From: Naegleria gruberi | Taxonomy: Eukaryota | NCBI GenBank assembly: GCA_000004985.1 | Contig: GG738864.1 | DNA: 64,000 nucleotides | Strand: one strand, 5' to 3' | In this document: piece after piece, positions 1 through 64,000 of the stretch | How the letters are laid out: every line of letters begins with the position of its first letter | How positions within the stretch are numbered: the stretch's first letter is position 1 | Notes under the pieces: model-generated | What the model was told of the DNA's origin: nothing | The model's input: the letters and a program-made list of their open reading frames with translations, nothing else | The model's database searches: none | Made by a program: the position numbers and the translations under genes

Positions 1-212
1 TCTAATTGATGAATTTTGGCATATCGGAGAGCAGATAACACATCTTGTTCCGATCTACATTGAGCAATTACTTTAGGAAATAGATCAATGCAGCCATTCC
101 ATAATTTTCTGGCCTTTTCATACTGCACGCGATGGGATTTATCATCCCTGTGCAGGAGAATCAGCTCTTCTTGATCGTGGGTAATTTCCGAGCTCGTATT
201 ACTTTGAAGCAT
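1..212 (-). CDS. N-terminal ~70 codons of an unknown protein. ATG at 212..210, open to the window edge; the gene continues beyond the window start.
   Basis: Minus-strand reading frame MLQSNTSSEITHDQEELILLHRDDKSHRVQYEKARKLWNGCIDLFPKVIAQCRSEQDVL... runs without a stop from 212 to position 1. Codon usage resembles neighbouring genes. No recognisable domain. Confidence 0.25.
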   Translation of the reverse strand, partial: MLQSNTSSEITHDQEELILLHRDDKSHRVQYEKARKLWNGCIDLFPKVIAQCRSEQDVLSALRYAKIHQL

Positions 213-292
213 TTTTTTTGTAAAGTTTTTTCGGATTTACAGTTCAATAATTGGAGAGTGTTTTATTTAAAATTACAAATTACAATGAAAAA

Positions 293-1360
293 TTAAGGCT
301 GATTCATTGGTTTTTCCTTTTTCCTTCTTCTCTTCATCATGAATATTGAAATAGAGACCGCGAGAATAAACATGAGACAAGAAATCAAGCAAGCCCCAGC
401 AGCTGGCAAAGTGATGGCAACAATGAGAATGGTTTGTTCATCTCGAGGGAGATCTGGAAGTACAACATCTCGATTTTGATTTGCCTTGTCGATATTTCTA
501 TCTATAATTGTAAATCTAGTCAAATGTTTAGTCTTACAATCAATGTTGAGGTTGACTGTGTTGTTTTTCAATAATTTTACATTGGAAAGGATGGTTTCAA
601 GACCATAGGTCAACCATTCTTCTTTGAATTCATCAAAATAGGCACATGTGAAATTTGGATTGTTCAAGTCAAATGTTGAACTATTCACATTATAGGTCAA
701 ATTGTAAAATTCAATTTGAATGGGATCTACCAATCCATTCACAGGAATCAAACTTCCATTAGGAAATGTCAAAGTGATGGAAGTGATTCCACTTGAGAAT
801 TCTTTCGAATTTTCAAAAGTTGTAAGAACATTAATGTTCTCATTTCGTGAGAGACCTTGTTTTTCAAGATATTCTTCAATAGTTGGAGGGAATTCAATTT
901 TTGTAGAGTTGTTGACGAGTACTTTCTTTGAATTCAAATCGGATACTTTCGTATTTTGAACCTTTCCAATAACATTTGTAGAGTTATTGGAATTGTTGGT
1001 TGGAGGTGTTACGATGGTTTGATTTTGTTTACTGCAGTCTGGACCTATCCAACCAGTCATGCATTCACAAGTGTTCGGTTTCGAACAAACTCCTCTCGAT
1101 GAACAAACCAATGGAAAGAAATTTGGATATTGGAAACAATTAAACGTCTGGCATTGAGGACCATAGAAACCCATTTTACATGCACACATTCCATTCGCTA
1201 TACAATCACCATTTCCAGAGCAAACGGCTGGATTCGTTGACTTTTTGCCAAAGCAAACAAAAGCTGGTTGTTTTTGCAAAGTATTCGAAACATGCAACGA
1301 GAGGAATAATACAAGGAACAGAATTGAGGAGATTACATTAAAACAGCAGTTAGATGTCAT
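293..1360 (-). CDS. Type I membrane protein with EGF-like cysteine-rich modules.
   Basis: Track ORF of 355 aa with four elements. (1) An N-terminal hydrophobic signal peptide (ISSILFLVLFLSLHVSNT). (2) Repeated Cx..CxxxGxCxCxxGFxGxxC EGF-like spacing (CSGNGDCIANGMCACKMGFYGPQCQTFNC; CSSRGVCSKPNTCECMTGWIGPDC). (3) An N-glycosylation-rich stalk. (4) A C-terminal TM segment (ILIVAITLPAAGACLISCLMFILAVSISIF) followed by KRRRKKEK. Confidence 0.6.
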   Translation of the reverse strand: MTSNCCFNVISSILFLVLFLSLHVSNTLQKQPAFVCFGKKSTNPAVCSGNGDCIANGMCACKMGFYGPQCQTFNCFQYPNFFPLVCSSRGVCSKPNTCECMTGWIGPDCSKQNQTIVTPPTNNSNNSTNVIGKVQNTKVSDLNSKKVLVNNSTKIEFPPTIEEYLEKQGLSRNENINVLTTFENSKEFSSGITSITLTFPNGSLIPVNGLVDPIQIEFYNLTYNVNSSTFDLNNPNFTCAYFDEFKEEWLTYGLETILSNVKLLKNNTVNLNIDCKTKHLTRFTIIDRNIDKANQNRDVVLPDLPRDEQTILIVAITLPAAGACLISCLMFILAVSISIFMMKRRRKKEKPMNQP

Positions 1361-1749
1361 TTTGTTTTTTACAGTTTTGTTTGAAATTCAGTGTGAATTG
1401 GTCTCAACATTTATAGATGAATCACACATGCCTAGTTGACCTAATTTAGAAACAAGATGATGGTAAAGGACATCTTTTCAAACAATTTTCAGAAGAGAAT
1501 CTCTATTTCAATCTAATGAAAAGTAATTGAGACAATCCCTACATCACCAAACAGCACCAATAAGTATCTACTGTTCTATTCGAATATGAATGAAAATTCG
1601 AAAGTGAAAATAAACAACTTTCCAACATGACTTTCACAAATATCTCCAATTACAGCCAATCACATTTTTTCCTCGACCAATTCTGTATCGGCTTCATTAA
1701 GTCCTATCATTTCCGACTCAAATTTCCAATTTAACTCAATTACGAATAA

Positions 1750-3483
1750 TTGTATAAATTATTTGAGATTCTTACTTGGTTTAATTGTTACAAAAAAAAT
1801 GACAAGAAACAAACATCACACAAATGGTGGGTTTTTTCCTCTGCTGACACTGATGAGAAGAAATCTTCTCCACCATCGGAGAAGAATACAAAATCAACAA
1901 TTTCATCATTATTAACTTCGGATGTAAAAACTCTGACAAAAATTGATACCACCACAAAGAAGCAGGATACAAGAAATAATGGATTGCAAATACCATCGGA
2001 TGTCATGTTGTGGACGATTGAACATGTGCAAATTTGGTTGAAATTTAAAAAGTTTAATGATGCAATTATGCAATCTTTCATGAAGGAAAAAATTGATGGA
2101 TTATCGTTGTATTATTTGACGATTAATAATTATTTGAAATTGGACGATCATCATTTGAATATTGACAAGTTGGGTGATTTGATCCATTTGAAACATGAAT
2201 TGAGTTTATTGTTTAAAGATGTACAACCACCTGCCTCTTCTGCTGTTGTGGTTGGTAATTTGCAACCAGTGATGCCTGTCATTCCAAGCGTTATTCCAAC
2301 TGTTGCAGATGTTGTACATTCACCAATAAGTCCAATTAGACTAATTTCCAAAGATGACACTCATATTATTACCAATACTGGTAGTTTGAGTCCTGTTCCT
2401 CAAATGGCTAGACATGCTTCATCTCCATCCTCTCTAGCTCACACCATTCCATTTGTTCCTTCACAATTAGAGTCACTTCTGCCCCCTTCCCTTCCTCAAA
2501 TTTTCAAACAATTAATTCCATCAGAAATCAAAATGATGAGCGAGAAGGAAAAGGAAGAATGGTCATCCATGATTACCAAGGTCATTGTTTCATTTTGTTA
2601 TGCCATGTTTGCCATCTTTTGTACAAGTGTTACCATGGTAGTAGTTCACGAAAGAGTTCCAAAAGATTATCCTCCACTCCCAGATATTATTCTAGACAAT
2701 TTACCTTTGATTCCAAGTGCATTTGCAATCTCTGAGTTTATTTGTGTAGTTTTGGGCCTCATTGTATTTTTTATTTTAGTAATTCACAAGCATAGAGGAA
2801 TTATTTTCAGAAGAGTTTTGGTGATTATTGCCTCTGTATTCTTACTCAGATGTATTACCATGTTCATTACTTCATTGAGCGTACCAGGTACACATCTTAC
2901 TGCATCATGTATGGCAACAAGAGGTATGACCACAACCTTTGATGACAAGCTGAAGAGAGCTTTGGAAATTACTTTTGGATTTGGAATGAGTATTATGAAT
3001 GTAAAGACTTGTGGCGATTACATGTTCTCAGGACACATGTCCATGATTACAATTTTGAATTATACCATTAATGAATATACACCAAAACATTGGAAAGGAT
3101 TGCACATTATTACATGGGTTTTGAACTGTTTTGGAGCATTCTTTGTTTTGGCAGCTCATGAACACTACTCAATTGATGTTTTTATTGGATTTTTCATTAG
3201 TAGTAGATTATTTGTCTATTATCACGATACTGCCAACATGAGACACATTCTCAATTTGCACAATATTGAAACAACAGCCTATATTCCACTCTTTGATTAC
3301 ATGGAAGATACTGTTGATGGAGTTGTAAAGAATGAATTCATCATTTCAGTTGGAGAAAAGGATCACAGACATAGACCATTGCATTCTCTCGATCCTCAAA
3401 CAATTCACACTCTCCAAGAACAACAGCAACAAATAGCCTCCACTCTCCCAACAGAGCAACAACACCATCATCAATACCACTAA
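1750..3483 (+). CDS. SAM-domain sphingomyelin synthase family (PAP2-like phosphatidylcholine:ceramide phosphotransferase, SMS1/SMSr-like).
   Basis: The ORF contains the SMS D3 motif CGDYMFSGHMSM (C-G-D-x3-S-G-H) and the D4 motif HEHYSIDVFIGFF...FVYYH (H-Y-x2-D-V-x3-Y...Y-H). There are about 6 predicted TM helices. An N-terminal SAM-like helical domain (IEHVQIWLKFKKFNDAIMQSFMKEKIDGLSLYYLT) matches the SMS1/SMSr arrangement. The first in-frame ATG is at 2005. The frame stays open back to 1750 with no ATG, so the start is either 2005 or lies in an unresolved tiny upstream exon. Confidence 0.75.
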   Translation: MYKLFEILTWFNCYKKNDKKQTSHKWWVFSSADTDEKKSSPPSEKNTKSTISSLLTSDVKTLTKIDTTTKKQDTRNNGLQIPSDVMLWTIEHVQIWLKFKKFNDAIMQSFMKEKIDGLSLYYLTINNYLKLDDHHLNIDKLGDLIHLKHELSLLFKDVQPPASSAVVVGNLQPVMPVIPSVIPTVADVVHSPISPIRLISKDDTHIITNTGSLSPVPQMARHASSPSSLAHTIPFVPSQLESLLPPSLPQIFKQLIPSEIKMMSEKEKEEWSSMITKVIVSFCYAMFAIFCTSVTMVVVHERVPKDYPPLPDIILDNLPLIPSAFAISEFICVVLGLIVFFILVIHKHRGIIFRRVLVIIASVFLLRCITMFITSLSVPGTHLTASCMATRGMTTTFDDKLKRALEITFGFGMSIMNVKTCGDYMFSGHMSMITILNYTINEYTPKHWKGLHIITWVLNCFGAFFVLAAHEHYSIDVFIGFFISSRLFVYYHDTANMRHILNLHNIETTAYIPLFDYMEDTVDGVVKNEFIISVGEKDHRHRPLHSLDPQTIHTLQEQQQQIASTLPTEQQHHHQYH

Positions 3484-4041
3484 ACACTTTACAATAATAA
3501 AAAAATCAATTTACAACATTAATAAAGAAAAAACGCAAAAATGTGCAGGTCACCTTTCCAAGTAAAAATGACAAATTAAAATATCAAGTAACAAAAATGG
3601 GCATTTTAAATACTGTGAATCTTTAAGCTTGGCTGATTTTTTTTTTACCTATGCTGATCGTTGTTGGCTTAAACCTCCTTCTCATACAACAACAAGATAA
3701 ATTATTCATGACGAACATTTACCAAGCATCACAACTAAATGGTCCAAATTAGTTCTTGTCGAATTATGTTTGGTGATGCACCACCAACAAGAAGCCTCTC
3801 TGAATATTATTTGAAGTACCAAAATCAAAAAAAGAAGCACAAGAAGCCTAATAGACAATTCGTATTGTTTAGCTCCTCCACTTTCCGAATATTTATAATA
3901 ATATAATACTAATAGTACTACTATTATTATTACTGTTAATTGGTTGAACAAGAATCTTTGTGTTACTCATTGACTAATTTTCTATATACTGCTGCTTCTT
4001 TTTAGACAAATATACAAACAACAATTACTACTAACTAAATA

Positions 4042-7000
4042 ATGACTACACATTGTTCCTTTTTCGAAGGCAAGGAATTGTCTGACTCTATCGGTTATTA
4101 CACTGATCTTGAAAAGTGGAACGAAGATCAAACCACTCTCAAGCAATATGTCAACTTGAAACTCTCTGCATCAGGTAAGCTTAATTTCCGAATCAATATA
4201 TAACAATAATTGTTTGAATAGGTCTTCCACTCTTTGGAAAGCTTGATAAGCTTCTTCAAATCACCGATCCTCTCTTAAATACATTCAAGGAACATGATAG
4301 ATTATTGGATAATTATCAATGTCCAATCGACAAACGTATTCAAAGCTTTATCAATTCTTATGTGTCTGATTTGCAAGGTTATGATGTTAATTCTCTTCAT
4401 CTTCCTGCAAATTGTTTGGAATTAGATAGAGTGGGTATGGCAAGACTCCTCTCCTTACCAGGTGATGGTGATAAATTCGAAAATGATATTGTTTGTTCAT
4501 ACAGATTAAAACAAGGTGTATTACACAATCCAGTCAATGACAGAAGAACCACACAAGGTTCTTTCCATATTGCTTTGGGAGGCTTACCAGTTCCTGCTGA
4601 TAAGATGGAAGTTCCAAAGCTTGTTTGGGCCAATCTCTTGAAAGAAGCCCTCAATCCACCTTCTTCAAATAAGACTTTACCATATACTAGTAATCAATGT
4701 GAGGAAAAGAAAGCCAAATGTTGGGTTTCACTCATGTTACGTCCTCTTTTAAGTCCTGCTGTTCCAGGAGAATCAGAAGAAAAGACTATGGAAGTTAGAT
4801 TCTTTGCTCCTGGTTCTTTAGTTTCAAATCTTGATTTTGTTGAAAGTATTTTCGGAAATGCTGGACATGCTTATTACACTGAAAACGATGCTGCTTTGGA
4901 TGTCAGACGTTGGTCTGGTCACACTGGTTGTGTTATTTTGGCTCCTCACTTGACTAAGGTAACTAAAAAATCACTTGGTCTCCCTCACATCAGTACTGCA
5001 ACTGATAGACAAAAGAGAGATGGAATGTGTTATGAAAAGGATACTGATTTGTATAATATGGGTGAAGCTTTCAAGATTACTTGTAGAACAAATACCGGAG
5101 TTATTCTTACAATCATTGCTGATAACTATTTCGGATATTGTAAAAAGGAAGTCAAGTCACAAATGACCTATGCTACTAATTTGTATGGTAACTGCGAAGA
5201 AGAGCATAGTGGTGGTGCTATTGCATTCCCTTCATATTATTTGGGAGATACTTTCAGATTGAAAGATTACCATATTGATGAGGAATATACTTTCAAGGAA
5301 ATGACAACAAGATGCAATGGAAGAATTTCTGTTGATGAATCTCTCGGCATGGGTATCGATAATAGATTCTCTGATATCCTATACCTTCCAGAAGATGCAT
5401 TCTTTACTTTGCACGGTCAAAACATTTCTTGGTCTCACTACAAGACTGGTGAAAAGGTCAACATTAGATTGAAGCCAAATATTACTTATATTCTTCCATC
5501 TGGTTATAGAGTTGAAATGATTCACGAAAAGTCAGGATTCTCTCTTATTGGTACTGTTGGTACTGGTACTTACTGTCACAAACCAAGTACTATTTCTGGA
5601 GGTGGTAAAAGTGAAATTTCCAAGTCAATTGGTGATGCAATCATTACTGGTCCAGTAATTGTTGCTGATTTTATGAAGGATTTGGAAACTGTCGAACAAT
5701 TAATTGAAAAGGATTATAGTAAGAGATTCCAAGACAAGACTGTTACTGATACTCGTGCTGTTTTAAGCATGGAAAGATCACTTGGTAGTGTTGTCAAACT
5801 TCTCACCTGTTCTGAATCTTACACTGAAGAATATAATCAATGGTTGCTTTCAATCCCATCCTACATCAAACAATTGGTCTTTATTGTCAAGAGTTTGTAC
5901 AAACCATCTTGGGAAGGCAAGTGGAAGGAGAAATTCAGTGTTGACTTGGTTAATGGTTCCTTTGGTAACAGCTTGAAATACAAGATGGAACCAGTTGTTG
6001 GCCATTATATGCGTGTTGGTTTCCAAAACAACTCTTGGAGAACTTTCGAATTGAGAAAGGACTTTACTCCAGCTTTCAAGATCCAAACCGAAGACGATAT
6101 GACCTCCTCTGTTGTCGTTCCTATAAGAAAGCTCCAAAGCAAGTACCTCCAAAACAGTCGTGTTAAAGGTACCTCAATCAAGATCTCAAAGAATACCGAA
6201 TTCAGATTGTTCCAAAGACCAGATGATTGTATCATTAGAGGTTATGATAAGAAGTGTGAATCTGACTTGGCTACTCCAAATACTTTCATTTGTAACTTTG
6301 AAGCTTTGGATCAAAAGGGTGTTCAAGATATTCTCGATGATACTATCAGTTTCCATGCTTACACTAAGCCACAACGTCAATTCTTGGAAGAATACGCAAA
6401 GGAAGGTGTTCCAAGCTATTGTGTTGCTTCATCAAATACCAGAGTTGTTGGACCAAATCAAAGATCAAAGAATCCAAGATACTTGCAAAACAGTGAAGAA
6501 TTGACCAAGCCAAGAAAGTACTATTTGGCTGAAGTCTGCACTCGTTTGCACCAAGTTCTCTCACCTACAACTGCTGTTGTCTATCCAGTTGATGCTGTTA
6601 TTTCTGGTCGTAGAAATAACCCTGAAATGAAGGGTGTCCCTCCACTCTGTGTACATAACCCAATCCACTATTTGGAACTTCCTGAACTTTTCATGGAATA
6701 TATCAGTTCCATGACTGGTAAATCACCATCTACTACTGGTGCTTGTGGTTCTGAAGGTGCTCTTACTAAGGGTCCATTTTGTCCAATTCTCTCTATTACT
6801 GAATTGAACACAGCCCTTGTCTCAATGATCTTGACTGGTTCAGATGGTTACTTCTCTAGTGCTGGTACTTTGGGTCCAAATTACCGTGTTGACCACGACG
6901 TTTCTCTCTTGATTCCAGAAATTTGGTGTAGAATGAAGGCAGAAGAACGTGATCCAAGCTACCTCATCAAGAATGACATGCTCGAAAAGCTCAATGACTT

Positions 7001-7586
7001 TGAACACAATGGTCAACTTGTTCAAGCAAGTAGACTTGGTTATCGTATCACTAAGAAATTCGTTAGAACATTCTTTGGTAGATTATTCACCAATCCTAGC
7101 TCAGTCTTTACTGATGATATGCTCCAACCTGAAAAGCAAGGTGTTGATACATTTGTGAAATCTCTTGGTATTATTTTGGATACATACAAGTCAGTTGCCT
7201 TGTCTTACTTTGAAGATGGTTCTATTGATGGTGCTTGTCCACCACTTAAGGCTGTACTCCACGTTATGGCTCACGGTCACTACAATGGAAAGAGCATTAA
7301 TGACTCAGAAATTCGTCAAATGTTTACTGAACAAGCTCTCTTGTCAAGTGAGTGGTATAAGGAAAGACTTGCAACCCGTCAAAAGGTTCTCATTAATTGT
7401 TTGAACAGAAGTAAGGAATATCTTACAAACTTTTCCCATCAACCTCGTTACAGTGATTTGGCTGAAAAGTTGAACATTAACGAAAAATTGTCCTATGTCG
7501 AAAGTGAACTTGTTAAGGTTTCTGATGTTAAATATTTGGAAGATTTGGTTGGTCATTTAGGTACAGATCCATTCATGTATAAATAA
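4042..7586 (+). CDS. Large (~1,166 aa) conserved enzyme-like protein of unidentified family; two exons.
   Basis: Exon 1 is 4042..4174 (MTTHCSFFEGKELSDSIGYYTDLEKWNEDQTTLKQYVNLKLSAS plus one nt). The donor is GTAAGC at 4175 and the 47-nt intron ends at TAG 4221. Exon 2 is 4222..7586, in frame with the 1,093-aa track ORF. The composition is globular and non-repetitive throughout, with Gly-rich motifs (GTVGTGTYCHKPSTISGGGKSE), which is typical of a metabolic enzyme. No catalytic family was recognised by eye. Confidence 0.6.
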
Positions 7587-7631
7587 ATTATTATTTGACT
7601 CGAAATGCCCATCAATATGTTTTATTCAATT

Positions 7632-10600
7632 TCACAAAAAGGTATCAATTGTTTCTTTCAGCTTTTGTTTAGAACATGGCTTACAAATTACCATATCAAC
7701 AGTTTTCATATATTGCTCAGTAGAAAAATCAGTGAGTGCATCTGCAGTTAGCATTACAATCTTAATATTATCACCATACTTCTTCTTCAATATTGTGCTT
7801 GCCTCTAATCCATTCATATTTGGCATGTGCATATCAGTAATAACCAGTTTATGCTTGTTAATGTCGAATGCACGAACAAGTTCTTCTCCATCCACAACAG
7901 CATCTGCTGTTTGTCCAAGATGGGATAAAAGTTTCAGTAGAACCTGTCTATTAATTGCATTATCTTCTGCCACTATTATCTTGTTATTCGATGGTTCTAT
8001 ATCAGCAGGTTTGGGTTTAATATAAGGTTCCATCTTTTTTTGAGTTTTTTCGAATTGCTCCAAATAATTTTCTTGTATTTGCACTTGTCTCTCAATGGCA
8101 TTATGAAGAGTAGACAACTTGAATGTCTTGTGACCTAAATCTGTCGTTGACTTAGACTGAGCATTAGCAATGATAGACTCTCTTCTTTTGGATTCTTTGA
8201 CTGGGGATAATTTATCAATTTCCATTGGAAGTGTTAAAGTGAATGCTGTTTCATACTTTGGTTCAGATCTTAAGGAAATTACACCTCCCATTTGTTCAAT
8301 AATTCTTTTCCAAAATTAGTAATTTAAAATTATTTTCTACATACCTCTTAGTAGTACACAACCCTAAACCTGTTCCTGGACTGACACTCTCATTCAAGTT
8401 GTGTAATTGTTGGAACGGTTCAAAAATACTCTGTTGCTTTTCATAAGGAATTCCAATACCATAATCTGTCACCGAGATATCTAACCAAATCTTTGTATCG
8501 TCACTCTCTTGGGTTTGGTTGACTGAACACTTTAAATGAACACTTGTATCTGGAATGGATGCTTTGATAGCATTGGTGAGAAGGTTGATGATACACTGTT
8601 GAAGTCTGGTTTCGTTAGTTTTGACTACTAATGTTTCTAAAATCTCTTCAATTTCAAATTCAATAGTAACCTTAAATTTGTTAGCATATTTTTCCAATAG
8701 ACAAAGAACAGTTCTCAGAGATCTTGACAAGCTAAATGATACAATATTATCACGACTTTGAATTACTCTTGGAGATATAGCCTTATCAGTATTGACAATT
8801 GTATTATATGAAATGTTCTCTGTTTCATTTTGAGTGGTGGTATGCATAGTTGGAGCGGCCTTTGGTTTCTTGTGATCCAAATCGATAAATACAAGAATAT
8901 CTTCAATGAGTGTTAGAAGAATACTATTTGAGGCATGAATGATTTCCAAGTGGTCGTATTGTTCACTAGTTAGAGGTGTTTCCTTCATTAATTCTATAGA
9001 TCCTAGGGATGAAAGAAGAGGCGTTCTCAACTCGTGACTTACATGAGAGAGGAAATTATTCTTGATTTGAACTGCCTCCTTAAGTTTGGTAGCAATATTA
9101 GTTAATTTCCTATATTCTACAGAGATGTAAATACTGGCAAATACTGCAAAAAATCCAAATATCATTACCATTGAAATGGATGGATAATTTTCAATTACAA
9201 TCATTACTGCTGTTTCTATACTCATATCACTCTTATCATTCAAAAGAGAAATCAATTGATACAGCATGTAGCAAAAGTAGTGAAAAGCAATATAGTAGAA
9301 TGGAAATTGTGCCCATATCACAGTTTCAATATCATCTGTACCGTTCAATTCAAGATGCCTTGAAGGATTGTTATGTTTCTTAGAGTGCAGAATTGAATCT
9401 CTATATTTGCATGCTGCAATAGATGCAATAGAAAATAAACTCATTGGTGTTAACAACATTTTCGAGTCGGACATTAAAAACCTCAAAGTAAATAATAATA
9501 AATTGAAAAAGACCAATTGACTCGTCGAGTAATGAACAGCATAGGACGTCAGTTTGTGACTCCATGAAGAAGCTAATTCATCATCATGTGTTGGTTTTTT
9601 CTTTGCCTTTTTTTCCATTTCATTATTGTTTAAGGATGATACTCTAGAATAGGTTTTACTATCCTTATACAAATCATTCACGTAGGAAGGTAAATCTCTC
9701 AAAAAAGACCACTTGACACTGACAAATCCCAACATGCACAGCATCAACATGATTAGTGAATTAAAGAGTCCTTGTCTGAAATAAGTCGTCAGTACAAGGG
9801 ATAAATAGTCCAAAAAGACAAACATTATCATGAATTTCGTTTGTAAATCAATAACTTGTTTCCAATTCGTAAATATGGAAGGAAGGCACTGTGATAATCT
9901 CCTCGACAAAATTGCTGGTAAAATATCACTCTCACCATCACTCGAAACATTAGAAAACGATCTATTCATGTGTTGTTCTTGTTCCTGTTGGTGATAATTA
10001 TAAATATTATTGTTACTACTACTATTACTATATACATTTTCCAATCCTGATGCTAAATTATTCTCATCATGATCATTATCCAATGATGAACAATTATTGG
10101 CCATCGATTTAGATTTCCTCATGCATAAATTCGCATCAATGATATTGTCCAGCGACATCTTCTTATTATTGTATTTCATATTATTATTATCATTTTGCGT
10201 AGTGGGTAGAAGAGGATTTTCAGTCAAATGATGACTATGCCTCCTTTTCAAAATACCCGAAGGTGATGATTGCATGCGGGAAAGAAGTGAAGGAGAAAAG
10301 GAAGCTTGAATGAAGGAGGAAGAGGATTGGGAGGATGATAAACTTGTACCTTCTCTTTTTGTTGGTATTTCCTCTTCTTCTAAATGACTTGTATCGATGG
10401 AATTCATATTGGAAAAGAATTCATCATCATTGGTGATGGAATTATTTACTTGAAAGTTTTTGGACAGTTTCATACGATAATTAGCTAATGCTCTAGCTTC
10501 CTCATGCATGTGTTGTTGTGGTGGCACCATCGTATCATCAGATGTGGTTGATGGTGAGGATGATGTTGTTTTTGTATTTGAAATGTCTGTGGTATCCGAG

Positions 10601-11097
10601 GATGGTATTTTTCCACAAGAGTAAATTGTCGTGGATAACAATGATGATGGAACAGCAACACTACTAGAATATGATGTTGTGAGGAGGTTGTTGTTGTTGT
10701 TGTAATTGTTTGGATGTTGTTGTTCGGATACTTTCTTTTCAGCTGCTGATGTATTCTTTTTAAAATTGCAATCCTCTTCTAGAATGTGAGAAGCAGAATC
10801 ATTGATTGACTGCCCAAACATGTTTATCTTTCCCATTTGTGTTTGCCAGTTAGTATTTAAGGGTAGCTGCTTATCAGCACCACATATTTCAGATACCTTA
10901 GTGTGCTGCTTAACAAAGTCTTGTGCAGATTCGCTTTGAAAAAGATCATTGACCTTTGTTGAAGTTGTTGTGCATGCAGATGCATCTTGATGTTTCAAGG
11001 TTGCTGATAATGTCGCTGCTACCTTGTTAGTATCGGTAGAGTTCATTTTTGGATAAACCCCAATGTTGGACTGCGCAGTGTTTTGTGATCTTTGCAA
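7632..11097 (-). CDS. Hybrid sensor histidine kinase: N-terminal Ser/Asn-rich region, about 6 TM helices, HisKA, HATPase_c and a C-terminal CheY-like receiver; one 40-nt intron.
   Basis: - H-box: FLSHVSHELRTPL.
- N-box: IINLLTNAIKAS.
- G1: VTDYGIGI.
- G2: GTGLGLCTTKR.
- The HATPase domain is split by a 40-nt intron. Minus-strand donor GTATGT at 8344, acceptor AAG at 8305.
- The second exon (8304..7632) continues ...IIEQMGGVISLRSEP, completing the ATP lid.
- It then encodes a receiver domain with the phospho-acceptor context IVAEDNAINRQV...LVITDMHMPNMNG...MLTA...CKP.
- Six hydrophobic helices lie between residues ~420 and ~640. Confidence 0.85.
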
Positions 11098-12303
11098 CCA
11101 AAGGTGTTACAATACTCGAATAATACAACAGGATCGGGTGTTGTTGGAGGCTATTTTTGTTTCAGCTTTACTTGTGTTTTTCAATAATGAAAACTGTTGG
11201 AGTAGTGTGTTACTAGTTGTTCTATGTGACAAATTCCAAATAAAAGCAGCTACAACTTTCTTATTTGTTGTAATTGCTAGCTTTCACAAATATATTTATG
11301 AAATATTGGAATGTTGAAGAACAAGAGGAATATGATGATGATAATGATGAAAGAGGTTTACTCTAATTTTTTTAAAAAGATAGGTGGAACTAGGCGGAGG
11401 GAAAGAGAATCCCATTTAGAATCTTTGTCAGCTATTGGCATTTCAGGGTAGTCCATCTGTCGGCATCTTACAAAATCCTCAATAAATCTTTTTGATTCTC
11501 CCAATTGGTTGTTAGCCAACTGTTGTTTAAGGAAAATGAGTTAATAAGTAATGTAGTTGTAGCCGGTATTGAGGTCTTCAAGTCAGTAGATTATGTTCAA
11601 AGTTGTGAATGTTTTATAAACATAGAATTGGAGAACTTTTAATGGTTTTGAAGTATACTATACATCTCAAAAAGAACCCGATCAAATTAGATGCAGAATA
11701 TCGAGCAATAATGTCAAATAGTGGCGCCATTGCACAGATTCTATCTAATGGTCATCCAAACATTCGCCAACTATCCTCTTTAGAATTCATTTTCGTTGAG
11801 TTGTATTGCATTGATATTTGAAACAGTTCAATCTTGGGTGTTTGAAACAGAAAATACACAGAATTGTGTGCAAAGGACGGAGTGCTTGATCTGTGGGTGT
11901 TGGTAGCCATACGAATGAAATTTGAAGGTTTCCAACTTGGTCAGAAAATTTCGTATGCATTTTGGGAAACATTTGCTAACAATAAAGTTGTCAGCCAAAT
12001 ATTTTTTAAAGTAATGTTTCATTAAAGATGGGTTCCCAAATCACAATAGAGATTAATTTCATCGATCGAGATTTTGAATAGTAGTTTGATTAGTGCCAGG
12101 AAGAAACTCTGTAATGGAAATACTCCAGAATAATCACGAAAATTGGTCAGGAATCTCGGTGTAAATTGTAAACAAAGTTTACAATGAGATATCTCATAGG
12201 GTATTACATTCAATCTGATTCTAACTGTTTGTAATTCAATCAAACATATTATTGCAATTTCTAGAAAAATGAATCTTTTTCGTTTACGGCATTAATACAT
12301 GTA

Positions 12304-13170
12304 TTAATCGTATTGAACATCAACATACTCAGAATAATCCTCATCCCAAGGAAATAACATCATGATTGGTTCGAATAGGAGTCTATCTCTTAACTCTTCC
12401 TTGATGGTATCAATGCAAAAACCAAGTTCCTCTCTAATCGATTGCAATTTTTTTCTTGAAACCTTTACAATTCCATCCTCAAGTTTTTCGGCCAGATAAT
12501 TTTTGTAATATTCCATAATCCAATATGAATTATAAGCTCCATAATCAAATGAACATGTAAATTTGAGTTTAACCTCTCCAATAGAAACAATTGCTGTATT
12601 CTTTAAACTTCCATCCATTTCTTCTTCAGTCATTCTAACTAATTGATATTTTTCGAATAGATTCTTTTCGAATAATGTAGCGATTTCCTTTCCATGATCC
12701 TTTTCAATCCTGTCCAAATATCCTCTAAATTGCTCAAATTTTTGTTCAGTCGTATTTCTGATAACAATTTTATCTTTTACATTTTTTGTAAATCCTTCAA
12801 TTTGTGACAAACAATTTTGTAATTGTTCTCCATATTTACCATTTCTCAATTTCCCGTCTCTGCTAAACTTGGATTTGGTAGTATAGTTCTTCATTGCTCG
12901 GGTCACTTCCTTCACCAATCTGTATGAAATAAACAAGTGATGATTCGAATAAAGTGCTCGATAAATAGTTTTACAAGTCAGGATGAAATCTAATCCTTCG
13001 CTCGGATCATAAATAAAATCAAGAATTAAACCTAAAATTTCATCTGGTAATTGACATAAATTTGCACTGGTAATAAAATTATTGTTGTCGTGCGTCAATT
13101 TAACAAATTTTGATTTGGTCTGCTGATCGGACTTTGCTGAATAGTGTCGTTTCATTTTTTTTAAAAACAT
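12304..13170 (-). CDS. Hypothetical protein with an F-box-like N-terminal motif.
   Basis: 288-aa ORF. The LPDEILGLILDFIYDPSEGLDFILTCKTIYRAL segment fits the F-box LPxEIL..IL pattern. The remainder is helical/charged with no recognisable domain. Confidence 0.45.
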   Translation of the reverse strand: MFLKKMKRHYSAKSDQQTKSKFVKLTHDNNNFITSANLCQLPDEILGLILDFIYDPSEGLDFILTCKTIYRALYSNHHLFISYRLVKEVTRAMKNYTTKSKFSRDGKLRNGKYGEQLQNCLSQIEGFTKNVKDKIVIRNTTEQKFEQFRGYLDRIEKDHGKEIATLFEKNLFEKYQLVRMTEEEMDGSLKNTAIVSIGEVKLKFTCSFDYGAYNSYWIMEYYKNYLAEKLEDGIVKVSRKKLQSIREELGFCIDTIKEELRDRLLFEPIMMLFPWDEDYSEYVDVQYD

Positions 13171-14450
13171 TATTGAAAGTGCTTAGTTCTTCAACGTTCA
13201 GAGCTGTTTTTAGTACATGAGAATTCACAGTATGAAAGTTGTTATTTTCGCATGAAATCCACACATGTTGTTTTCAAAGCTAAGGTGTATTAACCCGATT
13301 GTTGGGTTTAAATTTCTATTTGCTCTTTCAATTTCTTCTCTTGTATTTTTTGGAATAAGGGTGATAATTCTTGGCTGTCATATCAAGAATTTCAGGAGAA
13401 TGCCAATTAAGTAATTGAATGGAAAAAAACAATTCTCGACAGCTTTTAAAACAATTTCTCAAGTAATAAAGTGAATATCCAAATTTGGAATGCAAAATCT
13501 CTATCATGTTTCAGTGTCGTTGGAACATGTCGAAATATTAATCGATATTGTGGATTAACACTCTGAAAATTATCCCCAGAATAAGTATCACAACCATCGA
13601 TTAATGCAAAATAGAATTTCCTTATTTGATTTAGCTTTTTTAGGAATTGAAATATACAAATCCCTTCTTTTTACAACTTTGGAAATAATTTCAATATTAT
13701 TTATTTGAAAGAATATTGTACATCGTGCTTTTAGAATAAATTACTTATCAAATTTCAATCTATCCCAATAAATCCAACAAAATGTTGTCATTGTCTTATT
13801 GATTATTTTGAAAATCTAGTCATCCAGTATATTCTCTTATATATATCAATCATATCTGGGTTATTTCTGAAATCCGAAGATAATCTCTATCATAGACCGA
13901 AATGAAGAATAAAATTGAAGTCCTACTAGGATTGAGAGCAATTCTGAAGGCAATGGTATCTCTGTAATATATTGAATTTAACACTCTTACAATTTCTCAA
14001 CATTATTGTGGAGAAGGTTGTTTCGGAAACATTTGAAACAAAAGAAATAACCTCAACTAGATTTATTACGATTGGCTGTCAGCATTAGATCAATTACTAT
14101 CTGGAAAGGTAGCTTGACAATACACTCTCCAAATGTTATTTGCAATTGTTCCAACTATCTAATAATTTCTTTCAATCCATCACTAAATGAAGTATTCCAA
14201 ACAATTTGAATCCGTTGAAGTGATGAAAGGATATTGTACTTGGTGCATCATTTCAAAGAGATTCCAACAATCCAACCTCTCGAATACCGTCCCAAAAAAT
14301 CAGTAATAAAGGGTGAAACCAAATAGTTAAAAGTTAGAGAGATAATCGGATTATTTATATACATTGATAATTTTAGCTATAACTTGTAATTGTATCCTAG
14401 AGGTGATTTCCTAGAGTGTTTGTTGTGTAAGTGTTGTTGTGAAATATTAT

Positions 14451-15171
14451 TTACATTACGGAACATGTGTCACAAATTCCAAATCTCCTGTTCTTCTTCT
14501 TTTCTGGAAGAAGAGTCTCTGCATTATCATGATCTTCTCCATCAGGTGATTGAGAGGTAAATCTATCAATAACCAATCCAACAAGAGAAGTTTCTAGTGA
14601 TGATGATGAGTCATTCTTAGCACTCAATTCAATATATGGATAATTGAATTGGTTTGCCCATGATTTTGCTGTATTAATGATCTTTTCGCAATGCCTCCTA
14701 TTAAAATCAGTAATTTCATCAGTCTTGTTGGCAACTATCACAAATCTTGGTTGAGTTAGAAATGTTAAATTAGAAATAATGAGAAACTTACGGAAAGCTT
14801 GTTGTGGAAATTGATAAACCGGCTTGAATTAAAAATTCTTCTCTCCACTTATTCAGGGAGTTTGCACTTTGTAAATCCGTTACTGAAAATACCAGGCAAA
14901 CTACATCAATATCACGATAAAAAGCAACTGATAAAGAGGCATACTTCTCCAATCCTGCATTATCCCACAGCTGCAGCTTGTAGGATTCATCCTTATAATC
15001 TATAGCTTGAGAATTTAAACAGTCACTTCCGATTGTTGGTGTATAATTTGTATCAAATTGGTCATATACCAATTTTTCAATAATTGAAGTTTTTCCTGAT
15101 TCTCCATTCCCTAAAAATAATACTCTCAATGTTTTTGGAGTTTCTAAATGAGATCCCACTATCGATTTCAT
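14451..15171 (-). CDS. Rab/Ras-like small GTPase with a CaaX box and a switch-II Gln-to-Leu substitution; 2 exons.
   Basis: - G1: LFLGNGESGKTS.
- G2: YTPTIG.
- G3: WDNAGLE (canonical WDTAGQE).
- Exon 1 is 15171..14792, followed by a 46-nt intron (GTAAGT donor at 14791, acceptor AAG at 14746).
- Exon 2 is 14745..14451. It gives FVIVANKTD (G4 NKxD), ELSAKN (G5) and C-terminal CDTCSVM, a CaaX prenylation box. Confidence 0.8.
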
Positions 15172-15948
15172 TGTGTGATGATATATTTAGTCTTGTTGGG
15201 TGGGTAACAATATTTCCTCTGTGTTTGATAAATGTGAGGTTGGGTGTTTGGGCTTTTTTTTCTCAAAATCCTTTTTGCTTTTCAAACGGTTCTTCATGCC
15301 CTCGATGTTTAAAGAGAGGAGGCGCACTTTCTTTGTCGCTACAACATTCATCTACTTCAGCGAGGTTTTTGCCAAGTCCGACTGGAGAAATTTATTGGAA
15401 AGTGAAACTTGTTGTACTTGTCGAAAGGAATTTTAATGAAATGTCAATTGAAAGGAATCAGTGAATGAAGAAAACTTGAACACTTGTTGTTGTTTCCTTT
15501 TCTTCATTCCAATTGAGATGAATTGAAAGGAAGAAACATGTTGATTACTAACTGAAAGAACTTGCTGAAAGGGTGGTAAGTTGGAATAAATGTCCACTCA
15601 ATCAGTAAGCACAAATTCAAAAATAAATTGAGGACAAGAATAAGACCTCGCTGTATGAAGGACAATTCAGTCATTGTGGCATTTGGCAGTTGAATACTGA
15701 AGCAATAGTTCCGCCAAATTGTTTACAGCTGAATTTGCAAACCTTTTTAGTTGCTTATCTATGCTGATAATTTAGGTTGCCATGATTTATTCAACGGTTG
15801 ATGATTTGAATTGGTTTTCTCTGAGAAATTGGTATTGGATAATGTTAATCATCAATCCAGATTGAAACATTTCCCGCCAAAATGCTGTACAGAAAATTTG
15901 ATAAATATACAACCAAAGCCACCCGCTCATTTTCAATTTTAAAAAAAA

Positions 15949-17256
15949 ATGATGACCGATGTAAGTGATTCGTACATGTGGTTATTTTCTTACTACTAAT
16001 CAAATAATAAGGTTTCCAAGTTTTCGAAGGAATCCGAAAGATATGCCTTCTTAGTATCGTATTATGATTCTCTTGCTGGATTTGATAGAGAATATCAATT
16101 ATTGTATTATACATTTGATGAAACAATTGAAATGGTTTGTTTTTATGTTCCGATTCAAGAAATTTAACCATCATCATGACAATAGTATGATTGCAAGACA
16201 AAGAGAGTCTTCCTCAAGAGGTGTACTTATCCTGAAGTAACATTAAAATCATTATATAAGGGTGCGATCGTCACCATTAATAGTCGTCAACTCAAAGTTG
16301 TGGAGTATTCCGATGAATTCACTAGAAAGAACTTTGGAGACAAGAAGAAGAGGTAAGATGAACCAATATAATTGTAAATAATTCTAACACTAAATAGAAC
16401 TTTGGCCATGATAAAACCTGATGGTGTTGTAAATATGGGAGAAATTATTGATAGGATTTGTAGAGAAGGATTTCAAATTTCCAAAATGAAAATGACTGAA
16501 CTCACCACTGACTTGGCACAAACCTTCTACAGTGTCCATAAAGGAAAATCATTCTATGATACACTTGTGGCTTACATGACAAGTGGCCCAATTGTAGCTC
16601 TTGAACTTGTGGCTGAAGATGCTGTAGCTAAGTGGAGAGAATTAATCGGACCAACTGATTGTGTGCAAGCTAGACAAGTAGCACCAAACTCAATTAGAGC
16701 TCTCTATGCAACTGACAAGACTCACAATGCAGTGCATGGCTCAGATTCTGACGAAAATGCCACAATCGAGTCTACCTTTTTCTTTGGAGGACAAGAACAA
16801 ATTCCAACAACAGCAACATTCCAAAATTGTTCCCTGGCCCTCCTTTTACCTCACATTGTTTCAGATAGAATGGCCATAGGGAAAATATTAATTGAAATTC
16901 AAAAATCTGGACTTGATATTACAGCTATGGAAGTGTTTTCTATTGGAAAGACAGATGCTTCGGATTTCTATGAAGTTTATAGGGGTGTGAGCCCAGATTT
17001 CCAAAAGATGGTCTTGAATTTGTGCTCTGGACCTATAATTGCATTGGAAGTGTCAACAAAGGAGCCAAATGATGTTGTCACATATTTGAGAAATGTTTGT
17101 GGTCCTAGTGATCCAGAACTTGCAAAGGTATTGAGACCAGACACTATCAGAGCCAAGTTTGGTGTTGACAAGGTTAGAAATGCTATTCATTGTACAGACC
17201 TAGAGGATGATGGTGTTTTGGAAGTTGAATTTTTCTTTAATCTTATGCAAAAATAA
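15949..17256 (+). CDS. NME7: NME7-like nucleoside diphosphate kinase 7 (DM10 domain plus two NDK domains); 4 exons.
   Basis: - Exon 1: 15949..15960 (MMTD).
- Exon 2: 16012..16134 (VSKFSKESERYAFLVSYYDSLAGFDREYQLLYYTFDETIEM).
- Exon 3: 16186..16352 (YDCKTKRVFLKRCTYPEVTLKSLYKGAIVTINSRQLKVVEYSDEFTRKNFGDKKK).
- Exon 4: 16398..17256, two tandem NDK folds (TLAMIKPDGV...; ...LLLPHIVSDRMAIGKIL...).
- Introns: 51 nt (GTAAGT), 51 nt (GTTTGT) and 45 nt (GTAAGA), each ending in (A/T)AG.
- Exons 2-3 align to the DM10 domain consensus (ERFAFIAEWYD...YELLFYP.DGSVEM...RTFLKRTKY...NVFSRQL).
- Total ~386 aa, close to metazoan NME7 (376 aa). Confidence 0.8.
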
Positions 17257-17375
17257 ATGTTCTGAATTATCCACTATTCTGTACATCGTGATAGCCAATT
17301 ACCTTTTTTCATTATCATTCAGATTGTAAAGTAGTATTAATTTGTTATCCATCAAATAATAATAAAATTAAAAAA

Positions 17376-18195
17376 ATGTCATCAAGTAAAGTTGTTGTAT
17401 TTGATGTGGGTGGTGTAATTGCATCCGATTGTTACAATGAAGGTAAAAATCATAAAGTAGTGAATTTCAACTAACCATTTATAAACAGTAATTGAAAATA
17501 TTTATTATGGAATTCCCGAAGGAAAGGAAATAATGAAGAGTGGAAACAGTGCTTGGAAATTATATAAATATGGAACAATTAATGAAGAACAATTTTGGAG
17601 AGCAGTCATTGATGAACACTATCAAACTATTATTTCAAATATTAATGTATTGAATGGATTTGTACTTTCCAATGAAGAAAATGAGGATCAAACTAAACAC
17701 AGATTAGGTCAATACTTTGGAAATTATTTGAGAAATAATTTACGCTTCTTTGAATCAACATTACAATTAATTCAAAGATTGAATGACCAAATTTCAAGCT
17801 ATCCTCAACTTGAAGCTATTGCCATCCTTTCTAATCACTCCAAAGAATGGTGTCACTATATTTATTCTGAAAAGGATAATGGCAGAGTTGAAAAACTATT
17901 CAAGAATAATCTCTTGAAAAAATCTCAATATTGTCCTGAATTAATTATTTGGTCATGTGATGTCAATGCTGCTAAACCAGAAAAGGCCATTTATCAACTC
18001 TTAATTGATAGAATCAAACAACATGTGAATTCTCAAATTGAGCCTCACAATATTTGTTTCATTGATGATAAAGATAGAAACGTAGAAGCTGCTACAGAAG
18101 TTGGAATTTCCACCATTCAATATGATGCCTCTCTTCCAGATCAATACGATTTCACATCCTTTGAAGGAAAATTAGAACAATTTCTTTCTCAATAA
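17376..18195 (+). CDS. HAD-superfamily (haloacid dehalogenase-like) hydrolase; 2 exons.
   Basis: Exon 1 is 17376..17442 (MSSKVVVFDVGGVIASDCYNE, HAD motif I FDxGG). The donor is GTAAAA and the 46-nt intron ends at CAG 17488. Exon 2 is 17489..18195, in frame with the track ORF. C-terminal motif III/IV: CFIDDKDRNVEAATEVGISTIQYD. Confidence 0.6.
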
Positions 18196-18325
18196 AGCTG
18201 TATATTCCACTATTTTCATCACCATTGCAATTATCCAATCAAATTGAAATATGATCTCTTCAATACTTATTATTACTGTCTTTACAATAAGCAATCAATT
18301 AGAAAGATAAAAACTAATCAAAAAA

Positions 18326-20545
18326 ATGCTTCACAAGGTCGTTCATCGTTCCACAAAATCTTTGCGTCATCATATTGTTGGTGCAGGAATTTCATCCTGT
18401 ACAAATTTGAATGTAATTCCCTCTCATGATAATAATTCCCTGCTGATGATTAACAAGGGAGGAAATGGTATCACGATGAAAAAGTCACTCGGAATGATTA
18501 ATAATCAGGAGAGAAATTTTTCAACTCTCAACATTTGGAGACAACAACAACAAGAAACAAGTGAATCCAATTTAGCAGACATTGAAACACAATATACAAA
18601 GGATGTTGCTAATAATAATGACTATTTCTTGAGTTTTGCAATTGTTGCTGGAAAATTTGAATCTGGAAAACCTGCAGTTTTTGTTGATTTTCTTTCAGAA
18701 TTAATCCAGAAAAAAGATGTTGAAGGATTGAAAATGGTATATTATTTATGTACAAAAGAAGTAGGTATTTCACTCAATTGTCTCTATAATTGTATTTAGA
18801 AATTATTGGAAAAAGGTTTCAAGTGGGTTTTGAGTGACGAAATATTATTGGCAGCAATCTATGACATTAGATCTAATTTATCACTTGATGAAATCAAACA
18901 GATTTATAGTGAAACATCTAATAATATTTTGGAAACATGTAATACATTGCTGAGACCTGTTTTGACAAAGCAAATTCAACACATTACAATCAATGGTCTT
19001 GAAAGAAAGTTTGTAACCACATTTGAAGTATTTGACTATCTCAAAAAGATTGCCAACGTTTCAAAGCAAGAAAAGGAGAGTATTGCCAAACAAAAAATTC
19101 ATATTCTCTCACAACTCTTTTCAACTCTCAAATCCTCACATGAAATGAAACTTTTGATGAAGATTATTTCATCCTCAAGTTCGAGTTCACTCTCTGGTGT
19201 AAAGAAAAAGACATTTTTAAAATTTTTATCTGAAGCACTTGAAAAGTCAAAACTCAATAATTCTGCCAAACTTTCTGTAAATCAAATTGCTGACTCTATT
19301 TCTATTTACACCAAGACCAAGGAAGTTGATTTACTGTTTGAAGAATTATTCACTAAAAATTCACTTTTCAACATTTCAAACGAATCCTCACCACAATTCC
19401 AAATAGGAACTGTTATTCCACCAATGTTGGCTAAACCAGTTAAACAGCTCAAAGAAAACTTCCTTCAACATTTGAAAAAGTCAGCTGATGAAACTCAATT
19501 ATTATGTGAATACAAGTATGATGGCGAAAGATTATTGCTACACTACGATGCAACCAATAAGAATCTGATGAGCTTCTCAAGAAACGGAAAACAATCAGCT
19601 CTATTGGAAGATTTCCCACAGGAGAAGGAAGAGCTCATTAAGTCTGTCTTACAATGTGATAAGAGCTTTATTATTGATTGTGAATACATCATTCTGGGTA
19701 AACAATCAGGAAAGCCACTTTCATTCCATGAATTCCAAAACAGATCAAGTCTTGCATCTGTTTCTATCCCTTCAATTCGTGCCTTTGATATTATTTACTT
19801 TGAAAATGGACCAATCATTGAATCTCCACTTTTTGAAAGAAGATTGAATCTTGACTCTCTAGTTTCTTCAATCAATAATCCAACTCTTTCCCTCTCTAAA
19901 GGCAAATTATTCAATATTGCCAATGAAAAGGAATGCATTGCAGATGTTTATGAGTTTATGAAAGACTCATTGCAAGACTCATGTGAAGGACTCATGATTA
20001 AGCCAGTCTCTACCAAATACGAATTTGGTAAGAGAGGATGGTTCAAATTGAAGAAGGAATACATGCCAGATGGATTATATGACACCCTCGATTTGATTCC
20101 AATAGGTGGATGTAAGGGAGTAGGAAAAAGAATTGGCCTCTTTGGATCCTACTTGATGGGAGTAAGAAATCCAAAAGATGGTAAGATTTACTCTGTATGC
20201 TCAGTTGGTACTGGACTCAATAATGAAATGTTAGAGACACTCACTGAAGAAGCATTGGAACAATATATCCCTGCCCCAATTGCCACTGATCCATCAGCAT
20301 TAGAGGAAAAGTATGGCATTGTTGTCTCCAAGTCTGTCTTTAAACAAGTTGATTGTTGGTTCCAACCAAATCTCGTTTGGGAAATTGCTGGCTCTGATAT
20401 CCTCTCATCAAGTGGATCATCCTCTGGTTATAGTATTCGTTTTCCAAGATTCATCAGAAAGAGAGATGATAAATCAGTAGAAGATAGCACCTCACTCGAA
20501 CAATTAAGTGAAATGTTTATTGCCCAAAATTCAAAAAATGAATAA
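18326..20545 (+). CDS. ATP-dependent DNA ligase with a presequence-like N-terminus; 2 exons.
   Basis: - Exon 1 is 18326..18760. It encodes MLHKVVHRSTKSLRHHIVGAG... (basic/hydroxylated, acid-free, presequence-like) and the start of the DNA-ligase N-terminal DNA-binding domain.
- The donor is GTAGGT at 18761, the intron is 39 nt and the acceptor is TAG at 18799.
- Exon 2 is 18800..20545.
- Motif I: CEYKYDGER (KxDGxR adenylation lysine).
- Motif III: FIIDCEYI.
- Motif IV: EGLMIKP.
- Motif V: WFKLKKEY.
- A C-terminal OB-fold region follows. No BRCT repeats. About 727 aa. Confidence 0.8.
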
Positions 20546-20952
20546 ACCATAAATTTGTTCGTCAAACACTTTTTCCTCTCTTCCCAAGGTTTAATAACCT
20601 TCAAGTAGAGTGAATGATGATAACTACAACAATCTTTAGCTGGAATTACCGTCTGAATTGTAATGTAGATAGATTGTACGCTGACTTTAATGAACAATTA
20701 ACCAACCTCTTCATACTAAGAAGAAAATTGTTCAAATTTTGTCTTGATATATTTCAAGAAAACTTTTCTTTTGCTTACGAAGTTGCCTGCTGACAACAAT
20801 AAAATTTAATAATAAAATTCAAAGGAAGAAGCCAAACATATAGATCAATTCCAAAATGTATTATCTATTATTATTAATCTTCTTGATGATGATATTGAAG
20901 ATTGTTAACTTGACCAAAATTCTATTGAATCTTTTTTCTGTGTATTTAAAAA

Positions 20953-22563
20953 ATGAGTCAATCCCTCGCTCTCAAAATTATTCCTTTCCTCGATGTTCAT
21001 CTCATCTTTCCATTGCTCGAATTTCTCGAACAAAATGAGGTAGGTTATATGATGATTATTGTTGTTGTTCAATAATCTTGTCTTATTATTATTTCTTCTT
21101 CTACTATATTATTATTATAAAATATATTTTAACTCGGGTGCGATTAATATTTGCGCTTTTTCCTATGATGAAATATTTTGTTATTGTTGTATTATATAAT
21201 ATAGATTTATCCAAAACAACAAGTACAACTTGCTGCTTTTGAATTATCTAAGAAGACTAAAATGTTAAACTTCCAAAAGGAAAAGCAAGAACTTGTTGGT
21301 ATGACAACAACTATTGACTATCAAAAGGAAGAAAAGGAAATTATGGATCAAATGCAAAACTATAAACAAGTTTGTGAACCTCTTCTTACTAAATTGAAGG
21401 ACTATAATCAAAACAAGGATAATATCAAAGAAACTCTCCAAGTCTACCTTTCAAATGATACTAGAATTAATCATGAAATGTTGGATAAGCTTTATGATTA
21501 TGCCAAATTCATCTATGAAACTGGAGATTATGAAACAGCTGCTGCCTTGTTGGCTGATGTTAAACAACTTTACGAATACAATGTTGATAAAGCCTATTTG
21601 TCAGCTTGGGGTAAATTGGCTAGCGAATTGATGTGTAAGGAATGGGAAAGTGCTAGTGCTGCTTTGAACGAATTGAAGGATTTGATGGAAAACAGATTCC
21701 AACAATTGCTTCAACATGAAAGAACATCAGCAAATACTGCTACCACTGCTTCTGTCACTGCTCCAATGACAAAGGTTGGTCCAGGTATTAAATCTGTAGA
21801 ATTGGATTTAATCAATGCTAGATGTTGGTTTATTCACTGGTCTCTCTTTGTTGCTTTCTTTGACCAATCTAATTCCTACAAGGCATTGTTAGATTTATTC
21901 TTCCCACCTGTTGGTACTCCACACTCACAACATACCCACACTGATTTGACTTCCAACAAGTATATTTCTGCACTTTTCCAAAGTGGATGTGGATATATTC
22001 TTCGTTATTTGGCTATCACCATAATTTTAAGGAAACGTAATAAGGTTTACTTGAATGCTTTGGTCAAGTTCATGGAACAACATTTGATTATTAGATCTGA
22101 TTTCCAACAACAAGATGAACTTTTGAGTGATCCTGTCATTCAATTCATTTATCAATTGTGTGTCACTCATGATTTCAAGGCTGCCCATGAAGCTCTTTTG
22201 GCCTCTGAATCCATCGTCAAGAATGATTACTTTACTCATAGCCATGTTAAGGAATTCATGAATCAAGGAAAGAATATGATTTTCGAAAGCTATGCTAAGG
22301 TTTCACACTCATTTGCTTATGGTGAATCCTCAAAGATTGATTTGCCTCTCGATGAAGAATTCATTAACTCTGCTGTCAATGCTTTGAAGTTACAAACTCA
22401 AGTCCAACTCGAATCTGAACAACACCGTGTGACGGTGAAGAAGACCCTTCCAAATATTTATCAACAAATTTTAGAAAGAACTGAAGACTCTGCCAATAAG
22501 ACTATTAGTATTTCTAATGGTGCCAAGAATCTTCAAGCTCAAAGACAATCGAAAGAAAAATAA
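20953..22563 (+). CDS. EIF3E: Eukaryotic translation initiation factor 3 subunit E (eIF3e/Int-6; PCI domain); 2 exons.
   Basis: - Exon 1: 20953..21039 (MSQSLALKIIPFLDVHLIFPLLEFLEQNE).
- Donor GTAGGT at 21040; the 165-nt AT-rich intron ends at TAG 21204.
- Exon 2: 21205..22563.
- Diagnostic eIF3e blocks: HFLDRHLVFPLLEFL-like N-terminus, DKLYDYAKFIYETGDYETAA, WGKLASELMCKEWESA, INARCWFIHWSLFVAFF, then the PCI region. Each aligns to metazoan eIF3e. Confidence 0.8.
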
Positions 22564-22577
22564 ATGATATTTACATC

Positions 22578-25262
22578 TTATTTATTATGATAATTGTGGA
22601 ATTGATTTTGAAGATGTGATTGGTTGAACATTTGCTGATTGAATCCATTATTGTTATTGTTCAAGTTATTCATGGTATTTGGATTAATTCCCATATTTGC
22701 AATGTTAAGTGGCATGTTGCCATTTCCATTCATATTGCTCATACTGTTCATATTATTCATGTTATTATTCATATTGTTATTCATATTATTCATGTTGTTA
22801 TTCATATTGTTATTCATATTATTATTCATATTGCTCATGACATTATTTCCATTCATATTCATATTAACGTTCATGGAATTCATATTGTTCATATTGTTGT
22901 TCATATTATTATTCATATTGCTCATGCCATTATTTCCATTCATGTTCATGTTCATATTAAGGTTATTATTCAAATTGCTGAGATTTACAGCGTTGTTCAT
23001 GCCTAAATTATTCATACTGTTAATACTATTAACCAGAGCATTATTGGCCAGTCCAAATTGCCTTGAACCCATCTGTTGATTATTCATTTGAGTGTTAATG
23101 ACTATTGGCTGTTGCTGTTGTTGTGAATTAGACATGTTCGAGTTGTTAACAAAATTTAGAGGATTATTTGACTGTACGGTTTGAGGTTGTACACTTTCAT
23201 ATTCATCATAATGCTCCTGTTCTGGACTATCATCATAATACTCGTCATCATTACTAATTGGAGGAGCTGGATAATTCTTCTTCAATCTCATTTCATTTTG
23301 ATTAACCATGAAAGGCATACTCAAGGGTGACATTCTACCTTGGTGATCATTTGGAACAGTTAAATTACCCATTGGAATGTATCTTAGAGAAGCATCTGTT
23401 GCCATAAAGGTTTTTCCTTTATCCAGAGAAACTTTCACTTCAACTTCCTCATCCGCATTTCCATCAGGTGTTTCACAAACAATTGTATTATCCTTATGAG
23501 GAGAAACATAGATACATCTCGCTCTTTTATCACCAAAATAAACGTAAACATTACTTGGTGCAACAATTTGTTGATTCAAGAGAACCTTAACAAGTTGCCC
23601 TCCTTGTACAATACTATATCTAGGACTAACTCTAAGCACTTTAGAAATCTTACTTCTACTGTGGTCAATTTTTTGTTGTCTCTTTTGATTACCTCTATCA
23701 GTAATTGTTTCAAAATAGGAGCTATCTACATGATGTACTGGTATTTTGTCTGGTGATAAAAGAGAAAATCTCAAAAAGAATTTTCTTCCATTCATATGAG
23801 ATGCTTCATCAATTGTAATTGTATCAAAATGCATATCAACTCTTTGTGCATCACCTCTCATATTTGGTTTAGATTTTGATAATACGACTGGATCAAGAAT
23901 ATCTTTTAAAACTTCCTTCTGTTTTGTCTTGTAACCTAATAATGAAACCTTGATGGAATACAATTGATATCTTGGAATTCCAGAAACGTTTACACTAATA
24001 ATATGTCTAGGAAGAGGTTTTTTGTTTTGTTTACCACCTGGTTGTGGATTTGGTGGTGGTAAATCAAATCCTTCCTCAATCATCATTAAACCCTCTGTAT
24101 CAATACTAATTGTTCCTGTTGCTGATCCGGTATCAGGAATTACTACTATTCTATCCTTTGGTTTGGCATCCTCATCACTATGATATGAAGATGTTGGAGA
24201 ATTAAGAGGTTTGAATTGATTGTTTTGACTAGATGATGGTTGTGGAGATTTATAAACACTTCCTCCTTGTTGAGTTGGCTGAGTTAGATTATTTGATTGT
24301 TGATGAACAATGTGTGATTGGTGTTGCTGCTGTTGTACAATTTGTGGCTGATGTTGCTGTTGATGATGGGCTTGTTGAACATGCAAGTTGTGTGGTTGGT
24401 GATGTTGTTGTGGAACACTTGATTCTGATGGTGGTTGAATTGGAGGAAGTTGAGTAATATTCTCATGATGATTTGGAAGAATTGGATTAATTGGTTGGTG
24501 ATTCGGAATTGATGAATTAAGAGTACTGAGTATTCCAGTATTGTTATTACTGCTTTGTGGAGTACTGGAGGAAAAAGGCGGAGCACCTGATGGTGAAGAA
24601 GAGGAGAATAATCCAGATCCTAAAGTTGGTGTTGTAAGGTTGTTAAAAGATGTTGGAGTTGATAAACCGAAAGGCATTGGTAGTTCGCTACTCGAAGTGA
24701 GAGGAAATTGCAAAGAATTCTTTGTAATATTACCAGTGTTACCATTCATAGTTGGAGTATGATTATTATTTGGTGTAGAAAGGGAACCACCTGTAGTTGC
24801 AGAAACATATCTAATTGGTGGAGCTGTGGAAGGAGAACTTAGAGGTGTCGAAGAATGGAAAGCAAGACCTCCACTACTACTAGTATTGTGGTGAGATTGG
24901 TGATGAGAGAAATCCGAGATATATGGAGCCAAAGTTGTTGATGGGGAATGTTGCAGAGGAGAACTTTCATGAAATCTATGTGGATCCATATTCATGGGTG
25001 TACCAGCAGCACTTGGAGAAGTTTCCAATGTAATCGATCTAGATAATGAAGTGATTGGAGAATTCAAATCAAAAATTGCAAATGATTTAGAAGGTGATGG
25101 TTGCAAGAGTTGATCAACATCCAACTCTTGTTTAATTAAATCCTTCTTTCGGTTATTTTGTTTCATATTATTGGATGTTGAAGATGGAGGAGCAGATGAA
25201 GTTGTTGTCGTTACTAAATTACTTGTTGATGAATGTAAAGTTGATGTAGGATATGGTAGCAT
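22578..25262 (-). CDS. Putative transcription-factor-like protein: Q/S/N-rich N-terminus, beta-sandwich DNA-binding-like region plus IPT/TIG-like domain, C-terminal (M/N)n homopolymer tract.
   Basis: - 894-aa ORF.
- The central region contains an IPT/TIG-like immunoglobulin fold: LRVSPRYSIVQGGQLVKVLLNQ...VYVYFGDKRARCIYVSPHKDNTIVCETPDGNADEEVEVKVSLDKGKTF.
- It is preceded by a conserved-looking ~200-aa segment resembling NDT80/Rel-type DNA-binding domains. That assignment is tentative.
- Polar homopolymers: HQQQHQPQIVQQQQHQ and NMNNNMNNNMNNM. Confidence 0.5.
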   Translation of the reverse strand: MLPYPTSTLHSSTSNLVTTTTSSAPPSSTSNNMKQNNRKKDLIKQELDVDQLLQPSPSKSFAIFDLNSPITSLSRSITLETSPSAAGTPMNMDPHRFHESSPLQHSPSTTLAPYISDFSHHQSHHNTSSSGGLAFHSSTPLSSPSTAPPIRYVSATTGGSLSTPNNNHTPTMNGNTGNITKNSLQFPLTSSSELPMPFGLSTPTSFNNLTTPTLGSGLFSSSSPSGAPPFSSSTPQSSNNNTGILSTLNSSIPNHQPINPILPNHHENITQLPPIQPPSESSVPQQHHQPHNLHVQQAHHQQQHQPQIVQQQQHQSHIVHQQSNNLTQPTQQGGSVYKSPQPSSSQNNQFKPLNSPTSSYHSDEDAKPKDRIVVIPDTGSATGTISIDTEGLMMIEEGFDLPPPNPQPGGKQNKKPLPRHIISVNVSGIPRYQLYSIKVSLLGYKTKQKEVLKDILDPVVLSKSKPNMRGDAQRVDMHFDTITIDEASHMNGRKFFLRFSLLSPDKIPVHHVDSSYFETITDRGNQKRQQKIDHSRSKISKVLRVSPRYSIVQGGQLVKVLLNQQIVAPSNVYVYFGDKRARCIYVSPHKDNTIVCETPDGNADEEVEVKVSLDKGKTFMATDASLRYIPMGNLTVPNDHQGRMSPLSMPFMVNQNEMRLKKNYPAPPISNDDEYYDDSPEQEHYDEYESVQPQTVQSNNPLNFVNNSNMSNSQQQQQPIVINTQMNNQQMGSRQFGLANNALVNSINSMNNLGMNNAVNLSNLNNNLNMNMNMNGNNGMSNMNNNMNNNMNNMNSMNVNMNMNGNNVMSNMNNNMNNNMNNNMNNMNNNMNNNMNNMNSMSNMNGNGNMPLNIANMGINPNTMNNLNNNNNGFNQQMFNQSHLQNQFHNYHNK
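22735..22985. repeat. Coding microsatellite: about 25 tandem 9-12-nt units (ATTCAT(A/G)TT / ATTATTCAT) giving a (Asn/Met)n tract on the minus strand.
   Basis: Visible directly as ...catattgttattcatattattcatgttgttattcatattgttattcatattattattcatattgctcat... It produces spurious antisense ORFs 22620..23006 and 22639..23079 in the track. Confidence 0.8.
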
Positions 25263-26759
25263 ATTAAAAACACTACAACTACTAATTGATTAAATAAATT
25301 ATAACACAAGTCAAATTAAAATAGTAGACTTGGTACAATTGTGGTGGTGGTTTTTTGGTTTGACTTGCTGAAATAATATTTTGACAATTTTTGTTCTTCC
25401 TTTGTTTTTGTGATGACTTAGTTCTTCAAAGGAAGTAGAAGTGCACAAGAGCTTGCTTGAAAAACACAGAAACCCGTCAAAATGGAAATGGCAAGTAAAA
25501 GTGCTGAAAGTTCTTTTTAGTTGGTAAATTAACGGAACATTAAAAATCAATAAGTTGATGAAAGCATCATCCATTCAACATTTTCGTCACGGATTGTGTT
25601 CATAACATTTATATTGGTAATTATGGAAAATAGTCACATGTGTTACCTTCTCTTCTTTTTAAATCTACTTACTTTTAGAACAAGAACTGAAATCCGAACA
25701 CTTATTGATATTAAATAAATACTACACAACTACTACTACTGGTGTGTGATGATAGAGTTCTCAGAGTTGGTTATGTTGCTGCTTTTTGTTAATCTCAAAG
25801 AGCCATAGATTTTAATCTCCTTTTTGGACAAAACTGATTTGGCGGTTTTAAGGTGATCTGTTTGTTGAGGAAACTAGCTAGTTTTTGCACGCGCTTGTTG
25901 ATGATGAAAGGTGTTGGTTCTATTGCTAAAACATTCACAGTGTTGTGCTTTAGTCGATAAAGAGAGACCTTCTATTTTGACGGAATCAGACTATAAGGCT
26001 GTAAACCGATCGTATACCAATCCTTAATAATATAAGTTATTCTTAATTGAATTTCTGTAATGTCGAAATGCGCCAATTTCCCAACTATGAAAGGGGTTTG
26101 TTCTAATTGATGTATTCTACAAGATTCTGTTGTCTTGAATATAGGTTATTTGTATTAACCAAGAAATCGTCTTACCCTCTATGAAAATTTTGAAATCACT
26201 TTTCTCTATAAATAAAGAGCCAAATCCAACAAATTTCATATTATGATATCGTTAACTTAATGAATAATAATCATACGATATGTTTCTCTAATATCCAGTG
26301 TTGTTATTGAGATATGCTTTGTTGAGATTGTGAATTCACGTTCAGATAGTGAAATTTGCTTAAGGAATGAAATCAGTGCTATTGGCGCAAACAATTACCC
26401 CTACAATCAGCTTTGGGGGAATTCTGGAATACTTCTACTGATCTCAAAGATAAACGAGGATACAGAATCAAACAAGCACAGACTGTTACCAAATAGCTTG
26501 GGATCTCGAACCTGGGAACTTGTTTTCATTAACCTCAAACGTTACTCAACGTAAACAATTCACAATCGGCAATTCAAGTATTACTTGTTTAGTATATATA
26601 TTCCTTTATTTTTTTGGAGAAAATGCTTAACCTGACCCAGATATTGGGAAGAGGAAGCTATTAAATCTTGAAGCCTTGTATTGATTTGAGCAACATGTTT
26701 GCTGACGTAAAAAAAGGGTGTGTTTATAAATTAGTAGAATGTTAACAGTTATTTTAAGT

Positions 26760-28028
26760 TTAATTAATAGATTTCATCTTTTGGTAATTAATATTAAGTG
26801 ATTTTAATTGTTTCATTTCACTTATTAATTTCACTCCTTCAATACCAATTCGATTGTAACATATATTAAGTGATTTTAATTGCTTCATTTCACTTATGAA
26901 TTTGGCTCCTTCATCTCCAATTAGATTGTAAGATATATCAAGTGATATTAATTGTTTCATTTCACATATTGATTTGGCGCCTTCATCACCAATTTGATTG
27001 TTATAAATACTAAGTGATCTCAATTGTTTCATTTCACTTATTGATTTGACTCCTTCATCACCAATTCGATTGTAACATATAGCAAGTGACGTTAATTGTT
27101 TCATTTCAAATATGGATTTTACTCCTTCACCACCAATTCTATTTCCACTAATATCAAGTGATATTAATTGTTTCATTTCACATATTGATTTCGCACCTTC
27201 ATCTCTAATTTCATTGTAAGATATATTAAGTGACGTTAATTGTTTCATTTCAATTATTGATTTGGCTCCTTCATCTCCAATTAGATTGTAAGATATATCA
27301 AGTGACATTAATTGTTTCATTTCACTTATTGATTTGGATCCTTCATCTCCAATTATATTGTTACAAAATGTAAGTGATGTTAATTGTTTCATTTCACTTA
27401 TTGATTTGGATCCTTCATCTCCAATTTGATTCTTAGATATATCAAGTAATATTAATTGTTTCATTTCACATATTGATTTGGCGCCTTCATCTCCAATTTG
27501 ATTGTTATTAATACTAAGTGATCTCAATTGTTTCATTTCACTTATAAATTTGGCTCCTTCATCTCCAATTTGAATTCCACGAATATCAAGTAATTTTAAT
27601 TGTTTCATTTGAGTTATGAATTTGGCTTGTTCTATAGTGTCAAGCGAGGTTCTATAAAATTTAAGATTAACAATACTATTCATAAATTGACTTTTCATGA
27701 ATAATTCAATTCTTGTTTCTGTAAATTTTTGTTTAAATTGAATAACAAGTTTTGAACGTTCCTTGATCACATTAAAGAATTGTTTTGAAATCAAGGAACA
27801 ATTATTCAAAATAAACCACGAATCATCGAGCATGCAAATTATTTCAAAACAAACATCATCTGAAAATATTTCTTGTCGTTTCAGTTTAACCTTTTTTGCT
27901 TTCTCTTCCATATTATTTTCCTCCGAATAATTAATTAAATGATCATGATTTGCCAAATCTTGTCTATTTCGTTTGCTCATTTTTTTTTGAATTAATCGTT
28001 GGAGTTGGTGTACTCCCTTAACACCCAA
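26760..28028 (-). CDS. F-box-like plus ribonuclease-inhibitor-type leucine-rich repeat protein.
   Basis: 422-aa ORF with an N-terminal F-box-like segment (EIFSDDVCFEIICMLDDSWFILNNCSLISKQF) followed by about 13 near-identical 24-residue RNI-type LRRs (LDISKNQIGDEGSKSISEMKQLTS). This is the same family as the genes at 59015 and 60430. Confidence 0.75.
   Translation of the reverse strand: MGVKGVHQLQRLIQKKMSKRNRQDLANHDHLINYSEENNMEEKAKKVKLKRQEIFSDDVCFEIICMLDDSWFILNNCSLISKQFFNVIKERSKLVIQFKQKFTETRIELFMKSQFMNSIVNLKFYRTSLDTIEQAKFITQMKQLKLLDIRGIQIGDEGAKFISEMKQLRSLSINNNQIGDEGAKSICEMKQLILLDISKNQIGDEGSKSISEMKQLTSLTFCNNIIGDEGSKSISEMKQLMSLDISYNLIGDEGAKSIIEMKQLTSLNISYNEIRDEGAKSICEMKQLISLDISGNRIGGEGVKSIFEMKQLTSLAICYNRIGDEGVKSISEMKQLRSLSIYNNQIGDEGAKSICEMKQLISLDISYNLIGDEGAKFISEMKQLKSLNICYNRIGIEGVKLISEMKQLKSLNINYQKMKSIN
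26800..27620. repeat. Tandem 72-nt coding repeat array (LRR units) with very high unit-to-unit nucleotide identity.
   Basis: The unit ...aattgtttcatttcacttattgatttggctccttcatctccaat... recurs about 11 times with few substitutions. Confidence 0.7.
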
Positions 28029-28409
28029 AAGAAAATGAAATCACTGAACTGTACCACTTCTTTCTTACTGCTGATCACTCTATTACTGTTGTGTGTATGG
28101 TCATCATCTATCGGAGCAGTTGGTTCCTCCACACTCCAACATTTTCTATAAATTATTCAATAGTGAAAAGGAGGAGGGTATTAGTGGTGGATCTAACTTG
28201 TTACATTTCTATGCTAGTAATGTTAATTTGTACAACTCTCACATTAATATTATATGAATGTAATTGTTGTCTTATAATTTTATTAATACTGTTTTTGAAG
28301 ACAAGAACTTGAATATATTGAGTCATGTTTGATTTAATATTTCAAGTGGCTGTTGTCTTCAGTATCAATTGATATTGTAGTTTATTTGAGGAATATTAAG
28401 CAAAGTATT

Positions 28410-29162
28410 CTAATTGACTCGTGTGTACATTAGAGATCTTCTCGAATTGAATCTGGTGCACAGTACAACACAACAAACAACACAACAAATCAAACAAGTA
28501 CACGTACAAGTAATCAACAGGACAATCCCAAGAAGAGTGAGGGAGCTTATTGTTCCTGGAGATTTGTAAACGTAGGTAACTTGGGAAATTTTGTTTGTTT
28601 CGGGGTCCAATTTGCATGAAGGGGTAAATGATTCAACATTTGAACATGTTAAAATATCAAATGTGAAAGCTAGTTTTGCTCCTTCACTTGTATTGAATTC
28701 TAAACAAATTGGAAATGATTCACTTGAATATGTAACAAGTCCAAAGAATAGATTATCACTGAATGGTCTTTTTACAAAGGTATTAAGCGTGTAAGTTGTT
28801 GAAGTGACCGGATTACTCAATGTTAATTCTGAACCAGTGGAAACTAACTTGGTGAATGGAATTTGAAGATAATTACAACTTTCGTCATAAACTTGTGCAT
28901 CTCCTAAATACCAAGAACCACTAGTGAATGGACCATTGTTATCTTGTAAACTGGATTGATATTTCAAATTATGAATCCATTCCTCCGATTGACCATCAAT
29001 ATTATTGAATATATTACTTGTCTGTAATTTGATTCCGAAAGTTGGTGATGTATTTACAAATGTTGACGAACAAATTAGTGAGAGAAATACAATGATTGTG
29101 CTTATGATTCGTGTAGCTTGTTGTTTTGTCATTTTTATTTGATGTTCTAGATTCATCTTCAT
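28410..29162 (-). CDS. Secreted/type I membrane protein with a Cys-rich TM segment (hypothetical).
   Basis: 250-aa ORF with an internal signal peptide (RIISTIIVFLSLICSSTF), so the true start is probably M at the MTKQQ position. The ectodomain has beta-rich composition. A C-terminal TM segment (LTLLGIVLLITCTCTCLICCVVCCVVLC) is followed by a short basic tail. Confidence 0.45.
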   Translation of the reverse strand: MKMNLEHQIKMTKQQATRIISTIIVFLSLICSSTFVNTSPTFGIKLQTSNIFNNIDGQSEEWIHNLKYQSSLQDNNGPFTSGSWYLGDAQVYDESCNYLQIPFTKLVSTGSELTLSNPVTSTTYTLNTFVKRPFSDNLFFGLVTYSSESFPICLEFNTSEGAKLAFTFDILTCSNVESFTPSCKLDPETNKISQVTYVYKSPGTISSLTLLGIVLLITCTCTCLICCVVCCVVLCTRFNSRRSLMYTRVN

Positions 29163-29261
29163 TCTTGTCAGTGCCAGCGAACTGACATAGTGGAACTCTA
29201 TTTAAAATCCATTTGAAAGAACTCCTTTTCTAATTGGCTGTTCTTTTAATTCAATGACAAA

Positions 29262-30653
29262 CTACCTCCAGTCCTCGGTTTTACAACCTCCACAATCACT
29301 GAAGGCAATTTCACATAGTTCTGAATGTCTTTCTGCAAAGTTTGTATTCCACAATAAAACATTGGCATCAGCCCCACCAGTAGCAAAGTAATGGCCATCA
29401 CTGGAAAATCTAGCACATTGAGTTGAGTTTGAATGACCACTAATAGTATACATTAATTGTGCATGCATAAGGTTCCACAATTTGATTGTGTTGTCCTCAC
29501 CAGTTGATACCAAGTAGTTTCCACTTCTATGGAAATCAATGCCAGTGACAGGATAGTTATGAGCTTCAAATTTTTGCAATGGCTTTCCAGAATATCTTAA
29601 ATCAAATAAACGAATCGAGTTGTCATTTGAGCAGCTAGCTAAGCTAGTTCCATCTGGAGAAAATCTCACCTTATTAATATAATCGTTATGCTGTCTCAAA
29701 TCAACAATGCATGATGAACTGTTTGCATCGAATAGTTTAATTGATCTGTCTCTTCCAGCAGTCACTAAAACTCTTCCATCATACGAAATGTCACAACTTA
29801 GAGGAGGAAGTGAATGACCCAAATATGAGTTTACATATTGGCAATACTCCAAAGACCAAAGACGAGTTGAGTTGTCGGATGAGCAACTCAGAAGGTAATT
29901 TCCAGTCTTGTCAAAAGAAATGTCATTAATAGCTCCCTCGTGACCCTTGATTACATAAGATTCGTGTGGTCTACTATGAGCATCAACAGCAGTGTCAGTT
30001 CCTTCAAGACCTAATTTCATTATTCTGATATGTCTGTCATTTCCTCCTGTTGCAATCATGTGATTTCCCTCGTGTATTACTGGAGAGAATTTGACACAAT
30101 ATACTCCTCCGAGTTCATGATGTACATATTTCAAAGGAAACATGCTTCCCTTAATTTTCCACAAGAATAGACTCGAGTCCATACCAACAGAGGCCAATCT
30201 AGAACCTTCCGGACTGAAATCAAGACCTGTTACAAGTTCTGAATGACCCATAAATGTCGAATTCAAAGTTGGGTCTCTATCCTTCTTTGTTAATCGATAA
30301 TTATCTGGCCTCAATCTCTCCGACATTGTGCCTCTGTATCTACCAATTCTATTCCAAAGATTGTCATCGTATTTTTCATTAATTTGATTCCATAATTCCA
30401 TATCTTCTTCAGGAACAATTTTATCCTCAAATAAAGTTTGATGTTGACTCTCTGCATCCTTCAAGTGTTGCTGTACTTTTTTCTTTTTATGCTTGGCTGA
30501 AATATGAAGTTTAGATTTTTTGATATGATGTTGTTTGTATTCACTCTTCTCTGTTAGTGATGGATTCTTTGCCTCATCTTCTTTTCTCTTGCTAGTCTCT
30601 AGCACTTGCTTCACCTTTTTCATGGTGGGCGTTTCTGCATTAAGTGGATGCAT
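29262..30653 (-). CDS. WD40-repeat protein (7 blades) with a Lys-rich N-terminal extension.
   Basis: 463 aa with repeated GH...WD-like units: GHSELVTGLDFSPEGSRLASVGMDSSLFLWKI; GHEGAINDISFDKTGNYLLSCSSDNSTRLWSL; HNDYINKVRFSPDGTSLASCSNDNSIRLFDL; HNYPVTGIDFHRSGNYLVSTGEDNTIKLWNL; GHSNSTQCARFSSDGHYFATGGADANVLLWN. Specific orthology not resolved. Confidence 0.75.
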   Translation of the reverse strand: MHPLNAETPTMKKVKQVLETSKRKEDEAKNPSLTEKSEYKQHHIKKSKLHISAKHKKKKVQQHLKDAESQHQTLFEDKIVPEEDMELWNQINEKYDDNLWNRIGRYRGTMSERLRPDNYRLTKKDRDPTLNSTFMGHSELVTGLDFSPEGSRLASVGMDSSLFLWKIKGSMFPLKYVHHELGGVYCVKFSPVIHEGNHMIATGGNDRHIRIMKLGLEGTDTAVDAHSRPHESYVIKGHEGAINDISFDKTGNYLLSCSSDNSTRLWSLEYCQYVNSYLGHSLPPLSCDISYDGRVLVTAGRDRSIKLFDANSSSCIVDLRQHNDYINKVRFSPDGTSLASCSNDNSIRLFDLRYSGKPLQKFEAHNYPVTGIDFHRSGNYLVSTGEDNTIKLWNLMHAQLMYTISGHSNSTQCARFSSDGHYFATGGADANVLLWNTNFAERHSELCEIAFSDCGGCKTEDWR

Positions 30654-31203
30654 TTTTTTGTCTTAAAAAAGGCGGCCGAAAATTTTGTACAAGAAATGGC
30701 GGCAACTTTATTTCTTTCTCATTGTCTTTTCAAATATTTGCTGTTGTGAATGAATACATCTCTTACAATATAATCGGGTTAAACCAAACCGATAGAGAGT
30801 TGTGGAACAATACTGTCCACAACATGAACATTGATTCTCTGAATGTCCTGACATTTCATTGAACATGTTGGTGATTTTCTCCTGTTGGCCGTGAGGAGGC
30901 GTCGACAAGGAAAGCATATGAAATAGTAAGGAATTGAATTCAGACTCGTTTGCTTGAATAATTCTTGTTCTGTTTGATTTAATTGACATGATTTTTATTG
31001 TGTGGTGAATTGGAGGCAACACATCATTCATGGTATGATTTAAATTCTTGAATTTGATGTGCTCCATCGTAATCTTTTCCACTCGATTGATGTTTCAAAC
31101 TTTACATTGATGTAGGAGAAGCAGTTGCTGTTGTGGAATGTTTTTTGTAAACTTGTTGAAGTGGTAACATGGCATACTAGTATTTGTTACTTTTCACTTC
31201 AAC

Positions 31204-33681
31204 TTGAAGAGAAATCAACACCATAAAAAAATGTCTGAACAACACCATCACTCACTGATGAATTTACCAACAGAGATTCATCATGAAATATTCAGCTACT
31301 TGGATTATGTTCGTGATATTTGTTGTGATCCAATACTTTTCCAACCAACAATTATCATGCCATCTACTTTGGAGGAATTTGAAGAAAATTTCTCCTCGGA
31401 AGAGTTTTTGGATTTTGATCATCCAAGTAAAGTACCATTCTTTCTTGCATGTAGATCATTGTTACGATCTGTAAAATCATTCAAGCCTACCATGTTGAAC
31501 TTTACTATGTTCTCTGTTTGGAGACGTTGTCGATATAGTTTGGATGAAAGTTATCTTCAACAATTGAACGGCATTGTTCCTTGGTTTTATGAATCAAATA
31601 ATAATGGAAAAAGTGCAATAGTTTGGTTGAATGAAATTTTAGAATTCTGTAAGAAAATGAAATGTCTATGCCAAACAGATCCTTTCAGACAGGTTGAATT
31701 TATTTCCTTTTCCTCTAGGTTGGGTAAAAACCATTGTGCATTTCCATATTTTAATTTTGGTTCTATTTTCTCACAAATTTTTATTCTGATACCAACAATC
31801 AAATATGTACTACTGAGAATCAATCAAACAATTCTCAAAGATTCTGCATTAACATTTGTGCAATCTTCTGTAGTTTCTAATAGAACCTATTTTACATACA
31901 GCAATAATATATATAGATCTGCCTTGGAACATGAACAAAATCCAAAAGCTCCTATTGAGATATTGAAAAATGTATTTCCAAACAGGTACCCCAGAAATAT
32001 TGAAATTTTCCTCTATAATTCAATAGTTTCCAACGATTTTGTGCAGGCAAACTACTTAATTGATAATTTTAAATTGGATATCAATGCATTTTCTTATATT
32101 TGGAACGTAGAATCCAATATTCTTACTGCAATTGACTACACATTCTTTACTAACATTGTACTTATATTGCACAATATTTACAAAAAGTATCCCTATTTTA
32201 GAGTATTTAGGATTCCAATTGACTCTATAGATTGCTTGGAACTAGTCAAATCATTTCCGTTTGTGGACATTAATCCTTCTAAAAATATTACCAGAGCTTT
32301 TTTAGAAACTATTACCCAAAATGATATTCCACTTATTTATAGAGATTACAATATTAATCTCTCTAAACTTGGAACGCTTAATTTCTCTGCTAATTGCTTT
32401 CCTAATAATTTACAATTTGAAAATAGTAATAATAGTGATATTAATGGTGTATCTCCTTCAATGCTAACCAAGAAGCAACCTGATTTTAATGCAAGGGACA
32501 AGTTTGGAAATAATATCCTACATTATTACTTTATCGCTGGTTATGGCCATCCTGAATTCTGGGAACAGTTACCAAAAGAAGAGTTTGAAAGATTATTAGA
32601 GGAACCAAATAAGTTTGGTGTATCTTCTGCTGAGATTGGTTTGTTAAGAAAGAATAGATTAAATTTTGGACAATTTAAGAAGACGCTTAATTATGAGGGA
32701 TTAGTTCAAACCTTTGGCATGCAACCCCCTAACCTATTATTTTTAGATGGATTAATAGTGGATGCAAGAATATTGCTTTCAGTTATTGGTGATGTGGACG
32801 AAACTTACAACTATGAAGATTACAAAGATATTGAGTACAGAGATGAAAATGGGAAACATTTAGTGCATTACTCAAAAAATTGTTTTGGTGATTCTTTGCC
32901 GAAACATTTGAAATTACCATTGCAAGATATAATTTTTTGTAAAGATAATAAGGGTACAATGCCTATTCAAACAAGCAATAATTATTATTACCATTCTTTA
33001 GACAATTTGGGATTGCTTGACAATATACCTAGAGTGAATTTTGTATCACACCAAGATGAATTTGGAATGCTTAGAATTTTATATCAAATGGTTGATTCAT
33101 ACTTAAATACGGACAAGATGGTTTGTGAGGCATTTTCTGTTGGATTTGATTACTCTTCTGGTCAACCAGAGTTACTATCATTATTTTCACATTATTCAGA
33201 TGGTCGATATCATTTTTCAATTGATAGAAGCATTATGAAACAACTTCGAGGTATTAACTGCTTTGGATCAGTTGATGGAGATGATATTTCACATTTTGTT
33301 TTGAGGTTTTATTTCAACTTTATCAAAACAAAAGAGGGATGGTATGTAGACAACTCAATTCTCAAGGTGCTGATATCTAAGGGCTTGAGATTTGATATTG
33401 TTCGAAACTCTAAGGGACAAACTGCATTCGATTTGTTTGATGAGTTCACTGGAACTCCAACCATGATGAGGAGTGTGGCTCAAGTAAAGAAGGCTTGTAG
33501 GAGAGGAGTAACCAAATCAAAAGCATTGGCCAAATTCACCATTCAACACTCTCCTAACCTTCCTCAAGAGTTGATTTTGGAAAAAAGTGAAACACACCTA
33601 GTTGTTAAATCCAACACTGTTTCTTCTTTCCGTATTCATATCAAAAGAAGCTTGTATTTTGAAAAGAAACCTAATCAATAA
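31204..33681 (+). CDS. Large hypothetical protein with an F-box-like N-terminus and ankyrin-like segments.
   Basis: 825-aa ORF. N-terminal NLPTEIHHEIFSYLDYVRDI fits the F-box-like pattern shared with 35494. There is an ankyrin-like unit at DKFGNNILHYYFIAGYGHPE. It is a likely paralogue of the 35494 gene (similar size, same strand, same N-terminal motif). Confidence 0.5.
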   Translation: MKRNQHHKKMSEQHHHSLMNLPTEIHHEIFSYLDYVRDICCDPILFQPTIIMPSTLEEFEENFSSEEFLDFDHPSKVPFFLACRSLLRSVKSFKPTMLNFTMFSVWRRCRYSLDESYLQQLNGIVPWFYESNNNGKSAIVWLNEILEFCKKMKCLCQTDPFRQVEFISFSSRLGKNHCAFPYFNFGSIFSQIFILIPTIKYVLLRINQTILKDSALTFVQSSVVSNRTYFTYSNNIYRSALEHEQNPKAPIEILKNVFPNRYPRNIEIFLYNSIVSNDFVQANYLIDNFKLDINAFSYIWNVESNILTAIDYTFFTNIVLILHNIYKKYPYFRVFRIPIDSIDCLELVKSFPFVDINPSKNITRAFLETITQNDIPLIYRDYNINLSKLGTLNFSANCFPNNLQFENSNNSDINGVSPSMLTKKQPDFNARDKFGNNILHYYFIAGYGHPEFWEQLPKEEFERLLEEPNKFGVSSAEIGLLRKNRLNFGQFKKTLNYEGLVQTFGMQPPNLLFLDGLIVDARILLSVIGDVDETYNYEDYKDIEYRDENGKHLVHYSKNCFGDSLPKHLKLPLQDIIFCKDNKGTMPIQTSNNYYYHSLDNLGLLDNIPRVNFVSHQDEFGMLRILYQMVDSYLNTDKMVCEAFSVGFDYSSGQPELLSLFSHYSDGRYHFSIDRSIMKQLRGINCFGSVDGDDISHFVLRFYFNFIKTKEGWYVDNSILKVLISKGLRFDIVRNSKGQTAFDLFDEFTGTPTMMRSVAQVKKACRRGVTKSKALAKFTIQHSPNLPQELILEKSETHLVVKSNTVSSFRIHIKRSLYFEKKPNQ

Positions 33682-33849
33682 GATTCTGATAAGGGTGTTA
33701 ACTAACAATTCTAAAGATAAAAAGAAATATTAATATCCTAGTATTAATAATATTGTTCGCCTAACCAACAGTGAACTCTGTTTCCTTGTAACTCCTTTGA
33801 AATCGTTGAACTTGGAACTCAAGAAACTTGAATTAATAGTAAAACACTA

Positions 33850-35085
33850 TTGAACCAACAGCATAACACAAAAAAACAAGAACACAAACCACTAAACAAA
33901 ATGCCTTCTCTCTTTTCATCAGCCACAAAGAAGAAAAATACAGAAGGAGAAACACCCGAAGAAGTTTTTCCAACTTCCCTGAGATCATCATCAAGAAACG
34001 TTATTGAAAGGAAAGAAGTTAAAAGAATGAATGTTGTTAATGGATCAGGAACTGGAGCACTTATTCGTGCCAATCACAAAGAAGAAGAGGGATATGATCA
34101 AGAATTAGTTGACCACAGCGAAAATATTGTAGATTTAGTTATTGTAATGGATTGCACTGGATCCATGTCAGGTGAAATAGAAGCTGCCAAAACAACAGTA
34201 CTTACAATTTTAGATAGTTTAAAGGATCACTTCAAAACTGATTTGAGATTTTCTGCCATTAGTTACAGAGATCACACTGATGATTATGCTGTGAGAGAAT
34301 TCCCATTTACAAAGAATTTCGAGAAGGCCAAAGGATATATTGATACCATGTCAGCTCAAGGTGGAGGTGACCATCCGGAAGCTTTGGCTTCAGCTCTGAA
34401 AGTTGTCAATGAATTGCCATTTAATAAGAAGGGCAAAAAGATCTGTATTTGGATTGCTGATGCTCCACCCCATGGTATGAATAGCAGCGGTGACAGATAC
34501 CCAGAAGGATGCAAGGATGAGGAAGGAAATGTCATTGATTGGATTAGATTGGGATCTGATTTACAAGAAAAGGGTGTTGTTTTCTATACATTAATTTGTA
34601 AAAGAGCTCAAAATGATCAACAATTAGCTCTTTTCATGGATTTCTTGGCCACCAAAACCGATGGCAAATGCATGCTATTGACAAATGCCAACAAGTTACC
34701 AAACCTAATTATTAATGGCTCCATTGAAAATGATGAAATGGATCAACTTATTGCCCAAAAGATAGAAGAATTAGGAGAAGATAAGGTGAAACAAATGAAA
34801 GAAGATGAGCTAATTGAAAATATTCAAAAACTTTCTAAAGATGCCAAGATTAATCATGTTCAAACCTATGAAGTAGTCTCGTCGAATACTAAGAACCTTA
34901 TGGAATGTAAATCTTTATCAGCTGTAAATAGAAATCTGTATTCTACTGGCTCCAATAGAGTCGAAATGAAGGGTGCCGAATCAGAATCAAGTTTCGAATA
35001 CGGTGCTCAATCAAGACAAGCTCCAAAGCTTGAACAATACAAGAAAGCTTGCTCTAGAAAGATGAACTCAATGAATATGAAATAA
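33850..35085 (+). CDS. von Willebrand factor A (vWA) domain protein with a C-terminal coiled coil.
   Basis: The MIDAS motif DxSxS is present as VIVMDCTGSMSGE, followed by SAISYRDH...GGGDHPEA...IWIADAPPHG, a classical vWA fold. The start is either 33850 or the second Met at 33901 (MPSLFSS). Confidence 0.7.
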   Translation: MNQQHNTKKQEHKPLNKMPSLFSSATKKKNTEGETPEEVFPTSLRSSSRNVIERKEVKRMNVVNGSGTGALIRANHKEEEGYDQELVDHSENIVDLVIVMDCTGSMSGEIEAAKTTVLTILDSLKDHFKTDLRFSAISYRDHTDDYAVREFPFTKNFEKAKGYIDTMSAQGGGDHPEALASALKVVNELPFNKKGKKICIWIADAPPHGMNSSGDRYPEGCKDEEGNVIDWIRLGSDLQEKGVVFYTLICKRAQNDQQLALFMDFLATKTDGKCMLLTNANKLPNLIINGSIENDEMDQLIAQKIEELGEDKVKQMKEDELIENIQKLSKDAKINHVQTYEVVSSNTKNLMECKSLSAVNRNLYSTGSNRVEMKGAESESSFEYGAQSRQAPKLEQYKKACSRKMNSMNMK

Positions 35086-35493
35086 ACCAAATGGAAATAT
35101 ATTTTTTTTAATGAAACAAAGCTAAACTTGATTGTGGAGTTGGAAAGGTATTATTCCAATTTAGTGTTTTAATGATGAATTGGATAGATATGGGAATACT
35201 CTATGTTCAATCATGCTTTGTAAGTGATTGAATTTGCTTTGTGAGTACTCCAAATGTTGCCGTATTAATAGTCCTCTAATTCATTTCCTTAAAGAAGATA
35301 GGAGTTACATCAATTGCCGAAGAATCATCACTAAAACATAAAAATAGATTTAAAAAAATACCGTATTCAGCTCCATTCCCACATAAACTTCTTTTGCCAC
35401 TTGTAAATATTTACATTACACCCTCTCGGACTCGTGACGAGTGTACATCACAGGATTGAATTGTGTTGCATAACCACGTGAAAATCCAAAAAA

Positions 35494-37987
35494 TTGGGCA
35501 ACAAGTTAATTCCTTCATACAAAAGAGTACTCATTATCATTCATCACTCTCATCATCAAATAGGAATGTTGGATATTACTCATCAATTACCTCCGGAAAT
35601 ATTGTCAAAAGTATTTTCATATGTAGCTAGGGAACCATTGTATTTGTATTGCTTTTCAAATTTACCACTCGTATGCAAGACTTTTAAGAAATTATTGGAA
35701 ATGGCAATTTGCGTTCATCATGATGAGGGATGTATTGATGATCAATTAGAGTTGTCATTTTCAACAAATATCAAATCAACCTTTCAACATAATTTAGTGG
35801 TTGATTTTCTGACTCTTCCAATGCTATCAAAGATTGTAAACTCAAAAAGATTGAGTGATGTTTTGAGTGGTGTTTCTCAAATTTCAATTTTGGACCTTTC
35901 TAATCAGAGATTAATGTTTCAAGCACTACTAAAACAAAACATCAATGAATTACTCAATATTTTAGAGAGTATCTATTTGAAAGGAAAGATAATTAGCAAG
36001 ATTTATTTGTGTGGATGCTTTTCAATCGGAGAATCAATTCAAATGACTAATTTTGTAAAAAGTTTAATAACCATGCATAGAAAATCCACTTCAAAGAATC
36101 TATACATTGACGTTTCTCCTCTCTTTTCTCACAATGAGGCATCTAATGAAGCAACAGAATATTTGAGCTATAATATGGCTGTCACAGAATTGCAAGCAGA
36201 ATTTGAAGATCAGGGTATTCAAATAGTAGATTGGTTTGATTTATTATTCAATCCTATTGAAAGTGACACTGAGTTTTTAGAAAGATTGACCTCTGTAGAT
36301 CCAATGAATATTCCACACGTAAATGTAAAAGGGTGGACTCTTCTACATTCCTCAATACTCAACAGCTATTTCAAAAGTACTCAATACCTCTTGAGTTTAC
36401 CACAAGTTAATGTAAATATTTTCAGTGTTGCAAGTTTCTCCAATGATGACACAATTCGAATTGAACATGATGAAGATGAAATTTCTCCAATTCTTCACAA
36501 AACTGTTCCTACTGTAGATTTCAAATTGAAATACAAAGGCACACCATTATTCTTTGCCTTATATAAGTTGACTTCTAACACTCAATCCTCCTCCTCTAAA
36601 GATGGTGAAGTTGTAGATATGCTTATCCAAAGAGGAGCATCTGTTAATATTGTAGATAATTATGGAAGATCATTCCTACTGATTGCTTTATCATATGGTT
36701 TTCCATTTGATTTTATTACTCATATTGTAGAGAATTTTGGTCAAGTGCACCAATGTGACAACAATAAGAATAGCATTTTCCATCAAATATTCTATTCTCC
36801 ATCTCTATTGAAAGATACAAGGAAAACCAAAAAGGTCTTGGACTTCCTCTTCACCAAAGATTCTCTATTGAGTAATCAAGCTAACGCACCTGGTTTATTA
36901 CCTATTCAAATTCCTTTCCTCTTTTCCAATATGAAAAACATTCTCAATAAGGACTGTGCTTCAGAGTTAGTAATTGCTATTGCACATTTCATCAAATGTG
37001 TAGATGTAAATTTAGGATTGGAAGCATCCACCATGTATATTAATATGGCTATTGATGACTGCCTAACTCTTATCAATGAGTCTAAATTTTCCAAAAAGAA
37101 AATGTTTGTCATTACAAACAAGATATTTATTGGGCTATTGAGAATTAAACTAGATATTTCCTATCATATTGACAAGACAGATATTAATCAAGTAAGAAAT
37201 GAATTTATGAGATTGGATGACGAGTTGGGTCATAATGTTCTTCATAGAATGAAAAAATTGGATTGTATCAAGTCATTCTTTAAATTTCTAGAGCTAGATA
37301 GAGTATCCTATTACTTTTATATTAATAATCCAGATGTTAATGGAAATACTATCCTCCACCATTTAATATCATCGAGTGAAAATGAACTTCAACTCTCGAA
37401 CGATGTCGACAGAATAGTTGAAGAATTATTTGGAGATGTAGGATATAGAAACAAGGAGGGAGAAACACCAACATCTCTTTCAGCTTTGAACGGATACTAT
37501 GCAACAGTTCAGTAAGTTTTTCGAATATTTTTGTAAACTATATAATTATTTCAGTTTTATGCTTTCCAATCAACAAACAGCTCACTACTCTGAGAGACAA
37601 ATCATTGCCCACAACGATAATATACTTCACATTCTAAGAAGTAACAGAGAAAGTGCTTCCAAGAGTTCTGACAATAAGAGACCCTGCCATTCCATCAATT
37701 CTTGTATCAAACTCATTGAACAACAAAACGAAATGCTCATTCAAAATTCCAGAAATCCAAAAACCAAATCCATTAATTTAGCACTCCTCGAGGAGGAATT
37801 AAGAGGAGACAGCTACTCTGATGATAGTAGCACCTCATCAAGAACTAGCTCTGCACCCTCACTCTCTCTCATGGATGTCATCAATCTCAGCAAGGAAAAG
37901 AAACAATCATCCAAGAAGAAAGCTCAAGCCAACAAGAGAAACAAGAAGAAGAAAAGCAAGGAAAAAGACTTTGCCCTCGTCAAGTAA
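35494..37987 (+). CDS. F-box-like plus ankyrin-repeat protein; 2 exons.
   Basis: Exon 1 is 35494..37511, ending ...GYYATVQ-. The donor is GTAAGT at 37512, the intron is 43 nt and the acceptor is CAG at 37554. Exon 2 is 37555..37987 and continues in the frame of track ORF 37499. F-box-like: QLPPEILSKVFSYV. Ankyrin units: KGWTLLHSSILN; YKGTPLFFALYKL...MLIQRGASVNIVDNYGRSFLLIALSYG; VNGNTILHHLISS. The C-terminus is Lys/Ser-rich. Confidence 0.55.
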
Positions 37988-38158
37988 ATATTTTACCAAC
38001 ACACTTTTATCCCACTATTCGGATTAAACTAATAGTCGTCATCATGATGCAAATAATATTGGACAAGTATTCGGATAATTATTATTGTGAAGAGAAAATC
38101 TTTATCAAAAAAGCAATGAATACGAAGAACAAGAAGGAACAATAACAATAAGAAAAAA

Positions 38159-39608
38159 ATGTCCACAACATTCCTTGGTATTGTCATTCATTTTGCCAAT
38201 CCTTTGAATGGCGAGAATCAGAAATTACTTCTCGGAAAGAAAATCAACATTAACGATTATGATCACTTGATCACTCTGATAAAACAAAAGATTAATGAGA
38301 GTAATTCATCATCGAGTATTGAATATAATTTTTATAACGTCTTGTTGGAGGTGGAAGATGTAAATAGTAAAGGATCGTTTCATAGGCTAACGAATTTTGA
38401 TGAATTAATAACAAACAAAGACAAGGCTATACAAATTAAAGTTTCATCAGTTGAAATTGTTTCAAAGAGTAAAGAAGCTAAACCAACAGAAACTTCATCT
38501 CCTACCGATCAATCATTAACATTCCGATTGAGTCAATGTGCCAATGATGAATTTACTGATTATCAAGAGGATTTTGAAGATAAATTAATTTATGGAGATG
38601 ATTTATCGACAGTGGAAAATAATGCACAAGCACAGAGAACTGCCAGATGGAATGGAAGATACGAACCAACAACACTATTGGGATCTGGAACTTTTGGAAA
38701 AGTATTTCTTTGTGGAGAGTATGCATTTAATGGTACTCATAAAGGAACTGTTGCTGTGAAATTGATTAATTTATTAGGAACTGTTGAAGATTTCAATAGG
38801 AAAATTAAGGTTAGTTTTCTTTTTGAGATTTATAATGACTCTTTATTAGGAAGCCCTCTTCATGTTAAAATTGAAACACGATTCTATTATGCCATGTTTG
38901 GACTTGTTTGAAATTTATGATAAGGATACAACAGAACAATCGTTGGCAATTGTGTCTCCATATTATATTCATGGTGATTTGATGAAACAATTGCAAACAC
39001 AAAAGGAAAAGAAGGAACCACTTCCAGAGGAAATTATTTTTTCAATCACAAAAGATATACTCAGTGCTTTAACATATTTACATTCTAATGTTGGTGTGGC
39101 ACACAGAGATATTAAACCAAATAATATTTTCTTGGAAAAGATCAATTTGGGAAGGAAAACAGTCAAGATGGTTCTTGGAGATTTTGGAATAGCTCGAGAA
39201 ATGACAAGTGAAACAATGAAAAATGCCACAACTGCAGGTACACCACTCTATCTTGCTCCTGAAGTCAATTTTGGTAATTACAATTTCAAATGTGATATTT
39301 ATTCATTAGGTGTTACCCTATATCAAATGCTAAGCTTGGATTTGGAAACAAATTTGATTTCAAAATGTTTTTCAAACCATCCTTTAGATACATTACAACA
39401 ATCTTCCAATGCCAAGTACATTTCTGATTACACAGAACAAATGATTATGAGAAACTATCCAAAAGAAACCAAAACACTGAAGAAACTGAAAGGTAAGCAA
39501 TTCTCTTAATAATGAGATTTTTAATCTTTTCAAAAAGAAATGATGTTTTTAATGTTGACATACAACTACAAAAAGAGACCTAGTGCCAAATACTTCCTAG
39601 AGCAACTT
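38159..39608 (+). CDS. Protein kinase (Ser/Thr-type catalytic loop) with a ~170-aa non-kinase N-terminal region; 3 exons.
   Basis: - Exon 1: 38159..38809, containing GSGTFGKVF and VAVKL.
- A 40-nt intron follows (GTTAGT at 38810, acceptor TAG at 38849).
- Exon 2: 38850..39491, containing HRDIKPNNIF, DFGIARE, GTPLYLAPE, DIYSLG.
- A 45-nt intron follows (GTAAGC at 39492, acceptor AAG at 39536).
- Exon 3: from 39537, encoding ...YKKRPSAKYFLE... (subdomain XI RP motif).
- The exon-3 stop is read at about 39606-39608, but my reading of this line is uncertain by 1 nt; the alternative stop is 39650. Confidence 0.7.
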
Positions 39609-39691
39609 GAAAAGAAAGGAATTAAGCAGTTATTTGGATTCAACAAATAAATATCTATTTATCAATTTTAGTGATATTTATTTTAGTTGAA

Positions 39692-40657
39692 TTATGAAAT
39701 GCAACATGTTCTACTCTTTACAACTTTTCCTTTTGGCTCACTTTCAGTTTCACTCTTATCTTCTGCAGTGTAATTTATAATTGGAGCTACAATTACCTTA
39801 GTAGCACCTTCCAATTGTCCTTGAGGAAGTTGCACTCCAACCAACATGGCAGCAAGCTTGATAAATGATAAATTTACCATGTCACCAGTTTTAGCAGAAA
39901 CAAAGAAAGAAGATAATTTGTGATATCCTGCCCATTCATCGTGGGTTTCTCTTTTGACTTTTCTTTCGTGACTCAAATCACACTTGTTAGCAAATATACA
40001 AATAACTGGATCTTTAGATTTTTCAGAACTCTTTCTTCCTTCATAACTATCAGAGAAAATATGTTTCACGTATTTTAACCATTCTTCCAAGTTTTTAAAG
40101 CTTTCCAAATTTGTAATATCGTAAGTAAGGATAACAGCATCGGAACCATAAATATAACTAGACAATAATTTTGATCCCAAACTTTGACCCTCTATTATTT
40201 TGTGAGTTAGATCATTAAAATCAAAAACACGTACCAACATCCCAAATTTGAAAGCAAACTTCAATCTTTTTGGTTTTCTTTTGTGATCCCTCTTCAGATG
40301 ACTCGGTATGGGCTGCTTGTTGAGCAGGAATTTCGGCAACTATCGAAACATTCTTGATGAACCAATCAACACCAACAGTCCTTACATAGGATTGCTGGAA
40401 TTCGTCCTCAGTAAATCTTCTAATTGTTGATGTTTTACCAACAGTACCATCTTATCATCAACGGAACGTTACTAAAATATTTAAATTTGATATTACATAC
40501 CACCAACAATAATCACTTTGTATTGATATTTATTATCACCATCGTCATCACTATCATCTTGAACTTCTTCAACTTTTAAATCCTCAAACTCGGCTTCTAC
40601 ATTGCTCTCCAGAATTTTACTGCCCGACATTTGTTTAGTCAAGTTACTTTGGCTCAT
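39692..40657 (-). CDS. Rab-family small GTPase with an acidic N-terminal extension and a C-terminal CC prenylation motif; 3 exons.
   Basis: - Exon 1 is 40657..40501: MSQSNLTKQ...DDSDDDGDNKYQYKVIIVG-.
- A 50-nt intron follows (GTATGT at 40500, acceptor AAG at 40451).
- Exon 2 is 40450..40235: -DGTVGKTSTIRRFTEDEFQQSYVRTVGVDWF...IWDV- (G1, G2).
- A 43-nt intron follows (GTACGT at 40234, acceptor TAG at 40192).
- Exon 3 is 40191..39692: -EGQSLGSKLLSSYIYGSDAVILTYDITN...FANKCDL...SAKTGD...SRTCCIS.
- Switch II reads WDVEGQS, so the catalytic Gln is retained. Confidence 0.8.
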
Positions 40658-40861
40658 TTTTTTCTTATTTAAATGATGATATTTAAAATTCGTAAAATGA
40701 AGGCGGGAATCTCATCCAACACCTTTTGAGGTCGACAAATAAGGATCGACCCCTATATTGGTAAATTTGAGTGCTTTTGTTAGACCAAGAAGAGATTCCA
40801 CATTTTATATTTTCATGTAAACTTTATATTCCTGGATGTAGTACTAATGTAAAATCAACTT

Positions 40862-41613
40862 TTATTCATTATTTACCTTATTATTGATAACTGATTGGAG
40901 AACTTGATTAGTTAAATCCTTAACAACAACACTAGCTCTAGATCCAACCTTTCCAATAGTTTCATTAATTTCAGTTTCATGCTTGTTAAGCAATGGTTCA
41001 ACATATTGGTGATAGAGCATTGTGGCACCTCTTGTTTGTGGAGCAATCAACCAAAGAATAAAAGCAATTTTAATTTCCCAATAGAATGGAATGAAAGTAA
41101 CAATGATCAACAAGTAGTATTCAATAACATGAACAAAAGAATAAATAATCCAATAAGTTCTATTTTTCATATTAAATAAATATTCATATTATATGATATT
41201 GATCAGTACATCATCATTATCAATTAATTAAATACGAAAGTAAATTAAATATTCGGAAAAAGTATTAGAAACCTACAACCACTGTTTATCATCATCTCCA
41301 CCAGGTGATCTGATTGCCTTGAAAGAAGCATAAGCAGGTAAGAGGAATGCAATCAAATGGCAAATAAATTGAGAAATGGCAGAACTGTTTTTCATCAATT
41401 AATTGATCAGCAAAACATTTTAAATTTTGAAAATTCCTACCTGAACAAGTATTCGACACTATCGGAAGAAACAGCTCCATCTTTTTCAACATAAACTACT
41501 TTAACATTGGCCGATGATGATTTATCTTCAGCAGCAGCATTTACAAATTGGTGATTCAAATAAGCTAAACCACAACAGACAAGAGCAGTAGAAGCAAGAA
41601 TTGATGTTTTCAT
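40862..41613 (-). CDS. DP1/Yop1/REEP (TB2/HVA22) family membrane-shaping protein; 3 exons.
   Basis: - Exon 1: 41613..41441 (MKTSILASTALVCCGLAYLN...SVEYLF-).
- Intron of 56 nt (GTAGGA at 41440, acceptor CAG at 41385).
- Exon 2: 41384..41277 (-SAISQFICHLIAFLLPAYASFKAIRSPGGDDDKQW-).
- Intron of 117 nt (GTAGGT at 41276, acceptor TAG at 41160).
- Exon 3: 41159..40862 (-LTYWIIYSFVHVIEYYLLIIVTFIPFYWEIKIAFILWLIAPQTRGATMLYHQYVEPLL...).
- The conserved ...PAY.S.KAI...DD.QWL.YW... and ...P.T.GA..LY...P... blocks match the family. Confidence 0.65.
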
Positions 41614-41893
41614 TTTTTTTTGATTGTTGATTGATGGTTAAACAGAGCATTGTAAAACACTTCAATTTACATGTATTCACTTCTTGGGATTCAGATAGAG
41701 TTTGGTCCTTTTAATTGGTGGACTTGTAATAAATTTCCTCTTGCAAATTGACCATTGAAAATTCAACAAAGTTTAAATTGAGAGTACACCATGAATTGAA
41801 TAAGAATCTAATGATTTCAATTCTGAACCATCTCATAAAAATGAATTGTTTTTGTTTGCGATTTCAATCAATTTCAATCATTGAATAACTAAT

Positions 41894-42925
41894 TTATTTC
41901 TTCAGTAATTGTTCTGCTTCTTCTTGAGTTATTTCTCTCAGAATATCTTTTGAAACTATTCCTCTTTTGAGTGTGAATAATCTATCCTGTCCAATTAACC
42001 AGAAATACCCTCTGTCATTGTATAATCTATACACATCTCCTTTCTTTACAGGGAGGTAAATATTTGACAAGTCTCTTCCAATACTATCCTCTTCAACAAT
42101 TACCCATTTCTTTGCCTTAGAGTCGTGCATAAACCCAACGTATTTGTTAGCTTCCTTTGGTTCTGGGTTTGCTGCTTTTTCAACACTTCTGAATAATTTA
42201 CACAATTCGAAAGGAATTTGAGACTTGTCCATAATGGAAATGGATTCTTTCATTTGAGAGAAATCAATGGCTATGGAAAAATCATTTCTGATATCTTCAG
42301 CTTGGTTTCTCTTGTATTCCTTTGCTTCTTCTTCAGTGATTTGAGTAAATTCGAATCCATGTTCTTGTAACAAACACATCTTTTCCTCATCAAGTATTGG
42401 GACATCACCATCTCTATTACAATTCATAACTATTTCATAACCTTGATTGACTGAATACTTGTTGGAGGAATCGTTGCTTCCTTCAACTTGATACTCAGCA
42501 AAAACAGGTTCAAGCAAAACACATTTCAACAAGTTCTGTAATCCATCAATGAATTCACTTCTATCAATTTTTTGGTCATTATTCAAATCCATAAATTGGA
42601 ACATCATGGCCAAAGCTTTGTTTCTCTTTTCTTGAGTTGGTGGTACGACAAATTCCATTGCAACATAATACGAAATATTTCCATTACTCACCAAACATGG
42701 TGCCATTCTCTTTGTTCCTGCCTTTTGCCACACAAAGTAAAATAAATCTTCGAGAAATTCGGCAATTTCCTCATTGGATAGTACCATATCTTTATCCTTA
42801 TCCAATTTTTCAAAGAACTTTGAGAGCTTATTGTTCTTTGGCAAATTACTTGCTTGGTATTGAATGCCCTTAGAGAGATCCTTGTGGAGTTCTTTAATCA
42901 GTGATGTAGCTGCTGAATTGCCCAT
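41894..42925 (-). CDS. EF-hand calcium-binding domain protein with an unknown C-terminal domain.
   Basis: 343-aa ORF with two canonical 12-residue EF loops (DKDKDMVLSNEE; DLNNDQKIDRSE). The start MGNSAAT fits N-myristoylation only weakly (Gly2 present, position 6 is Ala). The C-terminal ~130 aa is globular and unassigned. Confidence 0.6.
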   Translation of the reverse strand: MGNSAATSLIKELHKDLSKGIQYQASNLPKNNKLSKFFEKLDKDKDMVLSNEEIAEFLEDLFYFVWQKAGTKRMAPCLVSNGNISYYVAMEFVVPPTQEKRNKALAMMFQFMDLNNDQKIDRSEFIDGLQNLLKCVLLEPVFAEYQVEGSNDSSNKYSVNQGYEIVMNCNRDGDVPILDEEKMCLLQEHGFEFTQITEEEAKEYKRNQAEDIRNDFSIAIDFSQMKESISIMDKSQIPFELCKLFRSVEKAANPEPKEANKYVGFMHDSKAKKWVIVEEDSIGRDLSNIYLPVKKGDVYRLYNDRGYFWLIGQDRLFTLKRGIVSKDILREITQEEAEQLLKK

Positions 42926-43390
42926 GATTATTAAATGCTATTTGTTTTTGTTTATTAAGTGTGAATCATCAACGCTATTGCTTCTTTTCATCTTTGATAC
43001 ATCATCCTCAACCGCGGCAATCTTCCAAATGTGAGATTAAGGCGCAGGACTCCTTCCAGATTGGGTATGGACATTAAGAAATTATTGTGCTGACTTAATG
43101 AATCCATTCTAGAAAATCGTGCTCCATTCCTCATCAAGTTTCTGAATCAAGGCAATCACCGGTACACAATTTGAACAATTTAAAAAAAATATTAAAACAT
43201 CAAACAGTGCAATGAGGTGCGATGACCGCTTCCTAGATTAAAAACCAGTTCAAATATTGTCAAGTTTGAATTTGGCAAAAGTAATGAAAACTAAGAGCCG
43301 TTATTGGCATTGTAATAATGAGAATGGTGTCTTTTGCATAAATAACTCAACCACTATGGAAGGGACGTTTCAACAAAAATTGACATTTGT

Positions 43391-45391
43391 GTGAACAATG
43401 TTAACGGCAAAATCAAGAAAAAAACCACAACAATGCAAGCAAGTTTATTGACAATTTATTGTCTGTTCTTTTTCATTGCCGTAAAAGTTGTGAATGCCCA
43501 AACGTGCACAGCCTCTTCTTTGATCTCCAATTTTACATCCAGTCAAGCTTTATCCGTACGATGCCAAGTTGGTTATGCTGCTGACACTCATCAATTACAA
43601 TGTAGACCTTACGATGTTGTCTTTAATGAAAATTATGGTAAGCCATGTAATTTCACAAGTGAATGTTTATTGTCATTTGTGTGTAGTGATCTATCAAAGA
43701 TTTGTGTTCCTTCCAAATCAAGAAAACTTGGGGAGCCATGTCTTGCAAGAGAAAGCTGTGTTGCTGACCTCGCTTGTGCCAATGGGATATGTGCACCACT
43801 TGTTGATAGTTATGAAAAGAAATTAGGAGAAAAATGTAGATACTCTGACTATACAACTAACAAGTATTACTACTGTGCAAGCCCAAATAAGTGTGACTAC
43901 ACAACCTATCCTAATTACTATTGTTTTGAGAATGTTTACAATGGTGTTGGAGGTTTTTGTGGTATCAATGAAACCTCTTTCCAATTTGTTCTTTGTAATC
44001 CTGGGTCTCTTTGCAATTCTAAAACTCAAAAGTGTGTCACAACCTATTACAATGCAACACTTGGTGATGCATGCAATACGTTCACAACAGATTCCTTCAT
44101 TGATTGTAAATCTCCATTCTATTGTGATGCTGGAAAATGCTTTGCTTCAGCATTTGTTGGAGCTGGTGAGTCATGCAATTACAAAAATACTACTTCATAT
44201 ATCATGAATTATTGCAATAGTAATTTCTTTTGTGGTCCAGGATCAAAGTGTGCAACATCAATTTCATCTCCGTTGGGTGGTTATTGTGGACTGAATGGTA
44301 CTGATTACTACTCTTGTGCTTCTGGTACTGCTTCTTGTTATATTGATAAGTGTGTTCCAAATGTTAAGTCGAACGTTGGTGGATTGTGTGAAATTGTAAA
44401 CTCTACAGGATCATTTTCTTGTAACTCTTCATTATATTGTTTCAATAATACTTGTATGGAAAAGGGTAATTTGGGTCAAAGTTGTGAACACAATACTAAT
44501 TCATGCAACTTGGGTTTAGTTTGTAGATCTGTGCTTCTTGGGAGTAGTCCAAGAACATGTGAAAATCCTGGCAAGAAATATGATAATTGTACATCAGTAT
44601 CTGATTGCCAAAGAGAATTATTTTGCAAAAGATCTAAGTGTACTAACCTGAATGGAGATCCTGTTGGATCGACATGTACTTTCCACTCTGATTGTGATTC
44701 TGGATTATGCTTGAATAACATCTGCTCATTGAATTACAATGAAACTACATGTTCAAGTGACACAATTTGTTCGAATTATGAGTCCAAGTGTTCGTGTGGT
44801 TCAGGGAAGTCAACATCAAACAGTTCAGGAAAATGTGCTAGTCTGAAGAGATGTAACGCTCTCCAAAGCAATATCAATGTCTGTCTTGGTAACAATGCAA
44901 GAGGTCCTCTTTTGACAACCATCTTTGACAAGTACAGTTCTGTTCACAAGGCATGCGCCAAAGAATTCTCTCAATATTATTCATGCTTAAGAATTGGATT
45001 GACCAATGCAGGAAATGTTCCTGCTTTACCCATTTCTGGTTTAGATATTAATGCAGATTTCGATATTGACCCAGCTCCTACCAAGTTTTACAAGTGTGGT
45101 GCTACCATTAGTTTAGGTACTAATACATGCTCAGGAAATGGTGATTGCGTTGCTGATGAAGTGTGTAAATGCTACTCTGGGTACTTTGGATCATATTGCC
45201 AAAGTAAAGTTATTCCAAAGCCATCAAATCCAATTGTACCAAACAAGTCCCTAGGTAATAATAATGGAGGAGGAAGTAATAGAAATGAAACTAATCCTAC
45301 TTCAGGATTTGCTGCAAATAATTCGAAAGAAAATCTATTGCTGCTTACCTTTAACATGATCATCTTGTTTCTGGGTATCAGTTTCCAATAA
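43391..45391 (+). CDS. Cysteine-rich secreted, probably GPI-anchored, surface protein with EGF-like modules.
   Basis: - Signal peptide after the second Met (MQASLLTIYCLFFFIAVKVVNA; probable start about 43433).
- More than 90 Cys in repeated CxxxxxC...CxxGxC spacing.
- One clear EGF-like module near the C-terminus (CSGNGDCVADEVCKCYSGYFGSYCQ).
- Ser/Asn-rich stalk.
- C-terminal hydrophobic tail (ENLLLLTFNMIILFLGISFQ), consistent with a GPI signal. Confidence 0.6.
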   Translation: MNNVNGKIKKKTTTMQASLLTIYCLFFFIAVKVVNAQTCTASSLISNFTSSQALSVRCQVGYAADTHQLQCRPYDVVFNENYGKPCNFTSECLLSFVCSDLSKICVPSKSRKLGEPCLARESCVADLACANGICAPLVDSYEKKLGEKCRYSDYTTNKYYYCASPNKCDYTTYPNYYCFENVYNGVGGFCGINETSFQFVLCNPGSLCNSKTQKCVTTYYNATLGDACNTFTTDSFIDCKSPFYCDAGKCFASAFVGAGESCNYKNTTSYIMNYCNSNFFCGPGSKCATSISSPLGGYCGLNGTDYYSCASGTASCYIDKCVPNVKSNVGGLCEIVNSTGSFSCNSSLYCFNNTCMEKGNLGQSCEHNTNSCNLGLVCRSVLLGSSPRTCENPGKKYDNCTSVSDCQRELFCKRSKCTNLNGDPVGSTCTFHSDCDSGLCLNNICSLNYNETTCSSDTICSNYESKCSCGSGKSTSNSSGKCASLKRCNALQSNINVCLGNNARGPLLTTIFDKYSSVHKACAKEFSQYYSCLRIGLTNAGNVPALPISGLDINADFDIDPAPTKFYKCGATISLGTNTCSGNGDCVADEVCKCYSGYFGSYCQSKVIPKPSNPIVPNKSLGNNNGGGSNRNETNPTSGFAANNSKENLLLLTFNMIILFLGISFQ

Positions 45392-45776
45392 AACTTAAAA
45401 TAAATATCCTTATTAAACTTTCCATGTTACAAACAGCCAACCTTATATACAACGAGGAGTTTAAACATCCACTTTTTTAACGAATTAGTAATAGCGTGTT
45501 CAGGCAAGTTCGGTTCCTGCACTTTGCGTATTTTATACCACTCCGTATAAACGCCCAAATGTGGCAATGAGAATATCACTACAATCTATTCGCACCTAAA
45601 GCAAGGATTAGGAAACGATTCTTTTTGGCTTGCTTTTCTCGTCGCACATGTTTTTTGTTTCACACTAATTTTTTGTTTTAGCTCATTTCTTGCTTTAGTA
45701 TCTTTCTGAGGTGTGTAGTTTGTAGTGCCAACGACGTGACCAACAGTGTGTTAAGATTCTTCCCTCCAAAAAAAAA

Positions 45777-48700
45777 ATGAAAGCATGTTTTTTCGTTCTA
45801 CTCTTGCTCTGCATCTTTCTGTTCAGCCTTGCAAGTCAAATTGACTCACAAAGCCTTCAATATAATATCAGCACGGTTGCAGGTGGTGGTTCTATTGTGG
45901 GTGATGGTTTATTAGCTAATGAGGCTATAACAAGCTACCCGTGTCAATTGGCAATTAGTTCGATTAGTGGAGATTTGTTTTTTGGAGAGGTGGTATCCAA
46001 TAGGATTCGTAAAATTACATCCTCAACTGGTGTGATATCTACTATTGCTGGAACTGGAACTGGTGCATATGGTGGAGATGGCTCCATGGCTACTGCTGCT
46101 CAATTGTTTTATCCTTATGGTGTTGCTCTAAGTTTGGGTGGTGAAATTTATATAGCAGATTCGAATAATAATAGAATTCGTAAAATAGCTACAAATGGTA
46201 TTATTACAACAATAGCAGGAACTGGAACACGTGGATATGATGGAGATGGTGCTTTGGCCACAAGTGCCAAGTTGAATTTTCCTTCATCCATAGCAATTAG
46301 TGCAACCAATGAAATTTATTTCACAGACCAATTGCAATCATAGGATTCGAAAAATAGCAACTAATGGTAATATCTCAACAATTGCAGGAACTGGAACTGG
46401 CAGCTATGGTGGTGACAATGCAATTGCAACAGGTGCACAACTTTATGCACCTGCATGTATTGCAATAGATTCTAATGGTGAATTTTACATTTCCGATTCA
46501 ATGAACCATCGTATTCGAAAAATAGCTACTAATGGTATTATTACAACAATAGCAGGAACTGGAACACATGGATATGATGGAGATGGTGCTTTGGCAATTA
46601 ATGCACAATTATACAGCCCCACGGGGGTTGTTGTCAACTCAAATGGTGATGTTTATATTGCTGACTCAGGTAATAACAGAATTCGAAAAATCTCAAAAGG
46701 ATACATCTCAACAGTAGCAGGAAATGGAATAGCTGGATATAGTGGAGATGGTGGACTATCAACAAGTGCTCAATTAGCCACTCCCCAATCAGTTGCTATT
46801 AATTTAAATGGCGAGATTATAATTGCAGATTCTAATAATAATAGAATTCGTAAAATAGCAACTAATGGAAAAATTTCAACAATTGCTGGAACATCATCAT
46901 TTGGAAATAACATACCAGCTACTTCAGCATCCATCTCACCAGTTGGTGTTCCCACTCTCTACAATAATAAGATAATTTTCGCAGATGAATCTCAAATTAG
47001 ACAAGTAGACCTTGCAACTAATATCATTTCATTAATATCTGGAACTGATTATTTGGCAAGTCCTACAGCAGCTATGTATTTCAACAATGAATTATATATT
47101 CTCTATTCAAAACTCAATTTAGATAAGCCAAAGATTAATATTGTTTCAAGAGTTGTTGGTTCTGAGGGATATAATGGCGATGATATTGCAGCCACTAGTG
47201 CACTGTTGAATTATGCTCGCTCAATTGCTGTCAATTCAAATGGTGATGTTTATATTGCTGACACTTATAATAACAGAATTCGTAAGGTCTCATTTTCAAC
47301 TGGAATCATTTCAACAGTAGCAGGAACTGGAATTGCTGGACAAAATGGTGATGGTAATTTAGCTACAAGTGCACAACTAAATTTTCCTTCAGGAGTTGCT
47401 GTGAGTTCAAATGGTGATATTTATATTGCTGACACTGAAAATCATAGAATTCGTAAGATAGAAACTAATGGATACATTGCAACAGTTGCAGGATCTGGAG
47501 CATCTGGATATAGTGGAGATGGTGGGCTGCTAACTAGTGCTAAATTCCAACAACCTCAAGGAGTGGCTGTGAGTTCAAATGGTGAGATTTATATTGCTGA
47601 CACTGAAAACCATGTGGTTCGTAAAATTTCAACTTCGAATGTACTTTCTACAATTGCTGGAACTGGTTCTTATGGATACAATGGTGACGGTGGATTGGCA
47701 ATTACTGCAAAATTATTCTCTCCCATAGGAGTTGCAATAAGTTCGAGTGGTGAAGTTTTTATTGCTGATAATAACAATCACAGAATACGTAAAATTGCAA
47801 AAGATGGCTATATTTCAACAATTGTTGGCACTGGTTTGAATGGGTATGATGGAGATGGCGATTTGGCTACGAATGCTAAATTGGGTAATCCTCAAGGTGT
47901 GACTCTAAGTCCAACTGGTGAATTGTTTATTGCTGACCAAAACAATCATAGAATTCGTAAAGTAGCAAGTAATGGATATATTTCAACTGTTGCTGGTAAT
48001 GGTAACTTTGGATTTAGTGGAGATGGTGATTTGGCAACAAATGCTGAATTGAATAGTCCTTCAGGAATAGCATTCAGTTCCATTGGTACCATGTATATTG
48101 CTGATCGTTTAAATAGAGTAATTCGAAGAGTAATCTCTGGTAATATATCCACCATTGCTGGAGGTGTTGGTGATGGAGGACCAGCTACTGGAGGATACAT
48201 TCAAGCACAATCATTTGACATTTCTTCAACTGGTGAGATTTATATTGCTGACACTGAAAATCATAGAATTCGTAAAGTTTCAACATTGGGTAAAATTTCA
48301 ACTATTGCAGGAACTGGTGCAATGGGATACAGTGGTGATGGTGGATTGGCAATTACTGCAAAATTATCCTCTCCCGTAGGAGTTGCAGTTAGCTCAACTG
48401 GTGAAGTTTTTATTGCAGACCGAGACAACCATAGAATTCGTAAAGTAACACTTTCTGGTATCATTACAACCATTGCAGGAAATGGAACTAGTGGTTTTAA
48501 TAGTGATGGAATTGAAGCAAAATTTGCTCAATTGAATAGCCCTTCCTCAGTCACAATTTCAGGTGGTGAAATCTATATTGCTGACACAAACAATCATAGA
48601 ATTCGTCAAATATCCAATACTGGTATTATTAAAACAATTGCTGGAAATGGATTTGGTGGATATATTGGTGATGGTGTATTGCCACCTAATGCTCAATTGA

Positions 48701-51700
48701 ATAGTCCTTCAGGAGTTGCAATTTCTTCCACTGCTGAAATTTACATTGCAGAAAATAAGAGAATTAGAAAACTTACAGCGTTCTGTACAGAGAATGGTGT
48801 GTTGATTGATGGAAAGTGTGTATTTCAATGTTTTGGATATACGAATAGTAATTCCTCACTTGTTTGTTCTGGAAAGGGCAACTGTATTGGAAATGATAAG
48901 TGCAACTGTTCATGGCCATACTCTGGTTCCAAATGTGATGAGTTTTATTGCAATGGAGTGTTGAATACTAACAAAACATTTGTGTGTTCATCTCATGGTA
49001 CTTGCTCATCTCCAAACAATTGTTCTTGTGTCGATGGTTTTTATGGAAATATTTGTGAATTCTTTTATTGTAATGGCGTACAACAAAATAGTTTAAATGT
49101 ATGCTCAGGTCATGGACTCTGCTCTTCTTTGAATAATTGCACCTGTCAACAAGATTATTCAGGCATTGATTGTGAAAATTTCCATTGTTATGGACTGTCT
49201 AGAGTTGATCCTAAAGTTTGCTCATCTCATGGAATTTGCTCTTCCATAAATAATTGCTCATGTGCAACTGGATATGGTGGATCTAAATGCAACGAATATT
49301 CATGTTATGATGTGAATTCTACGAATAAGACAGTTTGTTCTGGAAGAGGAACTTGTTCTTCTCCCAATAATTGTACATGCGATCCAGGATACTATGGATC
49401 AAATTGTGAATTGTACGATTGTTATGGAATATCCAAAAACAATTCGAATGTCTGCTCAGGACATGGTACTTGCATTGCTATCAATAATTGTACATGTACA
49501 GATGGTTACTATGATACCAAATGTGATTCATTCAATTGTGCAGGAGAGAAATTCACTGGTCAATCACTGTGTCAGAATAATGGTACTTGTTCTAATCCTG
49601 GTAATTGTGATTGTCCTTATCAGTTTGGAGGTGCCAGATGTGAATATTACAAATGTTATACCTATACTTCTAATGAAGCAAAAGTATGTGGCGGGCATGG
49701 TACTTGTTTAAATTACAATAATTGTTCTTGCTCTGGCAAGTGGATTGGTGACGATTGTACACAGACTACTTGTTATGGTAAAAGTTCAAACTCTAGCTCA
49801 GTATGTGGTGGAAGAGGTAATTGCACAGACTTTAATCAATGCACATGTTATGATGGGTATAGAGGTGTCGAATGTCAACACATTGTCTGTTTTGATAAGA
49901 TTGAAAACGATACATCAGTTTGTTCAGGAAATGGCAAATGTCTAACATCAAACAATTGTACATGTCAAATTGGTTATGTTGGAAATGAATGTCAATATCA
50001 CGAAATTTATTTGAATACCTCATCTGCCATAATATTTTCATTCCAGGAAAGTTTAATGAAATTGTTGCCAAATGAGAGTGGAATATTTTCATGTTCTGAA
50101 ATTTTCACTGATTCTGAAATTGCCAAATTTGGAGAAAGTACTTCGATTTCTTGCCAATGGAGAAGAAATTCACTCCTAATTCATCTTGGATTTGATTATT
50201 CTATTCAACAATACTCAATTATTCAATCAAAATTCAACTTTTCAATGAGAGTTTCTAGCTTGTCCTCAGTTTCTAATAGTGATGCTCCATCTCCAACTTG
50301 TTCTTTCGGATATGTATTGAATGAAGCTTCTCCATTATTGGATGTAGTGATACGTTTGAATTGTGATGAGAATTTGCATGGTTTTAAAAAGAGTAGAACC
50401 AGTTGGATGTGTAGTCAATGTACAGGAGCAATTTCATCAATTTTAAGTAACTATTCGAATAGATCCAGTGTTTATATTCCAATTTCGTATATGAACGCTT
50501 TGAATCCTGTTCAAGGATACAAGACAATTAATTTGCAAGCTTCTTATTCATCATCTGTTTCTTCCACCATTTCCACTAGTAAGGAAGTAAAGGTTCAAAC
50601 CTATACGAAATCTTTACCTCCAAGTTATTACTGGCTAAGTGATAATTATGATGGAAAAACCTATTCATGTGTTGGCCATAATTGTATCATTGAAACTTCA
50701 TTGAATAGTTTAAACTCCTCAATTTCTTATTCATTCTCTGGTTTATTTAGTTTATTGAACACTGATTTATATTCGAAACAAATGGTGAGATTGATAAATG
50801 AATTTTCAGGAGGAATTGTCGACAGTGAATTCAGTTCTAACATGCAAGTTTTTGGAGTTCAACTCAAGACCTATGTTTACTTACCGTATAGTATTGATTC
50901 ATTCAAATATTCCACATTTACAAATTTGGATTATGTCATGACAGGCGTCAATAGAACCTACTCAATCAATGCAGATAACTTAATAACTATAGGTTTGACT
51001 ATTGATGATCCATACATTTCAAAATACACATTAAGTGATTACATGGTATTCTCCTGGAAATGTTTCCAAGTTTCTCCTTCTAATAGGTCTTTAATTTTGA
51101 CCGATAATTTGTGTTCCTCAATAACTGACAATGCCAAATCAAATATTGAATTGGATATCAGCAAAATGTCTTTGAAAGAAGGTTCATATTTAATATCTGC
51201 TTCAATTTCATCGACTAAATACTTTGTTACAACAGTTTACAATTATGAAGGATGGATTGACTTGTTGGGAATTTCACAGGATTCTCCTCAGATAACTACA
51301 GATTATGTACCTGCTATTACTCCTTCTCATCACAATATTTATTTAAGAAATGTGGTGAAATCTTCAACAAGTGTTTCATTCTATTGGAAACTCAAAAGTG
51401 GTGAATTGAATATTGACGAAACTGTTGAAGATTTCCTTCAAAGAAATACAGTTTCTAAATCTATCTTGGGTAACAATGTTGAAATTATCTTGAATATTGA
51501 CAATGATTATCTCATCCAAGGAGAATATTATGAATTTGAATTGTCAACCAAGAATTCTAACGGTGTTTCAAATATTTCCATTTCAACAAGAATGGATTTC
51601 ACTCCTCGATTGTCATGTAATGTGGAAAATGTGAAGAATGAAGCTAACTTGACCAGTTTTGAATCTTTAATATCTATTACATGTGTAAAATTGCCATACG

Positions 51701-54134
51701 AAAGTATATCAAGTTTCGTCATGGAATTCCATTCACAAAACGAAAGATTAGGAGTCATTTCGAATACTCCAAAGAAGGCTCTTATTACCAGAGTTCCTTA
51801 TGCAATGGATGGAACAGTTACCTTAATCGTGAAACTTCAAAATTTATATGGATCTATTGGAATTTATAGAACTACTATCAGCGCTCAATTACCAAATGCT
51901 TTGACAAGTGACAACTCTATTTCTTCAAGATTTACATATGTATCCAAACAATTCCAAATTCTCAAAAATGCTCAACCAGCCAAAATTGAAGTTTCCAACG
52001 AAGTCAACACCTTACTTTCTTTATTAATCCAAAACGAAACTCTTTCTAAAATTTCAGAGAAAATTTCAAAGGAATTGAAATCTGATCAATTAGTTTCCTT
52101 TAATACAATGCTCAAAGAAATGCTAACCCTCACCAAGAGTCTACAAGACATTACTTACAAAGTTGATGAAAGATTAATTCAATTAATTCTGCCAATTGTC
52201 AACAAAATTTCCACAATTCTCAAATTAACTCTTGACACATCGTCATTATCCAATTTTGCTTCAGAATTGGAAATTTGGTTGGACTGGATTTATTCAGGAA
52301 TGAATAAGGCACTCAATTACTATCCAACTTTCATTTACAAGGAATTATTAGATGAATTTCATTTACAAGAAATTGTTTCGTTACAAAATATACTTTCGAA
52401 TATATACCAAAATAATTTGGATCAACAATTTAAATACCACAAGTACAATTTACAATATATCAAGCTTACAGGAAGTAATAGTGATAATTCAAGCTTTGTG
52501 GAAGATGTTGAGTTTTCTGATTTATTGAATGACAAGTCAATTTCACTTTCTGTTTCTAATTTTAAAGTTGATATGAAATTACCAAGTGATTTTACCAATC
52601 AAATTTCATTGAAATCAAAATCAAAACTATACTATTCCATTACCTCATTCAGTGATAATCAAACTGGTTCAAAACTTTTACAAAACAAACCAATAATTGA
52701 CCTATCTCTGTACGATACATCTTACAATGCAATATCAGTTGACAACATTAATCCACCAATAGTTTTCAAGTTCCAAGGATTGTTTTCCACTAACAAGACT
52801 AATATTAACACAACTTGTGTCTATTACAATACCATACTAGGAAAATGGTCAACCAATGGATTGCAAACAATTACAAGCGTTACCAAACGAACTGAAGAGT
52901 ACATGTACTTTGATATGGAATGTCATTCAAGTCACTTGTCTGTATTCTCAGTTCAAGAGGTTGATTACAACACCCCAATTATACCAGCCATTTCATCTAA
53001 CAAAGCTTCAAACCAACAAGAAAATCTCACCATTATTTTAGCTACTGTTTTACCTGTTAGCTTTTTAATCCTTATTTTCATTATTATCCTCTTTGTGTTT
53101 ATCATTTTACTATTCAGATTTAAGCAAAAGAAAGCAAATGAATTTGCCATTGCAACCAAAACCAATCTTGAAATGGAAGGTTTCTCAAGCAGTGATTTCC
53201 CATCCTCAGAAGGAAGCATGTTTATTCATCCTCTTATGAGTATTTCCTCAAATGGAACAACTAGTGAAGCATTCAATCCATTGTCAAGATATTCTGATTT
53301 AGTAAGAATTGGCCAAGGAGCTTTTGGAAGTGTTTTTAAAGCATTTGATAGTAAGACGTCAACTGTTAAGGCGATTAAGGTAATTAAATATTCATCCATG
53401 GAGGAGTTGAATAATTTCATGAAAGAAGGAACGCAGTTGATGAATGTGACACATCCTTATATTTTGAGAGTGAATGATTTCTTTGTGAGTAAGGATCAAT
53501 TGCTATGTATAGATATGGATTTTTATGAATTAGGAGATTTGGTCAAATTGACCAATGTTGAATTTGATTGCTCGGAGAAGTTAATCAAACAAATTATTTA
53601 TCAAATGTGTCAAGCTTTGGATTATATTCACTGCAATATGAAAATCATTCACAGAGATATCAAACCATCTAATGTTTTTGTAAAGAGTATGGAAAATGAC
53701 GATATTCACATTATTGTTGCCGATTTCGGATTGGCTAAATCAAATATTGGTGGATCAATGAATAATTCCTATGCAGGTACACCTATATTTATGGTAAGTT
53801 TTCAAATATTTCTTTCGATTCGAATAATTTTTAGTCTCCTGAACTTGGCTTGGGTGGAAAATATTATTACAATACTGATATTTACAGTTTAGGTGTTACT
53901 GTATATCAAATAATGACCAAAGACACCTCTACTTCAATCAGTCAATTGTATCTTGGAAAGGAACAAAATGAAGTTACAACGCTATTGAGAAAAAAGCTTA
54001 AAGATGGTGGACATTATTCTGAACGAGTTGTGGAATTGGTTTTACAAATGTTAACAAAGGATAATTTAACTAGGCCACAAGCTCAAGATATTTTGGAAAA
54101 TTCCTATTTTGATGATTTGAGAATGAAACGATAA
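45777..54134 (+). CDS. Giant receptor-like Ser/Thr kinase: signal peptide, ~25 NHL repeats, ~20 EGF-like modules, ~1,300-aa unknown ectodomain, TM and protein kinase. Interrupted by an apparent +1 frameshift near 46328 and by one 41-nt intron in the kinase domain.
   Basis: - Track ORFs 45777..46343 and 46300..53892 encode the same ~55-aa NHL unit (...NHRIRKIATNGIITTIAGTGT.GY.GDGG.AT.AQL..P.GVA....GEIYIAD..) in two frames.
- Deleting one C from GACC at about 46328 restores ...EIYFTDNCNHRIRKIATNG..., matching the repeat consensus.
- EGF-like units: CSG.G.C...N.C.C..GY.G..C.
- TM segment: LTIILATVLPVSFLILIFIIILFVFIILLF.
- Kinase motifs: GQGAFGSVF, VKAIKV, HRDIKPSNVFV, DFGLAKS, GTPIFM.
- Donor GTAAGT at 53794, acceptor TAG at 53834.
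- The last exon runs from 53835 and encodes SPELGLGGKYYYNTDIYSLGVTVYQIMT...RP.A.DIL.., through to 54134. Confidence 0.7.
45990..48790. repeat. Tandem array of about 165-nt coding repeats (NHL units) with the recurring core aatcatagaattcgtaaaat.
   Basis: The nucleotide motif (a/g)a(t/c)(c/a)a(t/c)agaat(t/a)cg(t/a)aaaat(a/t) recurs about 20 times at 150-170 nt spacing across the 5' third of the giant gene. Confidence 0.7.
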
Positions 54135-54252
54135 AGTTTCTACAATATTTTCTCAATCTAAAATGATTCCTGTCAGATTATTTCACTTCCAATAAATCAG
54201 TAAGTTCCAAGACAATCACAATGGAATAAATAGTGATGAATGATATCATTAT

Positions 54253-55925
54253 TTATTCTTCATCTGATTCGAAAGCCACATTCTTCTTTTTAGGGAATGT
54301 TTGCAGAGCTCTAGATTTTCCTACCGGGCTACTAACCAGTGGATTTGAGATTAATCTACTAAAACTTCCACTATTTGTAGAAAGGGACAGTTGTGCAAGG
54401 GATTGTTTCAAGGTTTCACAAATCTCTTCCCATTCAGGTCTTGCATTCATGTCTGCTGACCAGCATTTAGTAATGAGCTTGATTATCAAATTATTTACAA
54501 CGTTATACTCAATTCTAAAGTGCTCACCAAAGAACATTTCCCTGAGCTCTGTTTGGGTTGGTATCTTTGGACGCATTTCTTCATGAATCACTTTGTGTGT
54601 AATATCATAAATGTTGAGTCCTGGATACAACTCCTTTTCAAAAATTAACTCATATATACAAATGCCAAAACTGTAGATATCCGCTTTGAATGAATAATGA
54701 CCTTCTGCCAAAATCTCTGGAGCAGTAATTTCAACTGTACCACATTTAGTGTGCTTCTTTTGTTTGTTGTTAAATAGCCTAGCAATACCAAAATCTGAAA
54801 TCTTTAGAGTCCAGTCATTAGTTACAAGGCAGTTAGATACTTTCACATCAGAGTGAATAATATTTTTTGATTTGAGATAGTTCAGTCCGTTAGCAGCGTC
54901 CAATAGCAATTTACATTTCTTTTTCAGGGTGAGTCCAGATTTGAAAGAGCTCTTTTGTAATCTTCCTTGTAAGGTCTCATCATCGATTGAAAACCTGGAA
55001 ATGTGTTGTGTATTGAGCTTTATCAGGTTGGTGTCATCTAGCTCCGTTGTCGGTGGGTGATTAATAGGACTCATGGTCATGCCTGCACCAGAATAGGATG
55101 TTTTCAATAGTTTGTCTAAACTTCCTCTCGAGCAATATTCTGTGACAATATAAAAGAATGGAGGTTTGATAGATGCAGCAATGAACTGCACAATATTTGG
55201 ATGTCTGATTGTACTCATTATTTGAGTCTCCTTCATGTACTCTTTCAGTGGATCCTCCAACAAGTCACAAATTAAGCATTGCTTGACTGCAACAAGAACA
55301 TTGAGATATCGTGCCTTATAAACAACTCCACTACTACCAACACCAATTTGTTCCATCAATTCCAAATCATCAGATGAAATACTCATACTTCTCAATTGCG
55401 GAGAGACTCGAATGATCGCATCATTCAATTCCTTTGACAAATCATTGTATGGTAACTCTTCTGGATTTTCAACAGGTTTCAACTTGTTGAAATGTGCATT
55501 CAAATCTTCAGCAATATGAGAGCTAGTATTTAAATCCGTTAAACCACTATCATTCAAATCAATTACTATCGAATTTGAATTATCAACCCTTGATCCCACA
55601 TTGGTGATTTAATTTGCATACTCTTAAAATCCATCTCATCATTCATTCCATAATATTCACCACTATCCCTCTTTTTCATGAGTGGTTTCGTTTTCTCCGA
55701 ATTTTTACAACAATAATTACAAGTTAGTGTATTTACAAGTGTTCTACATAATCCTCTCCTTCCCAATCGACTCTTTATCATACATAGCAAACAACCACTC
55801 ATCATGATATTGACCAATAACATGGCAGAACTTAGCACTATCAATGACCACTGAATCACAGGAGAATCATTCAGTGGTAAAAGCAAGATATTGTTCTCAA
55901 CACTCATCGGAAAATAATAACACAA
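54253..55925 (-). CDS. Membrane-anchored protein kinase (TKL-like) with an HSD (not HRD) catalytic loop; 2 exons.
   Basis: - Exon 1 is 55925 (or the MSVENN Met at 55904) to 55622. It encodes a short N-terminal segment, a TM helix (VIQWSLIVLSSAMLLVNIMMSGCLLCMI) and a Cys-rich juxtamembrane region, ending ...GMNDEMDFK-.
- The donor is GTATGC at 55621, the intron is 33 nt and the acceptor is AAG at 55589.
- Exon 2 is 55588..54253, in frame with track ORF 54253..55599.
- Kinase motifs: GVGSSGVVYKA, VAVKQ, HSDVKVSNCLV (catalytic Asp retained), DFGIARL, APEIL, DIYSFG. Confidence 0.65.
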
Positions 55926-56686
55926 TCACGTTTATTGGTGAAGTTAGAGTAAAGGAAAGCCACAGACAATAGCAGGTAGCAAAAATCTGTGTGGTGTAAT
56001 GATGAGGAGGTTCGTTGTTGTATTTTTTCTTCTAATTGGAAAGGAAAAATCATCACGTAACTAGAGAACAGCTTTGATCTGCACCATAGGACCAATTAGG
56101 GAGTGATAGATAACGATTGTTAGTATATAGGTTTGATATTTGTTGCATTCTAATTATTATTGAAAGAACACTAAGGTAACATGTTGAATCGAGATTGAAA
56201 TATAAATTAAAAAAAATAATGGCAATATCTTGACTTCTCTTAATAAAGGCTATGAATAGGATTGGTTCAAACCTCCTTATTGTTGTTGTTATTGAGAATC
56301 TTTCATCATGGATGGTAACAAGGGGTTATGCTCACAATCAAATTAAAGCATTCATTTCGCTCATAATTATGTTAATAATACCAACATTGGATAGAGAATC
56401 TCATCCATGTTCAATACTTTACTCGAGCTTTCCATCTACTTACTATTATTTTGCAGCCATACCAATATTTCCAAGGATTGCCAATTAAATCATCACTATT
56501 ATCCAAGATGGACCCTCTTTAACAAATATGTAATGATGCTTCTCGATATCATGAGCAAAAACCTTCTCCCATCGTACAAATCCTAATAGTCACATTGAAA
56601 GAAATAACACCCTATCCTTTCGGGAAGCTAGAGATCATTGAATATCAACCACCACTTCATCACCACAATATCGGACCAGTTAAAAG

Positions 56687-58729
56687 ATGAGTGGTGCTGA
56701 TTTTGTGTTGTCTGCCACTACTACCAATAATAACAATGGTGATGATACTATTCATCAAAAGATACAATTATTTACTCAAGCTATTGGTGAGGTAGACCAA
56801 GAAGGAAAGTCAACAACTAATGCAAGTAGTGCTCGTAGGTGGAGTTTTTCATCAGATTCTTCATCCTCCTCTTCTCATTCGTCAAATTCATCATCGGGTG
56901 CAGATGATACTGCTGATGATGAAGATGAAGAAATAACAATGGTTTGGAATAATGCAACTGACAGTAATGTTGATAATAATATTGAAACTAGTGTTACAAC
57001 TCCTTTGAATAATAAGATTGTTATTATTACGAATGAGGAGGACATTGGAGAGGAAGAAAATACATTATCAGACTCATCAGATATTATTTCGAATACTTAT
57101 AATTCAATAGAACAGAAGGAAGAAGATAAACCAGTCGTACCTTCTTATGAAAAGTTTAGTTTGAAAGAACAGTTGAAACTCAAGCTTCCTTCTTCAATAC
57201 TTCATCTCACTTCTCCTAATAACACAACTAGTAATAATAACAGTTCAACACAATTTACAACAACAACACTAACAGACAATAGTTCAAAATCAAGCTCTCC
57301 ACAAACACCAACCGAGAAACCAACAACAAATGGTGATGAATCACTGCAAATCATGGAATTAAATATTGAAAGTCCAAATGAAGAGTTAGACGATACATCG
57401 AGGAGATTTACATTCAATTCTACCGATATTATCAAGGCAGTTTTTGAAGGAAAACACGATGAGGAAGTTGGAAAACTGTTACAAACAGATGTTTCTGATT
57501 ATTTAACACAACTAGTCAAGAGGAAAAATCAAATTACCAATCCAGTGGTGATGCCGAGTCCCTCTCCTATCAAGAGGATGAACTCTACCTTCCTCACTCC
57601 TTCTACACCTTTAGGGATGACAAAGTCTGGCTCATCTAGTGATATATCCAGTCCTTGTTCATCACCAAATTTGGACAAATTGAATACAATTATTGAAAAG
57701 AAAAAACTTTCCAGGTCTAATACTACTGTTCACAATTATACACTCTCCCCAGAATTAAAGCAGAGAAGAAAAATTACAGCAATTGGATCCGGAATGATTC
57801 CAAATGATTTTAATATGGTACAATCTCCATTGAGTGATTATGGAATTGATTTTTCACAATCTGATAGCAAAATAACTGCTTCCAAAAGGTCGATGAGCAT
57901 TGGGCCAAATCTTCAATCCTACTATTCTTCATCTACAAATGCAATGAAGAGTGATCCTAACTCTGTTTCAACAGACGATATTTACAGAGTTACAATTCTA
58001 GGATCTGTTGGTGTTGGAAAATCATCATTAATTAACAAATTTATTAAGGGAACATTCTCCAATGAGTATAATTCTACAGTTTTCGAGGATATTTATCACA
58101 AGCCACTCATGTTTTTGAAATATCAGGAAATTAAGCTTTTGGAAATATTGGACACAAGTGCCCTACACATCAAACATTACAAAAATAAGGCAAATCAAGA
58201 GGATGAATCACCATCCATGGAGATACCTTCAAGTTTTCTTAGTGATTATATTATTAACTGTGATGCATACATACTAGTGTACAGTGTGGATGACATTCAA
58301 AGTTATAAATATTGTAAGGATATTTACAAATCAATTGTCGGTCAGAAAAAGATGGCTGGTCTTAAAAGAACTAGATCAAACTTGAGAGCTAGTGGAAACA
58401 GTCTCATAGCAACGCCAAGAACAGTTGCTCGATCTGATGTTCCTCTTGTCCTTGTTGGAAACAAGTCAGATGTTGGAATTGAGGAAAAATTTATTGATTC
58501 AAAAGTAGTTTGGGAAGATGTACATACAGAGCTAGCATTTGGTTCAAATTGTTCTTTTGTGGAAACTAGCGCCAAGAAGGAAGATGTTGATTGTATTTTC
58601 CAAGCACTTGTAAATAGAATTTGTTTGAGGGAAGAACCAAAGACTTCTTCCAAAATACAAATATCCTCTTCACTTCCAACCAAAAAGACAGGTCAACACG
58701 ATTCAAATAAAAAGTGTGTCATTCTGTAG
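56687..58729 (+). CDS. Ras-like small GTPase domain (C-terminal, CaaX box CVIL) fused to a ~430-aa Ser/Thr/Asn-rich N-terminal extension. Switch II lacks Gly and Gln (DTSALH).
   Basis: - G1: ILGSVGVGKSS.
- G2: YNSTVFED.
- G3: ILDTSALH (canonical DTAGQE).
- A ~30-aa insert follows.
- G4: LVGNKSD.
- G5: ETSAKK.
- C-terminal KKCVIL is a geranylgeranyl-type CaaX.
- The N-terminal extension is low-complexity (SSSSSHSSNSSSGADDTADDEDEE; NNTTSNNNSSTQFTTTT). Confidence 0.7.
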   Translation: MSGADFVLSATTTNNNNGDDTIHQKIQLFTQAIGEVDQEGKSTTNASSARRWSFSSDSSSSSSHSSNSSSGADDTADDEDEEITMVWNNATDSNVDNNIETSVTTPLNNKIVIITNEEDIGEEENTLSDSSDIISNTYNSIEQKEEDKPVVPSYEKFSLKEQLKLKLPSSILHLTSPNNTTSNNNSSTQFTTTTLTDNSSKSSSPQTPTEKPTTNGDESLQIMELNIESPNEELDDTSRRFTFNSTDIIKAVFEGKHDEEVGKLLQTDVSDYLTQLVKRKNQITNPVVMPSPSPIKRMNSTFLTPSTPLGMTKSGSSSDISSPCSSPNLDKLNTIIEKKKLSRSNTTVHNYTLSPELKQRRKITAIGSGMIPNDFNMVQSPLSDYGIDFSQSDSKITASKRSMSIGPNLQSYYSSSTNAMKSDPNSVSTDDIYRVTILGSVGVGKSSLINKFIKGTFSNEYNSTVFEDIYHKPLMFLKYQEIKLLEILDTSALHIKHYKNKANQEDESPSMEIPSSFLSDYIINCDAYILVYSVDDIQSYKYCKDIYKSIVGQKKMAGLKRTRSNLRASGNSLIATPRTVARSDVPLVLVGNKSDVGIEEKFIDSKVVWEDVHTELAFGSNCSFVETSAKKEDVDCIFQALVNRICLREEPKTSSKIQISSSLPTKKTGQHDSNKKCVIL

Positions 58730-59014
58730 AGTCAAATAGCAACAATCAAATTATTATTATTATTTGATTTCTTATTTATTGATTTAATCCATGTCATTCA
58801 AAATGCCCAAATTCTTCATTACAAACTCCTATTCGTTATTTAATATCCAGTTTTGACTCATTCCATTAATACACTTTGCCCCTTCCTCACCAATCATATT
58901 ATTGGAAATATTGAGAATGGTCAACTGTTTCATACCACTAATTGATTTAGCTCCTGCTTCACCAACAAAGTTGTATTTGACAACAAGACTTTTTAAATTA
59001 GACATTCCACTAAT

Positions 59015-60157
59015 TTAGGCTGCCCCCTCCGGTCCAATATTATTGCTGGAAATATCTAGTATTACCAAGTTGGGCAATCTACTTATTGCTCTAGCACCTT
59101 CCACACCAAAATGATTATAAGAAATATCTAGTTCAGTCAATTGTGTCATTTCACCAATGTAATTAGCTCCTGTTGCATTCATCTTTGTTGCACTAACATT
59201 CAAAATCTTTAAATTCTTCAATTTCTTAATGAATCTAGCACCCTCAGATTCTATTATATTTGATTGAACATCGAGGAGAGTGAGATTTCTTAGTTGAGAT
59301 ATAAATTTAATTCCTCCCAATTCAACAATATTGAAGGTAGCTCTCAATTCTATTAAATTCTTCATTTCTCCCAAATATTTAGCTCCTTCTGGATTAATTT
59401 CATTCCGACTCACATCTAAACTTGTCAAATTCACTAATCCACTAGAAAGAAGTCTCATGCCCTCTGGACCGTTATAATATCCACTAATCTTTAAGTATTT
59501 TAAATTATTCATCCTTGCAATAGCTTCAAACCCTTCCAAATCAATCATATTCCAGCAAATAACAAGTGAAGTCAACTGTTTCATCTTGCTAATTGAAATA
59601 GCTCCGTTAGGTCCTATGTTATTCAAAGGTATTTGCAATGTTTTCAAATTCTTCATTTTACTAATATATTTGGCTCCTTTACGCCCAACAGAATTTTTCC
59701 CAATATCCAAATAGGTCAATTCTTTCAGTTTGCTGATTAGTTTTGCCTCCTTTTCTTTTAATCCATTTTCATTAATCGAAAGACAAGTTAAATTTTTCAT
59801 TAATGACAAAACTGTTAAAAATTGTTTGTCTCTAATAAGATTCGCATAATTGACCTTAACATTTCGAATAGAGTTAAGCACTTGACTATTTCTCAAGTGT
59901 TGAACTCTTTCCTCTTGAATAATTTGATGAAAATCCAAACAAAGTTTAGAATATTGGTTGATCAAGAAGTAGGTCCATTGTTTGGAAATTAAAGGACAAT
60001 ATTTTAAAATTTCCCAACCTGTTAGAAAGCTCATAATTTCATGTATAATATCATCAGGAAGGAAATTATCTGAAAAGTTTCTAATAGAAACCTCGTGTGG
60101 TGTCGTTAATTTGGAGTTTCGCATTTTTTTTATTGTAAACATTTCAATATGGAACAC
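59015..60157 (-). CDS. F-box-like plus RNI-type LRR protein.
   Basis: 380 aa. N-terminal F-box-like segment: FSDNFLPDDIIHEIMSFLTGWEILKYCPLISKQW. It is followed by about 11 LRRs of 24-28 residues (LDISSNNIGPEGA; LDVSRNEINPEGAKYLGEMKNL...). This is the same family as 26760 and 60430. Confidence 0.75.
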   Translation of the reverse strand: MFHIEMFTIKKMRNSKLTTPHEVSIRNFSDNFLPDDIIHEIMSFLTGWEILKYCPLISKQWTYFLINQYSKLCLDFHQIIQEERVQHLRNSQVLNSIRNVKVNYANLIRDKQFLTVLSLMKNLTCLSINENGLKEKEAKLISKLKELTYLDIGKNSVGRKGAKYISKMKNLKTLQIPLNNIGPNGAISISKMKQLTSLVICWNMIDLEGFEAIARMNNLKYLKISGYYNGPEGMRLLSSGLVNLTSLDVSRNEINPEGAKYLGEMKNLIELRATFNIVELGGIKFISQLRNLTLLDVQSNIIESEGARFIKKLKNLKILNVSATKMNATGANYIGEMTQLTELDISYNHFGVEGARAISRLPNLVILDISSNNIGPEGAA

Positions 60158-60268
60158 TCTTGGAACTTTTTCGAATAGTATGTCAAGTTGTATCCACTGA
60201 TTAATTGTAAACTATTCCACAACCTCTTAAATTTCCCTTAATTATGAAACAAAACTTTACAAAAAAAA

Positions 60269-61314
60269 ATGAGTCAAAATGATCAAGGTTCACCACTATC
60301 ATCAAATTTTGTATTTTCGGAACAGCGCTGTGATGATGAAGAAAATTCCTTCCCTTTGGAAACAGCGATATTAAAAATGAACATCATGATGATAACGGTA
60401 TTAATTTTAGAGATCAATTTCCTGATGAAATGTGTTATGAAGTATTGTCCTTCCTTTCGCATAGATTTATTTTGAGGACGTGTACGCTGATTTCGTCTCA
60501 GTGGTATAATGTTATTAAGGAACGTTGTTTGTTTTCGACTATGTTCAATTCACCCGTTACTAAAGAAAGAGCTCAATTGATGATTAATAGCCCCTTTCTG
60601 GAACGAATAATCTCTGTAAGTTGTACACAAGCAGCAACTACATGTAAACAATATTGGAAAGCCATTGGAATGATGAAACGATTGACTTATATTAACACAG
60701 TTAGTAACCAAATAACCTCGAATGTACTGTACATTATTAAGAATATTACAAAATTGAAATCGCTCCAGACATTATATATTGGATTTAATCCATTAGGAGA
60801 CGAGGGAGTTAAATTATTGGGTGGAATACCCAGTTTAACAAGTCTTAGTATTTGTGCAACCTCCTCAACTTTTGAATCAATGGGAGCTATTAGTCAATTG
60901 AAGAATCTCAATTATCTTGATGTTGCTTATTGTGACATTGGCGTGGAAGGGTCTAAAATAATTAGTGGAATGACCCATTTAACTGAACTTGATATTTCTC
61001 AGTCAAATATTGGGTCGGACGGAGTTAAATATATTTCTCAAATGTCAAATTTGAAAAATTTATTTATACCTGCAAATGAAATATTGGACGAAGGGGCTTT
61101 ATTTATTAGTAGTGGATTGAAAAATCTCACATTTCTCGAAATCAGTTGTAATGCACTGACGGATATAGGAATCTCAAGTATAGCTAAAATGAATCAATTG
61201 GAAGGTTTAGCCATCAACAAGAATAACATTGGTGAGGAAGGTAGAAAAGCTCTCACTCAAATGAAGGCATCCAGAACTAAATTTTATTTAGAATGTGATG
61301 ATTTGGTCCAATGA
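60269..61314 (+). CDS. F-box-like plus RNI-type LRR protein with a frame discontinuity between its N-terminal leader (frame of 60269) and the body (frame of 60430).
   Basis: The body ORF starts at 60430 (MCYEVLSFLSHRFILRTCTLISSQW...) with LRRs to 61314. The same frame stays open upstream to 60340 (...NGINFRDQFPDEMCYEVLSFL, completing the F-box-like LPDE..L motif) but without an ATG. An ATG-initiated leader (MSQNDQGSPLSSNFVFSEQRCDDEE...) sits in the adjacent frame from 60269. I found no usable GT..AG intron. A 1-nt indel in the GATGATGAAGAAAATT run at about 60335-60345 would fuse the two frames. Confidence 0.55.
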
Positions 61315-61396
61315 AGGTTTGAGTCCTCGCAACCAAAGACATTTAGATTATTAAAGGTGTCATCAAGTTTTAGTCAAACTGTTGCTGTAGCATGAT

Positions 61397-62902
61397 TTAT
61401 TTTTCTTTTGAAAATTTGAATCTATTTCCAAGGGCTAGTTGGAACAATGAGGAAGATAGAGAAATACCCTTCTTCAAACCAATTGCTTGATTCGAAGATC
61501 CTCCAACAGTTACAGACAAATCAGAGGCACTGTGTACATCTGGAATGTTCACTTTTTGTTTAGCATTCAGTTCTGGAGCTGAATTGCCACATACTCTTGC
61601 CTTAATGTTTGTCTTCCTAGAAAATATTGACCTCTTATTATTGCTGGCGTCGGATGTTGTGGTTTTAGATCTCTTTCTCGTTAAAAAGGCCTTATGTTCT
61701 GAGGAGGCCAGAGATTCTTCCTCTCCTTCTGAACAATCTGTGATATCACTTTCTGTATCACTACTCGTTTCATTGTTTCTATAGTAAAATAATGAGTCTG
61801 TGCTGCTGCATAGAGACTCACTTCGTGGTGTGGATGTTGAGGTTGGAGTTCCAGATTTGACTTTTCTTGGTGTTGTTACGAAACCAAAGTCAGTTCCTTC
61901 TTGTTGCAAGTTATAGATGCAATTCCAGGAATCAGTGAGCATGAGAACCTTTTTGAATACCTTATCAACGTGGTATCGTTGTTTGGCACTAACTTCAATA
62001 TAGGAGGAGAGATTGTGTTTCAATTTCATTTCTCTCATTGCTTGTCTGACTTGTTTCTTTGAAACAACCCTTGAACACATCATATCAATCTTATTGGCAA
62101 TTATTATTATTGGGAAATGTTCAATTTTGGATAATTGAAACTTTTTCTCTTGGACTTCTGCAACAAGTTGCTTCATTTTCTCAAAACTCGATTCGTTGGT
62201 AACGTCAAATACAAACACAAAAACTAAACTTTCTCTGATATAAGAGTCTTTCAAGTCTGCGTATTGATCTGAACCAGAAGTGTCTGTTATGTATAATTCG
62301 AAAGTTTCCAACTCTGTCTTTCTCACAATTTTGCTGTAAGATTCTTGAATGGTTGGATCATGGAAATTAGGGAAGGATTTTTGAACATATTGGGAAATGA
62401 TTGAGGTCTTGCCACATGCTTCATCTCCAACTAGGCACATTCTGACCTTTCTATTGTAATGTATCGAATAGTTATTCGATACATAATCGTCTTCTTCGTC
62501 CATTGTAGTGGACACTGTATCAAGAAAATCGCTTTGCATGGTGGCAACATCAAGTGATTGACTATGCAATCTATCAAAATGTTGTTTACATGGTGTTCTT
62601 GGAGTGATATCAGATTCACTCTTTGTAGCAGATGAAAGATTTGAAACAGTTCTCTTCAAAACTTGATCTGTTATAACATTAGACCTTTGAGTCAATCCAT
62701 CAGAGTTGGTAATAAAGCATGATCTCAATGAATATGGAGAACAATTACAAAAGATTGAATTATCATCTACAAAGAGTGTGTCCATCCCACTGCAATAACT
62801 TATCGAGCCACTCAATCCACACAAATCACTACTCGATGAATAAGTGGTCGTCATCCCAAAATTGACACAATTACTACTACTTGTCTTTTTATAAGCTGAC
62901 AT
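61397..62902 (-). CDS. Ras-like GTPase domain embedded in a 501-aa Ser/Thr-rich protein. Switch II lacks Ala, Gln and Glu (DTSGSD). No CaaX box.
   Basis: - G1: LVGDEACGKTS.
- G2: FHDPTIQESY (Ras-type PTIEDSY).
- G3: ITDTSGSDQY.
- G4: IANKID.
- G5: EVSAKQ.
- About 140-aa N-terminal and ~170-aa C-terminal Ser/Thr-rich extensions. The C-terminus is ...KFSKEK, with no Cys. Confidence 0.7.
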   Translation of the reverse strand: MSAYKKTSSSNCVNFGMTTTYSSSSDLCGLSGSISYCSGMDTLFVDDNSIFCNCSPYSLRSCFITNSDGLTQRSNVITDQVLKRTVSNLSSATKSESDITPRTPCKQHFDRLHSQSLDVATMQSDFLDTVSTTMDEEDDYVSNNYSIHYNRKVRMCLVGDEACGKTSIISQYVQKSFPNFHDPTIQESYSKIVRKTELETFELYITDTSGSDQYADLKDSYIRESLVFVFVFDVTNESSFEKMKQLVAEVQEKKFQLSKIEHFPIIIIANKIDMMCSRVVSKKQVRQAMREMKLKHNLSSYIEVSAKQRYHVDKVFKKVLMLTDSWNCIYNLQQEGTDFGFVTTPRKVKSGTPTSTSTPRSESLCSSTDSLFYYRNNETSSDTESDITDCSEGEEESLASSEHKAFLTRKRSKTTTSDASNNKRSIFSRKTNIKARVCGNSAPELNAKQKVNIPDVHSASDLSVTVGGSSNQAIGLKKGISLSSSLFQLALGNRFKFSKEK

Positions 62903-63667
62903 TCTTGTTAATTCTACTATTACTACTACTCTATTATCATATCCAAAAGGAAACCTTGCAATTTATTGGCTTGAAAGAGTTCTTTGCGCGAAAAATTAGA
63001 GAAGCCTTTGTGCGTTACAAGCTTATTGTTGTTCTGTTTTTTTTTGAGCGGTTCGTTGGGATACAAAGGTTTTTTGACTCGCAACGCACGAGCTTGTGGT
63101 TCAACTCACACACACGTGAGAGAAAAAGGCTTTTTGATTATCGGTGGAGTTCATCACTGCAAACACATGCAAAAGTTTCAAATGTCGTATTTATAGCATG
63201 CAAGTTTACGCAAGTGGTAAGGAACTTTATCTTCACTTTCCGAAATGAACATATACTTGTCAGAAATCTAAAATTCGCCAAAATACTGGATTGGTAGCTT
63301 CCTTCTTCAAGATAATAGTTGCATTTTGATAGCGCGGGAATGATTTACAATATCAATGAATTTGTCTTTATGGGGAAATTTTTTTTTGACTCGTTTCATG
63401 ATTTTCACTGATTTACAATCAACCAGAGGATTTCGGTATTTATTGACTTTAATTTTGCTTTATTTGAAGAAATTTACTGTGAATGTCAGGTGGTTTTTGC
63501 GATTTTGTTTGGCTGTTTGGGTTGCTGAGTTACATTTTAGAATTCTTCTAACCTATTCGAAAGTAAGAACTATGGCAGGTCAAAGTACTTTAAAGGAGTG
63601 ACCCATACCAAATAATATTAGTAATGTGTTTGTAGTAATTCATTAGTTTTTTTCTTTCAAAATAAAA

Positions 63668-63762
63668 AAGTGGGATGATACGTGAATCGAACACGTGACC
63701 GTAGGAGTGTGCAAGGTTCCATGACCTTTTTCAATATACCATTTATCCAAGATGTCGTTCTT
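63668..63762 (-). other. tRNA-related fragment: canonical T-arm/B-box and acceptor-like 3' end followed by an oligo-T (Pol III terminator-like) run. No foldable 5' half was found, so this is a possible tRNA pseudogene or tRNA-derived element.
   Basis: The minus strand reads ...GGTCACGTGTTCGATTCACGTATCATCCCACTTTTTTATT. ACGTG/TTCGATT/CACGT is a perfect 5-bp T-stem with a consensus T-loop, then 7 nt, a discriminator and T6. I could not find a complementary 5' acceptor strand, D-arm or anticodon arm within 120 nt upstream, with or without a canonical-position intron. Confidence 0.25.
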
Positions 63763-64000
63763 TCCAATGCACTCCCGTCAACCAGTACCTTTAATAAAGA
63801 TAGTTTAATATAAGTTTGAGTATGAGAAGGTGAACCAAAAAGGGAAATGTCAATTCCTCTTTTCAAAGATAAAAAAAAAATGTTTAAACTTGCAGTTCTG
63901 CGACCGACACACTTTAAATTGATCATAATTTTCATCATCATTTCCATCTCTTTAGTATTCATCGTTTTCACACTTTACAAAACAAATCGGAAATTACCCA

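Follow-up and report, generated by a model that had tools for sequence, protein, structure and literature searches.

RabX17 of Naegleria gruberi, a probable offshoot of the Rab7/Rab9 group with a natural leucine in place of the switch-II glutamine

In a window of 64,000 nucleotides of Naegleria gruberi DNA (NCBI GenBank assembly GCA_000004985.1, contig GG738864.1), we analyzed the gene of the small GTPase RabX17, in which a leucine occupies the position of the catalytic switch-II glutamine. The gene is intact and selectively maintained. RabX17 is a lineage-restricted paralog of the Rab7/9 group with a Gln-to-Leu replacement like that of Rab25, and it is a modest curiosity, not a novel type of protein. 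With fair confidence, we propose that this maintained offshoot of the Rab7/9 group would hydrolyze GTP slowly, be switched off, if at all, by a TBC-type GAP, be activated independently of Mon1-Ccz1 and carry a prenylated tail.

Gene structure, orthologues and the leucine codon

On the minus strand, a 127-codon open reading frame starts from the ATG at position 15171, and a second open reading frame in another frame ends with the TAA at 14451-14453. When every GT..AG pair was tried as an intron, one combination had a consensus donor. The intron chosen in this way has a CTAAC branch-like element, the spliced product carries on the GTPase fold, and G4, G5 and the CaaX box share the frame of G1 to G3 only once the intron is removed (Table 1). 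The spliced protein of 224 residues is identical over its full length to XP_002677992.1 (EFC45248.1, D2VDJ8), which the deposited annotation of N. gruberi NEG-M describes as a ‘rab family small GTPase’. The boundaries given by the first-pass annotation, 14451-15171, are exactly the start and stop codons of this annotated gene. The window is AT-rich, with a G+C content of 32-37%, and by this identity it is nuclear DNA of N. gruberi. A look-up of contigs that encode the protein turned up no intronless copy of the kind derived from transcripts.

Table 1. Features of the RabX17 gene and of its protein, with positions in the window
Feature	Position	Strand	Details
RabX17 whole gene, start to stop codon, 224 aa	14451..15171	-	Open reading frames and splicing; match to XP_002677992.1
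Exon 1: residues 1-126 and two bases of Pro127; G1, G2, G3	14792..15171	-	Donor CC/GTAAGT (slash marks the exon end)
Intron, 46 nt, spliceosomal, phase 2 in Pro127	14746..14791	-	GTAAGT...TTCTAAC...AG; splice-site test
Exon 2: last base of Pro127 to Met224 and TAA; G4, G5, hypervariable tail, prenylation motif	14451..14745	-	
G1 P-loop GNGESGKT, residues 21-28	15088..15111	-	Asn22 for the usual Rab Asp; Glu24 at the Ras Gly13 position
Switch I YTPTIG, residues 43-48	15028..15045	-	Thr46 is the G2 Mg2+ ligand; Thr44 at the Rab7/Ypt7 Lys38 position
Switch II G3 WDNAGLE, residues 69-75	14947..14967	-	Leu74 codon TTG at 14950-14952, replaces the catalytic Gln
G4 NKTD, residues 133-136	14718..14729	-	Guanine specificity
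G5 SAK, residues 168-170	14616..14624	-	
Leu205-Leu206 pair, hypervariable tail	14508..14513	-	Candidate REP/GDI C-terminal interacting motif, from sequence; invariant in three orthologues
C-terminal CDTCSVM	14454..14474	-	CaaX box Cys221-Ser-Val-Met; second conserved Cys218

The motif set of the Ras superfamily is found in order in RabX17 (GNGESGKT, Thr46, DNAG, NKTD and SAK), and the protein matched the Pfam Ras family (PF00071) with E = 7.6e-32 and 110.6 bits, against a cutoff of 21.6, which chance would not give. The AlphaFold2 model (mean pLDDT 82.6) has a confident G domain with the Ras-like alternating order of beta-strands and helices, followed by a disordered tail. Leu74 aligns with Gln67 of human Rab7A, the equivalent of Ras Gln61, and Asn71 replaces the Thr of DTAGQ. 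Both replacements had been pointed out in the first-pass annotation; the leucine lies at exactly the Ras Q61/Rab7 Q67 position of the alignment, and the asparagine was read codon by codon in WDNAGLE. A search of PDB sequences gave Rab7a with E = 5e-29; the top-scoring PDB sequences are engineered Rab7 Q67L mutants. The RabF-type motifs of RabX17 are IGSDC (IGSDF in the orthologues), KLQLW, KYASLS, FYRDI and LVFSVT, and the RabF consensus that Pereira-Leal and Seabra reportedly described in 2000 reads IGVDF, KLQIW, RFRSIT, YYRGA and LVYDIT. At least one RabF motif is needed for a Rab call by Rabifier (PMC3192815). The initial description of the protein as a Rab-like GTPase agrees with the Pfam match and with best PDB matches that are Rabs only.

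Orthologues were found in Naegleria lovaniensis (236 residues, 65-66% identity to the N. gruberi protein, tail CGNCSIL) and Willaertia magna (211 residues, 55-56% identity, tail GCCTIQ), and their exon structures were rebuilt from the genomic loci. A partial Naegleria-type model has 59% identity over 48% of the query, with the tail outside the covered part, and another Naegleria-type fragment of exon 2 ends in ICGNCLIM. The first-pass annotation had proposed looking for the same leucine in orthologues, and it is present as WDSAGLE in N. lovaniensis, in W. magna and in the partial model. N. gruberi and N. lovaniensis share the intron inside the Pro codon, both in position and in phase, and N. 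lovaniensis and Willaertia have in common an intron that immediately precedes the Trp of WDxAGLE. A hybrid histidine kinase gene adjoins the gene in both N. gruberi and N. lovaniensis. Comparison of the three species gave saturation at synonymous sites (pS 0.71-0.88), a pN of 0.22-0.31 and a pN/pS of 0.25-0.40. The leucine at the catalytic position was fixed before the split of Naegleria and Willaertia. A PH+LRR gene and an RCC1-like gene adjoin the orthologues in N. lovaniensis and Willaertia but are absent beside the N. gruberi gene, and the gene neighbourhood was dropped as a clue to function.

It is highly improbable that RabX17 is a decaying gene or pseudogene, or that the Leu codon is a sequencing or assembly error. 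N. gruberi does have many divergent Rab-like loci, some of them pseudogenised according to the supplementary text of PMC8296547, and we counted for decay the Cys that N. gruberi alone has in place of the conserved Phe of the IGxDF motif. Decay is opposed by the intact reading frame with its canonical intron, by nonsynonymous change far below the saturated synonymous change and by the five G motifs, all of them conserved in three genera; RabX17 also carries no pseudogene flag in the searchable portion of Herman et al. (PMC8296547). An error at the codon would have to account for two or more base differences between TTG and CAA or CAG, and independent assemblies of N. gruberi, N. lovaniensis and W. 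magna agree on Leu by two different codons (TTG, CTT and TTG, respectively). Because the leucine, synteny, introns and low pN/pS agree across independent assemblies, both readings fall. The early statement that G1 to G5 are all present and that the gene is not a pseudogene stands, with the motifs confirmed codon by codon, the frame intact and the orthologues under selection.

Affinity of RabX17 for Rab7 and Rab9

A clade profile made from the three orthologues was run against all PDB sequences, and gave 131-140 bits for Rab7/Ypt7, 112-118 for Rab9, 94-99 for Rab6 and about 90 for Rab23 and Rab1. The best 60 of 856 and 662 PDB sequence matches were all Rab/Ypt/Sec4 proteins. In BLASTP against a panel of 16 reference GTPases, of which the human sequences served as labels only, here and in the trees, Rab7A came first for every clade member; local identities were 40.8% (N. 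gruberi), 43.4% (N. lovaniensis) and 37.2% (W. magna). The global identity of RabX17 to human Rab7A is 35%, and the Rabifier threshold for a subfamily is 40%. Foldseek comparison of the AlphaFold2 model with the PDB also returned Rab7 and Rab9 as the best matches, and the fold predicted by the model is the Rab7/Rab9 fold. The segment W(R/K)(D/E)EF(L/V)IQA...FPFV(V/I), which is characteristic of Rab7/9, is conserved in RabX17 as WREEFLIQA...FPFV.

An exhaustive HMM search over 1.84 billion representatives found no closer family; the single-domain relatives that came nearest in it were Acrasis kona KAL0487816.1, its paralogue P0211 and the metagenomic sequences P0063 and P0210. Multi-domain tandem GTPases stood at its top with scores summed over their domains, and single-domain matches were used instead. 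These Acrasis-type relatives share with RabX17 the LGN P-loop, E(R/K)YQGLSV, EF(V/L)IQAGLS, the loss of Lys38, a tail with the LL pair and an ending of the CaaX type. They differ in that they keep the Gln (VDTAGQE), or have Asp in A. kona (VDTAGDE), lack the Trp before the DxxG motif, have an N-terminal extension of about 15 residues, and carry adjacent cysteines (CCaaX) where Naegleria has CxxCaaX. The A. kona model P0138 is without NKxD and looks faulty or decayed, and was set aside for P0211.

Two neighbour-joining (NJ) trees were computed with 200 bootstraps each, P0211 replacing P0138 in the second. Naegleria and Willaertia grouped with 100% bootstrap, the Acrasis-like group also had 100%, and the two groups came together with 62-82%. 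The clade joined Rab7 and Rab9 with 71% and 87% in the two trees, Rab7 with the clade and without Rab9 had 7.5%, and HRAS and RAN fell outside. On the question of placement raised in the first-pass annotation, the profile and the NJ trees favor Rab7/Rab9, and not Ran or Ras. From the NJ trees and the score gaps, RabX17 is probably a heterolobosean-specific offshoot of the Rab7/Rab9 group. Judged by its sequence it is not a true Rab7, as Lys38, Gln67 and the CXC tail are all missing. An affinity for Rab6 was set aside; it came from the first homology search, where mainly Rab6-named matches stood below the orthologues after a word-seeded candidate step, and both the profile and the exhaustive searches put Rab7 first.

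Because Table S8 of Herman et al. 2021 pairs XP_002677992.1 one to one, as orthologues, with N. fowleri RabX17 (NfowleriV212_g12060.t1), the gene was already catalogued (PMC8296547). In that study, RabX17 is labeled a ‘divergent lineage-specific paralog’, the published ML analysis gives the gene as RabX without a subfamily, and N. gruberi has separate Rab7a (XP_002678716.1) and Rab7b (XP_002673479.1) genes (PMC8296547). A full-text search for XP_002677992, EFC45248 and D2VDJ8 found none of them in main texts, and the accession in one supplementary table. The searchable text of PMC8296547 holds no comment on the Rab7/9 affinity, the leucine or the tail of RabX17, and g12060 of N. fowleri occurs there in the GTPase table only and is absent from those differential-expression tables that are searchable as text. 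The affinity for the Rab7/9 group, as read from sequence, is added here to a paralog that the literature had left unassigned.

Membrane anchor and nucleotide switch

The tails recovered in the clade end in CDTCSVM, CGNCSIL, CGNCLIM, CCTIQ, CCVTM, CCNLM and CCIIL. Each of them has two cysteines, and the equivalent of Cys218 is present in the three Naegleria-type tails (CxxCaaX). An LL pair lies 12-15 residues ahead of the prenyl cysteines, also in the Acrasis-like relatives. In the Rab7-REP structure, the REP-binding hydrophobic motif of Rab7 is at a similar distance from the cysteines, and by analogy the LL pair may be a REP/GDI-binding motif. Rab11 (CCQNI) and Rab25 (CCISL) are examples of Rabs with CCXXX, a standard motif of the family. 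The first-pass annotation had described the ending as a CaaX box instead of the Rab CC motif. The CaaX box is there, but a second cysteine, Cys218, is kept, and in Willaertia and the Acrasis-like relatives the ending is CCaaX, the accepted CCXXX motif of Rabs. The ending had also been called unusual for a Rab-like protein, whereas CaaX-ending Rabs are a known minority, in which the aaX is cleaved after prenylation and the new C-terminus is methylated (PMC5716267). With this minority and the CCXXX of its relatives, the tail is a variant Rab anchor and not evidence against Rab identity.

We propose that a prenyl group on Cys221 would anchor RabX17 to membranes, and that Cys218 would probably carry a second lipid. 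The last four residues, CSVM, do fit the farnesylation-type CaaX named in the first-pass annotation, with Met as X. By the CaaX rule, X = M, S, Q or A leads to FTase and X = L to GGTase-I (PMC5716267). Across the orthologues X is M, M, L and Q (CSVM, CLIM, CSIL and CTIQ), a variation in the sequences that fits the motif-blind RabGGTase without proving it. The route by REP and RabGGTase is the likelier one because the two-cysteine tail would descend from the Rab-type CCXXX, and CSVM also fits farnesyltransferase.

An anchor like that of H-Ras or N-Ras, in which Cys221 would be farnesylated by FTase, SVM removed, the C-terminus methylated and Cys218 palmitoylated, seems to us unlikely, and equally so the targeting to the plasma membrane and Golgi, independent of REP and GDI, that would come with it. 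Such an anchor would suit the CxxCaaX spacing, which resembles the H-Ras tail CMSCKCVLS, and the FTase-type Met of CSVM (PMC5716267). It would leave unexplained the CCaaX endings of the sister lineages, which match the CCXXX motif of Rabs, and the conserved LL pair, whose spacing is as expected of a REP/GDI-binding tail motif. The flips of X between M, L and Q would mean a switch of enzyme, which is unexpected if one CaaX enzyme had been selected, and in mammals the CaaX Rabs first receive geranylgeranyl groups and are processed afterwards (Leung et al. 2007, cited in PMC5716267).

Since all nucleotide- and Mg2+-binding elements are present in the sequence, RabX17 should bind GTP. Leu74 in place of Gln, together with a charged residue at the Ras-G13 position, would be expected to slow intrinsic hydrolysis and give a long-lived GTP-bound state. 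The first-pass annotation went further and equated the leucine with that of engineered constitutively active mutants. Taken as a statement on function, this would make RabX17 a locked-on, non-cycling GTPase, in which Leu74 and the non-Gly residue at Ras-G13 abolish both intrinsic and GAP-stimulated hydrolysis; we regard that as rather unlikely, and likewise the control by expression level, lipidation or degradation that it would call for, as in the farnesylated atypical Rho proteins Rnd and RhoH. In its favor, every Naegleria and Willaertia orthologue conserves Leu at the catalytic position, the P-loop has E, E and R at the Ras G13 equivalent in N. gruberi, N. lovaniensis and W. magna, and the CSVM and CLIM boxes are of the farnesyl type, as in Rnd proteins. 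The Gln mutants of Rab1 and Rab35 are poor substrates of TBC GAPs, and largely refractory to their own (PMC3919270). On the other side, mammalian Rab25, whose WDTAGLE is natural, ‘retains an active GTPase activity’ (PMC3039820). Rab GAPs with a TBC domain provide the Arg as well as the Gln in trans, so that the Gln of the Rab itself has no direct catalytic part, and its mutation has consequences that vary from Rab to Rab (PMC3919270). Gln mutants of Rab5 and Rab33B have lowered basal hydrolysis with GAP-stimulated hydrolysis intact, the Rab5 Q79 mutant being fully GAP-sensitive, and Rab35 Q67A cannot be activated by its GEF (PMC3919270). Since Rab6 usually carries Ser at the G13 equivalent, the lack of Gly there is not by itself disabling, and Glu24 as a strong sign of GTPase deficiency was toned down.

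Because Rab25 hydrolyzes GTP and TBC GAPs supply the Gln, constitutive activity is not implied by the leucine. Given the behavior of Rab1 and Rab35 as against that of Rab5, its consequence could by analogy run either way. In the cycle that we favor, RabX17 would not necessarily be locked on, and a TBC-type GAP with Arg and Gln fingers could switch it off, as for Rab25 and the Gln mutants of Rab5 and Rab33. Its activation would probably proceed without Mon1-Ccz1. This GEF inserts Lys38, which is strictly conserved in Rab7, into the Mg2+ site, and K38A lowers the catalytic efficiency tenfold (PMC5216073); Mon1-Ccz1 is probably unused because the switch-I Lys that is pushed into the Mg2+ site is Thr in RabX17. 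By descent from Rab7/9, the endolysosomal or phagosomal system would be the likely site of action.

Within the clade, the catalytic position holds Leu, Gln or Asp, a variation suggesting that the cis-Gln is under relaxed constraint. Of the switch-II motif instances in the 205 proteins collected, about 13% are without Gln, and two unrelated tandem GTPases also carry Leu there; thus natural replacements are not rare in divergent Rab-like proteins. It is conceivable, though doubtful, that this lineage gave up the cis-catalytic Gln more than once, for Leu in the branch of Naegleria and Willaertia and for Asp in A. kona, with Gln kept in other Acrasis-like sequences, and that its members would serve as a long-lived or permanent GTP-bound mark on membranes, set independently of Mon1-Ccz1 and removed by an extrinsic off-switch, the trans-Gln of a TBC GAP, or by turnover.

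Significance and comparison with known systems

RabX17 is one of about 90 Rab-like loci in the N. gruberi genome, and the general picture is unchanged by it. The main value of the Leu/Gln/Asp series in the clade is as a natural test of the switch-II Gln of Rabs and of its dispensability. If the proposed behavior is true, RabX17 and its Gln-bearing Acrasis-like relatives would be a natural pair for probing the role of this residue. Q-to-L mutants are in routine, and at times mistaken, use as ‘constitutively active’ tools (PMC3919270). The Rab7/9 affinity is a hint that Naegleria, the genus of the brain-eating N. fowleri, may have an additional endolysosomal or phagosomal pathway. Overall, the first-pass annotation was right on the identity of the protein and the reality of its substitutions, and overstated their functional meaning and unusualness in view of Rab25, TBC GAPs and CaaX Rabs.

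Rab7/Ypt7 and Rab9 are the best matches of RabX17 in sequence, profile and structure. RabX17 shares with Rab7/Ypt7 an intact G1 to G5, with Phe39 and Tyr43 corresponding to F33 and Y37 of Ypt7, and a hypervariable tail with a hydrophobic pair ahead of the prenyl cysteines. It is 35-41% identical to human Rab7A and differs from it by the Leu for Gln67. The P-loop of RabX17 is GNGESGKT and that of Rab7 is GDSGVGKT, the tail is CxxCaaX instead of CXC, and the switch-I Lys38 of Rab7 is replaced by Thr44 in Naegleria and Willaertia and by Glu in the Acrasis-like relatives.

Rab8, Rab13, Rab18 and Rab23 resemble RabX17 in having a C-terminal CaaX box and no CC or CXC, but they belong to other subfamilies, have a single cysteine and keep the catalytic Gln. 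In Rnd and RhoH, natural changes at Ras positions 12/13 and 61 go together with a CaaX(M) box of the farnesyl type, and these proteins are an analogy only: they are Rho family proteins with a measured GTPase deficiency, whereas RabX17 is a Rab with the sequence correlates Leu74 and Glu24 alone. Rab25 (Rab11c) is the only well-known natural Rab with WDTAGLE, and its tail, CCISL, is a CCXXX like the CCaaX of the Willaertia and Acrasis-like relatives. For Rab25, retained GTPase activity is an experimental finding, whereas RabX17 is known here from its sequence. In the NJ trees, Rab25 belongs to the Rab11 group and RabX17 to Rab7/9; thus the leucine that the two proteins share is convergent.

A residue of RabX17 at a Rab7 effector-binding position and the gene models of its relatives

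Alignment of the Rab7/Rab9-group GTPase RabX17 with its orthologues from N. lovaniensis and Willaertia showed that N. gruberi is the only one of the three to carry Cys where the Rab motif IGxDF has Phe. This residue, Cys52 (codon at window 15019-15021, minus strand), gives IGSDC in N. gruberi, whereas both orthologues have IGSDF. In the alignment, Cys52 occupies the position of Rab7 Phe45, a member of the effector-binding hydrophobic triad.

The Willaertia gene model requires a 15-nt micro-exon (8262-8276 of L002, the Willaertia magna locus) that encodes part of the switch II motif WDSAG. The RabX17 relative of Acrasis kona is present in two near-identical copies, P0138 and P0211, and the G4 motif NKxD is absent from P0138. 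Either the gene model of P0138 is faulty or this copy is decaying.

Genes flanking RabX17 and its orthologues

The hybrid histidine kinase downstream of RabX17 is in synteny with N. lovaniensis (10270-13875 of L001, the locus with the RabX17 orthologue), and its two ORFs presumably form a single spliced gene. Between the histidine kinase and RabX17 lies a 288-aa ORF that had no match in the Pfam search and that lacks a counterpart at the same place in N. lovaniensis. On the other side, a spacer of about 1.2 kb separates RabX17 from a two-domain nucleoside-diphosphate-kinase ORF, and the two are divergently transcribed.

The RabX17 orthologues of N. lovaniensis and Willaertia magna each have a PH + LRR gene of the TMOD-LMOD type directly upstream, encoded on the strand of the orthologue itself, and an RCC1-like/WD40_RLD gene within 6 kb. 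In the N. gruberi window, neither a PH + LRR gene nor an RCC1-like gene adjoins RabX17. The association of these genes with the RabX17 orthologues may reflect a partnership that has been conserved, or it may be no more than leftover synteny.

Features of the window and of the orthologous loci
Feature	Location	Strand	Details
Smaller teneurin-type EGF ORF	window 293-1360	-	
Hybrid histidine kinase	window 7632-11097	-	HisKA + HATPase_c ORF, then receiver-domain ORF
288-aa ORF	window 12304-13170	-	F-box-like LPDEILGLILDFI segment
Tandem nucleoside-diphosphate-kinase ORF	window 16402-17256	+	2 domains; Pfam NDK, E = 1e-72
Smaller teneurin-type EGF ORF	window 43391-45391	+	
2530-aa uninterrupted ORF	window 46300-53892	+	11 NHL repeats, teneurin-like EGF domains, protein kinase
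680-aa ORF	window 56687-58729	+	Ras domain from residue 435; match in 2 pieces
501-aa ORF	window 61397-62902	-	Ras-family domain, residues 155-320
PH + LRR and RCC1-like/WD40_RLD neighbours, N. lovaniensis	L001 5293-7288 and 13920-15734		
PH + LRR and RCC1-like/WD40_RLD neighbours, Willaertia magna	L002 6147-7873 and 4565-5993		

Receptor-kinase-like and Ras-superfamily ORFs

The protein kinase domain of the 2530-aa ORF is C-terminal, and the domain combination is a receptor-kinase-like architecture. Besides RabX17, the 64-kb window contains two more Ras-superfamily genes, and in one of them, the 501-aa ORF, a long N-terminal extension precedes the Ras-family domain. The presence of these two extra genes is in keeping with published accounts of large GTPase expansions in Naegleria.

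Follow-up and report, generated by a model that had tools for sequence, protein, structure and literature searches.

Related receptor systems

Adhesion GPCRs (BAI3/ADGRB3, GPR110/ADGRF1, GPR126/ADGRG6, CELSR1, and latrophilins) combine a large modular adhesive ectodomain with an HL|S/T site located in the turn before the last strand of the GAIN domain, just ahead of the first transmembrane (TM) helix. GAIN domains always immediately precede this helix (Arac et al. 2012, PMC3321182). The H-x-S/T triad is necessary but not sufficient for autoproteolysis, and several adhesion GPCRs with the canonical triad stay uncleaved (PMC13062082). In the polycystin-1/sea-urchin REJ family, a long beta-rich module is followed by a membrane-adjacent GAIN/GPS region. 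As suREJ1 consists of EGF, lectin, REJ, and GPS modules with one TM helix, GPS proteins with a single TM helix do exist. Teneurins are type-II adhesion proteins, and the teneurin-like protein of Bacillus inaquosorum (BiTLP; PDB ID: 9IFO/9PT5; PMC13018210) contains a six-bladed NHL propeller. Mycobacterium tuberculosis PknD (sensor PDB ID: 1RWI) carries one NHL propeller outside the cell and a Hanks-type Ser/Thr kinase inside, with a single TM segment between them. In plant wall-associated kinases, EGF modules occur together with a Ser/Thr kinase; the statement of an earlier, sequence-only reading that EGF-kinase receptors are metazoan receptor tyrosine kinases was thus too narrow.

The Naegleria gruberi locus described here encodes a variant of these known types: an adhesion-type receptor with a GAIN domain whose output is a kinase. 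It joins GAIN, otherwise a hallmark of adhesion GPCRs and polycystin-1, to NHL repeats, EGF modules, one TM helix, and a Ser/Thr kinase. The searched literature contained no description of this receptor family or of its Naegleria homologs.

Gene structure

The analysed window is a 64,000-nucleotide stretch of contig GG738864.1. Within it, a single gene encodes a 2,771-aa type-I membrane protein once one base near position 46329 is dropped and a 41-nt intron is spliced. The very large size proposed previously therefore stands, its exact value being corrected from ~2,780 aa. The features are:

45777..45836, + strand: start codon and signal peptide (MKACFFVLLLLCIFLFSLAS)
45861..48783, + strand: NHL repeat array, aa 29-1002, 18 blades of ~56 aa
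46327..46336, + strand: apparent 1-nt insertion (C of GACC or T of AATTG)
48784..50004, + strand: EGF-like array, aa 1003-1409, a 2-Cys lead-in and 10 six-cysteine modules (aa 1018-1405)
50005..51867, + strand: family-specific beta-rich stalk, aa 1410-2030, ~620 aa
51868..52962, + strand: GAIN domain, aa 2031-2395, ~365 aa
52933..52941, + strand: putative autoproteolysis triad H2386-L2387-S2388, predicted cleavage HL|S
53026..53112, + strand: single TM helix, aa ~2417-2445
53290..54113, + strand: Ser/Thr protein kinase domain, aa ~2505-2765, interrupted by the intron
53794..53834, + strand: intron, 41 nt, GT..AG (GTAAGT...TTTTAG), between kinase subdomains VII and VIII
54132..54134, + strand: stop codon, read from the sequence
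54253..55925, - strand: convergent neighbour, a TKL-like kinase outside the receptor gene

The insertion divides the gene between two ORFs, 45777..46343 and 46300..53892, which, as had been proposed, are one receptor gene. The repeat unit at the ORF junction measures 31 nt between its anchors, compared with 30 nt in ten other units sharing the same anchor pattern, and the period given by TRF is 169 nt at the frameshift site versus 168 nt elsewhere in the array. Removal of base 46329 makes the alignment to the ortholog P0001 gapless across the frameshift, signal peptide included; the latter, already suspected from the sequence, is visible as a hydrophobic N-terminus that aligns with that of P0001. 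The proposed intron is equally well borne out: its removal restores the frame, the SPE and DIYSLG motifs, and the remaining kinase C-lobe, and FM|SPELG spans the corresponding junction in P0017 and P0121, two homologs with spliced sequences. The intron position is shared by homologs; in the N. gruberi models P0001 and P0019 the intron is mistakenly retained as coding sequence, whereby the kinase C-lobe is lost.

The simplest explanation of the frameshift is an error of 1 nt in sequencing or assembly. Were the extra base near 46329 real, the gene would be a recent pseudogene whose protein is truncated after 188 aa, as the stop at 46341..46343 sits in the frame of the start codon and the loss of one member of a multi-copy family is tolerable. 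Such decay is improbable, since the other 7.6 kb contain no further stop or frame break, the kinase and GPS motifs are all intact, the N-terminal ORF is still 60% identical to P0001, and a second isolated 1-nt frame break of similar kind, in the neighbouring gene, points to indel errors in the assembly. Taken as they stand, the ORFs could also be separate genes, one (45777..46343) for a small secreted NHL protein and the other, starting within 46300..53892, for a large protein. This has next to no chance of being correct: the second ORF, with its ~2,200 aa of modules typical of ectodomains, would lack a signal peptide, the break cuts an NHL blade midway, and P0001 is continuous over it.

Ectodomain modules

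The NHL domains named in the sequence-only reading were readily recovered (Pfam NHL E=2e-119, TEN_NHL E=1e-106), although its count of ~25 repeats is reduced to 18 blades (15 RIRK-type strand motifs and three degenerate ones placed by spacing), with a DNA period of 168-169 nt (TRF). Judging from the blade number only, they would form about three six-bladed beta-propellers (approximately aa 29-375, 376-690, and 691-1002) rather than about four. Among solved structures, the array comes closest to 9IFO, the six-bladed NHL propeller of the B. inaquosorum teneurin-like protein (365 bits). Outside Naegleria, it is best matched by giant bacterial NHL proteins (40-50% identity), and a bacterial origin of the array itself is plausible.

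EGF modules are likewise present (Pfam EGF_2 E=1e-40; EGF_TEN 116 bits, cut-off 65), with 10 six-cysteine modules and 62 Cys counted by regular expression instead of the ~20 modules proposed. They match the Pfam teneurin EGF families above the cut-offs. In contrast to teneurins, the presumed three tandem propellers are located N-terminal to the EGF modules, and the receptor is a type-I protein with a kinase. Assignment as a teneurin or teneurin-like protein was rejected, as only the NHL and teneurin-type EGF families match and the FN-plug, YD/RHS shell, and toxin domain are missing; no YD/RHS or FN-plug family was found by Pfam anywhere in the protein.

The further Cys-poor ectodomain, described before as ~1,300 aa, comprises ~1,000 aa, in which the beta-rich part is followed by the GAIN domain. 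The stalk is probably built of several Ig/FN3-like sandwiches. Any resemblance to REJ is a motif-level impression only, and none of five family members matched Pfam REJ (PF02010) at E<=1. Membership in the polycystin-1/PKD-REJ family was dismissed because REJ is undetected, PLAT and 11-TM channel-like domains are absent, and the output is a kinase behind a single TM helix.

GAIN domain and GPS motif

The juxtamembrane GAIN/GPS domain, the most distinctive feature of the receptor, had been left out of the earlier description of the ectodomain. In the AF2 model (pLDDT 81.9, pTM 0.80), it is predicted to adopt the two-subdomain fold, with a helical subdomain A (~200 aa, 8 long helices) preceding a beta-sandwich subdomain B that contains the GPS motif. 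The model places the HL|S site in the turn that links the final two strands (E346-354 and E359-364). The motif itself, C2347...W...C...H2386-L-S2388-x-F, is invariant in the family and holds two of the four canonical cysteines. The triad is invariant in five family members, HL[ST] is found in all members with a GPS motif, and every member with an intact C-terminus shows C...W...C...HL[ST].F with a TM helix 30-50 aa later. Here, ~30 aa separate the triad from the start of the TM helix (~2417), so that GAIN lies directly before it. Pfam GPS scores 20.2 bits on the receptor, below its 22.5 cut-off, and is undetected in four homologs, while a relative, P0128 (UniProt name 'GAIN-B domain-containing protein'), passes the cut-off at 23.2 bits.

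Several features set the receptor apart from adhesion GPCRs: its subdomain A is larger, only two GPS cysteines are present, and one TM helix with a kinase stands in place of the 7TM G-protein-coupled domain. Of the segment after the cleavage site, five aligned members conserve only the beta-strand portion (S-[VL]-F-[ST]-[VI]-Q-E); the hydrophobic half that binds the 7TM domain in the Stachel of adhesion GPCRs is not conserved. An adhesion GPCR (class B2) was excluded, as GAIN is followed not by a seven-transmembrane domain but by a single hydrophobic segment and the kinase.

Transmembrane helix and kinase

One strong TM segment was found, in agreement with the single helix proposed. It contains the highest Kyte-Doolittle window in the protein (3.65), the signal peptide being the only other segment of such hydrophobicity, and is followed by 326 aa that include the Pkinase domain. 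The latter matches Pfam Pkinase over positions 1-263 of 263 (E=1e-51), so that all three families named beforehand (NHL, EGF, and Pkinase) were recovered from the corrected translation.

The spliced translation contains the catalytic motifs reported earlier (AIK, HRDIKPSN, DFG, and SPE) together with IGQGAFGSV (GxGxxG), KEGTQL, DIYSLG, and TRPQA. These supply the residues expected of an active eukaryotic Ser/Thr kinase (Gly-rich loop, beta3 Lys, and alphaC Glu through subdomain IX Asp and XI Arg), and the kinase is motif-complete, of eukaryotic type, and apparently active. Pkinase outscores PK_Tyr_Ser-Thr on the domain (176 vs 111 bits). The nearest solved structures are STK24/MST3, STK25, NEK1, and SLK (STE20/NEK), and the best 60 solved matches are all eukaryotic. 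A metazoan receptor tyrosine kinase was ruled out by the higher Pkinase score, by the Ser/Thr nature of the nearest structures, and by the catalytic loop, which reads HRDIKPSN and not HRDLAARN or HRDLRAAN.

Distribution and conservation of the family

The family comprises 25 matches among 1.84 billion representatives and appears to be confined to Naegleria. The architecture, an NHL+EGF receptor with an apparently active Ser/Thr kinase, was found only in Naegleria proteins, which supports the lineage-specific surface receptor suggested before. The ortholog P0001, an N. gruberi 'predicted protein' (2,807-aa model), shares 63% identity at 96% coverage and the same domain order throughout, with 13 EGF modules versus 10 here. 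The stalk (76% identity), GAIN (72%), and kinase (87%) are better conserved between the two than the NHL (58%) and EGF (62%) arrays. The paralogs P0017 and P0019 have the stalk, GAIN, TM helix, kinase, and intron position in common with the receptor; like P0001, they and N. fowleri FDP41_013523 (P0143/P0121) are unannotated save for automatic names.

Two sets of relatives lack one of the modules. Naegleria P0126-P0134 are NHL-EGF-GAIN-TM proteins with the same blocks, order, and GPS motif but no kinase, while P0149 and P0150 (NHL-EGF-TM-kinase) belong to the same kinase subfamily and have no GAIN; evidently this kinase needs no GAIN to be useful. Such relatives, each missing GAIN or the kinase, show that the two were combined by domain shuffling within the lineage.

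Proposed mechanism and alternatives

We consider it probable that the locus encodes one type-I GAIN-containing receptor kinase of a Naegleria-specific family that works as follows. The NHL propellers and EGF array would form the ligand- or surface-binding end (e.g., for prey, substrate, or other cells). During maturation, GAIN would cleave itself at HL|S, and the large N-terminal fragment would remain attached, by non-covalent contacts, to the final beta-strand of the fragment anchored in the membrane, in the manner of adhesion GPCRs and polycystin-1. A pull on the bound ectodomain, or its shedding, might then alter the state of the membrane stub, such as its oligomerisation, and this change might switch the cytoplasmic kinase. 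The tethered-agonist ('Stachel') step of adhesion GPCRs requires a 7TM pocket, which is missing here, and therefore cannot operate; conservation of only the beta-strand part after the cleavage site is consistent with its absence. Both autoproteolysis and mechanosensing are inferred.

One alternative would keep the architecture and drop the cleavage: GAIN might remain an uncleaved, rigid juxtamembrane spacer, with signalling through ligand-induced dimerisation of the ectodomain that brings the kinases together. The triad-bearing adhesion GPCRs that stay uncleaved (PMC13062082) show that H-x-S/T does not suffice, the paralogous kinases P0149 and P0150 dispense with GAIN altogether, and only two GPS cysteines are present. 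Nevertheless, a mere spacer would hardly account for the invariance of H, L, S/T, and the flanking F across paralogs with only ~40% identity in this region. GAIN is also better conserved than the binding domains, and we regard the spacer as rather unlikely. Much less likely still is that the combination of NHL and kinase was acquired from bacterial PknD-type sensor kinases or is their direct counterpart. The bacterial matches of the NHL array speak for such an origin, and the scores of many bacterial Ser/Thr kinases against the kinase domain (80-116 bits) are similar to that of the best eukaryotic solved structure (103 bits). However, the matches to these bacterial kinases cover only ~37% of the query. 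The PknD kinase is N-terminal and its propeller C-terminal, opposite to the topology found here; PknD has a single propeller and neither EGF nor GAIN, which are eukaryotic-type modules; its sensor scores 62 bits on the NHL array, compared with 365 bits for the teneurin-like protein; and the 60 top-scoring solved structures for the kinase include neither PknB nor PknD. On these grounds, the receptor was not classed with the PknD-type kinases, and the link to them proposed earlier, by convergence or acquisition, is weak.

The proposal that GAIN is a working autoproteolytic, force-sensitive latch gating a single-pass Ser/Thr kinase is put forward tentatively, at somewhat less than even chances. 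If true, it would add a third, Stachel-independent class of GAIN output to those of adhesion GPCRs and polycystin-1-type proteins, and the latch would have arisen through domain shuffling in a discobid amoeba, at a great distance from animals. In that case, GAIN would ancestrally have served to shed or mechanically gate any membrane stub in a regulated way, and not to present a tethered GPCR agonist.

Convergent neighbouring kinase

The downstream gene, reported before as a second membrane kinase encoded tail-to-tail at 119 bp, is indeed a convergent kinase (PK_Tyr_Ser-Thr E=3e-51), with a gap of 118 bp. A membrane anchor is possible only with a frame repair: a TM-like stretch (KD 2.1) lies in an upstream ORF of a different frame and could serve as an N-terminal anchor if the second 1-nt frame change was repaired. 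In the catalytic loop of this kinase, HSD replaces HRD.

Gene model and frame correction

With about 34% GC, the window is AT-rich; its plus strand carries, between 45777 and 54134, two long overlapping ORFs in different frames (45777..46343 and 46300..53892). Both translate into an NHL-type repeat of ~56 aa, and the break between them sits within a single repeat unit. In this unit, 31 nt separate the GAA-ATT-TAT anchor from the AGR-ATT-CG anchor, versus 30 nt in the ten other units retrieved with the same anchor pattern; the period reported by Tandem Repeats Finder is likewise 169 nt at this copy and 168 nt elsewhere. Deletion of one base (46329 was chosen) yields EIYFTDNCNHRIRKIA, in register with the NHL repeat consensus. 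One further correction is required in the kinase domain:

53794..53834, plus strand: 41-nt intron (GTAAGT...TTTTAG) between kinase subdomains VII and VIII

Its removal restores ...GTPIFM followed directly by SPELGLGGKYYYNTDIYSLGV..., with the ORF ending at 54134. The receptor corrected for frame and intron is 2,771 aa long. Its top database match is a predicted protein of N. gruberi NEG-M taken as the ortholog (P0001, 2,807 aa), which shares 63% identity with the query across 96% of its length. Two N. gruberi paralogs, P0017 and P0019, come next, and then a relative, P0032. The corrected N-terminus, including the signal peptide, aligns with P0001 without a gap over the frameshift site. The intron position is common to homologs, as P0017 and P0121 from N. 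fowleri are spliced at the same point (FM joined to SPELG). The gapless alignment, the shared intron position and the restored frame thus bear out the sequence-only reading, which had proposed a single gene with this intron. In the public models P0001 and P0019, the conserved 41-nt-type intron after ...GTP(I/L)FM is read through, leaving a nonsense end and no kinase C-lobe. The present analysis also corrects public gene models: two from N. gruberi have this intron read-through, and the window assembly has a frame break.

An intron was also considered as the cause of the receptor frame break and rejected, given the gapless ortholog alignment and a repeat unit exactly 1 nt over length; an unconstrained GT..AG scan at the break returned nothing informative. 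A comparable break is found in the convergent neighbour:

54253..55925, minus strand: TKL-like kinase (PK_Tyr_Ser-Thr, E=3e-51)

The N-terminal ORF of this gene (ATG at 55907) contains a TM-like stretch; it overlaps the kinase ORF by 34 nt, in a frame shifted by one. The two can be joined only with a 1-nt frame repair, as an intron has no room, and the break is apparently a second 1-nt frameshift. Since the receptor gene and its neighbour each show an isolated 1-nt break, less than 10 kb apart, and are otherwise intact, assembly indels would be the simplest explanation; the receptor frameshift may instead be real and very recent.

Domain architecture of the receptor

Pfam searches of the corrected translation recover the anticipated NHL, EGF and kinase domains (NHL E=2e-119, TEN_NHL, EGF_2, EGF_TEN, EGF_Teneurin and, matched over its full length, Pkinase E=1e-51). 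The repeat numbers are lower than first estimated. The NHL array (aa 29-1002) contains 18 blades, i.e., 15 clear strand motifs of the RIRK type, spaced ~56 aa apart, and three degenerate units in the gaps, rather than ~25 repeats. Among solved structures, the NHL domain of BiTLP, the teneurin-like protein of Bacillus inaquosorum, is closest (9IFO/9PT5; 365 bits); this domain spans residues 929-1255 at ~54 aa per blade, and the teneurin NHL domain is a six-bladed propeller (PMC13018210). The blade count therefore suggests three propellers and not the roughly four proposed earlier. The ectodomain continues with an EGF array, and a single helix crosses the membrane:

aa 1018-1405, plus strand: EGF array of exactly ten six-cysteine modules
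aa ~2417-2445, plus strand: TM helix, one only

Ten modules are half of the ~20 originally read, and the ortholog P0001 has 13. The single TM helix and the complete set of catalytic motifs agree with the initial description; the catalytic loop HRDIKPSN is the mark of a Ser/Thr kinase. Identity to the ortholog decreases from the kinase (87%) through the stalk (76%), GAIN (72%) and EGF (62%) parts to the NHL array (58%).

A GAIN domain in the Cys-poor ectodomain

The Cys-poor ectodomain described in the sequence-only reading is present, but it contains a GAIN domain that had been overlooked. The stretch directly N-terminal of the TM helix is CVYYNTILGKWSTNG...MECHSSHLSVFSVQEV, which Pfam GPS matches at 20.2 bits, under the 22.5-bit cut-off. 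The C, W, C, H, L, S and F positions of the GPS motif are invariant in all five aligned proteins (the window receptor and four homologs). All family members whose C-terminus is intact carry C..W..C..HL[ST].F, with the TM helix following 30-50 aa on. The last 368 aa of the aligned region were modelled with confidence (pLDDT 81.9, pTM 0.80); in the model, a helical subdomain of ~200 aa precedes a beta-sandwich. A Foldseek search of the model against PDB gave no significant match. A separate comparison places CD97, latrophilin-3, GPR97 and GPR56 among its top ten hits; those that are not GAIN domains are helical-repeat proteins, taken to correspond to subdomain A only. GAIN domains cleave in the turn between their last two strands; in the model, H2386-L-S2388 occupies this turn, between E346-354 and E359-364. 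C-terminal to this site, conservation across the five aligned proteins is limited to the strand S-[VL]-F-[ST]-[VI]-Q-E, and a variable Ser/Thr/Pro/Asn-rich linker follows.

A beta-rich stalk of ~620 aa connects the EGF array to GAIN. Pfam yields no match to it at E<=1 (REJ is specifically absent), and the middle-region profile matched no solved structure among PDB sequences.

Family extent and module shuffling

The extent of the family was determined by an exhaustive profile search with the whole middle region against 1.84 billion representative proteins. This search was relied on because a word-index search is unreliable for such composition: it returned no match for the 1,005-aa middle region and missed P0001, P0017 and P0121 with the C-terminal 531 aa, so that its silence is not evidence of absence. 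Only 25 proteins match the profile. Full-length matches are P0001, P0019, P0032 and P0121, the last of which clusters with N. fowleri FDP41_013523, a protein that bears the UniProt name "non-specific serine/threonine protein kinase". The remaining matches are family fragments or proteins matched in GAIN subdomain B alone. Nine full-length proteins of the latter type (P0126-P0134 from N. gruberi and N. lovaniensis; eight of the nine Pfam-scanned) show an NHL-EGF-GPS-TM layout without a kinase, and their cytoplasmic tails are at most 38 aa long. One of them, P0128, scores above the GPS threshold of Pfam, and its automatic name is "GAIN-B domain-containing protein". In the reverse case, P0149 (N. 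lovaniensis) and P0150 have the same kinase subfamily after NHL-EGF-TM, without stalk or GAIN. Within Naegleria, the same parts have thus been shuffled into three layouts, one with GAIN but no kinase, one with the kinase but no GAIN, and one with both. Some family members may be pseudokinases: P0032 (ENA contig, 2,166 aa) has degenerate kinase motifs (HGNIKTSN and the Gly-loop RIGSGRTF) and is probably a paralog of this kind.

Origin of the kinase and the NHL array

The closest solved kinases are STE20-family members (STK24/MST3 E=2e-28, STK25, MST4, SLK and MAP4K1) and NEK1; PknB and PknD are not among the best 60 solved matches. In a large metagenome-dominated database, bacterial Ser/Thr kinases match at 80-116 bits over ~37% of the query. 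Neither set of matches seems decisive for a bacterial or eukaryotic deep affinity of the kinase. The NHL array is much nearer to its bacterial counterparts than to the alternatives: giant NHL proteins of bacteria share 40-50% identity with it, and the bit scores are 365 for BiTLP, 93 for animal teneurin-2, 91 for TRIM71 and 62 for the bacterial sensor kinase PknD. A bacterial source of the NHL repeats is plausible because these giant proteins and BiTLP match best outside Naegleria. The suggested acquisition from PknD-type kinases is at odds with the low PknD score, its absence from the best kinase matches and its membrane topology, which is opposite to that of the receptor. A PknD-like ancestor of the whole receptor is implausible given this topology and the eukaryotic type of the EGF and GAIN parts.

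Possible mechanism and significance

The NHL and EGF end could bind an external partner, and GAIN would cleave itself at HL|S and keep both fragments together; if the N-terminal fragment is pulled or lost, the membrane stub might then change and switch the kinase. Tethered-agonist activation is inapplicable, since the receptor has no 7TM domain. The main rival explanation is that GAIN stays uncleaved and has a spacer role in a receptor kinase of the ordinary kind, driven by dimerisation; the H-x-S/T triad proved insufficient for GAIN cleavage in a recent study (PMC13062082). A conserved GAIN with an intact triad before a single TM helix and a kinase apparently active by its motifs constitutes a natural test case, posing the question of GAIN cleavage or shedding as control of an effector without a 7TM pocket. 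The sister proteins lacking the kinase or GAIN provide built-in comparisons inside the lineage.

To our knowledge, work on GAIN domains has dealt almost exclusively with two roles: the switch that activates adhesion GPCRs and the module that cleaves polycystin-1. The word "kinase" is absent from the GAIN paper of Arac et al. (PMC3321182). Full-text literature searches found no paper on a single-pass GAIN-kinase and none linking Naegleria to GAIN/GPS, NHL repeats or such a receptor type. One defining feature of each of the adhesion GPCR, polycystin, teneurin, PknD and RTK families was tested and found lacking, so the receptor is not a member of any of them. The family proteins are already public as unnamed predictions, and automatic annotation finds GAIN-B in relatives. 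In Naegleria biology, these proteins are candidate sensors of contact or adhesion; the pathogen N. fowleri has a paralog.

Neighbouring genes

In the convergent kinase (54253..55925, minus strand), HSD replaces HRD and an insert of ~60 aa lies inside the kinase domain. Upstream of the receptor gene, another ORF may encode a further Cys-rich secreted or surface protein:

43391..45391, plus strand: 666-aa ORF with marginal EGF_2 (22.2 bits) and sub-threshold DUF7107

More same-strand overlapping ORF pairs in different frames occur on the plus strand (35494..37515/37499..37987 and 38159..38911/38862..39509). These could be introns or further 1-nt indels, a loose GT..AG scan being indecisive. The neighbourhood is rich in signalling genes: further ORFs there encode a protein with a Ras/Roc-type GTPase domain (56687..58729, plus strand), a leucine-rich-repeat protein (59015..60157, minus strand) and an EF-hand protein (41894..42925, minus strand).

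Follow-up and report, generated by a model that had tools for sequence, protein, structure and literature searches.

An apparent single-nucleotide frameshift in the NHL repeat array of a predicted Naegleria receptor kinase gene: a young null allele or a consensus error

The window, by which we mean the whole 64,000-nucleotide stretch of Naegleria gruberi DNA that was analysed, carries on its plus strand a large receptor gene that is written in two overlapping frames. ORF A begins at ATG 45777 and comprises 188 codons, ending at TAG 46341-46343. ORF B lies in the +1 frame, where the last preceding stop is TAG 46291-46293; it is open from 46294 for 2,530 codons, ends at 53892 and was listed from the GTG at 46300. 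The two ORFs overlap by 50 nt. A preliminary description of this DNA had given the coordinate of the stop of ORF A correctly and was also right that the downstream frame is open from before 46300. An A-rich leader precedes ATG 45777. Removal of one base (C 46329 was chosen) and of a 41-nt intron produced a single protein of 2,771 amino acids (aa), with a TAA stop at 54132-54134, in which a signal peptide, an NHL array, an EGF array, a GPS motif, a transmembrane helix and a kinase domain follow one another in this order. The features of the locus were as follows.

45777..46343, plus strand: ORF A, with ATG 45777, a signal peptide (MKACFFVLLLLCIFLFSLASQ) and the first 3.5 NHL repeats, closed by the out-of-frame stop TAG 46341-46343
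45864..48783, plus strand: NHL repeat array of ~17 units with a 56-codon period; Pfam PF01436 (E = 9e-112) and Teneurin NHL PF25021 (TEN_NHL)
46328..46335, plus strand: zone that contains the one surplus nucleotide, CCAATTGC; any single-base deletion here gives ...EIYFTD(N/H/Q)(C/F/L)NHRIRK...
46330..53793, plus strand: main exon in the +1 frame, which encodes the remaining NHL units, the EGF array, a large ectodomain specific to Naegleria, the GPS motif, the transmembrane helix and the N-terminal part of the kinase
48784..50001, plus strand: EGF-like repeat array (teneurin-type EGF); Pfam PF07974, PF25024 and PF23106
52816..52956, plus strand: GPS-like motif (...CVYYN...W...MECHSSHLSVFSV) directly outside the membrane; Pfam PF01825
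53026..53124, plus strand: transmembrane helix with basic stop-transfer residues; hydrophobic stretch LTIILATVLPVSFLILIFIIILFVFIILLFRFK, read from the translation
53290..54110, plus strand: cytoplasmic protein kinase domain, interrupted by an intron; Pfam PF00069
53794..53834, plus strand: spliceosomal intron of 41 nt (GTAAGT...TTTTAG), removal of which completes the kinase domain
53835..54134, plus strand: last exon, with the stop TAA 54132-54134

The match of the repaired protein to the kinase family PF00069 (E = 6.5e-50) covered aa 2505-2764 and profile positions 1-263 of 263, and was complete only with the intron spliced out. The GPS motif scored 22.5 bits, exactly the gathering cut-off of PF01825, with an E value of 1.6e-4 when the segment was isolated. 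The preliminary description had considered the gene otherwise intact over 2,700 aa; its integrity was borne out, but the length required revision to 2,771 aa, which depends on the intron at 53794..53834. The frame break itself falls within NHL unit 3.

The start-to-start spacing of the NHL units in the DNA provided a test of the break that is independent of any reading frame. Spacings of 165, 168, 171, 315, 333, 432 and 603 nt were found, all multiples of 3. The exceptions were the intervals from 46196 to 46365 and from 46167 to 46336, each of which measured 169 nt where 168 nt was expected. Ten clean units of the same protein were used to build a repeat HMM, against which every single-base deletion from 46290 to 46345 was scored. 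Deletion of any base in 46328..46335 gave the best scores (78.6 to 79.6 bits), a shift at the stop codon gave 69.8 bits, and sites upstream of 46301 scored <60 bits. The C of GACC at 46326-46329 had previously been singled out as the extra base. Deletion of C 46329 yields ...SATNEIYFTDNCNHRIRKIATNG..., in agreement with the adjacent NHL units, but this is one of several equivalent placements within the zone delimited by the HMM. A 1-nt insertion is more economical than a 2-nt deletion, which causes the same frame change, because the latter leaves the unit one residue too long. The context of the surplus base, GACCAATTGC, contains no homopolymer, just CC, AA and TT doublets.

A database search with the repaired protein returned the N. 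gruberi predicted protein P0001 (2,807 aa) as the top match, with 63% identity and 96% coverage; two N. gruberi paralogues, P0017 and P0019, were matched at about 40% in the same search. In a Biopython global alignment the window protein and P0001 were colinear, with NHL units paired one for one and no gap at the site (AISATNEIYFTDNCNHRIRKIATNG versus AISPSNEIYIADTYNHRIRKVNTNG). Comparison with an orthologue had been proposed earlier as a check on the break, and the outcome supports one surplus base: P0001 is continuous in a single frame through the homologous unit (...NEIYIADTYNHRIRK...), whereas the copy in the window carries one additional base at that point. Within the NHL array, identity to P0001 was 59% over the mature part of ORF A, 60% over the next 186 residues and 60% over the remaining array, and conservation was equal on either side of the break (59% versus 60%). 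Beyond the NHL array, in the EGF array, the middle region and the kinase, identity was 70-74%. The two proteins share the same architecture in the same order, including a degenerate insert in the NHL array, a GPS-like CxSSHLSVFSV, the transmembrane helix and the kinase, while in the public model of P0001 the conserved kinase intron is apparently kept as coding sequence, so that the C-terminal part of the kinase is missing from it. Judged by its full-length colinearity and domain order, the window gene is a new predicted orthologue in an uncharacterised Naegleria receptor-kinase family (NHL-EGF-GPS-TM-kinase). Overall, the unit spacing, the HMM scan and the colinearity with P0001 agreed, confirming at the level of sequence that exactly one nucleotide is surplus.

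The window contained six verified introns, all of 40-56 nt and all with a GT[AT][AT]G[TC] donor. Those located outside the receptor gene were as follows.

8305..8344, minus strand: verified intron
14746..14791, minus strand: verified intron
37512..37554, plus strand: verified intron
38810..38849, plus strand: verified intron
55566..55621, minus strand: verified intron, canonical, 56 nt (GTATGC..AG)

A second frameshift had been suspected at 55566..55608 on the minus strand and was rejected, this region being part of the canonical 56-nt intron listed last. Small overlapping ORFs at 11828..12291 (minus strand) were also set aside, as their translation looks non-coding.

Three explanations in which a functional product is made from the locus as written were weighed against these data. 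An unconventional or tiny intron, or some other correction at the RNA level, might join the two frames. Enumeration of all GT..AG and GC..AG pairs around the site with a length of 3n+1 and ≤120 nt gave 21 candidates, among them 46264..46300 (37 nt), 46300..46357 (58 nt) and 46271..46343, and a gene predictor might hide the break with one of these. The earlier statement that there is no GT..AG pair was therefore literally wrong, but its conclusion against splicing was unaffected. None of the 21 pairs has the donor consensus of the six verified introns, and each would remove conserved repeat residues. Conserved NHL residues are encoded by frame A as far as 46328 and by frame B from 46330 onwards, a layout that would fit only a one-base "intron", and there is therefore no room for an intron; the gapless alignment with P0001 also argues against one. 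The exclusion of splicing is thus upheld by the donor consensus and by the conserved coding sequence on both sides of the break, and a correction of this kind appears exceedingly improbable. Two separate functional genes, with ORF A encoding a small secreted NHL protein and ORF B a separately initiated receptor, would be consistent with both ORFs being open as written and with the ATG at 46309 within ORF B. However, ORF A stops in the middle of a beta-propeller blade, after 3.5 repeats, and ORF B has no signal peptide despite the ~2,200 extracellular residues that precede its single transmembrane helix. The 50-nt overlap leaves no room for a promoter, and P0001 is one continuous protein whose units pair one for one across the break. 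We consider that two genes are hardly to be credited at this locus. In the case of a programmed +1 ribosomal frameshift, frame A would be read to ...UCA and the ribosome would shift at UAG-G, in an antizyme-like or Euplotes-like manner, to continue as ...EIYFTDQLQSRIRKIATNG..., giving a full-length receptor with a normal repeat length. A shift at UCA UAG G does bring the reading back into frame, with a unit of the right length and no stop (the 69.8 bits given above), and the layout, in which a stop follows a sense codon four codons past the lesion, resembles known stop-dependent +1 sites, such as UCC-UGA-U in antizyme and AAA-UAA/UAG in Euplotes. Against this, homology puts the switch of frame at 46328..46335, four codons upstream of the stop, and a shift at the stop would place QLQS at the most conserved N-[HN] positions, at a cost of 9-10 bits. 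The zero-frame codons at the break (GAC CAA TTG) are common ones, CAA accounting for 92% of the Gln codons of the gene and TTG for 39% of its Leu codons, and TCA is likewise common (35% of Ser codons). No stimulatory RNA structure was detected in the 120 nt from 46336 to 46455, the fold of which had an MFE of -28.6 kcal/mol (z = -1.47; 16 of 200 shuffles were as good). Moreover, the two-frame layout is not conserved, P0001 being encoded in one frame. Literature searches turned up no account of frameshifting in nuclear genes of Naegleria, and no stop-dependent +1 frameshift mechanism is known in Heterolobosea. The preliminary description had ranked programmed frameshifting as the least likely option, and we concur, as neither the codons nor the RNA fold offered a signal that would promote it. 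With no shift-prone codon, no stimulatory structure and an unshifted orthologue, programmed frameshifting seems very unlikely, and a shift at UAG-G yielding the normal receptor was given only a few chances in a hundred. Slighter still is the chance that the extra base is truly present and fixed and that ribosomes in Naegleria get past it by shifting +1 at UCA-UAG-G, so that the receptor is made at full length with a single changed NHL blade (QLQS for NCNH); if true, this bypass would be the first example of stop-dependent programmed frameshifting to be reported for a nuclear gene of the Heterolobosea.

A consensus or assembly error is a serious alternative, to which we give a likelihood somewhat below one-half. 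It holds that the gene is intact, with a unit spacing of 168 nt, and that a base was added when bases were called or the consensus was built or polished, possibly at a position that was heterozygous or ambiguous in its local context. The true sequence would then be GACAATTGC, or an equivalent one base shorter. A lone lesion in an otherwise intact, conserved gene of 2,771 codons (8.3 kb), with equal conservation on both sides and no secondary decay, is just what a consensus error typically looks like. In general experience, isolated frameshifts in draft assemblies of eukaryotes are most often due to residual indels, and among draft protist genomes indels in the consensus are usually no rarer than pseudogenes with a single lesion. 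A further point in favour of an error is that a stretch of the tandem array 68 nt upstream is identical at 72 of 75 positions (96%) between 46186..46260 and 46523..46597 and could disturb read mapping or polishing. However, the local NHL units are generally 60-75% alike at the DNA level, and as they are no more similar than this, short reads should be placed uniquely. The site also lacks an error-prone context, with doublets in place of a homopolymer, and no neighbouring indel errors were found: within ORFs of ≥200 aa in the window, 179 coding homopolymers of ≥5 nt (36 of them ≥6 nt, and up to 9 nt) are all in frame. No other unexplained frame break was present between large same-strand ORFs in the 64 kb, the other junctions having canonical introns of 40-56 nt. 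The 179 homopolymers in frame and the non-homopolymer nature of the site suggest a slight lean towards a real variant, and this quality of the assembly weakly favours an extra base that is truly in the DNA over a consensus error. These tests supported the ranking proposed in the preliminary description, which had set an assembly or sequencing indel and a very recent pseudogenising mutation ahead of a programmed frameshift.

Our preferred reading, with a probability of roughly 0.48, is that a real, very young and non-programmed insertion of one nucleotide lies within CCAATTGC (46328..46335), in the third NHL repeat, and that this copy is a null allele, possibly in a heterozygous state. The insertion would most likely have arisen by duplication of a neighbouring C, A or T. 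From ATG 45777, the ancestral frame is lost after Asp184, and four wrong codons (QLQS) precede the stop at TAG 46341; the predicted product as written is a secreted stub of 188 aa ending in ...EIYFTDQLQS. The first ATG of ORF B (46309) would give MKFISQTNCNHR..., which has no signal peptide. As the remainder in ORF B has no signal peptide of its own, it would not be made as a receptor, and the copy is therefore taken to be a null allele. Rescue by recoding, splicing or editing would not be expected. The lesion would be specific to this strain or haplotype, and it may be heterozygous with an intact second copy.

The open downstream frame allowed a limit to be placed on the age of such a lesion. 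Stop codons would be created by 5.4% of point substitutions in ORF B, and an open frame of 7.46 kb hence implies <~13 substitutions (0.17% neutral divergence) at P = 0.5 or <55 (0.74%) at P = 0.05. The lesion, if real, would be younger than ~0.2-0.7% neutral divergence. Counting indels as well would tighten the age bound. Because this bound is smaller than the 2.4% nucleotide divergence of the nearest public relative, a real lesion would be specific to a strain or haplotype. With respect to pseudogene status, the locus has a disabling lesion, the frameshift leading to the stop at 46341-46343, but no further decay or relaxed constraint was detected downstream, where 2,530 codons are open and identity to P0001 is unchanged. 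As a pseudogene, it is thus at most a very young null allele.

Public data were searched for relatives of the locus. A neighbouring Ras-family gene has a relative with 97.6% DNA identity in the ENA metagenome assembly ERZ929261 (run ERR1078381), and the same assembly holds an intact paralogue of 2,166 aa on a 7.4-kb contig. Look-ups of exact products found nothing for ORF A, for ORF B (from ATG 46309), for three neighbouring ORFs or for the N. gruberi orthologue. A DNA pattern across the site with a flexible gap had 0 matches in metagenome contigs, although an exact pattern of 37 bases could miss a relative of 97.6% identity. In a protein-guided locus search of metagenome contigs, the only hits were NHL loci of ≤52% identity, which are presumably bacterial and not relatives of the receptor gene. 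The unique 75 aa at the N terminus, used as a protein query, yielded no candidate, and a HMMER full-library search with the region of the degenerate insert (aa 368-479) yielded nothing above 54% identity. Literature searches returned nothing for PRJEB11402 or for Naegleria with NHL and kinase.

The most direct implication is for annotation. The locus as written would be recorded as a 188-aa stub and a receptor without a signal peptide, whereas the correct unit is one receptor kinase of 2,771 aa. A gene predictor may mask the break with a false intron, such as 46264..46300 or 46300..46357, and short introns predicted between ~46264 and 46357 should be regarded as suspect. If the base is real, a large and conserved receptor of the cell surface has only just been lost from this strain or haplotype, or is present there as a null allele, which would have a modest bearing on how strains vary or adapt to laboratory culture; in the case of an error, the assembly needs correcting by one base. 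Neither outcome touches an open question.

Comparisons with known systems can be made for the gene and for the lesion. The receptor shares with animal teneurins and with receptors of the adhesion-GPCR type, which carry GPS/GAIN regions, the Teneurin NHL (PF25021) and Teneurin EGF (PF25024 and PF23106) families and a GPS motif adjacent to the membrane. It differs from teneurins in its cytoplasmic protein kinase and in the order of its domains, and its GPS motif scores only at threshold, so that membership is not claimed; this comparison concerns the gene and not the frameshift. With the antizyme and Euplotes sites, the window has in common a zero-frame stop (UCA UAG G) within a 50-nt overlap of frames, from which a +1 shift restores the full length. 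Unlike those sites, it has no stimulatory structure, its orthologue is unshifted, and the frame break placed by homology lies four codons upstream of the stop. Young single-lesion pseudogenes or null alleles and consensus indels of draft assemblies have the same look, namely one indel in an intact conserved ORF with no secondary stops and with conservation that holds steady downstream, and nothing sets the window case apart from them. The lesion itself is an ordinary frameshift by one base, of a familiar type, and represents either a null allele of very recent origin or an error in the consensus.

Within the NHL array of the receptor gene, a 75-nt stretch of unit 3 (46186..46260) was identical at 72 positions to its counterpart in unit 5 (46523..46597), while likeness between the units apart from this stretch was 60-75%. 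This local excess of identity suggests gene conversion within the array between 46186..46260 and 46523..46597. The frame break follows the stretch of unit 3 at a distance of 68 nt. The first NHL unit (45960..46010) was degenerate, reading SGDLFFGEVVSNRIRK compared to IGEIIIADSNNNRIRK in the orthologue, and had lost the Ala-Asp that is conserved in the blade.

Six introns were recognised in the window, all of them very short (40-56 nt), with GTAAGT, GTATGT, GTTAGT or GTATGC as donors.

Introns recognised in the window
8305..8344, minus strand, intron
14746..14791, minus strand, intron
37512..37554, plus strand, intron
38810..38849, plus strand, intron
53794..53834, plus strand, intron
55566..55621, minus strand, intron

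The public N. gruberi model of the orthologue (P0001) ends in ...GTPIFMVSFFNSSLIINKFSLLNLA. This end looks like read-through, into the wrong frame, of a short intron homologous to 53794..53834, and the model hence seems to lack some 95 residues at the C-terminal end of the kinase domain.

A contig of metagenome assembly ERZ929261 (ENA; k127_237515) was 97.6% identical to 60811..63417. In the alignment of the two, the Ras-family gene showed in-frame indels of 3 nt and 6 nt, and a gap of 230 nt spanned 61140..61369. The LRR gene had a CCC/CCCC difference near 61093, at which the ORF was intact in the window and shortened in the metagenome copy. A second contig (k127_28711, 634..7134) encoded an intact NHL-EGF-kinase paralogue of 2,166 aa (P0032), with 37% identity to the repaired receptor protein, and the genome of this relative is therefore assembled well enough there for use. 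A search with the Ras-family protein (61397..62902, minus strand) yielded one match at E<=1e-10 among 7,875 candidates, which was the 98% relative. Ras GTPases are ubiquitous, and the single match probably reflects a peculiarity of the word-index search rather than the biology.

In the literature searched, no report was found of teneurin-type NHL/EGF modules, a GPS motif and a Ser/Thr kinase in one receptor. The receptor encoded by 45864..54134 (plus strand) carries NHL and EGF modules of the teneurin type (PF25021, PF25024 and PF23106), a GPS motif (52816..52956) that adjoins the membrane and scored 22.5 bits, exactly the Pfam cut-off, and a cytoplasmic part that is a Ser/Thr kinase.

Follow-up and report, generated by a model that had tools for sequence, protein, structure and literature searches.

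The gene described here encodes what is probably a membrane-anchored, catalytically competent Ser/Thr kinase of the TKL group, from a small family whose known members all come from Naegleria or a few uncultured relatives. It lies on the minus strand of the window (the whole 64,000-nt stretch of Naegleria gruberi DNA that we analyzed; G+C 33.8%), with its ATG at 55907 and its stop codon ending at 54253. The value of the result is chiefly corrective: The public model of the gene (P0002) is without the membrane anchor and part of the kinase domain, and a 33-nt intron proposed in the initial annotation breaks the reading frame. The corrected protein of 532 amino acids would define the family as one of anchored TKL kinases, with the pathogen N. 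fowleri among its carriers.

Gene structure and strain comparison

The hydrophobic N-terminus and the kinase domain are found in separate reading frames on the minus strand. Coding exon 1 (55622..55907) comprises residues 1-95 and the first base of codon 96 and holds the exodomain, the transmembrane (TM) helix, and the polybasic, Cys-rich start of the juxtamembrane region. Coding exon 2 (54253..55565) is an open frame that carries the rest of the juxtamembrane region, the kinase domain, and the C-terminal tail, with the stop codon at 54253..54255. The 5′ limit had been placed at 55925, which reads TTG; the ATG that fits the N-termini of the orthologs (MSxxxxLLPLNxSP) is at 55907, and no AG acceptor was found between the last upstream in-frame stop and this ATG.

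Joining the exon 1 frame to the kinase frame needs an intron whose length is 2 mod 3. The 33-nt intron proposed at 55589..55621 has GT and AG ends, but since 33 is a multiple of three, the exon 1 frame is kept and runs through DFK-RLIIQIR into a stop. The 56-nt candidate intron at 55566..55621 (minus strand; GTATGC...TTCGATAG) does qualify, and its removal restores the frame, giving a CDS of 1596 nt and a protein of 532 amino acids.

A metagenome contig from another N. gruberi strain (L001; ENA ERZ929261), 98.4% identical to the window over 4 kb, allows this model to be compared between strains. In L001, the gene is an uninterrupted ORF of 550 amino acids (P0001), with ATG and stop as in the window gene. 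Inside 55566..55621, L001 differs from the window by a 2-bp deletion and an adjacent G>A substitution; the candidate intron is thus 56 nt long in the window, and 54 nt long and in frame in L001. It is the sole short GT..AG option that spans the 2-bp indel, it is valid in both strains, and the spliced proteins of the two strains are identical over all 532 residues. Three other introns that restore the frame in the window, of 53 nt (55547..55599), 41 nt (55547..55587), and 44 nt (55523..55566), have poor donors and leave the frame broken in L001, and we rejected them.

All of the exon differences between the strains are synonymous (eight, against no nonsynonymous change; three in exon 1 and five in exon 2), which indicates purifying selection on the gene. 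The density of variants is about 0.5% in the exons, about 2-3.4% in flanking noncoding DNA, and 1.8-3.6% in the candidate intron. The 118-nt spacer between this stop codon and the convergent one of the next gene (54135..54252) has four variant events, about 3.4%, which is the noncoding rate. A protein-pattern scan of metagenome contigs and an exact 23-mer next to the intron recovered no further alleles.

The splice signals of the candidate are less regular. Verified introns in Naegleria and its relatives are 41-67 nt long (41 nt in the giant gene that neighbors the kinase gene, 67 and 66 nt in N. lovaniensis, 59 and 57 nt in N. fowleri, and 42 nt in the uncultured contig L005), with GTAAGT, GTATGT, or GTGAGT donors and YAG acceptors. 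All six verified introns have GT at donor positions 5-6, where the candidate (GTATGC) has GC, and the candidate's acceptor is without a pyrimidine tract.

These data have to be weighed against an alternative that we regard as unlikely. The L001 interval is open and in frame, so the gene may be intronless as in that strain (550 amino acids), the window copy with its 2-bp insertion being a frameshift allele or an assembly error. The TM exon of the window strain would then yield a stub of 119 residues, with the kinase either not translated at all or lacking its anchor. The straight reading of the L001 frame agrees with this, as do the imperfect donor and the ease with which several frame-restoring GT..AG pairs arise by chance; P0002 leaves the exons unjoined, and the giant neighboring gene seems to be shifted by +1 at a point where no intron restores the frame, which indicates that indel-type defects do occur in the window sequence. 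However, the strains differ here in a complex way, by a 2-bp indel together with a neighboring substitution. Unconstrained DNA would be expected to show such a difference, and a simple error would not, and the difference sits exactly within the best GT..AG candidate. The remaining protein, exon 1 included, is identical between the strains, and splicing yields the same 532 residues from both. We conclude that the mRNA of the window strain most likely loses the 56-nt intron at 55566..55621. With or without that intron, the predicted TM segment and the kinase are parts of one gene, as the uninterrupted L001 ORF and the architecture of the orthologs indicate.

The best named database match is P0002 itself, an N. 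gruberi "predicted protein" of 336 amino acids that is identical to our translation wherever the two align. It starts at an internal Met, omits the TM exon, and splices out 123 nt of the kinase insert (the missing stretches are 55366..55907 and 54964..55086). We rejected its 123-nt "intron" (54964..55086) because the orthologs keep this stretch coding, with a conserved peptide motif. The P0002 model is probably truncated and wrong.

Membrane anchor and predicted topology

The predicted exodomain consists of residues 1-17 (55857..55907, minus strand) and is net acidic. Its N12-D13-S14 sequon, which three Naegleria species share as N-x-S, is only about four residues away from the TM helix. The helix itself (residues 18-44; 55776..55856) has a Kyte-Doolittle maximum of 2.1 over 19 residues, and AlphaFold2 places a single helix at residues 16-48 with a pLDDT of about 82, in a model that was built from six sequences only and has a mean pLDDT of 56.7. 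Asn33, in the middle of the helix, is invariant in four Naegleria-type sequences. Directly after the helix come the basic stretch KSRLGRRG (55752..55775) and then a Cys cluster, CNYCC; such a juxtamembrane Cys cluster is common to the Naegleria-type sequences. The remaining juxtamembrane stretch to about residue 150 (about 115 residues in all) has low confidence in the model and is poorly conserved and disordered. The TM architecture is conserved in P0003, P0004, P0006, and P0007.

The initial annotation described a single-pass protein with a tiny ectodomain, and both parts of that description agree with our data: There is one hydrophobic segment, modeled as a helix, with 17 residues ahead of it and positive charges on its predicted cytosolic side. 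By the positive-inside rule, the acidic N-terminus and the KSRLGRRG stretch argue for an N-out, C-in orientation, from which we infer that the N-terminus is outside and the kinase cytosolic (a type III signal anchor). Candidates for the anchoring membrane are the plasma membrane, an endomembrane, and the outer membrane of mitochondria.

We found no ligand-binding extracellular domain: Pfam matched only kinase families, and the orthologs start at the same point. With only 17 external residues, the kinase presumably cannot sense ligands, and the protein would be a membrane-tethered relay kinase instead of a receptor. Asn33 and the juxtamembrane Cys cluster suggest that it may be controlled by helix-helix association and possibly by palmitoylation. 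More generally, control would probably be exerted through association of the TM helix via Asn33, through lipidation or phosphorylation of the juxtamembrane region, and through proximity.

Kinase domain and family

A protein kinase domain of TKL type occupies residues 163-481 (54409..55365, minus strand), with Pfam scores of 174 bits for PK_Tyr_Ser-Thr (PF07714) and 169 bits for Pkinase (PF00069). Reading along the domain, we find GVGSSG, VAVK (K190), the αC glutamate E208, H333-S334-D335, K337, N340, DFG (residues 353-355; 54787..54795), APE (residues 377-379; 54715..54723), DIYSFG, and ARPEW. The catalytic set is complete (Gly-rich loop, Lys, αC Glu, Asp and Asn, DFG, APE, subdomain IX Asp, and subdomain XI Arg), so the protein is not a pseudokinase by sequence. 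The catalytic Asp, the VAVK Lys, DFG, and APE had all been called retained, and each can be read in the translation. The activation segment, DFGIARLFNNKQKKHTKCGTVEITAPE, spans residues 353-379 (54715..54795), with Arg358 at DFG+3 and with Thr368 aligned to a Ser of the CTR1 activation loop. The domain also contains a kinase insert of 48 residues (255-302; 54946..55089). The insert is predicted to be disordered (low pLDDT) but has a conserved motif, R-[FL]-S-[IV]-D, and is coding in the orthologs.

Among solved structures, the best match is Arabidopsis CTR1 (3ppz; 128 bits), followed by Abl, ZAK/MLT, Fes, Src-family kinases, and BRAF. As a similarity ranking, this order, with CTR1, ZAK/MLT, BRAF, and Tyr kinases as top PDB hits and PF07714 as the best-scoring Pfam family, places the domain in the TKL group. 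Hits with names in the database come from plants (CTR1/EDR1-like kinases, the commonest), Physarum (TKL kinases that also have cyclase domains), and oomycetes (TKL/DRK kinases). IRAK and RLK chains are absent from the best 60 of 1976 PDB matches and from the best 120 database hits, by ranking only, and the EDR1 domain (PF14381) has no Pfam match at E ≤ 0.01. By these comparisons, the protein is a TKL kinase with a Raf-like catalytic domain and a member of neither the CTR1/EDR1 nor the IRAK/RLK family.

Two signatures, VAVKQCLICDLLEDPL and IKPPFFYIVTEYC, mark the family. Among 263 sequences retrieved, after a profile search of 1.84 billion representatives, the family was confined to Naegleria species and three uncultured contigs, and no other sequence of the 263 has the motif CLI[CV]DLLEDPL. 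The profile search, with the L001 protein P0001 (the 550-residue ORF) as the query, was dominated by multi-kinase proteins and returned no new family member with this motif. The orthologs are P0003 of N. lovaniensis (53% identity) and P0004/P0265 of N. fowleri (50%). The three contigs, L004 (GCA_006365135.1), L005 (ERZ27315067), and L006 (ERR14790941), carry more distant members and presumably come from uncultured heteroloboseans.

The HSD catalytic loop

The catalytic loop reads HSDVKVSN (residues 333-340; 54832..54855, minus strand), with Ser334 (codon TCT, 54850..54852) in place of the HRD arginine. This substitution, on which the initial annotation was built, is seen in the window, in L001, and in P0002. 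We checked the serine as a possible sequencing error: The independent L001 contig and P0002 both have HSD, and TCT is at least two or three nucleotide changes away from the AGA codon of the orthologs in both strains and cannot be a base-calling error. With the catalytic residues kept, the label of non-RD kinase is correct by definition.

N. lovaniensis, N. fowleri, and the uncultured contig L005 all encode the arginine as AGA. HRD is found in P0003, P0004/P0265, P0005, P0006, and P0007, of which P0005 and P0007 are the most distant members of the family. With HRD present in these two other Naegleria species and in three more relatives, the serine appears to have been acquired in N. gruberi; on this distribution, the non-RD state is derived, confined to N. 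gruberi (both strains), and no trait of the family. Of the 120 best hits, about 10% are non-RD, as are 13% of the 260 kinase domains among the profile hits, and none of these 260 has Ser at the position of the HRD Arg. The window's three kinases comprise two with HRD and this one with HSD. Literature searches returned no RD/non-RD census of the Naegleria kinome and no intron statistics.

In RD kinases, the HRD arginine contacts the phosphorylated activation loop (PMC8463890). R334S would remove this canonical contact. The N. gruberi kinase keeps Arg358 and Thr368, and its activity would probably depend less on this clamp and more on proximity or oligomerization. By analogy with other kinases, Ser334 should loosen the dependence on the activation loop, or it may be nearly neutral.

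In its strongest form, the neutral reading holds that R334S is effectively drift, that regulation is as in the HRD orthologs, and that the term non-RD is functionally meaningless here. We consider this possible, although we lean against it. The change is limited to one species, the remainder of the catalytic core is unaltered, and 10%-13% of related kinase domains are non-RD. The orthologs of N. fowleri and N. lovaniensis, with Phe at DFG+3 (DFGTAF) where N. gruberi has Arg358, are already without a basic residue there, so the family shows some variation in its phosphate-binding pocket. Yet every one of the six other family members retains the HRD arginine, and the serine codon, which both strains have, matches AGA at none of its three positions. 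In well-studied kinases, moreover, loss of this arginine changes the dependence on activation-loop phosphorylation. By comparison within the family, the HSD triplet is a species-specific quirk of an otherwise ordinary kinase. An arginine and a serine at the same site in close orthologs offer a clean natural pair for the role of the RD arginine in a Raf-like kinase.

The gene has also seen intron turnover. The orthologs of N. fowleri and N. lovaniensis have two introns in common, one within IDQ|IGVGSSG and one directly after H-R-D-V-K (L002:10645-10711 and 11220-11285 in N. lovaniensis; L003:10717-10775 and 11290-11346 in N. fowleri), and contig L005 has an intron directly after H-R-D-V-K at about 3448-3489. 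The N. gruberi gene is without both and has the candidate 5′ intron instead. Three codons separate the site of the lost intron from the R>S change (AGA to TCT), and their proximity may be coincidence. A more far-reaching interpretation, which we think improbable, is that the family is a Naegleria-specific signaling subunit in which Asn33 would pair with ligand-binding membrane proteins, much as the adaptor chains of immune receptors do by means of polar TM residues, and that control of the N. gruberi kinase would have been rewired recently by loss of the HRD arginine at the time when the intron after the catalytic loop was lost. If true, this would be a natural switch from RD to non-RD caught between sister species.

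Comparison with known kinases

The kinase resembles Arabidopsis Raf-like MAP3Ks of the CTR1/EDR1 type in its HxDxKxxN loop of the Ser/Thr type, the GT..APE of its P+1 loop, and the basic residue at DFG+3. CTR1 is a soluble RD kinase that has an EDR1 domain (PF14381) at its N-terminus and is brought to the membrane through its binding to a receptor. In contrast, the N. gruberi kinase has its own predicted TM anchor, no PF14381, a 48-residue kinase insert, and HSD.

With the non-RD kinases FLS2, EFR, XA21, and IRAK1 it shares the absence of Arg before the catalytic Asp, the retention of the other catalytic residues, and association with a membrane (PMC8463890). It differs from the IRAK/Pelle/RLK kinases in belonging, by similarity ranking, to another TKL family, in having no ligand-binding ectodomain or death domain, and in that the non-RD state is absent from its own orthologs. 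Plant receptor-like cytoplasmic kinases, and other membrane-tethered kinases that have no ectodomain, offer a further parallel, since they too are held at a membrane without a sensing domain, and for the N. gruberi kinase a similar relay from true receptors would be expected. It is not a member of their sequence family, however, and its anchor is an N-terminal TM helix, whereas theirs is mainly lipidation.

Single-pass TKL-like kinases have arisen independently in several protists, as the TMKs of Entamoeba, Dictyostelium, and oomycetes show (PMC10463195). These TMKs have sizeable Cys-rich or LRR ectodomains; the Naegleria-type family has 17-25 external residues and is limited to Naegleria-type organisms. 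The HSD triplet itself has a counterpart in human TTK/Mps1 (HSDLKPAN), an active kinase with solved structures, so HSD is compatible with activity; TTK/Mps1 differs in being a soluble kinase of an unrelated family with a mitotic function. Membrane-anchored TKL kinases and sporadic non-RD variants are thus known kinds already, and the N. gruberi kinase is a better-defined example of them.

Genomic neighborhood and the giant NHL-EGF kinase

The neighbor on the plus strand is a giant gene (45777..54134) for a predicted kinase with a signal peptide, 11 NHL repeats, EGF repeats, a TM segment, and an HRD kinase domain. The tail-to-tail arrangement of the two genes is as first described; the distance between their stops (54134 and 54253) is 118 nt, where 119 bp had been claimed.

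The gene order around the orthologs of the membrane kinase in N. lovaniensis (L002) and N. fowleri (L003) is Ank - kinase - Ras - clathrin adaptor sigma - mitochondrial carrier - HVA22 - membrane kinase - cadherin/VWA, and there is no NHL-EGF kinase gene within 10 kb of either ortholog. We compared two stretches of the window, 35587..41392 and 57392..58703, with these contigs. The window is collinear with N. lovaniensis in the Ank - kinase - Ras block (35.6-40.5 kb) and at a Roc gene (57.4-58.7 kb), and HVA22 (40883..41392) and the membrane kinase are inverted with respect to N. lovaniensis. The window contains no match to the clathrin-adaptor, mitochondrial-carrier, or cadherin/VWA gene. The adjacency of the membrane kinase and the giant gene is thus the product of a species-specific rearrangement and lends no support to a functional pair.

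The initial annotation had gone further and proposed an innate-immune, pattern-recognition-type non-RD kinase that serves as signaling co-receptor for the adjacent giant receptor kinase, a proposal that we now consider very improbable. Parts of its foundation are sound: HSD is real, an exodomain this small makes a partner plausible, the two genes do lie tail to tail 118 nt apart, and the conserved Asn in the TM helix suggests helix-helix pairing with some partner. The co-receptor role rested on adjacency, however, and the order HVA22 - membrane kinase - cadherin/VWA is common to N. fowleri and N. lovaniensis, with the giant gene not adjacent. Nor does the TM segment of the giant kinase have a matching strongly polar residue, and the genome is compact, the window alone having three kinases. 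The association of the non-RD state with innate immunity holds for the IRAK/Pelle/RLK family. The closest relatives here are CTR1/EDR1-type Raf-like MAP3Ks and protist TKL kinases, the rankings given above contain no IRAK or RLK, the orthologs have HRD, and non-RD domains occur in 10%-13% of homologs, so the link to immunity does not carry over. The membrane kinase provides no evidence for immune-type signaling in Naegleria and bears on no long-standing question.

The giant gene shows several features of its own. At 46300..46345, an NHL repeat contains the apparent +1 frameshift, in which ...SATNEIYFTD is followed by an extra C and then by NCNHRIRKIA in the next frame. We found no GT..AG intron that keeps both halves, and the frameshift may reflect an error in the sequence, a mutation of this strain, or disruption of the gene. 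A 41-nt intron at 53794..53834 (GTAAGT...TTTAG) splits the APE motif, and the joined protein reads GTPIFM|SPE. In the ectodomain (46300..53793), Pfam reports TEN_NHL (PF25021) with 270 bits and EGF_TEN (PF25024) with 94 bits, together with generic NHL and EGF families; the gene thus has a teneurin-like NHL and EGF arrangement fused to a kinase in a heterolobosean.

Follow-up and report, generated by a model that had tools for sequence, protein, structure and literature searches.

The RGK proteins (Rad, Gem/Kir and Rem), NKIRAS and DiRas3 combine a Ras-family G domain bearing a non-canonical G3/switch II with N- and C-terminal extensions, and what regulates them is probably phosphorylation together with interacting proteins, not cycling between GTP and GDP. 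Rap naturally has Thr in place of Gln61, and Rap1GAP acts on Rap G12V; since the GAPs that inactivate Rap and Rheb bring a catalytic Asn of their own, loss of Gln61 alone is no proof that hydrolysis has been lost. The Rnd proteins and RhoH, which have no Gly12 or an altered switch II, are GTPase-deficient and constitutively active, and are controlled by degradation or phosphorylation (PMC13236570). In Naegleria, fusions of F-box and GTPase domains have prompted the published suggestion of a coupling between GTPase signalling and ubiquitination by SCF (Herman et al. 2021, PMC8296547), and the genome holds three bona fide Rap1 paralogues, the other Ras genes being seemingly derived from true Ras (PMC8296547).

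The stretch analysed here, a window of 64 kb from Naegleria gruberi NEG-M, contains four Ras-superfamily genes and three LRR paralogues. At 56687-62902 two of the GTPase genes, GT1 (+) and GT2 (-), enclose two LRR genes, LRR1 (-) and LRR2 (+), and the ORF list confirms the order and positions that the first-pass annotation had given (Table 1). All genes of that inventory are present; the third LRR paralogue (LRR3) and the fourth Ras-superfamily gene are additions to it. The joint explanation that we favour, and consider moderately probable, is that the four genes of the block are independent nuclear genes of N. gruberi, that the two GTPases would be GTP-loaded, and that their adjacency to the LRR genes does not mark a module.

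Table 1. Genes of the block, their features, and the third GTPase (nucleotide positions in the window; residues in the protein)
Feature	Position	Strand	Remarks
GT1	56687..58729	+	680 aa, single exon; XP_002677907.1, annotated 'ras family small GTPase'
GT1 N-terminal extension	residues 1-~425		Ser/Thr/Asn-rich
GT1 G domain, Ras/Rap-like	residues ~430-650		followed by polybasic tail and CaaX box
GT1 P-loop	58001..58024	+	GSVGVGKS; Val at Gly12 position
GT1 G3/switch II	58151..58168	+	DTSALH; Ala at Gly60, Leu at Gln61
GT1 switch II insertion	58169..58237	+	~23 residues, directly after DTSALH
GT1 second insertion	58340..58438	+	residues 552-584, between helix 3 and strand 5; low model confidence
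GT1 G4	58460..58471	+	NKSD
GT1 G5	58568..58576	+	SAK
GT1 CaaX box	58715..58726	+	CVIL, preceded by basic residues
LRR1	59015..60157	-	first ATG at 60142
LRR1 F-box-like N-terminus	59963..60061	-	then 11 LRRs of 24 residues
LRR1 in-frame TAA	59015..59017	-	within LRR unit; ORF end
LRR1 continuation past TAA	58829..59017	-	61 in-frame codons, ~2.5 further repeats; next stop 58829..58831
LRR2	60269/60430..61314	+	LRR1 paralogue
LRR2 F-box-like segment	60418..60516	+	upstream of first in-frame ATG 60430
GT2	61397..62902	-	501 aa, single exon; XP_002678001.1, annotated 'ras family small GTPase'
GT2 G domain	residues ~150-325		flanked by N- and C-terminal extensions
GT2 P-loop	62405..62428	-	GDEACGKT; Glu at Gly12, Ala at Gly13
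GT2 effector loop	62336..62362	-	HDPTIQESY, Ras-like
GT2 G3/switch II	62267..62284	-	DTSGSD; Gly60 retained, Ser at Gln61
GT2 G4	62084..62095	-	NKID
GT2 G5	61982..61990	-	SAK
GT2 C-terminal end motif	61424..61480	-	LKKxxSxSSxLFxL, conserved (orthologue comparison)
Third GTPase	14451..15171	-	XP_002677992.1, two exons; 46-nt intron 14742..14787

Both proteins of the block contain a Ras domain (Pfam PF00071; 7e-20 in GT1, 1.8e-36 in GT2), and Pfam finds no other domain in either, so that the Roco/RJL/Miro-like scaffolds envisaged earlier have no support. In HMM alignments with solved Ras-family structures, DTSGSDQY of GT2 falls on DTAGQEEY of M-Ras and GDEACGKT on GDGGVGKS, from which follow Gln61Ser, Gly12Glu and Gly13Ala; ILDTSA of GT1 falls on ILDTAG of Rap1b, from which follow Gly60Ala and Gln61Leu, and Gly12Val is carried by a P-loop identical to that of the Rap1b G12V mutant, the top match of GT1. 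Ala59 and Gly60, each at least 90% conserved in an alignment of 45 sequences, are Ser and Ala in GT1. Lys16, Ser/Thr17, Thr35, Asp57, NKxD and SAK are kept in both proteins. The proteins found share only 27-32% identity with GT1. Its AlphaFold model has the Ras fold, with target-normalised TM-scores of 0.80-0.87 to KRas and Rap1b. Orthologues of GT2 occur in the metagenomic P0124 (61% identity) and in Willaertia magna (KAL9649581.1, 51% identity), and Glu12, Gly60 and Ser61 are invariant in all three sequences, that of N. gruberi included.

The first-pass annotation had already reported the catalytic Gln as missing from GT1, GT2 and the third GTPase, and the alignments bear this out, with all nucleotide-binding motifs kept. 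Its description of the P-loops as intact left unnoticed that Gly12 is replaced in GT1 and in GT2; the degenerate switch II motifs stand by structure alignment, the Gly60Ala of GT1 having escaped notice. A mis-splice concealing a canonical switch II, which had been named as a possible refutation, is excluded by a six-frame scan that found no DTAGQE-type segment anywhere in the window. The extensions described as Ser/Thr-rich are indeed so, or rather Ser/Thr/Asn-rich (S+T+N make up 37% of GT1 residues 1-425), and the single CaaX box reported for the pair belongs to GT1, GT2 having none.

The two proteins share 19% identity (33 bits), and each scores higher against a canonical protein, GT1 against Rap (50 bits) and GT2 against M-Ras (86 bits); M-Ras, R-Ras2, Rap and KRas, all of the Ras/Rap branch, are the best matches of the two. 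The third GTPase is, as judged from its sequence, Rab7-like: WDNAGLE aligns with Rab7a Q67L, with Leu at the catalytic Gln position, and the protein ends, after splicing, in CSVM, so that the earlier description of a Gln-to-Leu substitution combined with a CaaX box was correct. Its N. fowleri orthologue is RabX17 (PMC8296547). Taken together, the low identity of GT1 to GT2, their closer affinity to Rap and M-Ras and the Rab7-like third protein show the losses of the catalytic Gln to be independent, and the single lineage-specific expansion proposed earlier is not supported. A clade defined by DTSxxx or DNAGLE was likewise considered, and rejected on the same grounds. Within the very large Ras family of Naegleria, GT1 and GT2 are, by sequence comparison, two divergent proteins without close kinship to each other, already catalogued as Ras-type and by nature devoid of the turn-off residues.

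The best reading of GT1 and GT2 is that they would be 'always-on' GTPases of the Rnd/RhoH kind, controlled by abundance and without a demonstrated link to the LRR genes. Both would bind GTP, hydrolyse it very slowly and resist arginine-finger RasGAPs, and would consequently act as constitutively GTP-loaded signals, as do Rnd1-3, RhoH and the RGK proteins. How strongly they signal would depend on expression level, turnover, localisation and phosphorylation of the long Ser/Thr-rich tails. A CaaX box with terminal Leu predicts geranylgeranylation, and GT1 would be anchored to the membrane by its polybasic stretch together with a lipid-modified CVIL; GT2 has the conserved LKKxxSxSSxLFxL end instead. 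RBD/RA-type effectors could still bind GT2, given its Ras-like effector loop, and GT1, given Ala60 and the switch II insertion, may lack canonical switch II closure.

The DTSGS of switch II in GT2 is also that of the Rnd proteins. The likeness to Rnd1-3 and RhoH is that Gly12 and Gln61 are naturally replaced while nucleotide binding is intact and constitutive GTP loading is predicted; the CaaX box is common to Rnd and GT1, and control through expression, phosphorylation and degradation (PMC13236570) is for GT1 and GT2 proposed only. This resemblance is convergent, not homologous: Rnd and RhoH belong to the Rho branch, whereas GT1 and GT2 fall into the Ras/Rap branch, align without the Rho insert and carry extensions of 150-430 residues. 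RGK-type proteins have, like GT2, no lipid anchor. Their G3, however, is of the DxWE type without Gly60, whereas GT2 keeps DTxG, and we found no sequence affinity of RGK, NKIRAS or DiRas3 to GT1 or GT2 beyond the general Ras fold, Di-Ras2 being one among many weak matches of GT1.

Could GT1 and GT2 still cycle, with the catalytic residue supplied in trans by the 'Asn thumb' of a RapGAP/TSC2-type GAP, as in Rap and Rheb? Of the solved structures, Rap1a and Rap1b come closest to GT1, and GT2 too has Rap among its best matches; Thr35 and every nucleotide-binding motif are in place, and neither a missing Gln61 nor Val12 prevents Rap from being a Rap1GAP substrate. Nevertheless, GT1 differs from Rap1 not only by Leu61 but also by Ala60, two large insertions, one of them in switch II, and a 430-residue N-terminal extension, and GT2 has at position 12 a bulky acidic residue that its orthologues retain. 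True Rap1 is moreover represented in Naegleria by three separate paralogues, with which neither protein groups (PMC8296547). We therefore regard such an unconventional GAP as unlikely, and constitutive GTP loading as the preferred reading.

The two genes enclosed by the GTPases encode LRR_6 and LRR_8 repeats (Pfam). Their solenoid of 24-residue RI/GALA-type units finds its best matches in the LRR of RipG4 (phmmer 4e-27, Foldseek 1.8e-15), LegL1, ribonuclease inhibitor and FBXL17, and together with the N-terminal motif LPxxhhxxIhsFL...W recalls the FBXL adaptors and the bacterial GALA/RipG effectors. They differ from these in that the F-box scores (23.8 and 18.5 bits) lie below the Pfam gathering threshold of 24.3; Skp1 binding is putative. 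A profile of the N-termini of the three paralogues has the F-box of FBXO42 as its only PDB match below 0.01; the predicted structure, with pLDDT <50 in this part, gives no information on it. Of the F-box/LRR identity assigned earlier, the LRR half is confirmed by Pfam and the F-box half falls below its threshold. LRR1 and LRR2 are, to judge from their sequences, paralogues in a multi-copy family with GALA/RI-type repeats and an F-box-like N-terminus, and plausible candidate SCF substrate adaptors. LRR1 is 41% identical to LRR3, 31 kb off, and 32% identical to LRR2, and the family looks like one evolving by birth and death. Both genes are structurally irregular, LRR1 by its in-frame stop and LRR2 by an F-box-like segment without in-frame ATG, which reaches the ATG at 60269 only via an intron ending at 60412 (possible donors 60330, 60288 and 60273), and by 3' truncation in a close allele.

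Adjacency is the one positive line of evidence linking these genes to the GTPases. Under uniform random order, the GTPase-LRR-LRR-GTPase run has a chance of ~0.003 given the gene content of the window, and the genome-wide expectation, based on an assumed LRR family size, is ~1e-4 to 1e-3 runs; pure chance is hence no comfortable explanation. The functional link suggested by the first-pass annotation would amount to a co-evolving module of four genes, in which the F-box-like/LRR proteins, as SCF substrate adaptors, recognise the always-on GTPases next to them and set their abundance through ubiquitination. This would agree with the observation that constitutively active atypical GTPases are typically held down by ubiquitin-dependent degradation (PMC13236570), and with the F-box being the commonest extra domain fused to Naegleria GTPase domains (PMC8296547 Additional file 4), which the authors interpret as ubiquitination that depends on the GTPase. 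Those fusions unite the same two protein modules in the same organism; here, however, the F-box-like module resides on separate LRR genes, and GT1 and GT2 contain no F-box according to Pfam. LRR proteins are also known Ras binders, and the top PDB matches of GT2 include M-Ras chains of SHOC2-MRAS-PP1C entries. Yet the 10 kb flanking the Willaertia GT2 orthologue on each side contain neither an LRR nor a GT1-like gene, nor does the shorter P0124 contig, each GTPase/LRR pair is convergent and so has no common promoter, and LRR1 is nearer to LRR3 than to its neighbour. Given also the irregular LRR genes and the subthreshold F-box, we consider a module improbable; most likely the adjacency follows from the abundance of signalling genes in this region, the LRR genes belonging to a large, unstable family, with regional clustering of fast-evolving families being assumed.

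GT2 is a constrained gene. Compared with a 98.9%-identical allele it shows 11 synonymous and five nonsynonymous changes (pN/pS 0.12), with no nonsynonymous change in the G domain and every indel in frame; the non-coding DNA upstream diverges by 3.7%. The published table contains no one-to-one N. fowleri partner of GT2 and gives Ras19 as that of GT1 (PMC8296547 Table S8); our own searches returned no orthologue of GT1, by a word-index method that also overlooked known long-tailed orthologues. Although pseudogenes and very divergent paralogues are documented in Naegleria GTPase families (PMC8296547), GT1 is remote from all proteins found and the adjoining LRR genes look damaged, it is very improbable that GT1 and GT2 are decaying or neutrally evolving copies in a birth-and-death family, as had been listed among the possible refutations, since GT2 shows the above constraint and has a Willaertia orthologue with an intact G domain, and GT1 combines 680 uninterrupted codons in DNA of 34% GC with intact motifs and a published orthologue.

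GT2, the Ras-like GTPase that closes the four-gene block, keeps its nucleotide-binding residues intact and carries substitutions at its catalytic positions, and this state is conserved under purifying selection. For GT1, the Ras-like GTPase at the opposite end, the alignments indicate the same combination of intact binding residues and substituted catalytic positions. The open reading frames of the window confirm the order and orientation in which the first-pass annotation had placed GT1, the two LRR genes (LRR1 and LRR2) and GT2. Both GTPase genes are already annotated and catalogued, and exact protein look-ups assign the window to Naegleria gruberi strain NEG-M.

Features of the gene block and of the surrounding window
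Feature	Coordinates	Strand	Remarks
GT1, 'ras family small GTPase'	56687..58729	+	XP_002677907.1, 680 aa
LRR1	59015..60157	-	
In-frame TAA inside a repeat of LRR1	59015..59017	-	followed by 61 in-frame LRR codons
LRR2	60269..61314	+	
F-box-like segment of LRR2	60418..60516	+	upstream of first in-frame ATG (60430)
GT2, 'ras family small GTPase'	61397..62902	-	XP_002678001.1, 501 aa
C-terminal motif of GT2	61424..61480	-	LKKxxSxSSxLFxL
Third GTPase, Rab7-like	14451..15171	-	XP_002677992.1, spliced over 46-nt intron
LRR3, F-box-like/LRR paralogue	26760..28028	-	very regular 24-residue repeats (IGDEGAKSISEMKQLTSL)
Fourth Ras-superfamily gene	39692..40657	-	several exons
Ser/Thr/Tyr-type protein kinase gene	54253..55599	-	immediately upstream of GT1, divergent
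ORF with NHL repeats and kinase domain	46300..53892	+	2530 residues
Smaller ORF with EGF repeats	293..1360		
Smaller ORF with EGF repeats	43391..45391		
HisKA/HATPase_c and receiver ORFs	7632..11097	-	HisKA + HATPase_c 8296..11097, directly upstream of response-regulator receiver 7632..8291

The Pfam Ras domain (PF00071, cut-off 21.6) is recognised in GT1 at 71.6 bits (7e-20) and in GT2 at 125.6 bits (1.8e-36). The nucleotide-binding set, including Lys16 and Ser/Thr17, is complete in both: GSVGVGKS, STV (Thr35), DTSA (Asp57), NKSD and SAK in GT1, and GDEACGKT, PTI (Thr35), DTSG (Asp57), NKID and SAK in GT2. Aligned to solved structures, the catalytic positions read Val12, Ala60 and Leu61 in GT1, and Glu12, Ala13 and Ser61 in GT2, which keeps Gly60, so that neither protein carries the full signature of a canonical hydrolysing Ras (Gly12, Gly60 and Gln61). 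The P-loop of GT1 is that of the Rap1b G12V mutant and its ILDTSA aligns with ILDTAG of Rap1b; in M-Ras, the counterparts of DTSGSDQY and GDEACGKT of GT2 are DTAGQEEY and GDGGVGKS. Across 45 aligned sequences, conservation at Ala59 and Gly60 reaches 90% or more, and GT1 is the exception. These alignments bear out the earlier reading that both GTPases lack the catalytic Gln and retain the P-loop, NKxD and SAK motifs. Modelled with AlphaFold (mean pLDDT 74.9), the G domain of GT1 adopts the Ras fold, at a target-normalised TM-score of 0.80-0.87 against KRas and Rap1b; two insertions, in switch II and ahead of strand 5, are of low confidence. The long Ser/Thr-rich extensions and the single CaaX box of the first-pass annotation are also found: the extensions of both proteins are rich in Ser/Thr/Asn, and GT1 ends in CVIL preceded by basic residues; there is no CaaX box at the C-terminus of GT2. 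A mis-splice hiding a canonical switch II had been raised as a caveat. Scanned in all six frames, the entire window contains no DTAGQE-type segment, and the alignments run unbroken across switch II, which excludes a mis-splice that leaves a canonical DTAGQE in another exon.

Used as query in an exhaustive HMMER search, the G domain of GT2 recovered two orthologues, a metagenomic protein (P0124, 61% identity) and KAL9649581.1 of Willaertia magna (51% identity); Glu12, Gly60 and Ser61 are the same in each of the three sequences. Conservation extends past the G domain to a helix, to the segment L(Q/M)LxDx(W/Y)NC just beyond the domain boundary, and to the C-terminal motif LKKxxSxSSxLFxL, which is common to GT2 and its orthologues (P0124, P0126) and may serve in phosphorylation, docking or membrane binding. 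Between GT2 and an allele of 98.9% identity, taken from an ENA metagenome, we count 11 synonymous and 5 nonsynonymous changes (pN/pS 0.12), none of the latter in the G domain; all indels are in-frame, and the non-coding DNA upstream of GT2 has diverged by 3.7%. GT2 displays the sequence marks of the atypical GTPases regarded as constitutively GTP-bound, a functional class that includes Rnd, RhoH and RGK: intact binding motifs, substituted catalytic positions and conservation of this state under selection; for GT1, the mark observed is the state of its motifs. A word-index search with the full-length GT2 protein returned the near-identical allele only, as the low-complexity tails swamp its candidate step. 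The curated survey by Herman et al. 2021 (Table S8 in Additional file 10 of PMC8296547) enters GT2 solely in its N. gruberi list.

What could such GTPases do? By Ras biochemistry and the precedent of Rnd/RhoH (PMC13236570), GT1 and GT2 would be expected to bind GTP, to hydrolyse it poorly and to resist arginine-finger GAPs. They may then act as constitutively loaded signals controlled through their abundance, tail phosphorylation and localisation. A geranylgeranyl group together with a polybasic stretch would anchor GT1, and the conserved motif at its C-terminus would anchor GT2. The chief competitor of this reading is that both proteins still cycle, a GAP of the RapGAP/TSC2 type giving the catalytic residue in trans, as it does for Rap and Rheb; we regard this as unlikely.

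The first-pass annotation had proposed one lineage-specific expansion of hydrolysis-deficient Ras-like GTPases, defined by a DTSxxx or DNAGLE switch II, and the relationships among the proteins speak against it. GT1 aligns with GT2 at only 19% identity (33 bits), and each scores higher against canonical Rap or M-Ras (50 and 86 bits). Closest to GT2 are its own orthologues, followed by generic Ras. The third GTPase does have Leu at the catalytic Gln position, as first read, and its closest PDB match is the Rab7a Q67L mutant, in which WDTAGLE aligns with WDNAGLE. Because GT1 and GT2 are closer to Rap or M-Ras than to each other and the third GTPase is a Rab, sequence comparison points to independent losses of Gln61 in the three genes. 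Such losses fit the Ras family of N. gruberi, known to be huge and divergent, with ~80 genes of which many are 'too divergent' for phylogeny (PMC8296547).

The proposed likeness to Roco, RJL and Miro scaffolds also fails, since neither GTPase has an accessory domain beside the G domain. Roco proteins carry a COR domain, RJL proteins a DnaJ domain, and Miro proteins EF-hands and a second GTPase domain. In GT1 and GT2 the only Pfam domain is Ras: the Roc, Arf and MMR_HSR1 matches overlap the same G domain, and the extensions are without match. Membership in the Rnd subfamily, which belongs to the Rho family and has the Rho insert helix, is rejected as well, the best sequence and structure matches of both proteins being Ras, Rap and M-Ras rather than Rho. 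The conserved Glu12/Ser61 state of GT2, which lies in the Ras branch, is a convergent parallel to Rnd.

The genes between the two GTPases had been described as F-box/LRR genes, of which the LRR part is borne out, whereas the F-box scores fall just under the Pfam cut-off. LRR_6, LRR_8 and LRR_4 are all found in both (LRR_6 at 102 bits in LRR1 and 67.6 in LRR2). The two proteins are 32% identical over their full length, including an N-terminal LPxxhhxEhhSFL...C.LIS.QW segment. They carry tandem repeats of ~24 residues of the RI/GALA type; the repeat domain of LRR1 is modelled by AlphaFold as a 24-residue solenoid of 11 strand-helix units (pLDDT ~90), and the nearest likenesses are the GALA effector RipG4, LegL1, ribonuclease inhibitor (RI) and FBXL17. 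The F-box-like family PF12937 (cut-off 24.3) scores 23.8 bits in LRR2 (E = 3.7e-5) and 18.5-19.3 bits in LRR1 (E = 1.8e-3 at 18.5 bits), and gives no match in the third paralogue, LRR3. A profile of the three paralogous N-termini has the F-box of FBXO42 as its sole PDB match below 0.01 (E = 0.0013); the N-terminus of LRR1 is modelled at pLDDT <50 and is uninformative for the F-box fold. On these scores the label 'F-box-like' appears fair for LRR1 and LRR2, and 'F-box' unproven.

Neither gene is straightforward in structure. The codons past the in-frame TAA of LRR1 encode ~2.5 well-formed repeats up to the next stop (58829..58831), and the TAA may have arisen by recent nonsense mutation or through a sequencing error, or it may be read through; extended to 58829, the 3' end of the gene lies <100 bp from the stop codon of GT1. 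In LRR2, the frame is closed further upstream of the F-box-like segment by three stop codons (60331..60339), and the segment can be joined to the ATG at 60269 solely via an intron of 83-140 nt with its acceptor end at 60412 and its donor at 60330, 60288 or 60273. Exact protein look-up found no entry identical to our models of LRR1, LRR2 or LRR3; the models used here are thus not those in the public databases. The 97.6-99% identical metagenomic contig L001 (ENA ERZ929261) is without 230 bp of the window (61140..61369), a deletion by which LRR2 loses its final ~58 codons and most of the spacer disappears, with GT2 untouched. Two explanations offer themselves, true structural variation and an assembly artefact.

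A functional link between the GTPases and their LRR neighbours had also been suggested, and nothing conserved supports it. Its appeal lies in the arrangement itself: a GTPase-LRR-LRR-GTPase run is improbable under uniform random gene order (0.003 given the content of the window), and ~1e-4 to 1e-3 such runs are expected genome-wide with an assumed LRR family size. Always-on GTPases are, moreover, typically limited by ubiquitin-dependent turnover (PMC13236570), and Naegleria often fuses F-boxes to GTPase domains (PMC8296547). However, the GT2 locus of Willaertia matches the N. gruberi window in the orthologue itself only; neither an LRR gene nor a GT1-like gene lies within 10 kb on each side, and on the P0124 contig the gene downstream of the GT2 orthologue is unrelated and on the same strand. 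Both GTPase/LRR pairs are convergent, the head-to-head spacer (~110-125 bp) being shared by LRR1 and LRR2 only. There is likewise no sign that the block arose by inverted duplication of a GTPase/LRR unit, an origin ruled out by the low identity of GT1 and GT2 and by the greater similarity of LRR1 to LRR3 (41%), which no GTPase adjoins, than to LRR2. Long inverted repeats are absent from the DNA, the sole pair being 47 nt long with 70% complementarity and lying in LRR-coding sequence. The single N. lovaniensis Ras locus inspected, an anecdotal case, has no LRR neighbour. With four lines of evidence against the link and three in its favour, we consider it distinctly improbable.

More doubtful still is the fullest version of the idea, in which GT2 represents a heterolobosean (Naegleria and Willaertia) 'always-on' family of the Ras branch, with Glu12/Ser61 fixed before the genera split and convergent with animal Rnd/RhoH, and the levels of GT1 and GT2 in N. 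gruberi are set by the adjacent F-box-like/LRR proteins as dedicated SCF adaptors. If true, such adaptors would do as separate proteins what the F-box-GTPase fusions known in Naegleria combine in one. The block lends itself to a concrete test of the published proposal that GTPase signalling is coupled to SCF ubiquitination in this genus.

The relatives of GT1 are more elusive. Word-index search with its G domain matched generic Ras, Rap and Rheb only, with identities of 27-32% and no orthologue among them, and a metagenome scan gave a generic P-loop match and nothing else. The missing orthologue is weak evidence, because the same type of search missed known orthologues with long tails, even members of the GT2 orthogroup queried with their own profile. 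GT1 is in fact catalogued as a one-to-one orthologue of N. fowleri Ras19, as is the third GTPase of RabX17 (PMC8296547, Additional file 10, Table S8). That GT1 and GT2 are pseudogenes is extremely unlikely; for GT2, the check gave conserved orthologues and a pN/pS far from the ~1 of neutral decay.

Natural GTPases lacking Gly12 or Gln61 are a well-known class; we found no discussion of the GT1 and GT2 substitutions in the literature. The two genes add protist examples, one of them with this state conserved across genera, to the small GTPases predicted to lack self-inactivation, and suggest that the 'always-on' design of Rnd/RhoH, predicted here, arose also in the Ras branch outside animals. 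The block is otherwise ordinary and shows no new mechanism or functional gene cluster.

The window has a GC content of 34% and is densely packed with signalling genes. Its four small GTPase genes belong to different subfamilies and compare with ~0.36 expected in 64 kb (182 GTPases among 15,727 genes). The fourth of them (Pfam Ras on the last exon, 2.5e-15; C-terminus CCIS) appears to have the catalytic Gln, since its sequence contains IEGQS. The protein kinase gene next to GT1 matches PK_Tyr_Ser-Thr at 3e-51. The HisKA/HATPase_c and receiver ORFs are probably one hybrid histidine kinase gene, and the longest ORF of the table resembles a receptor kinase: it encodes 11 NHL repeats and teneurin-like EGF repeats, and ends in a protein kinase domain.
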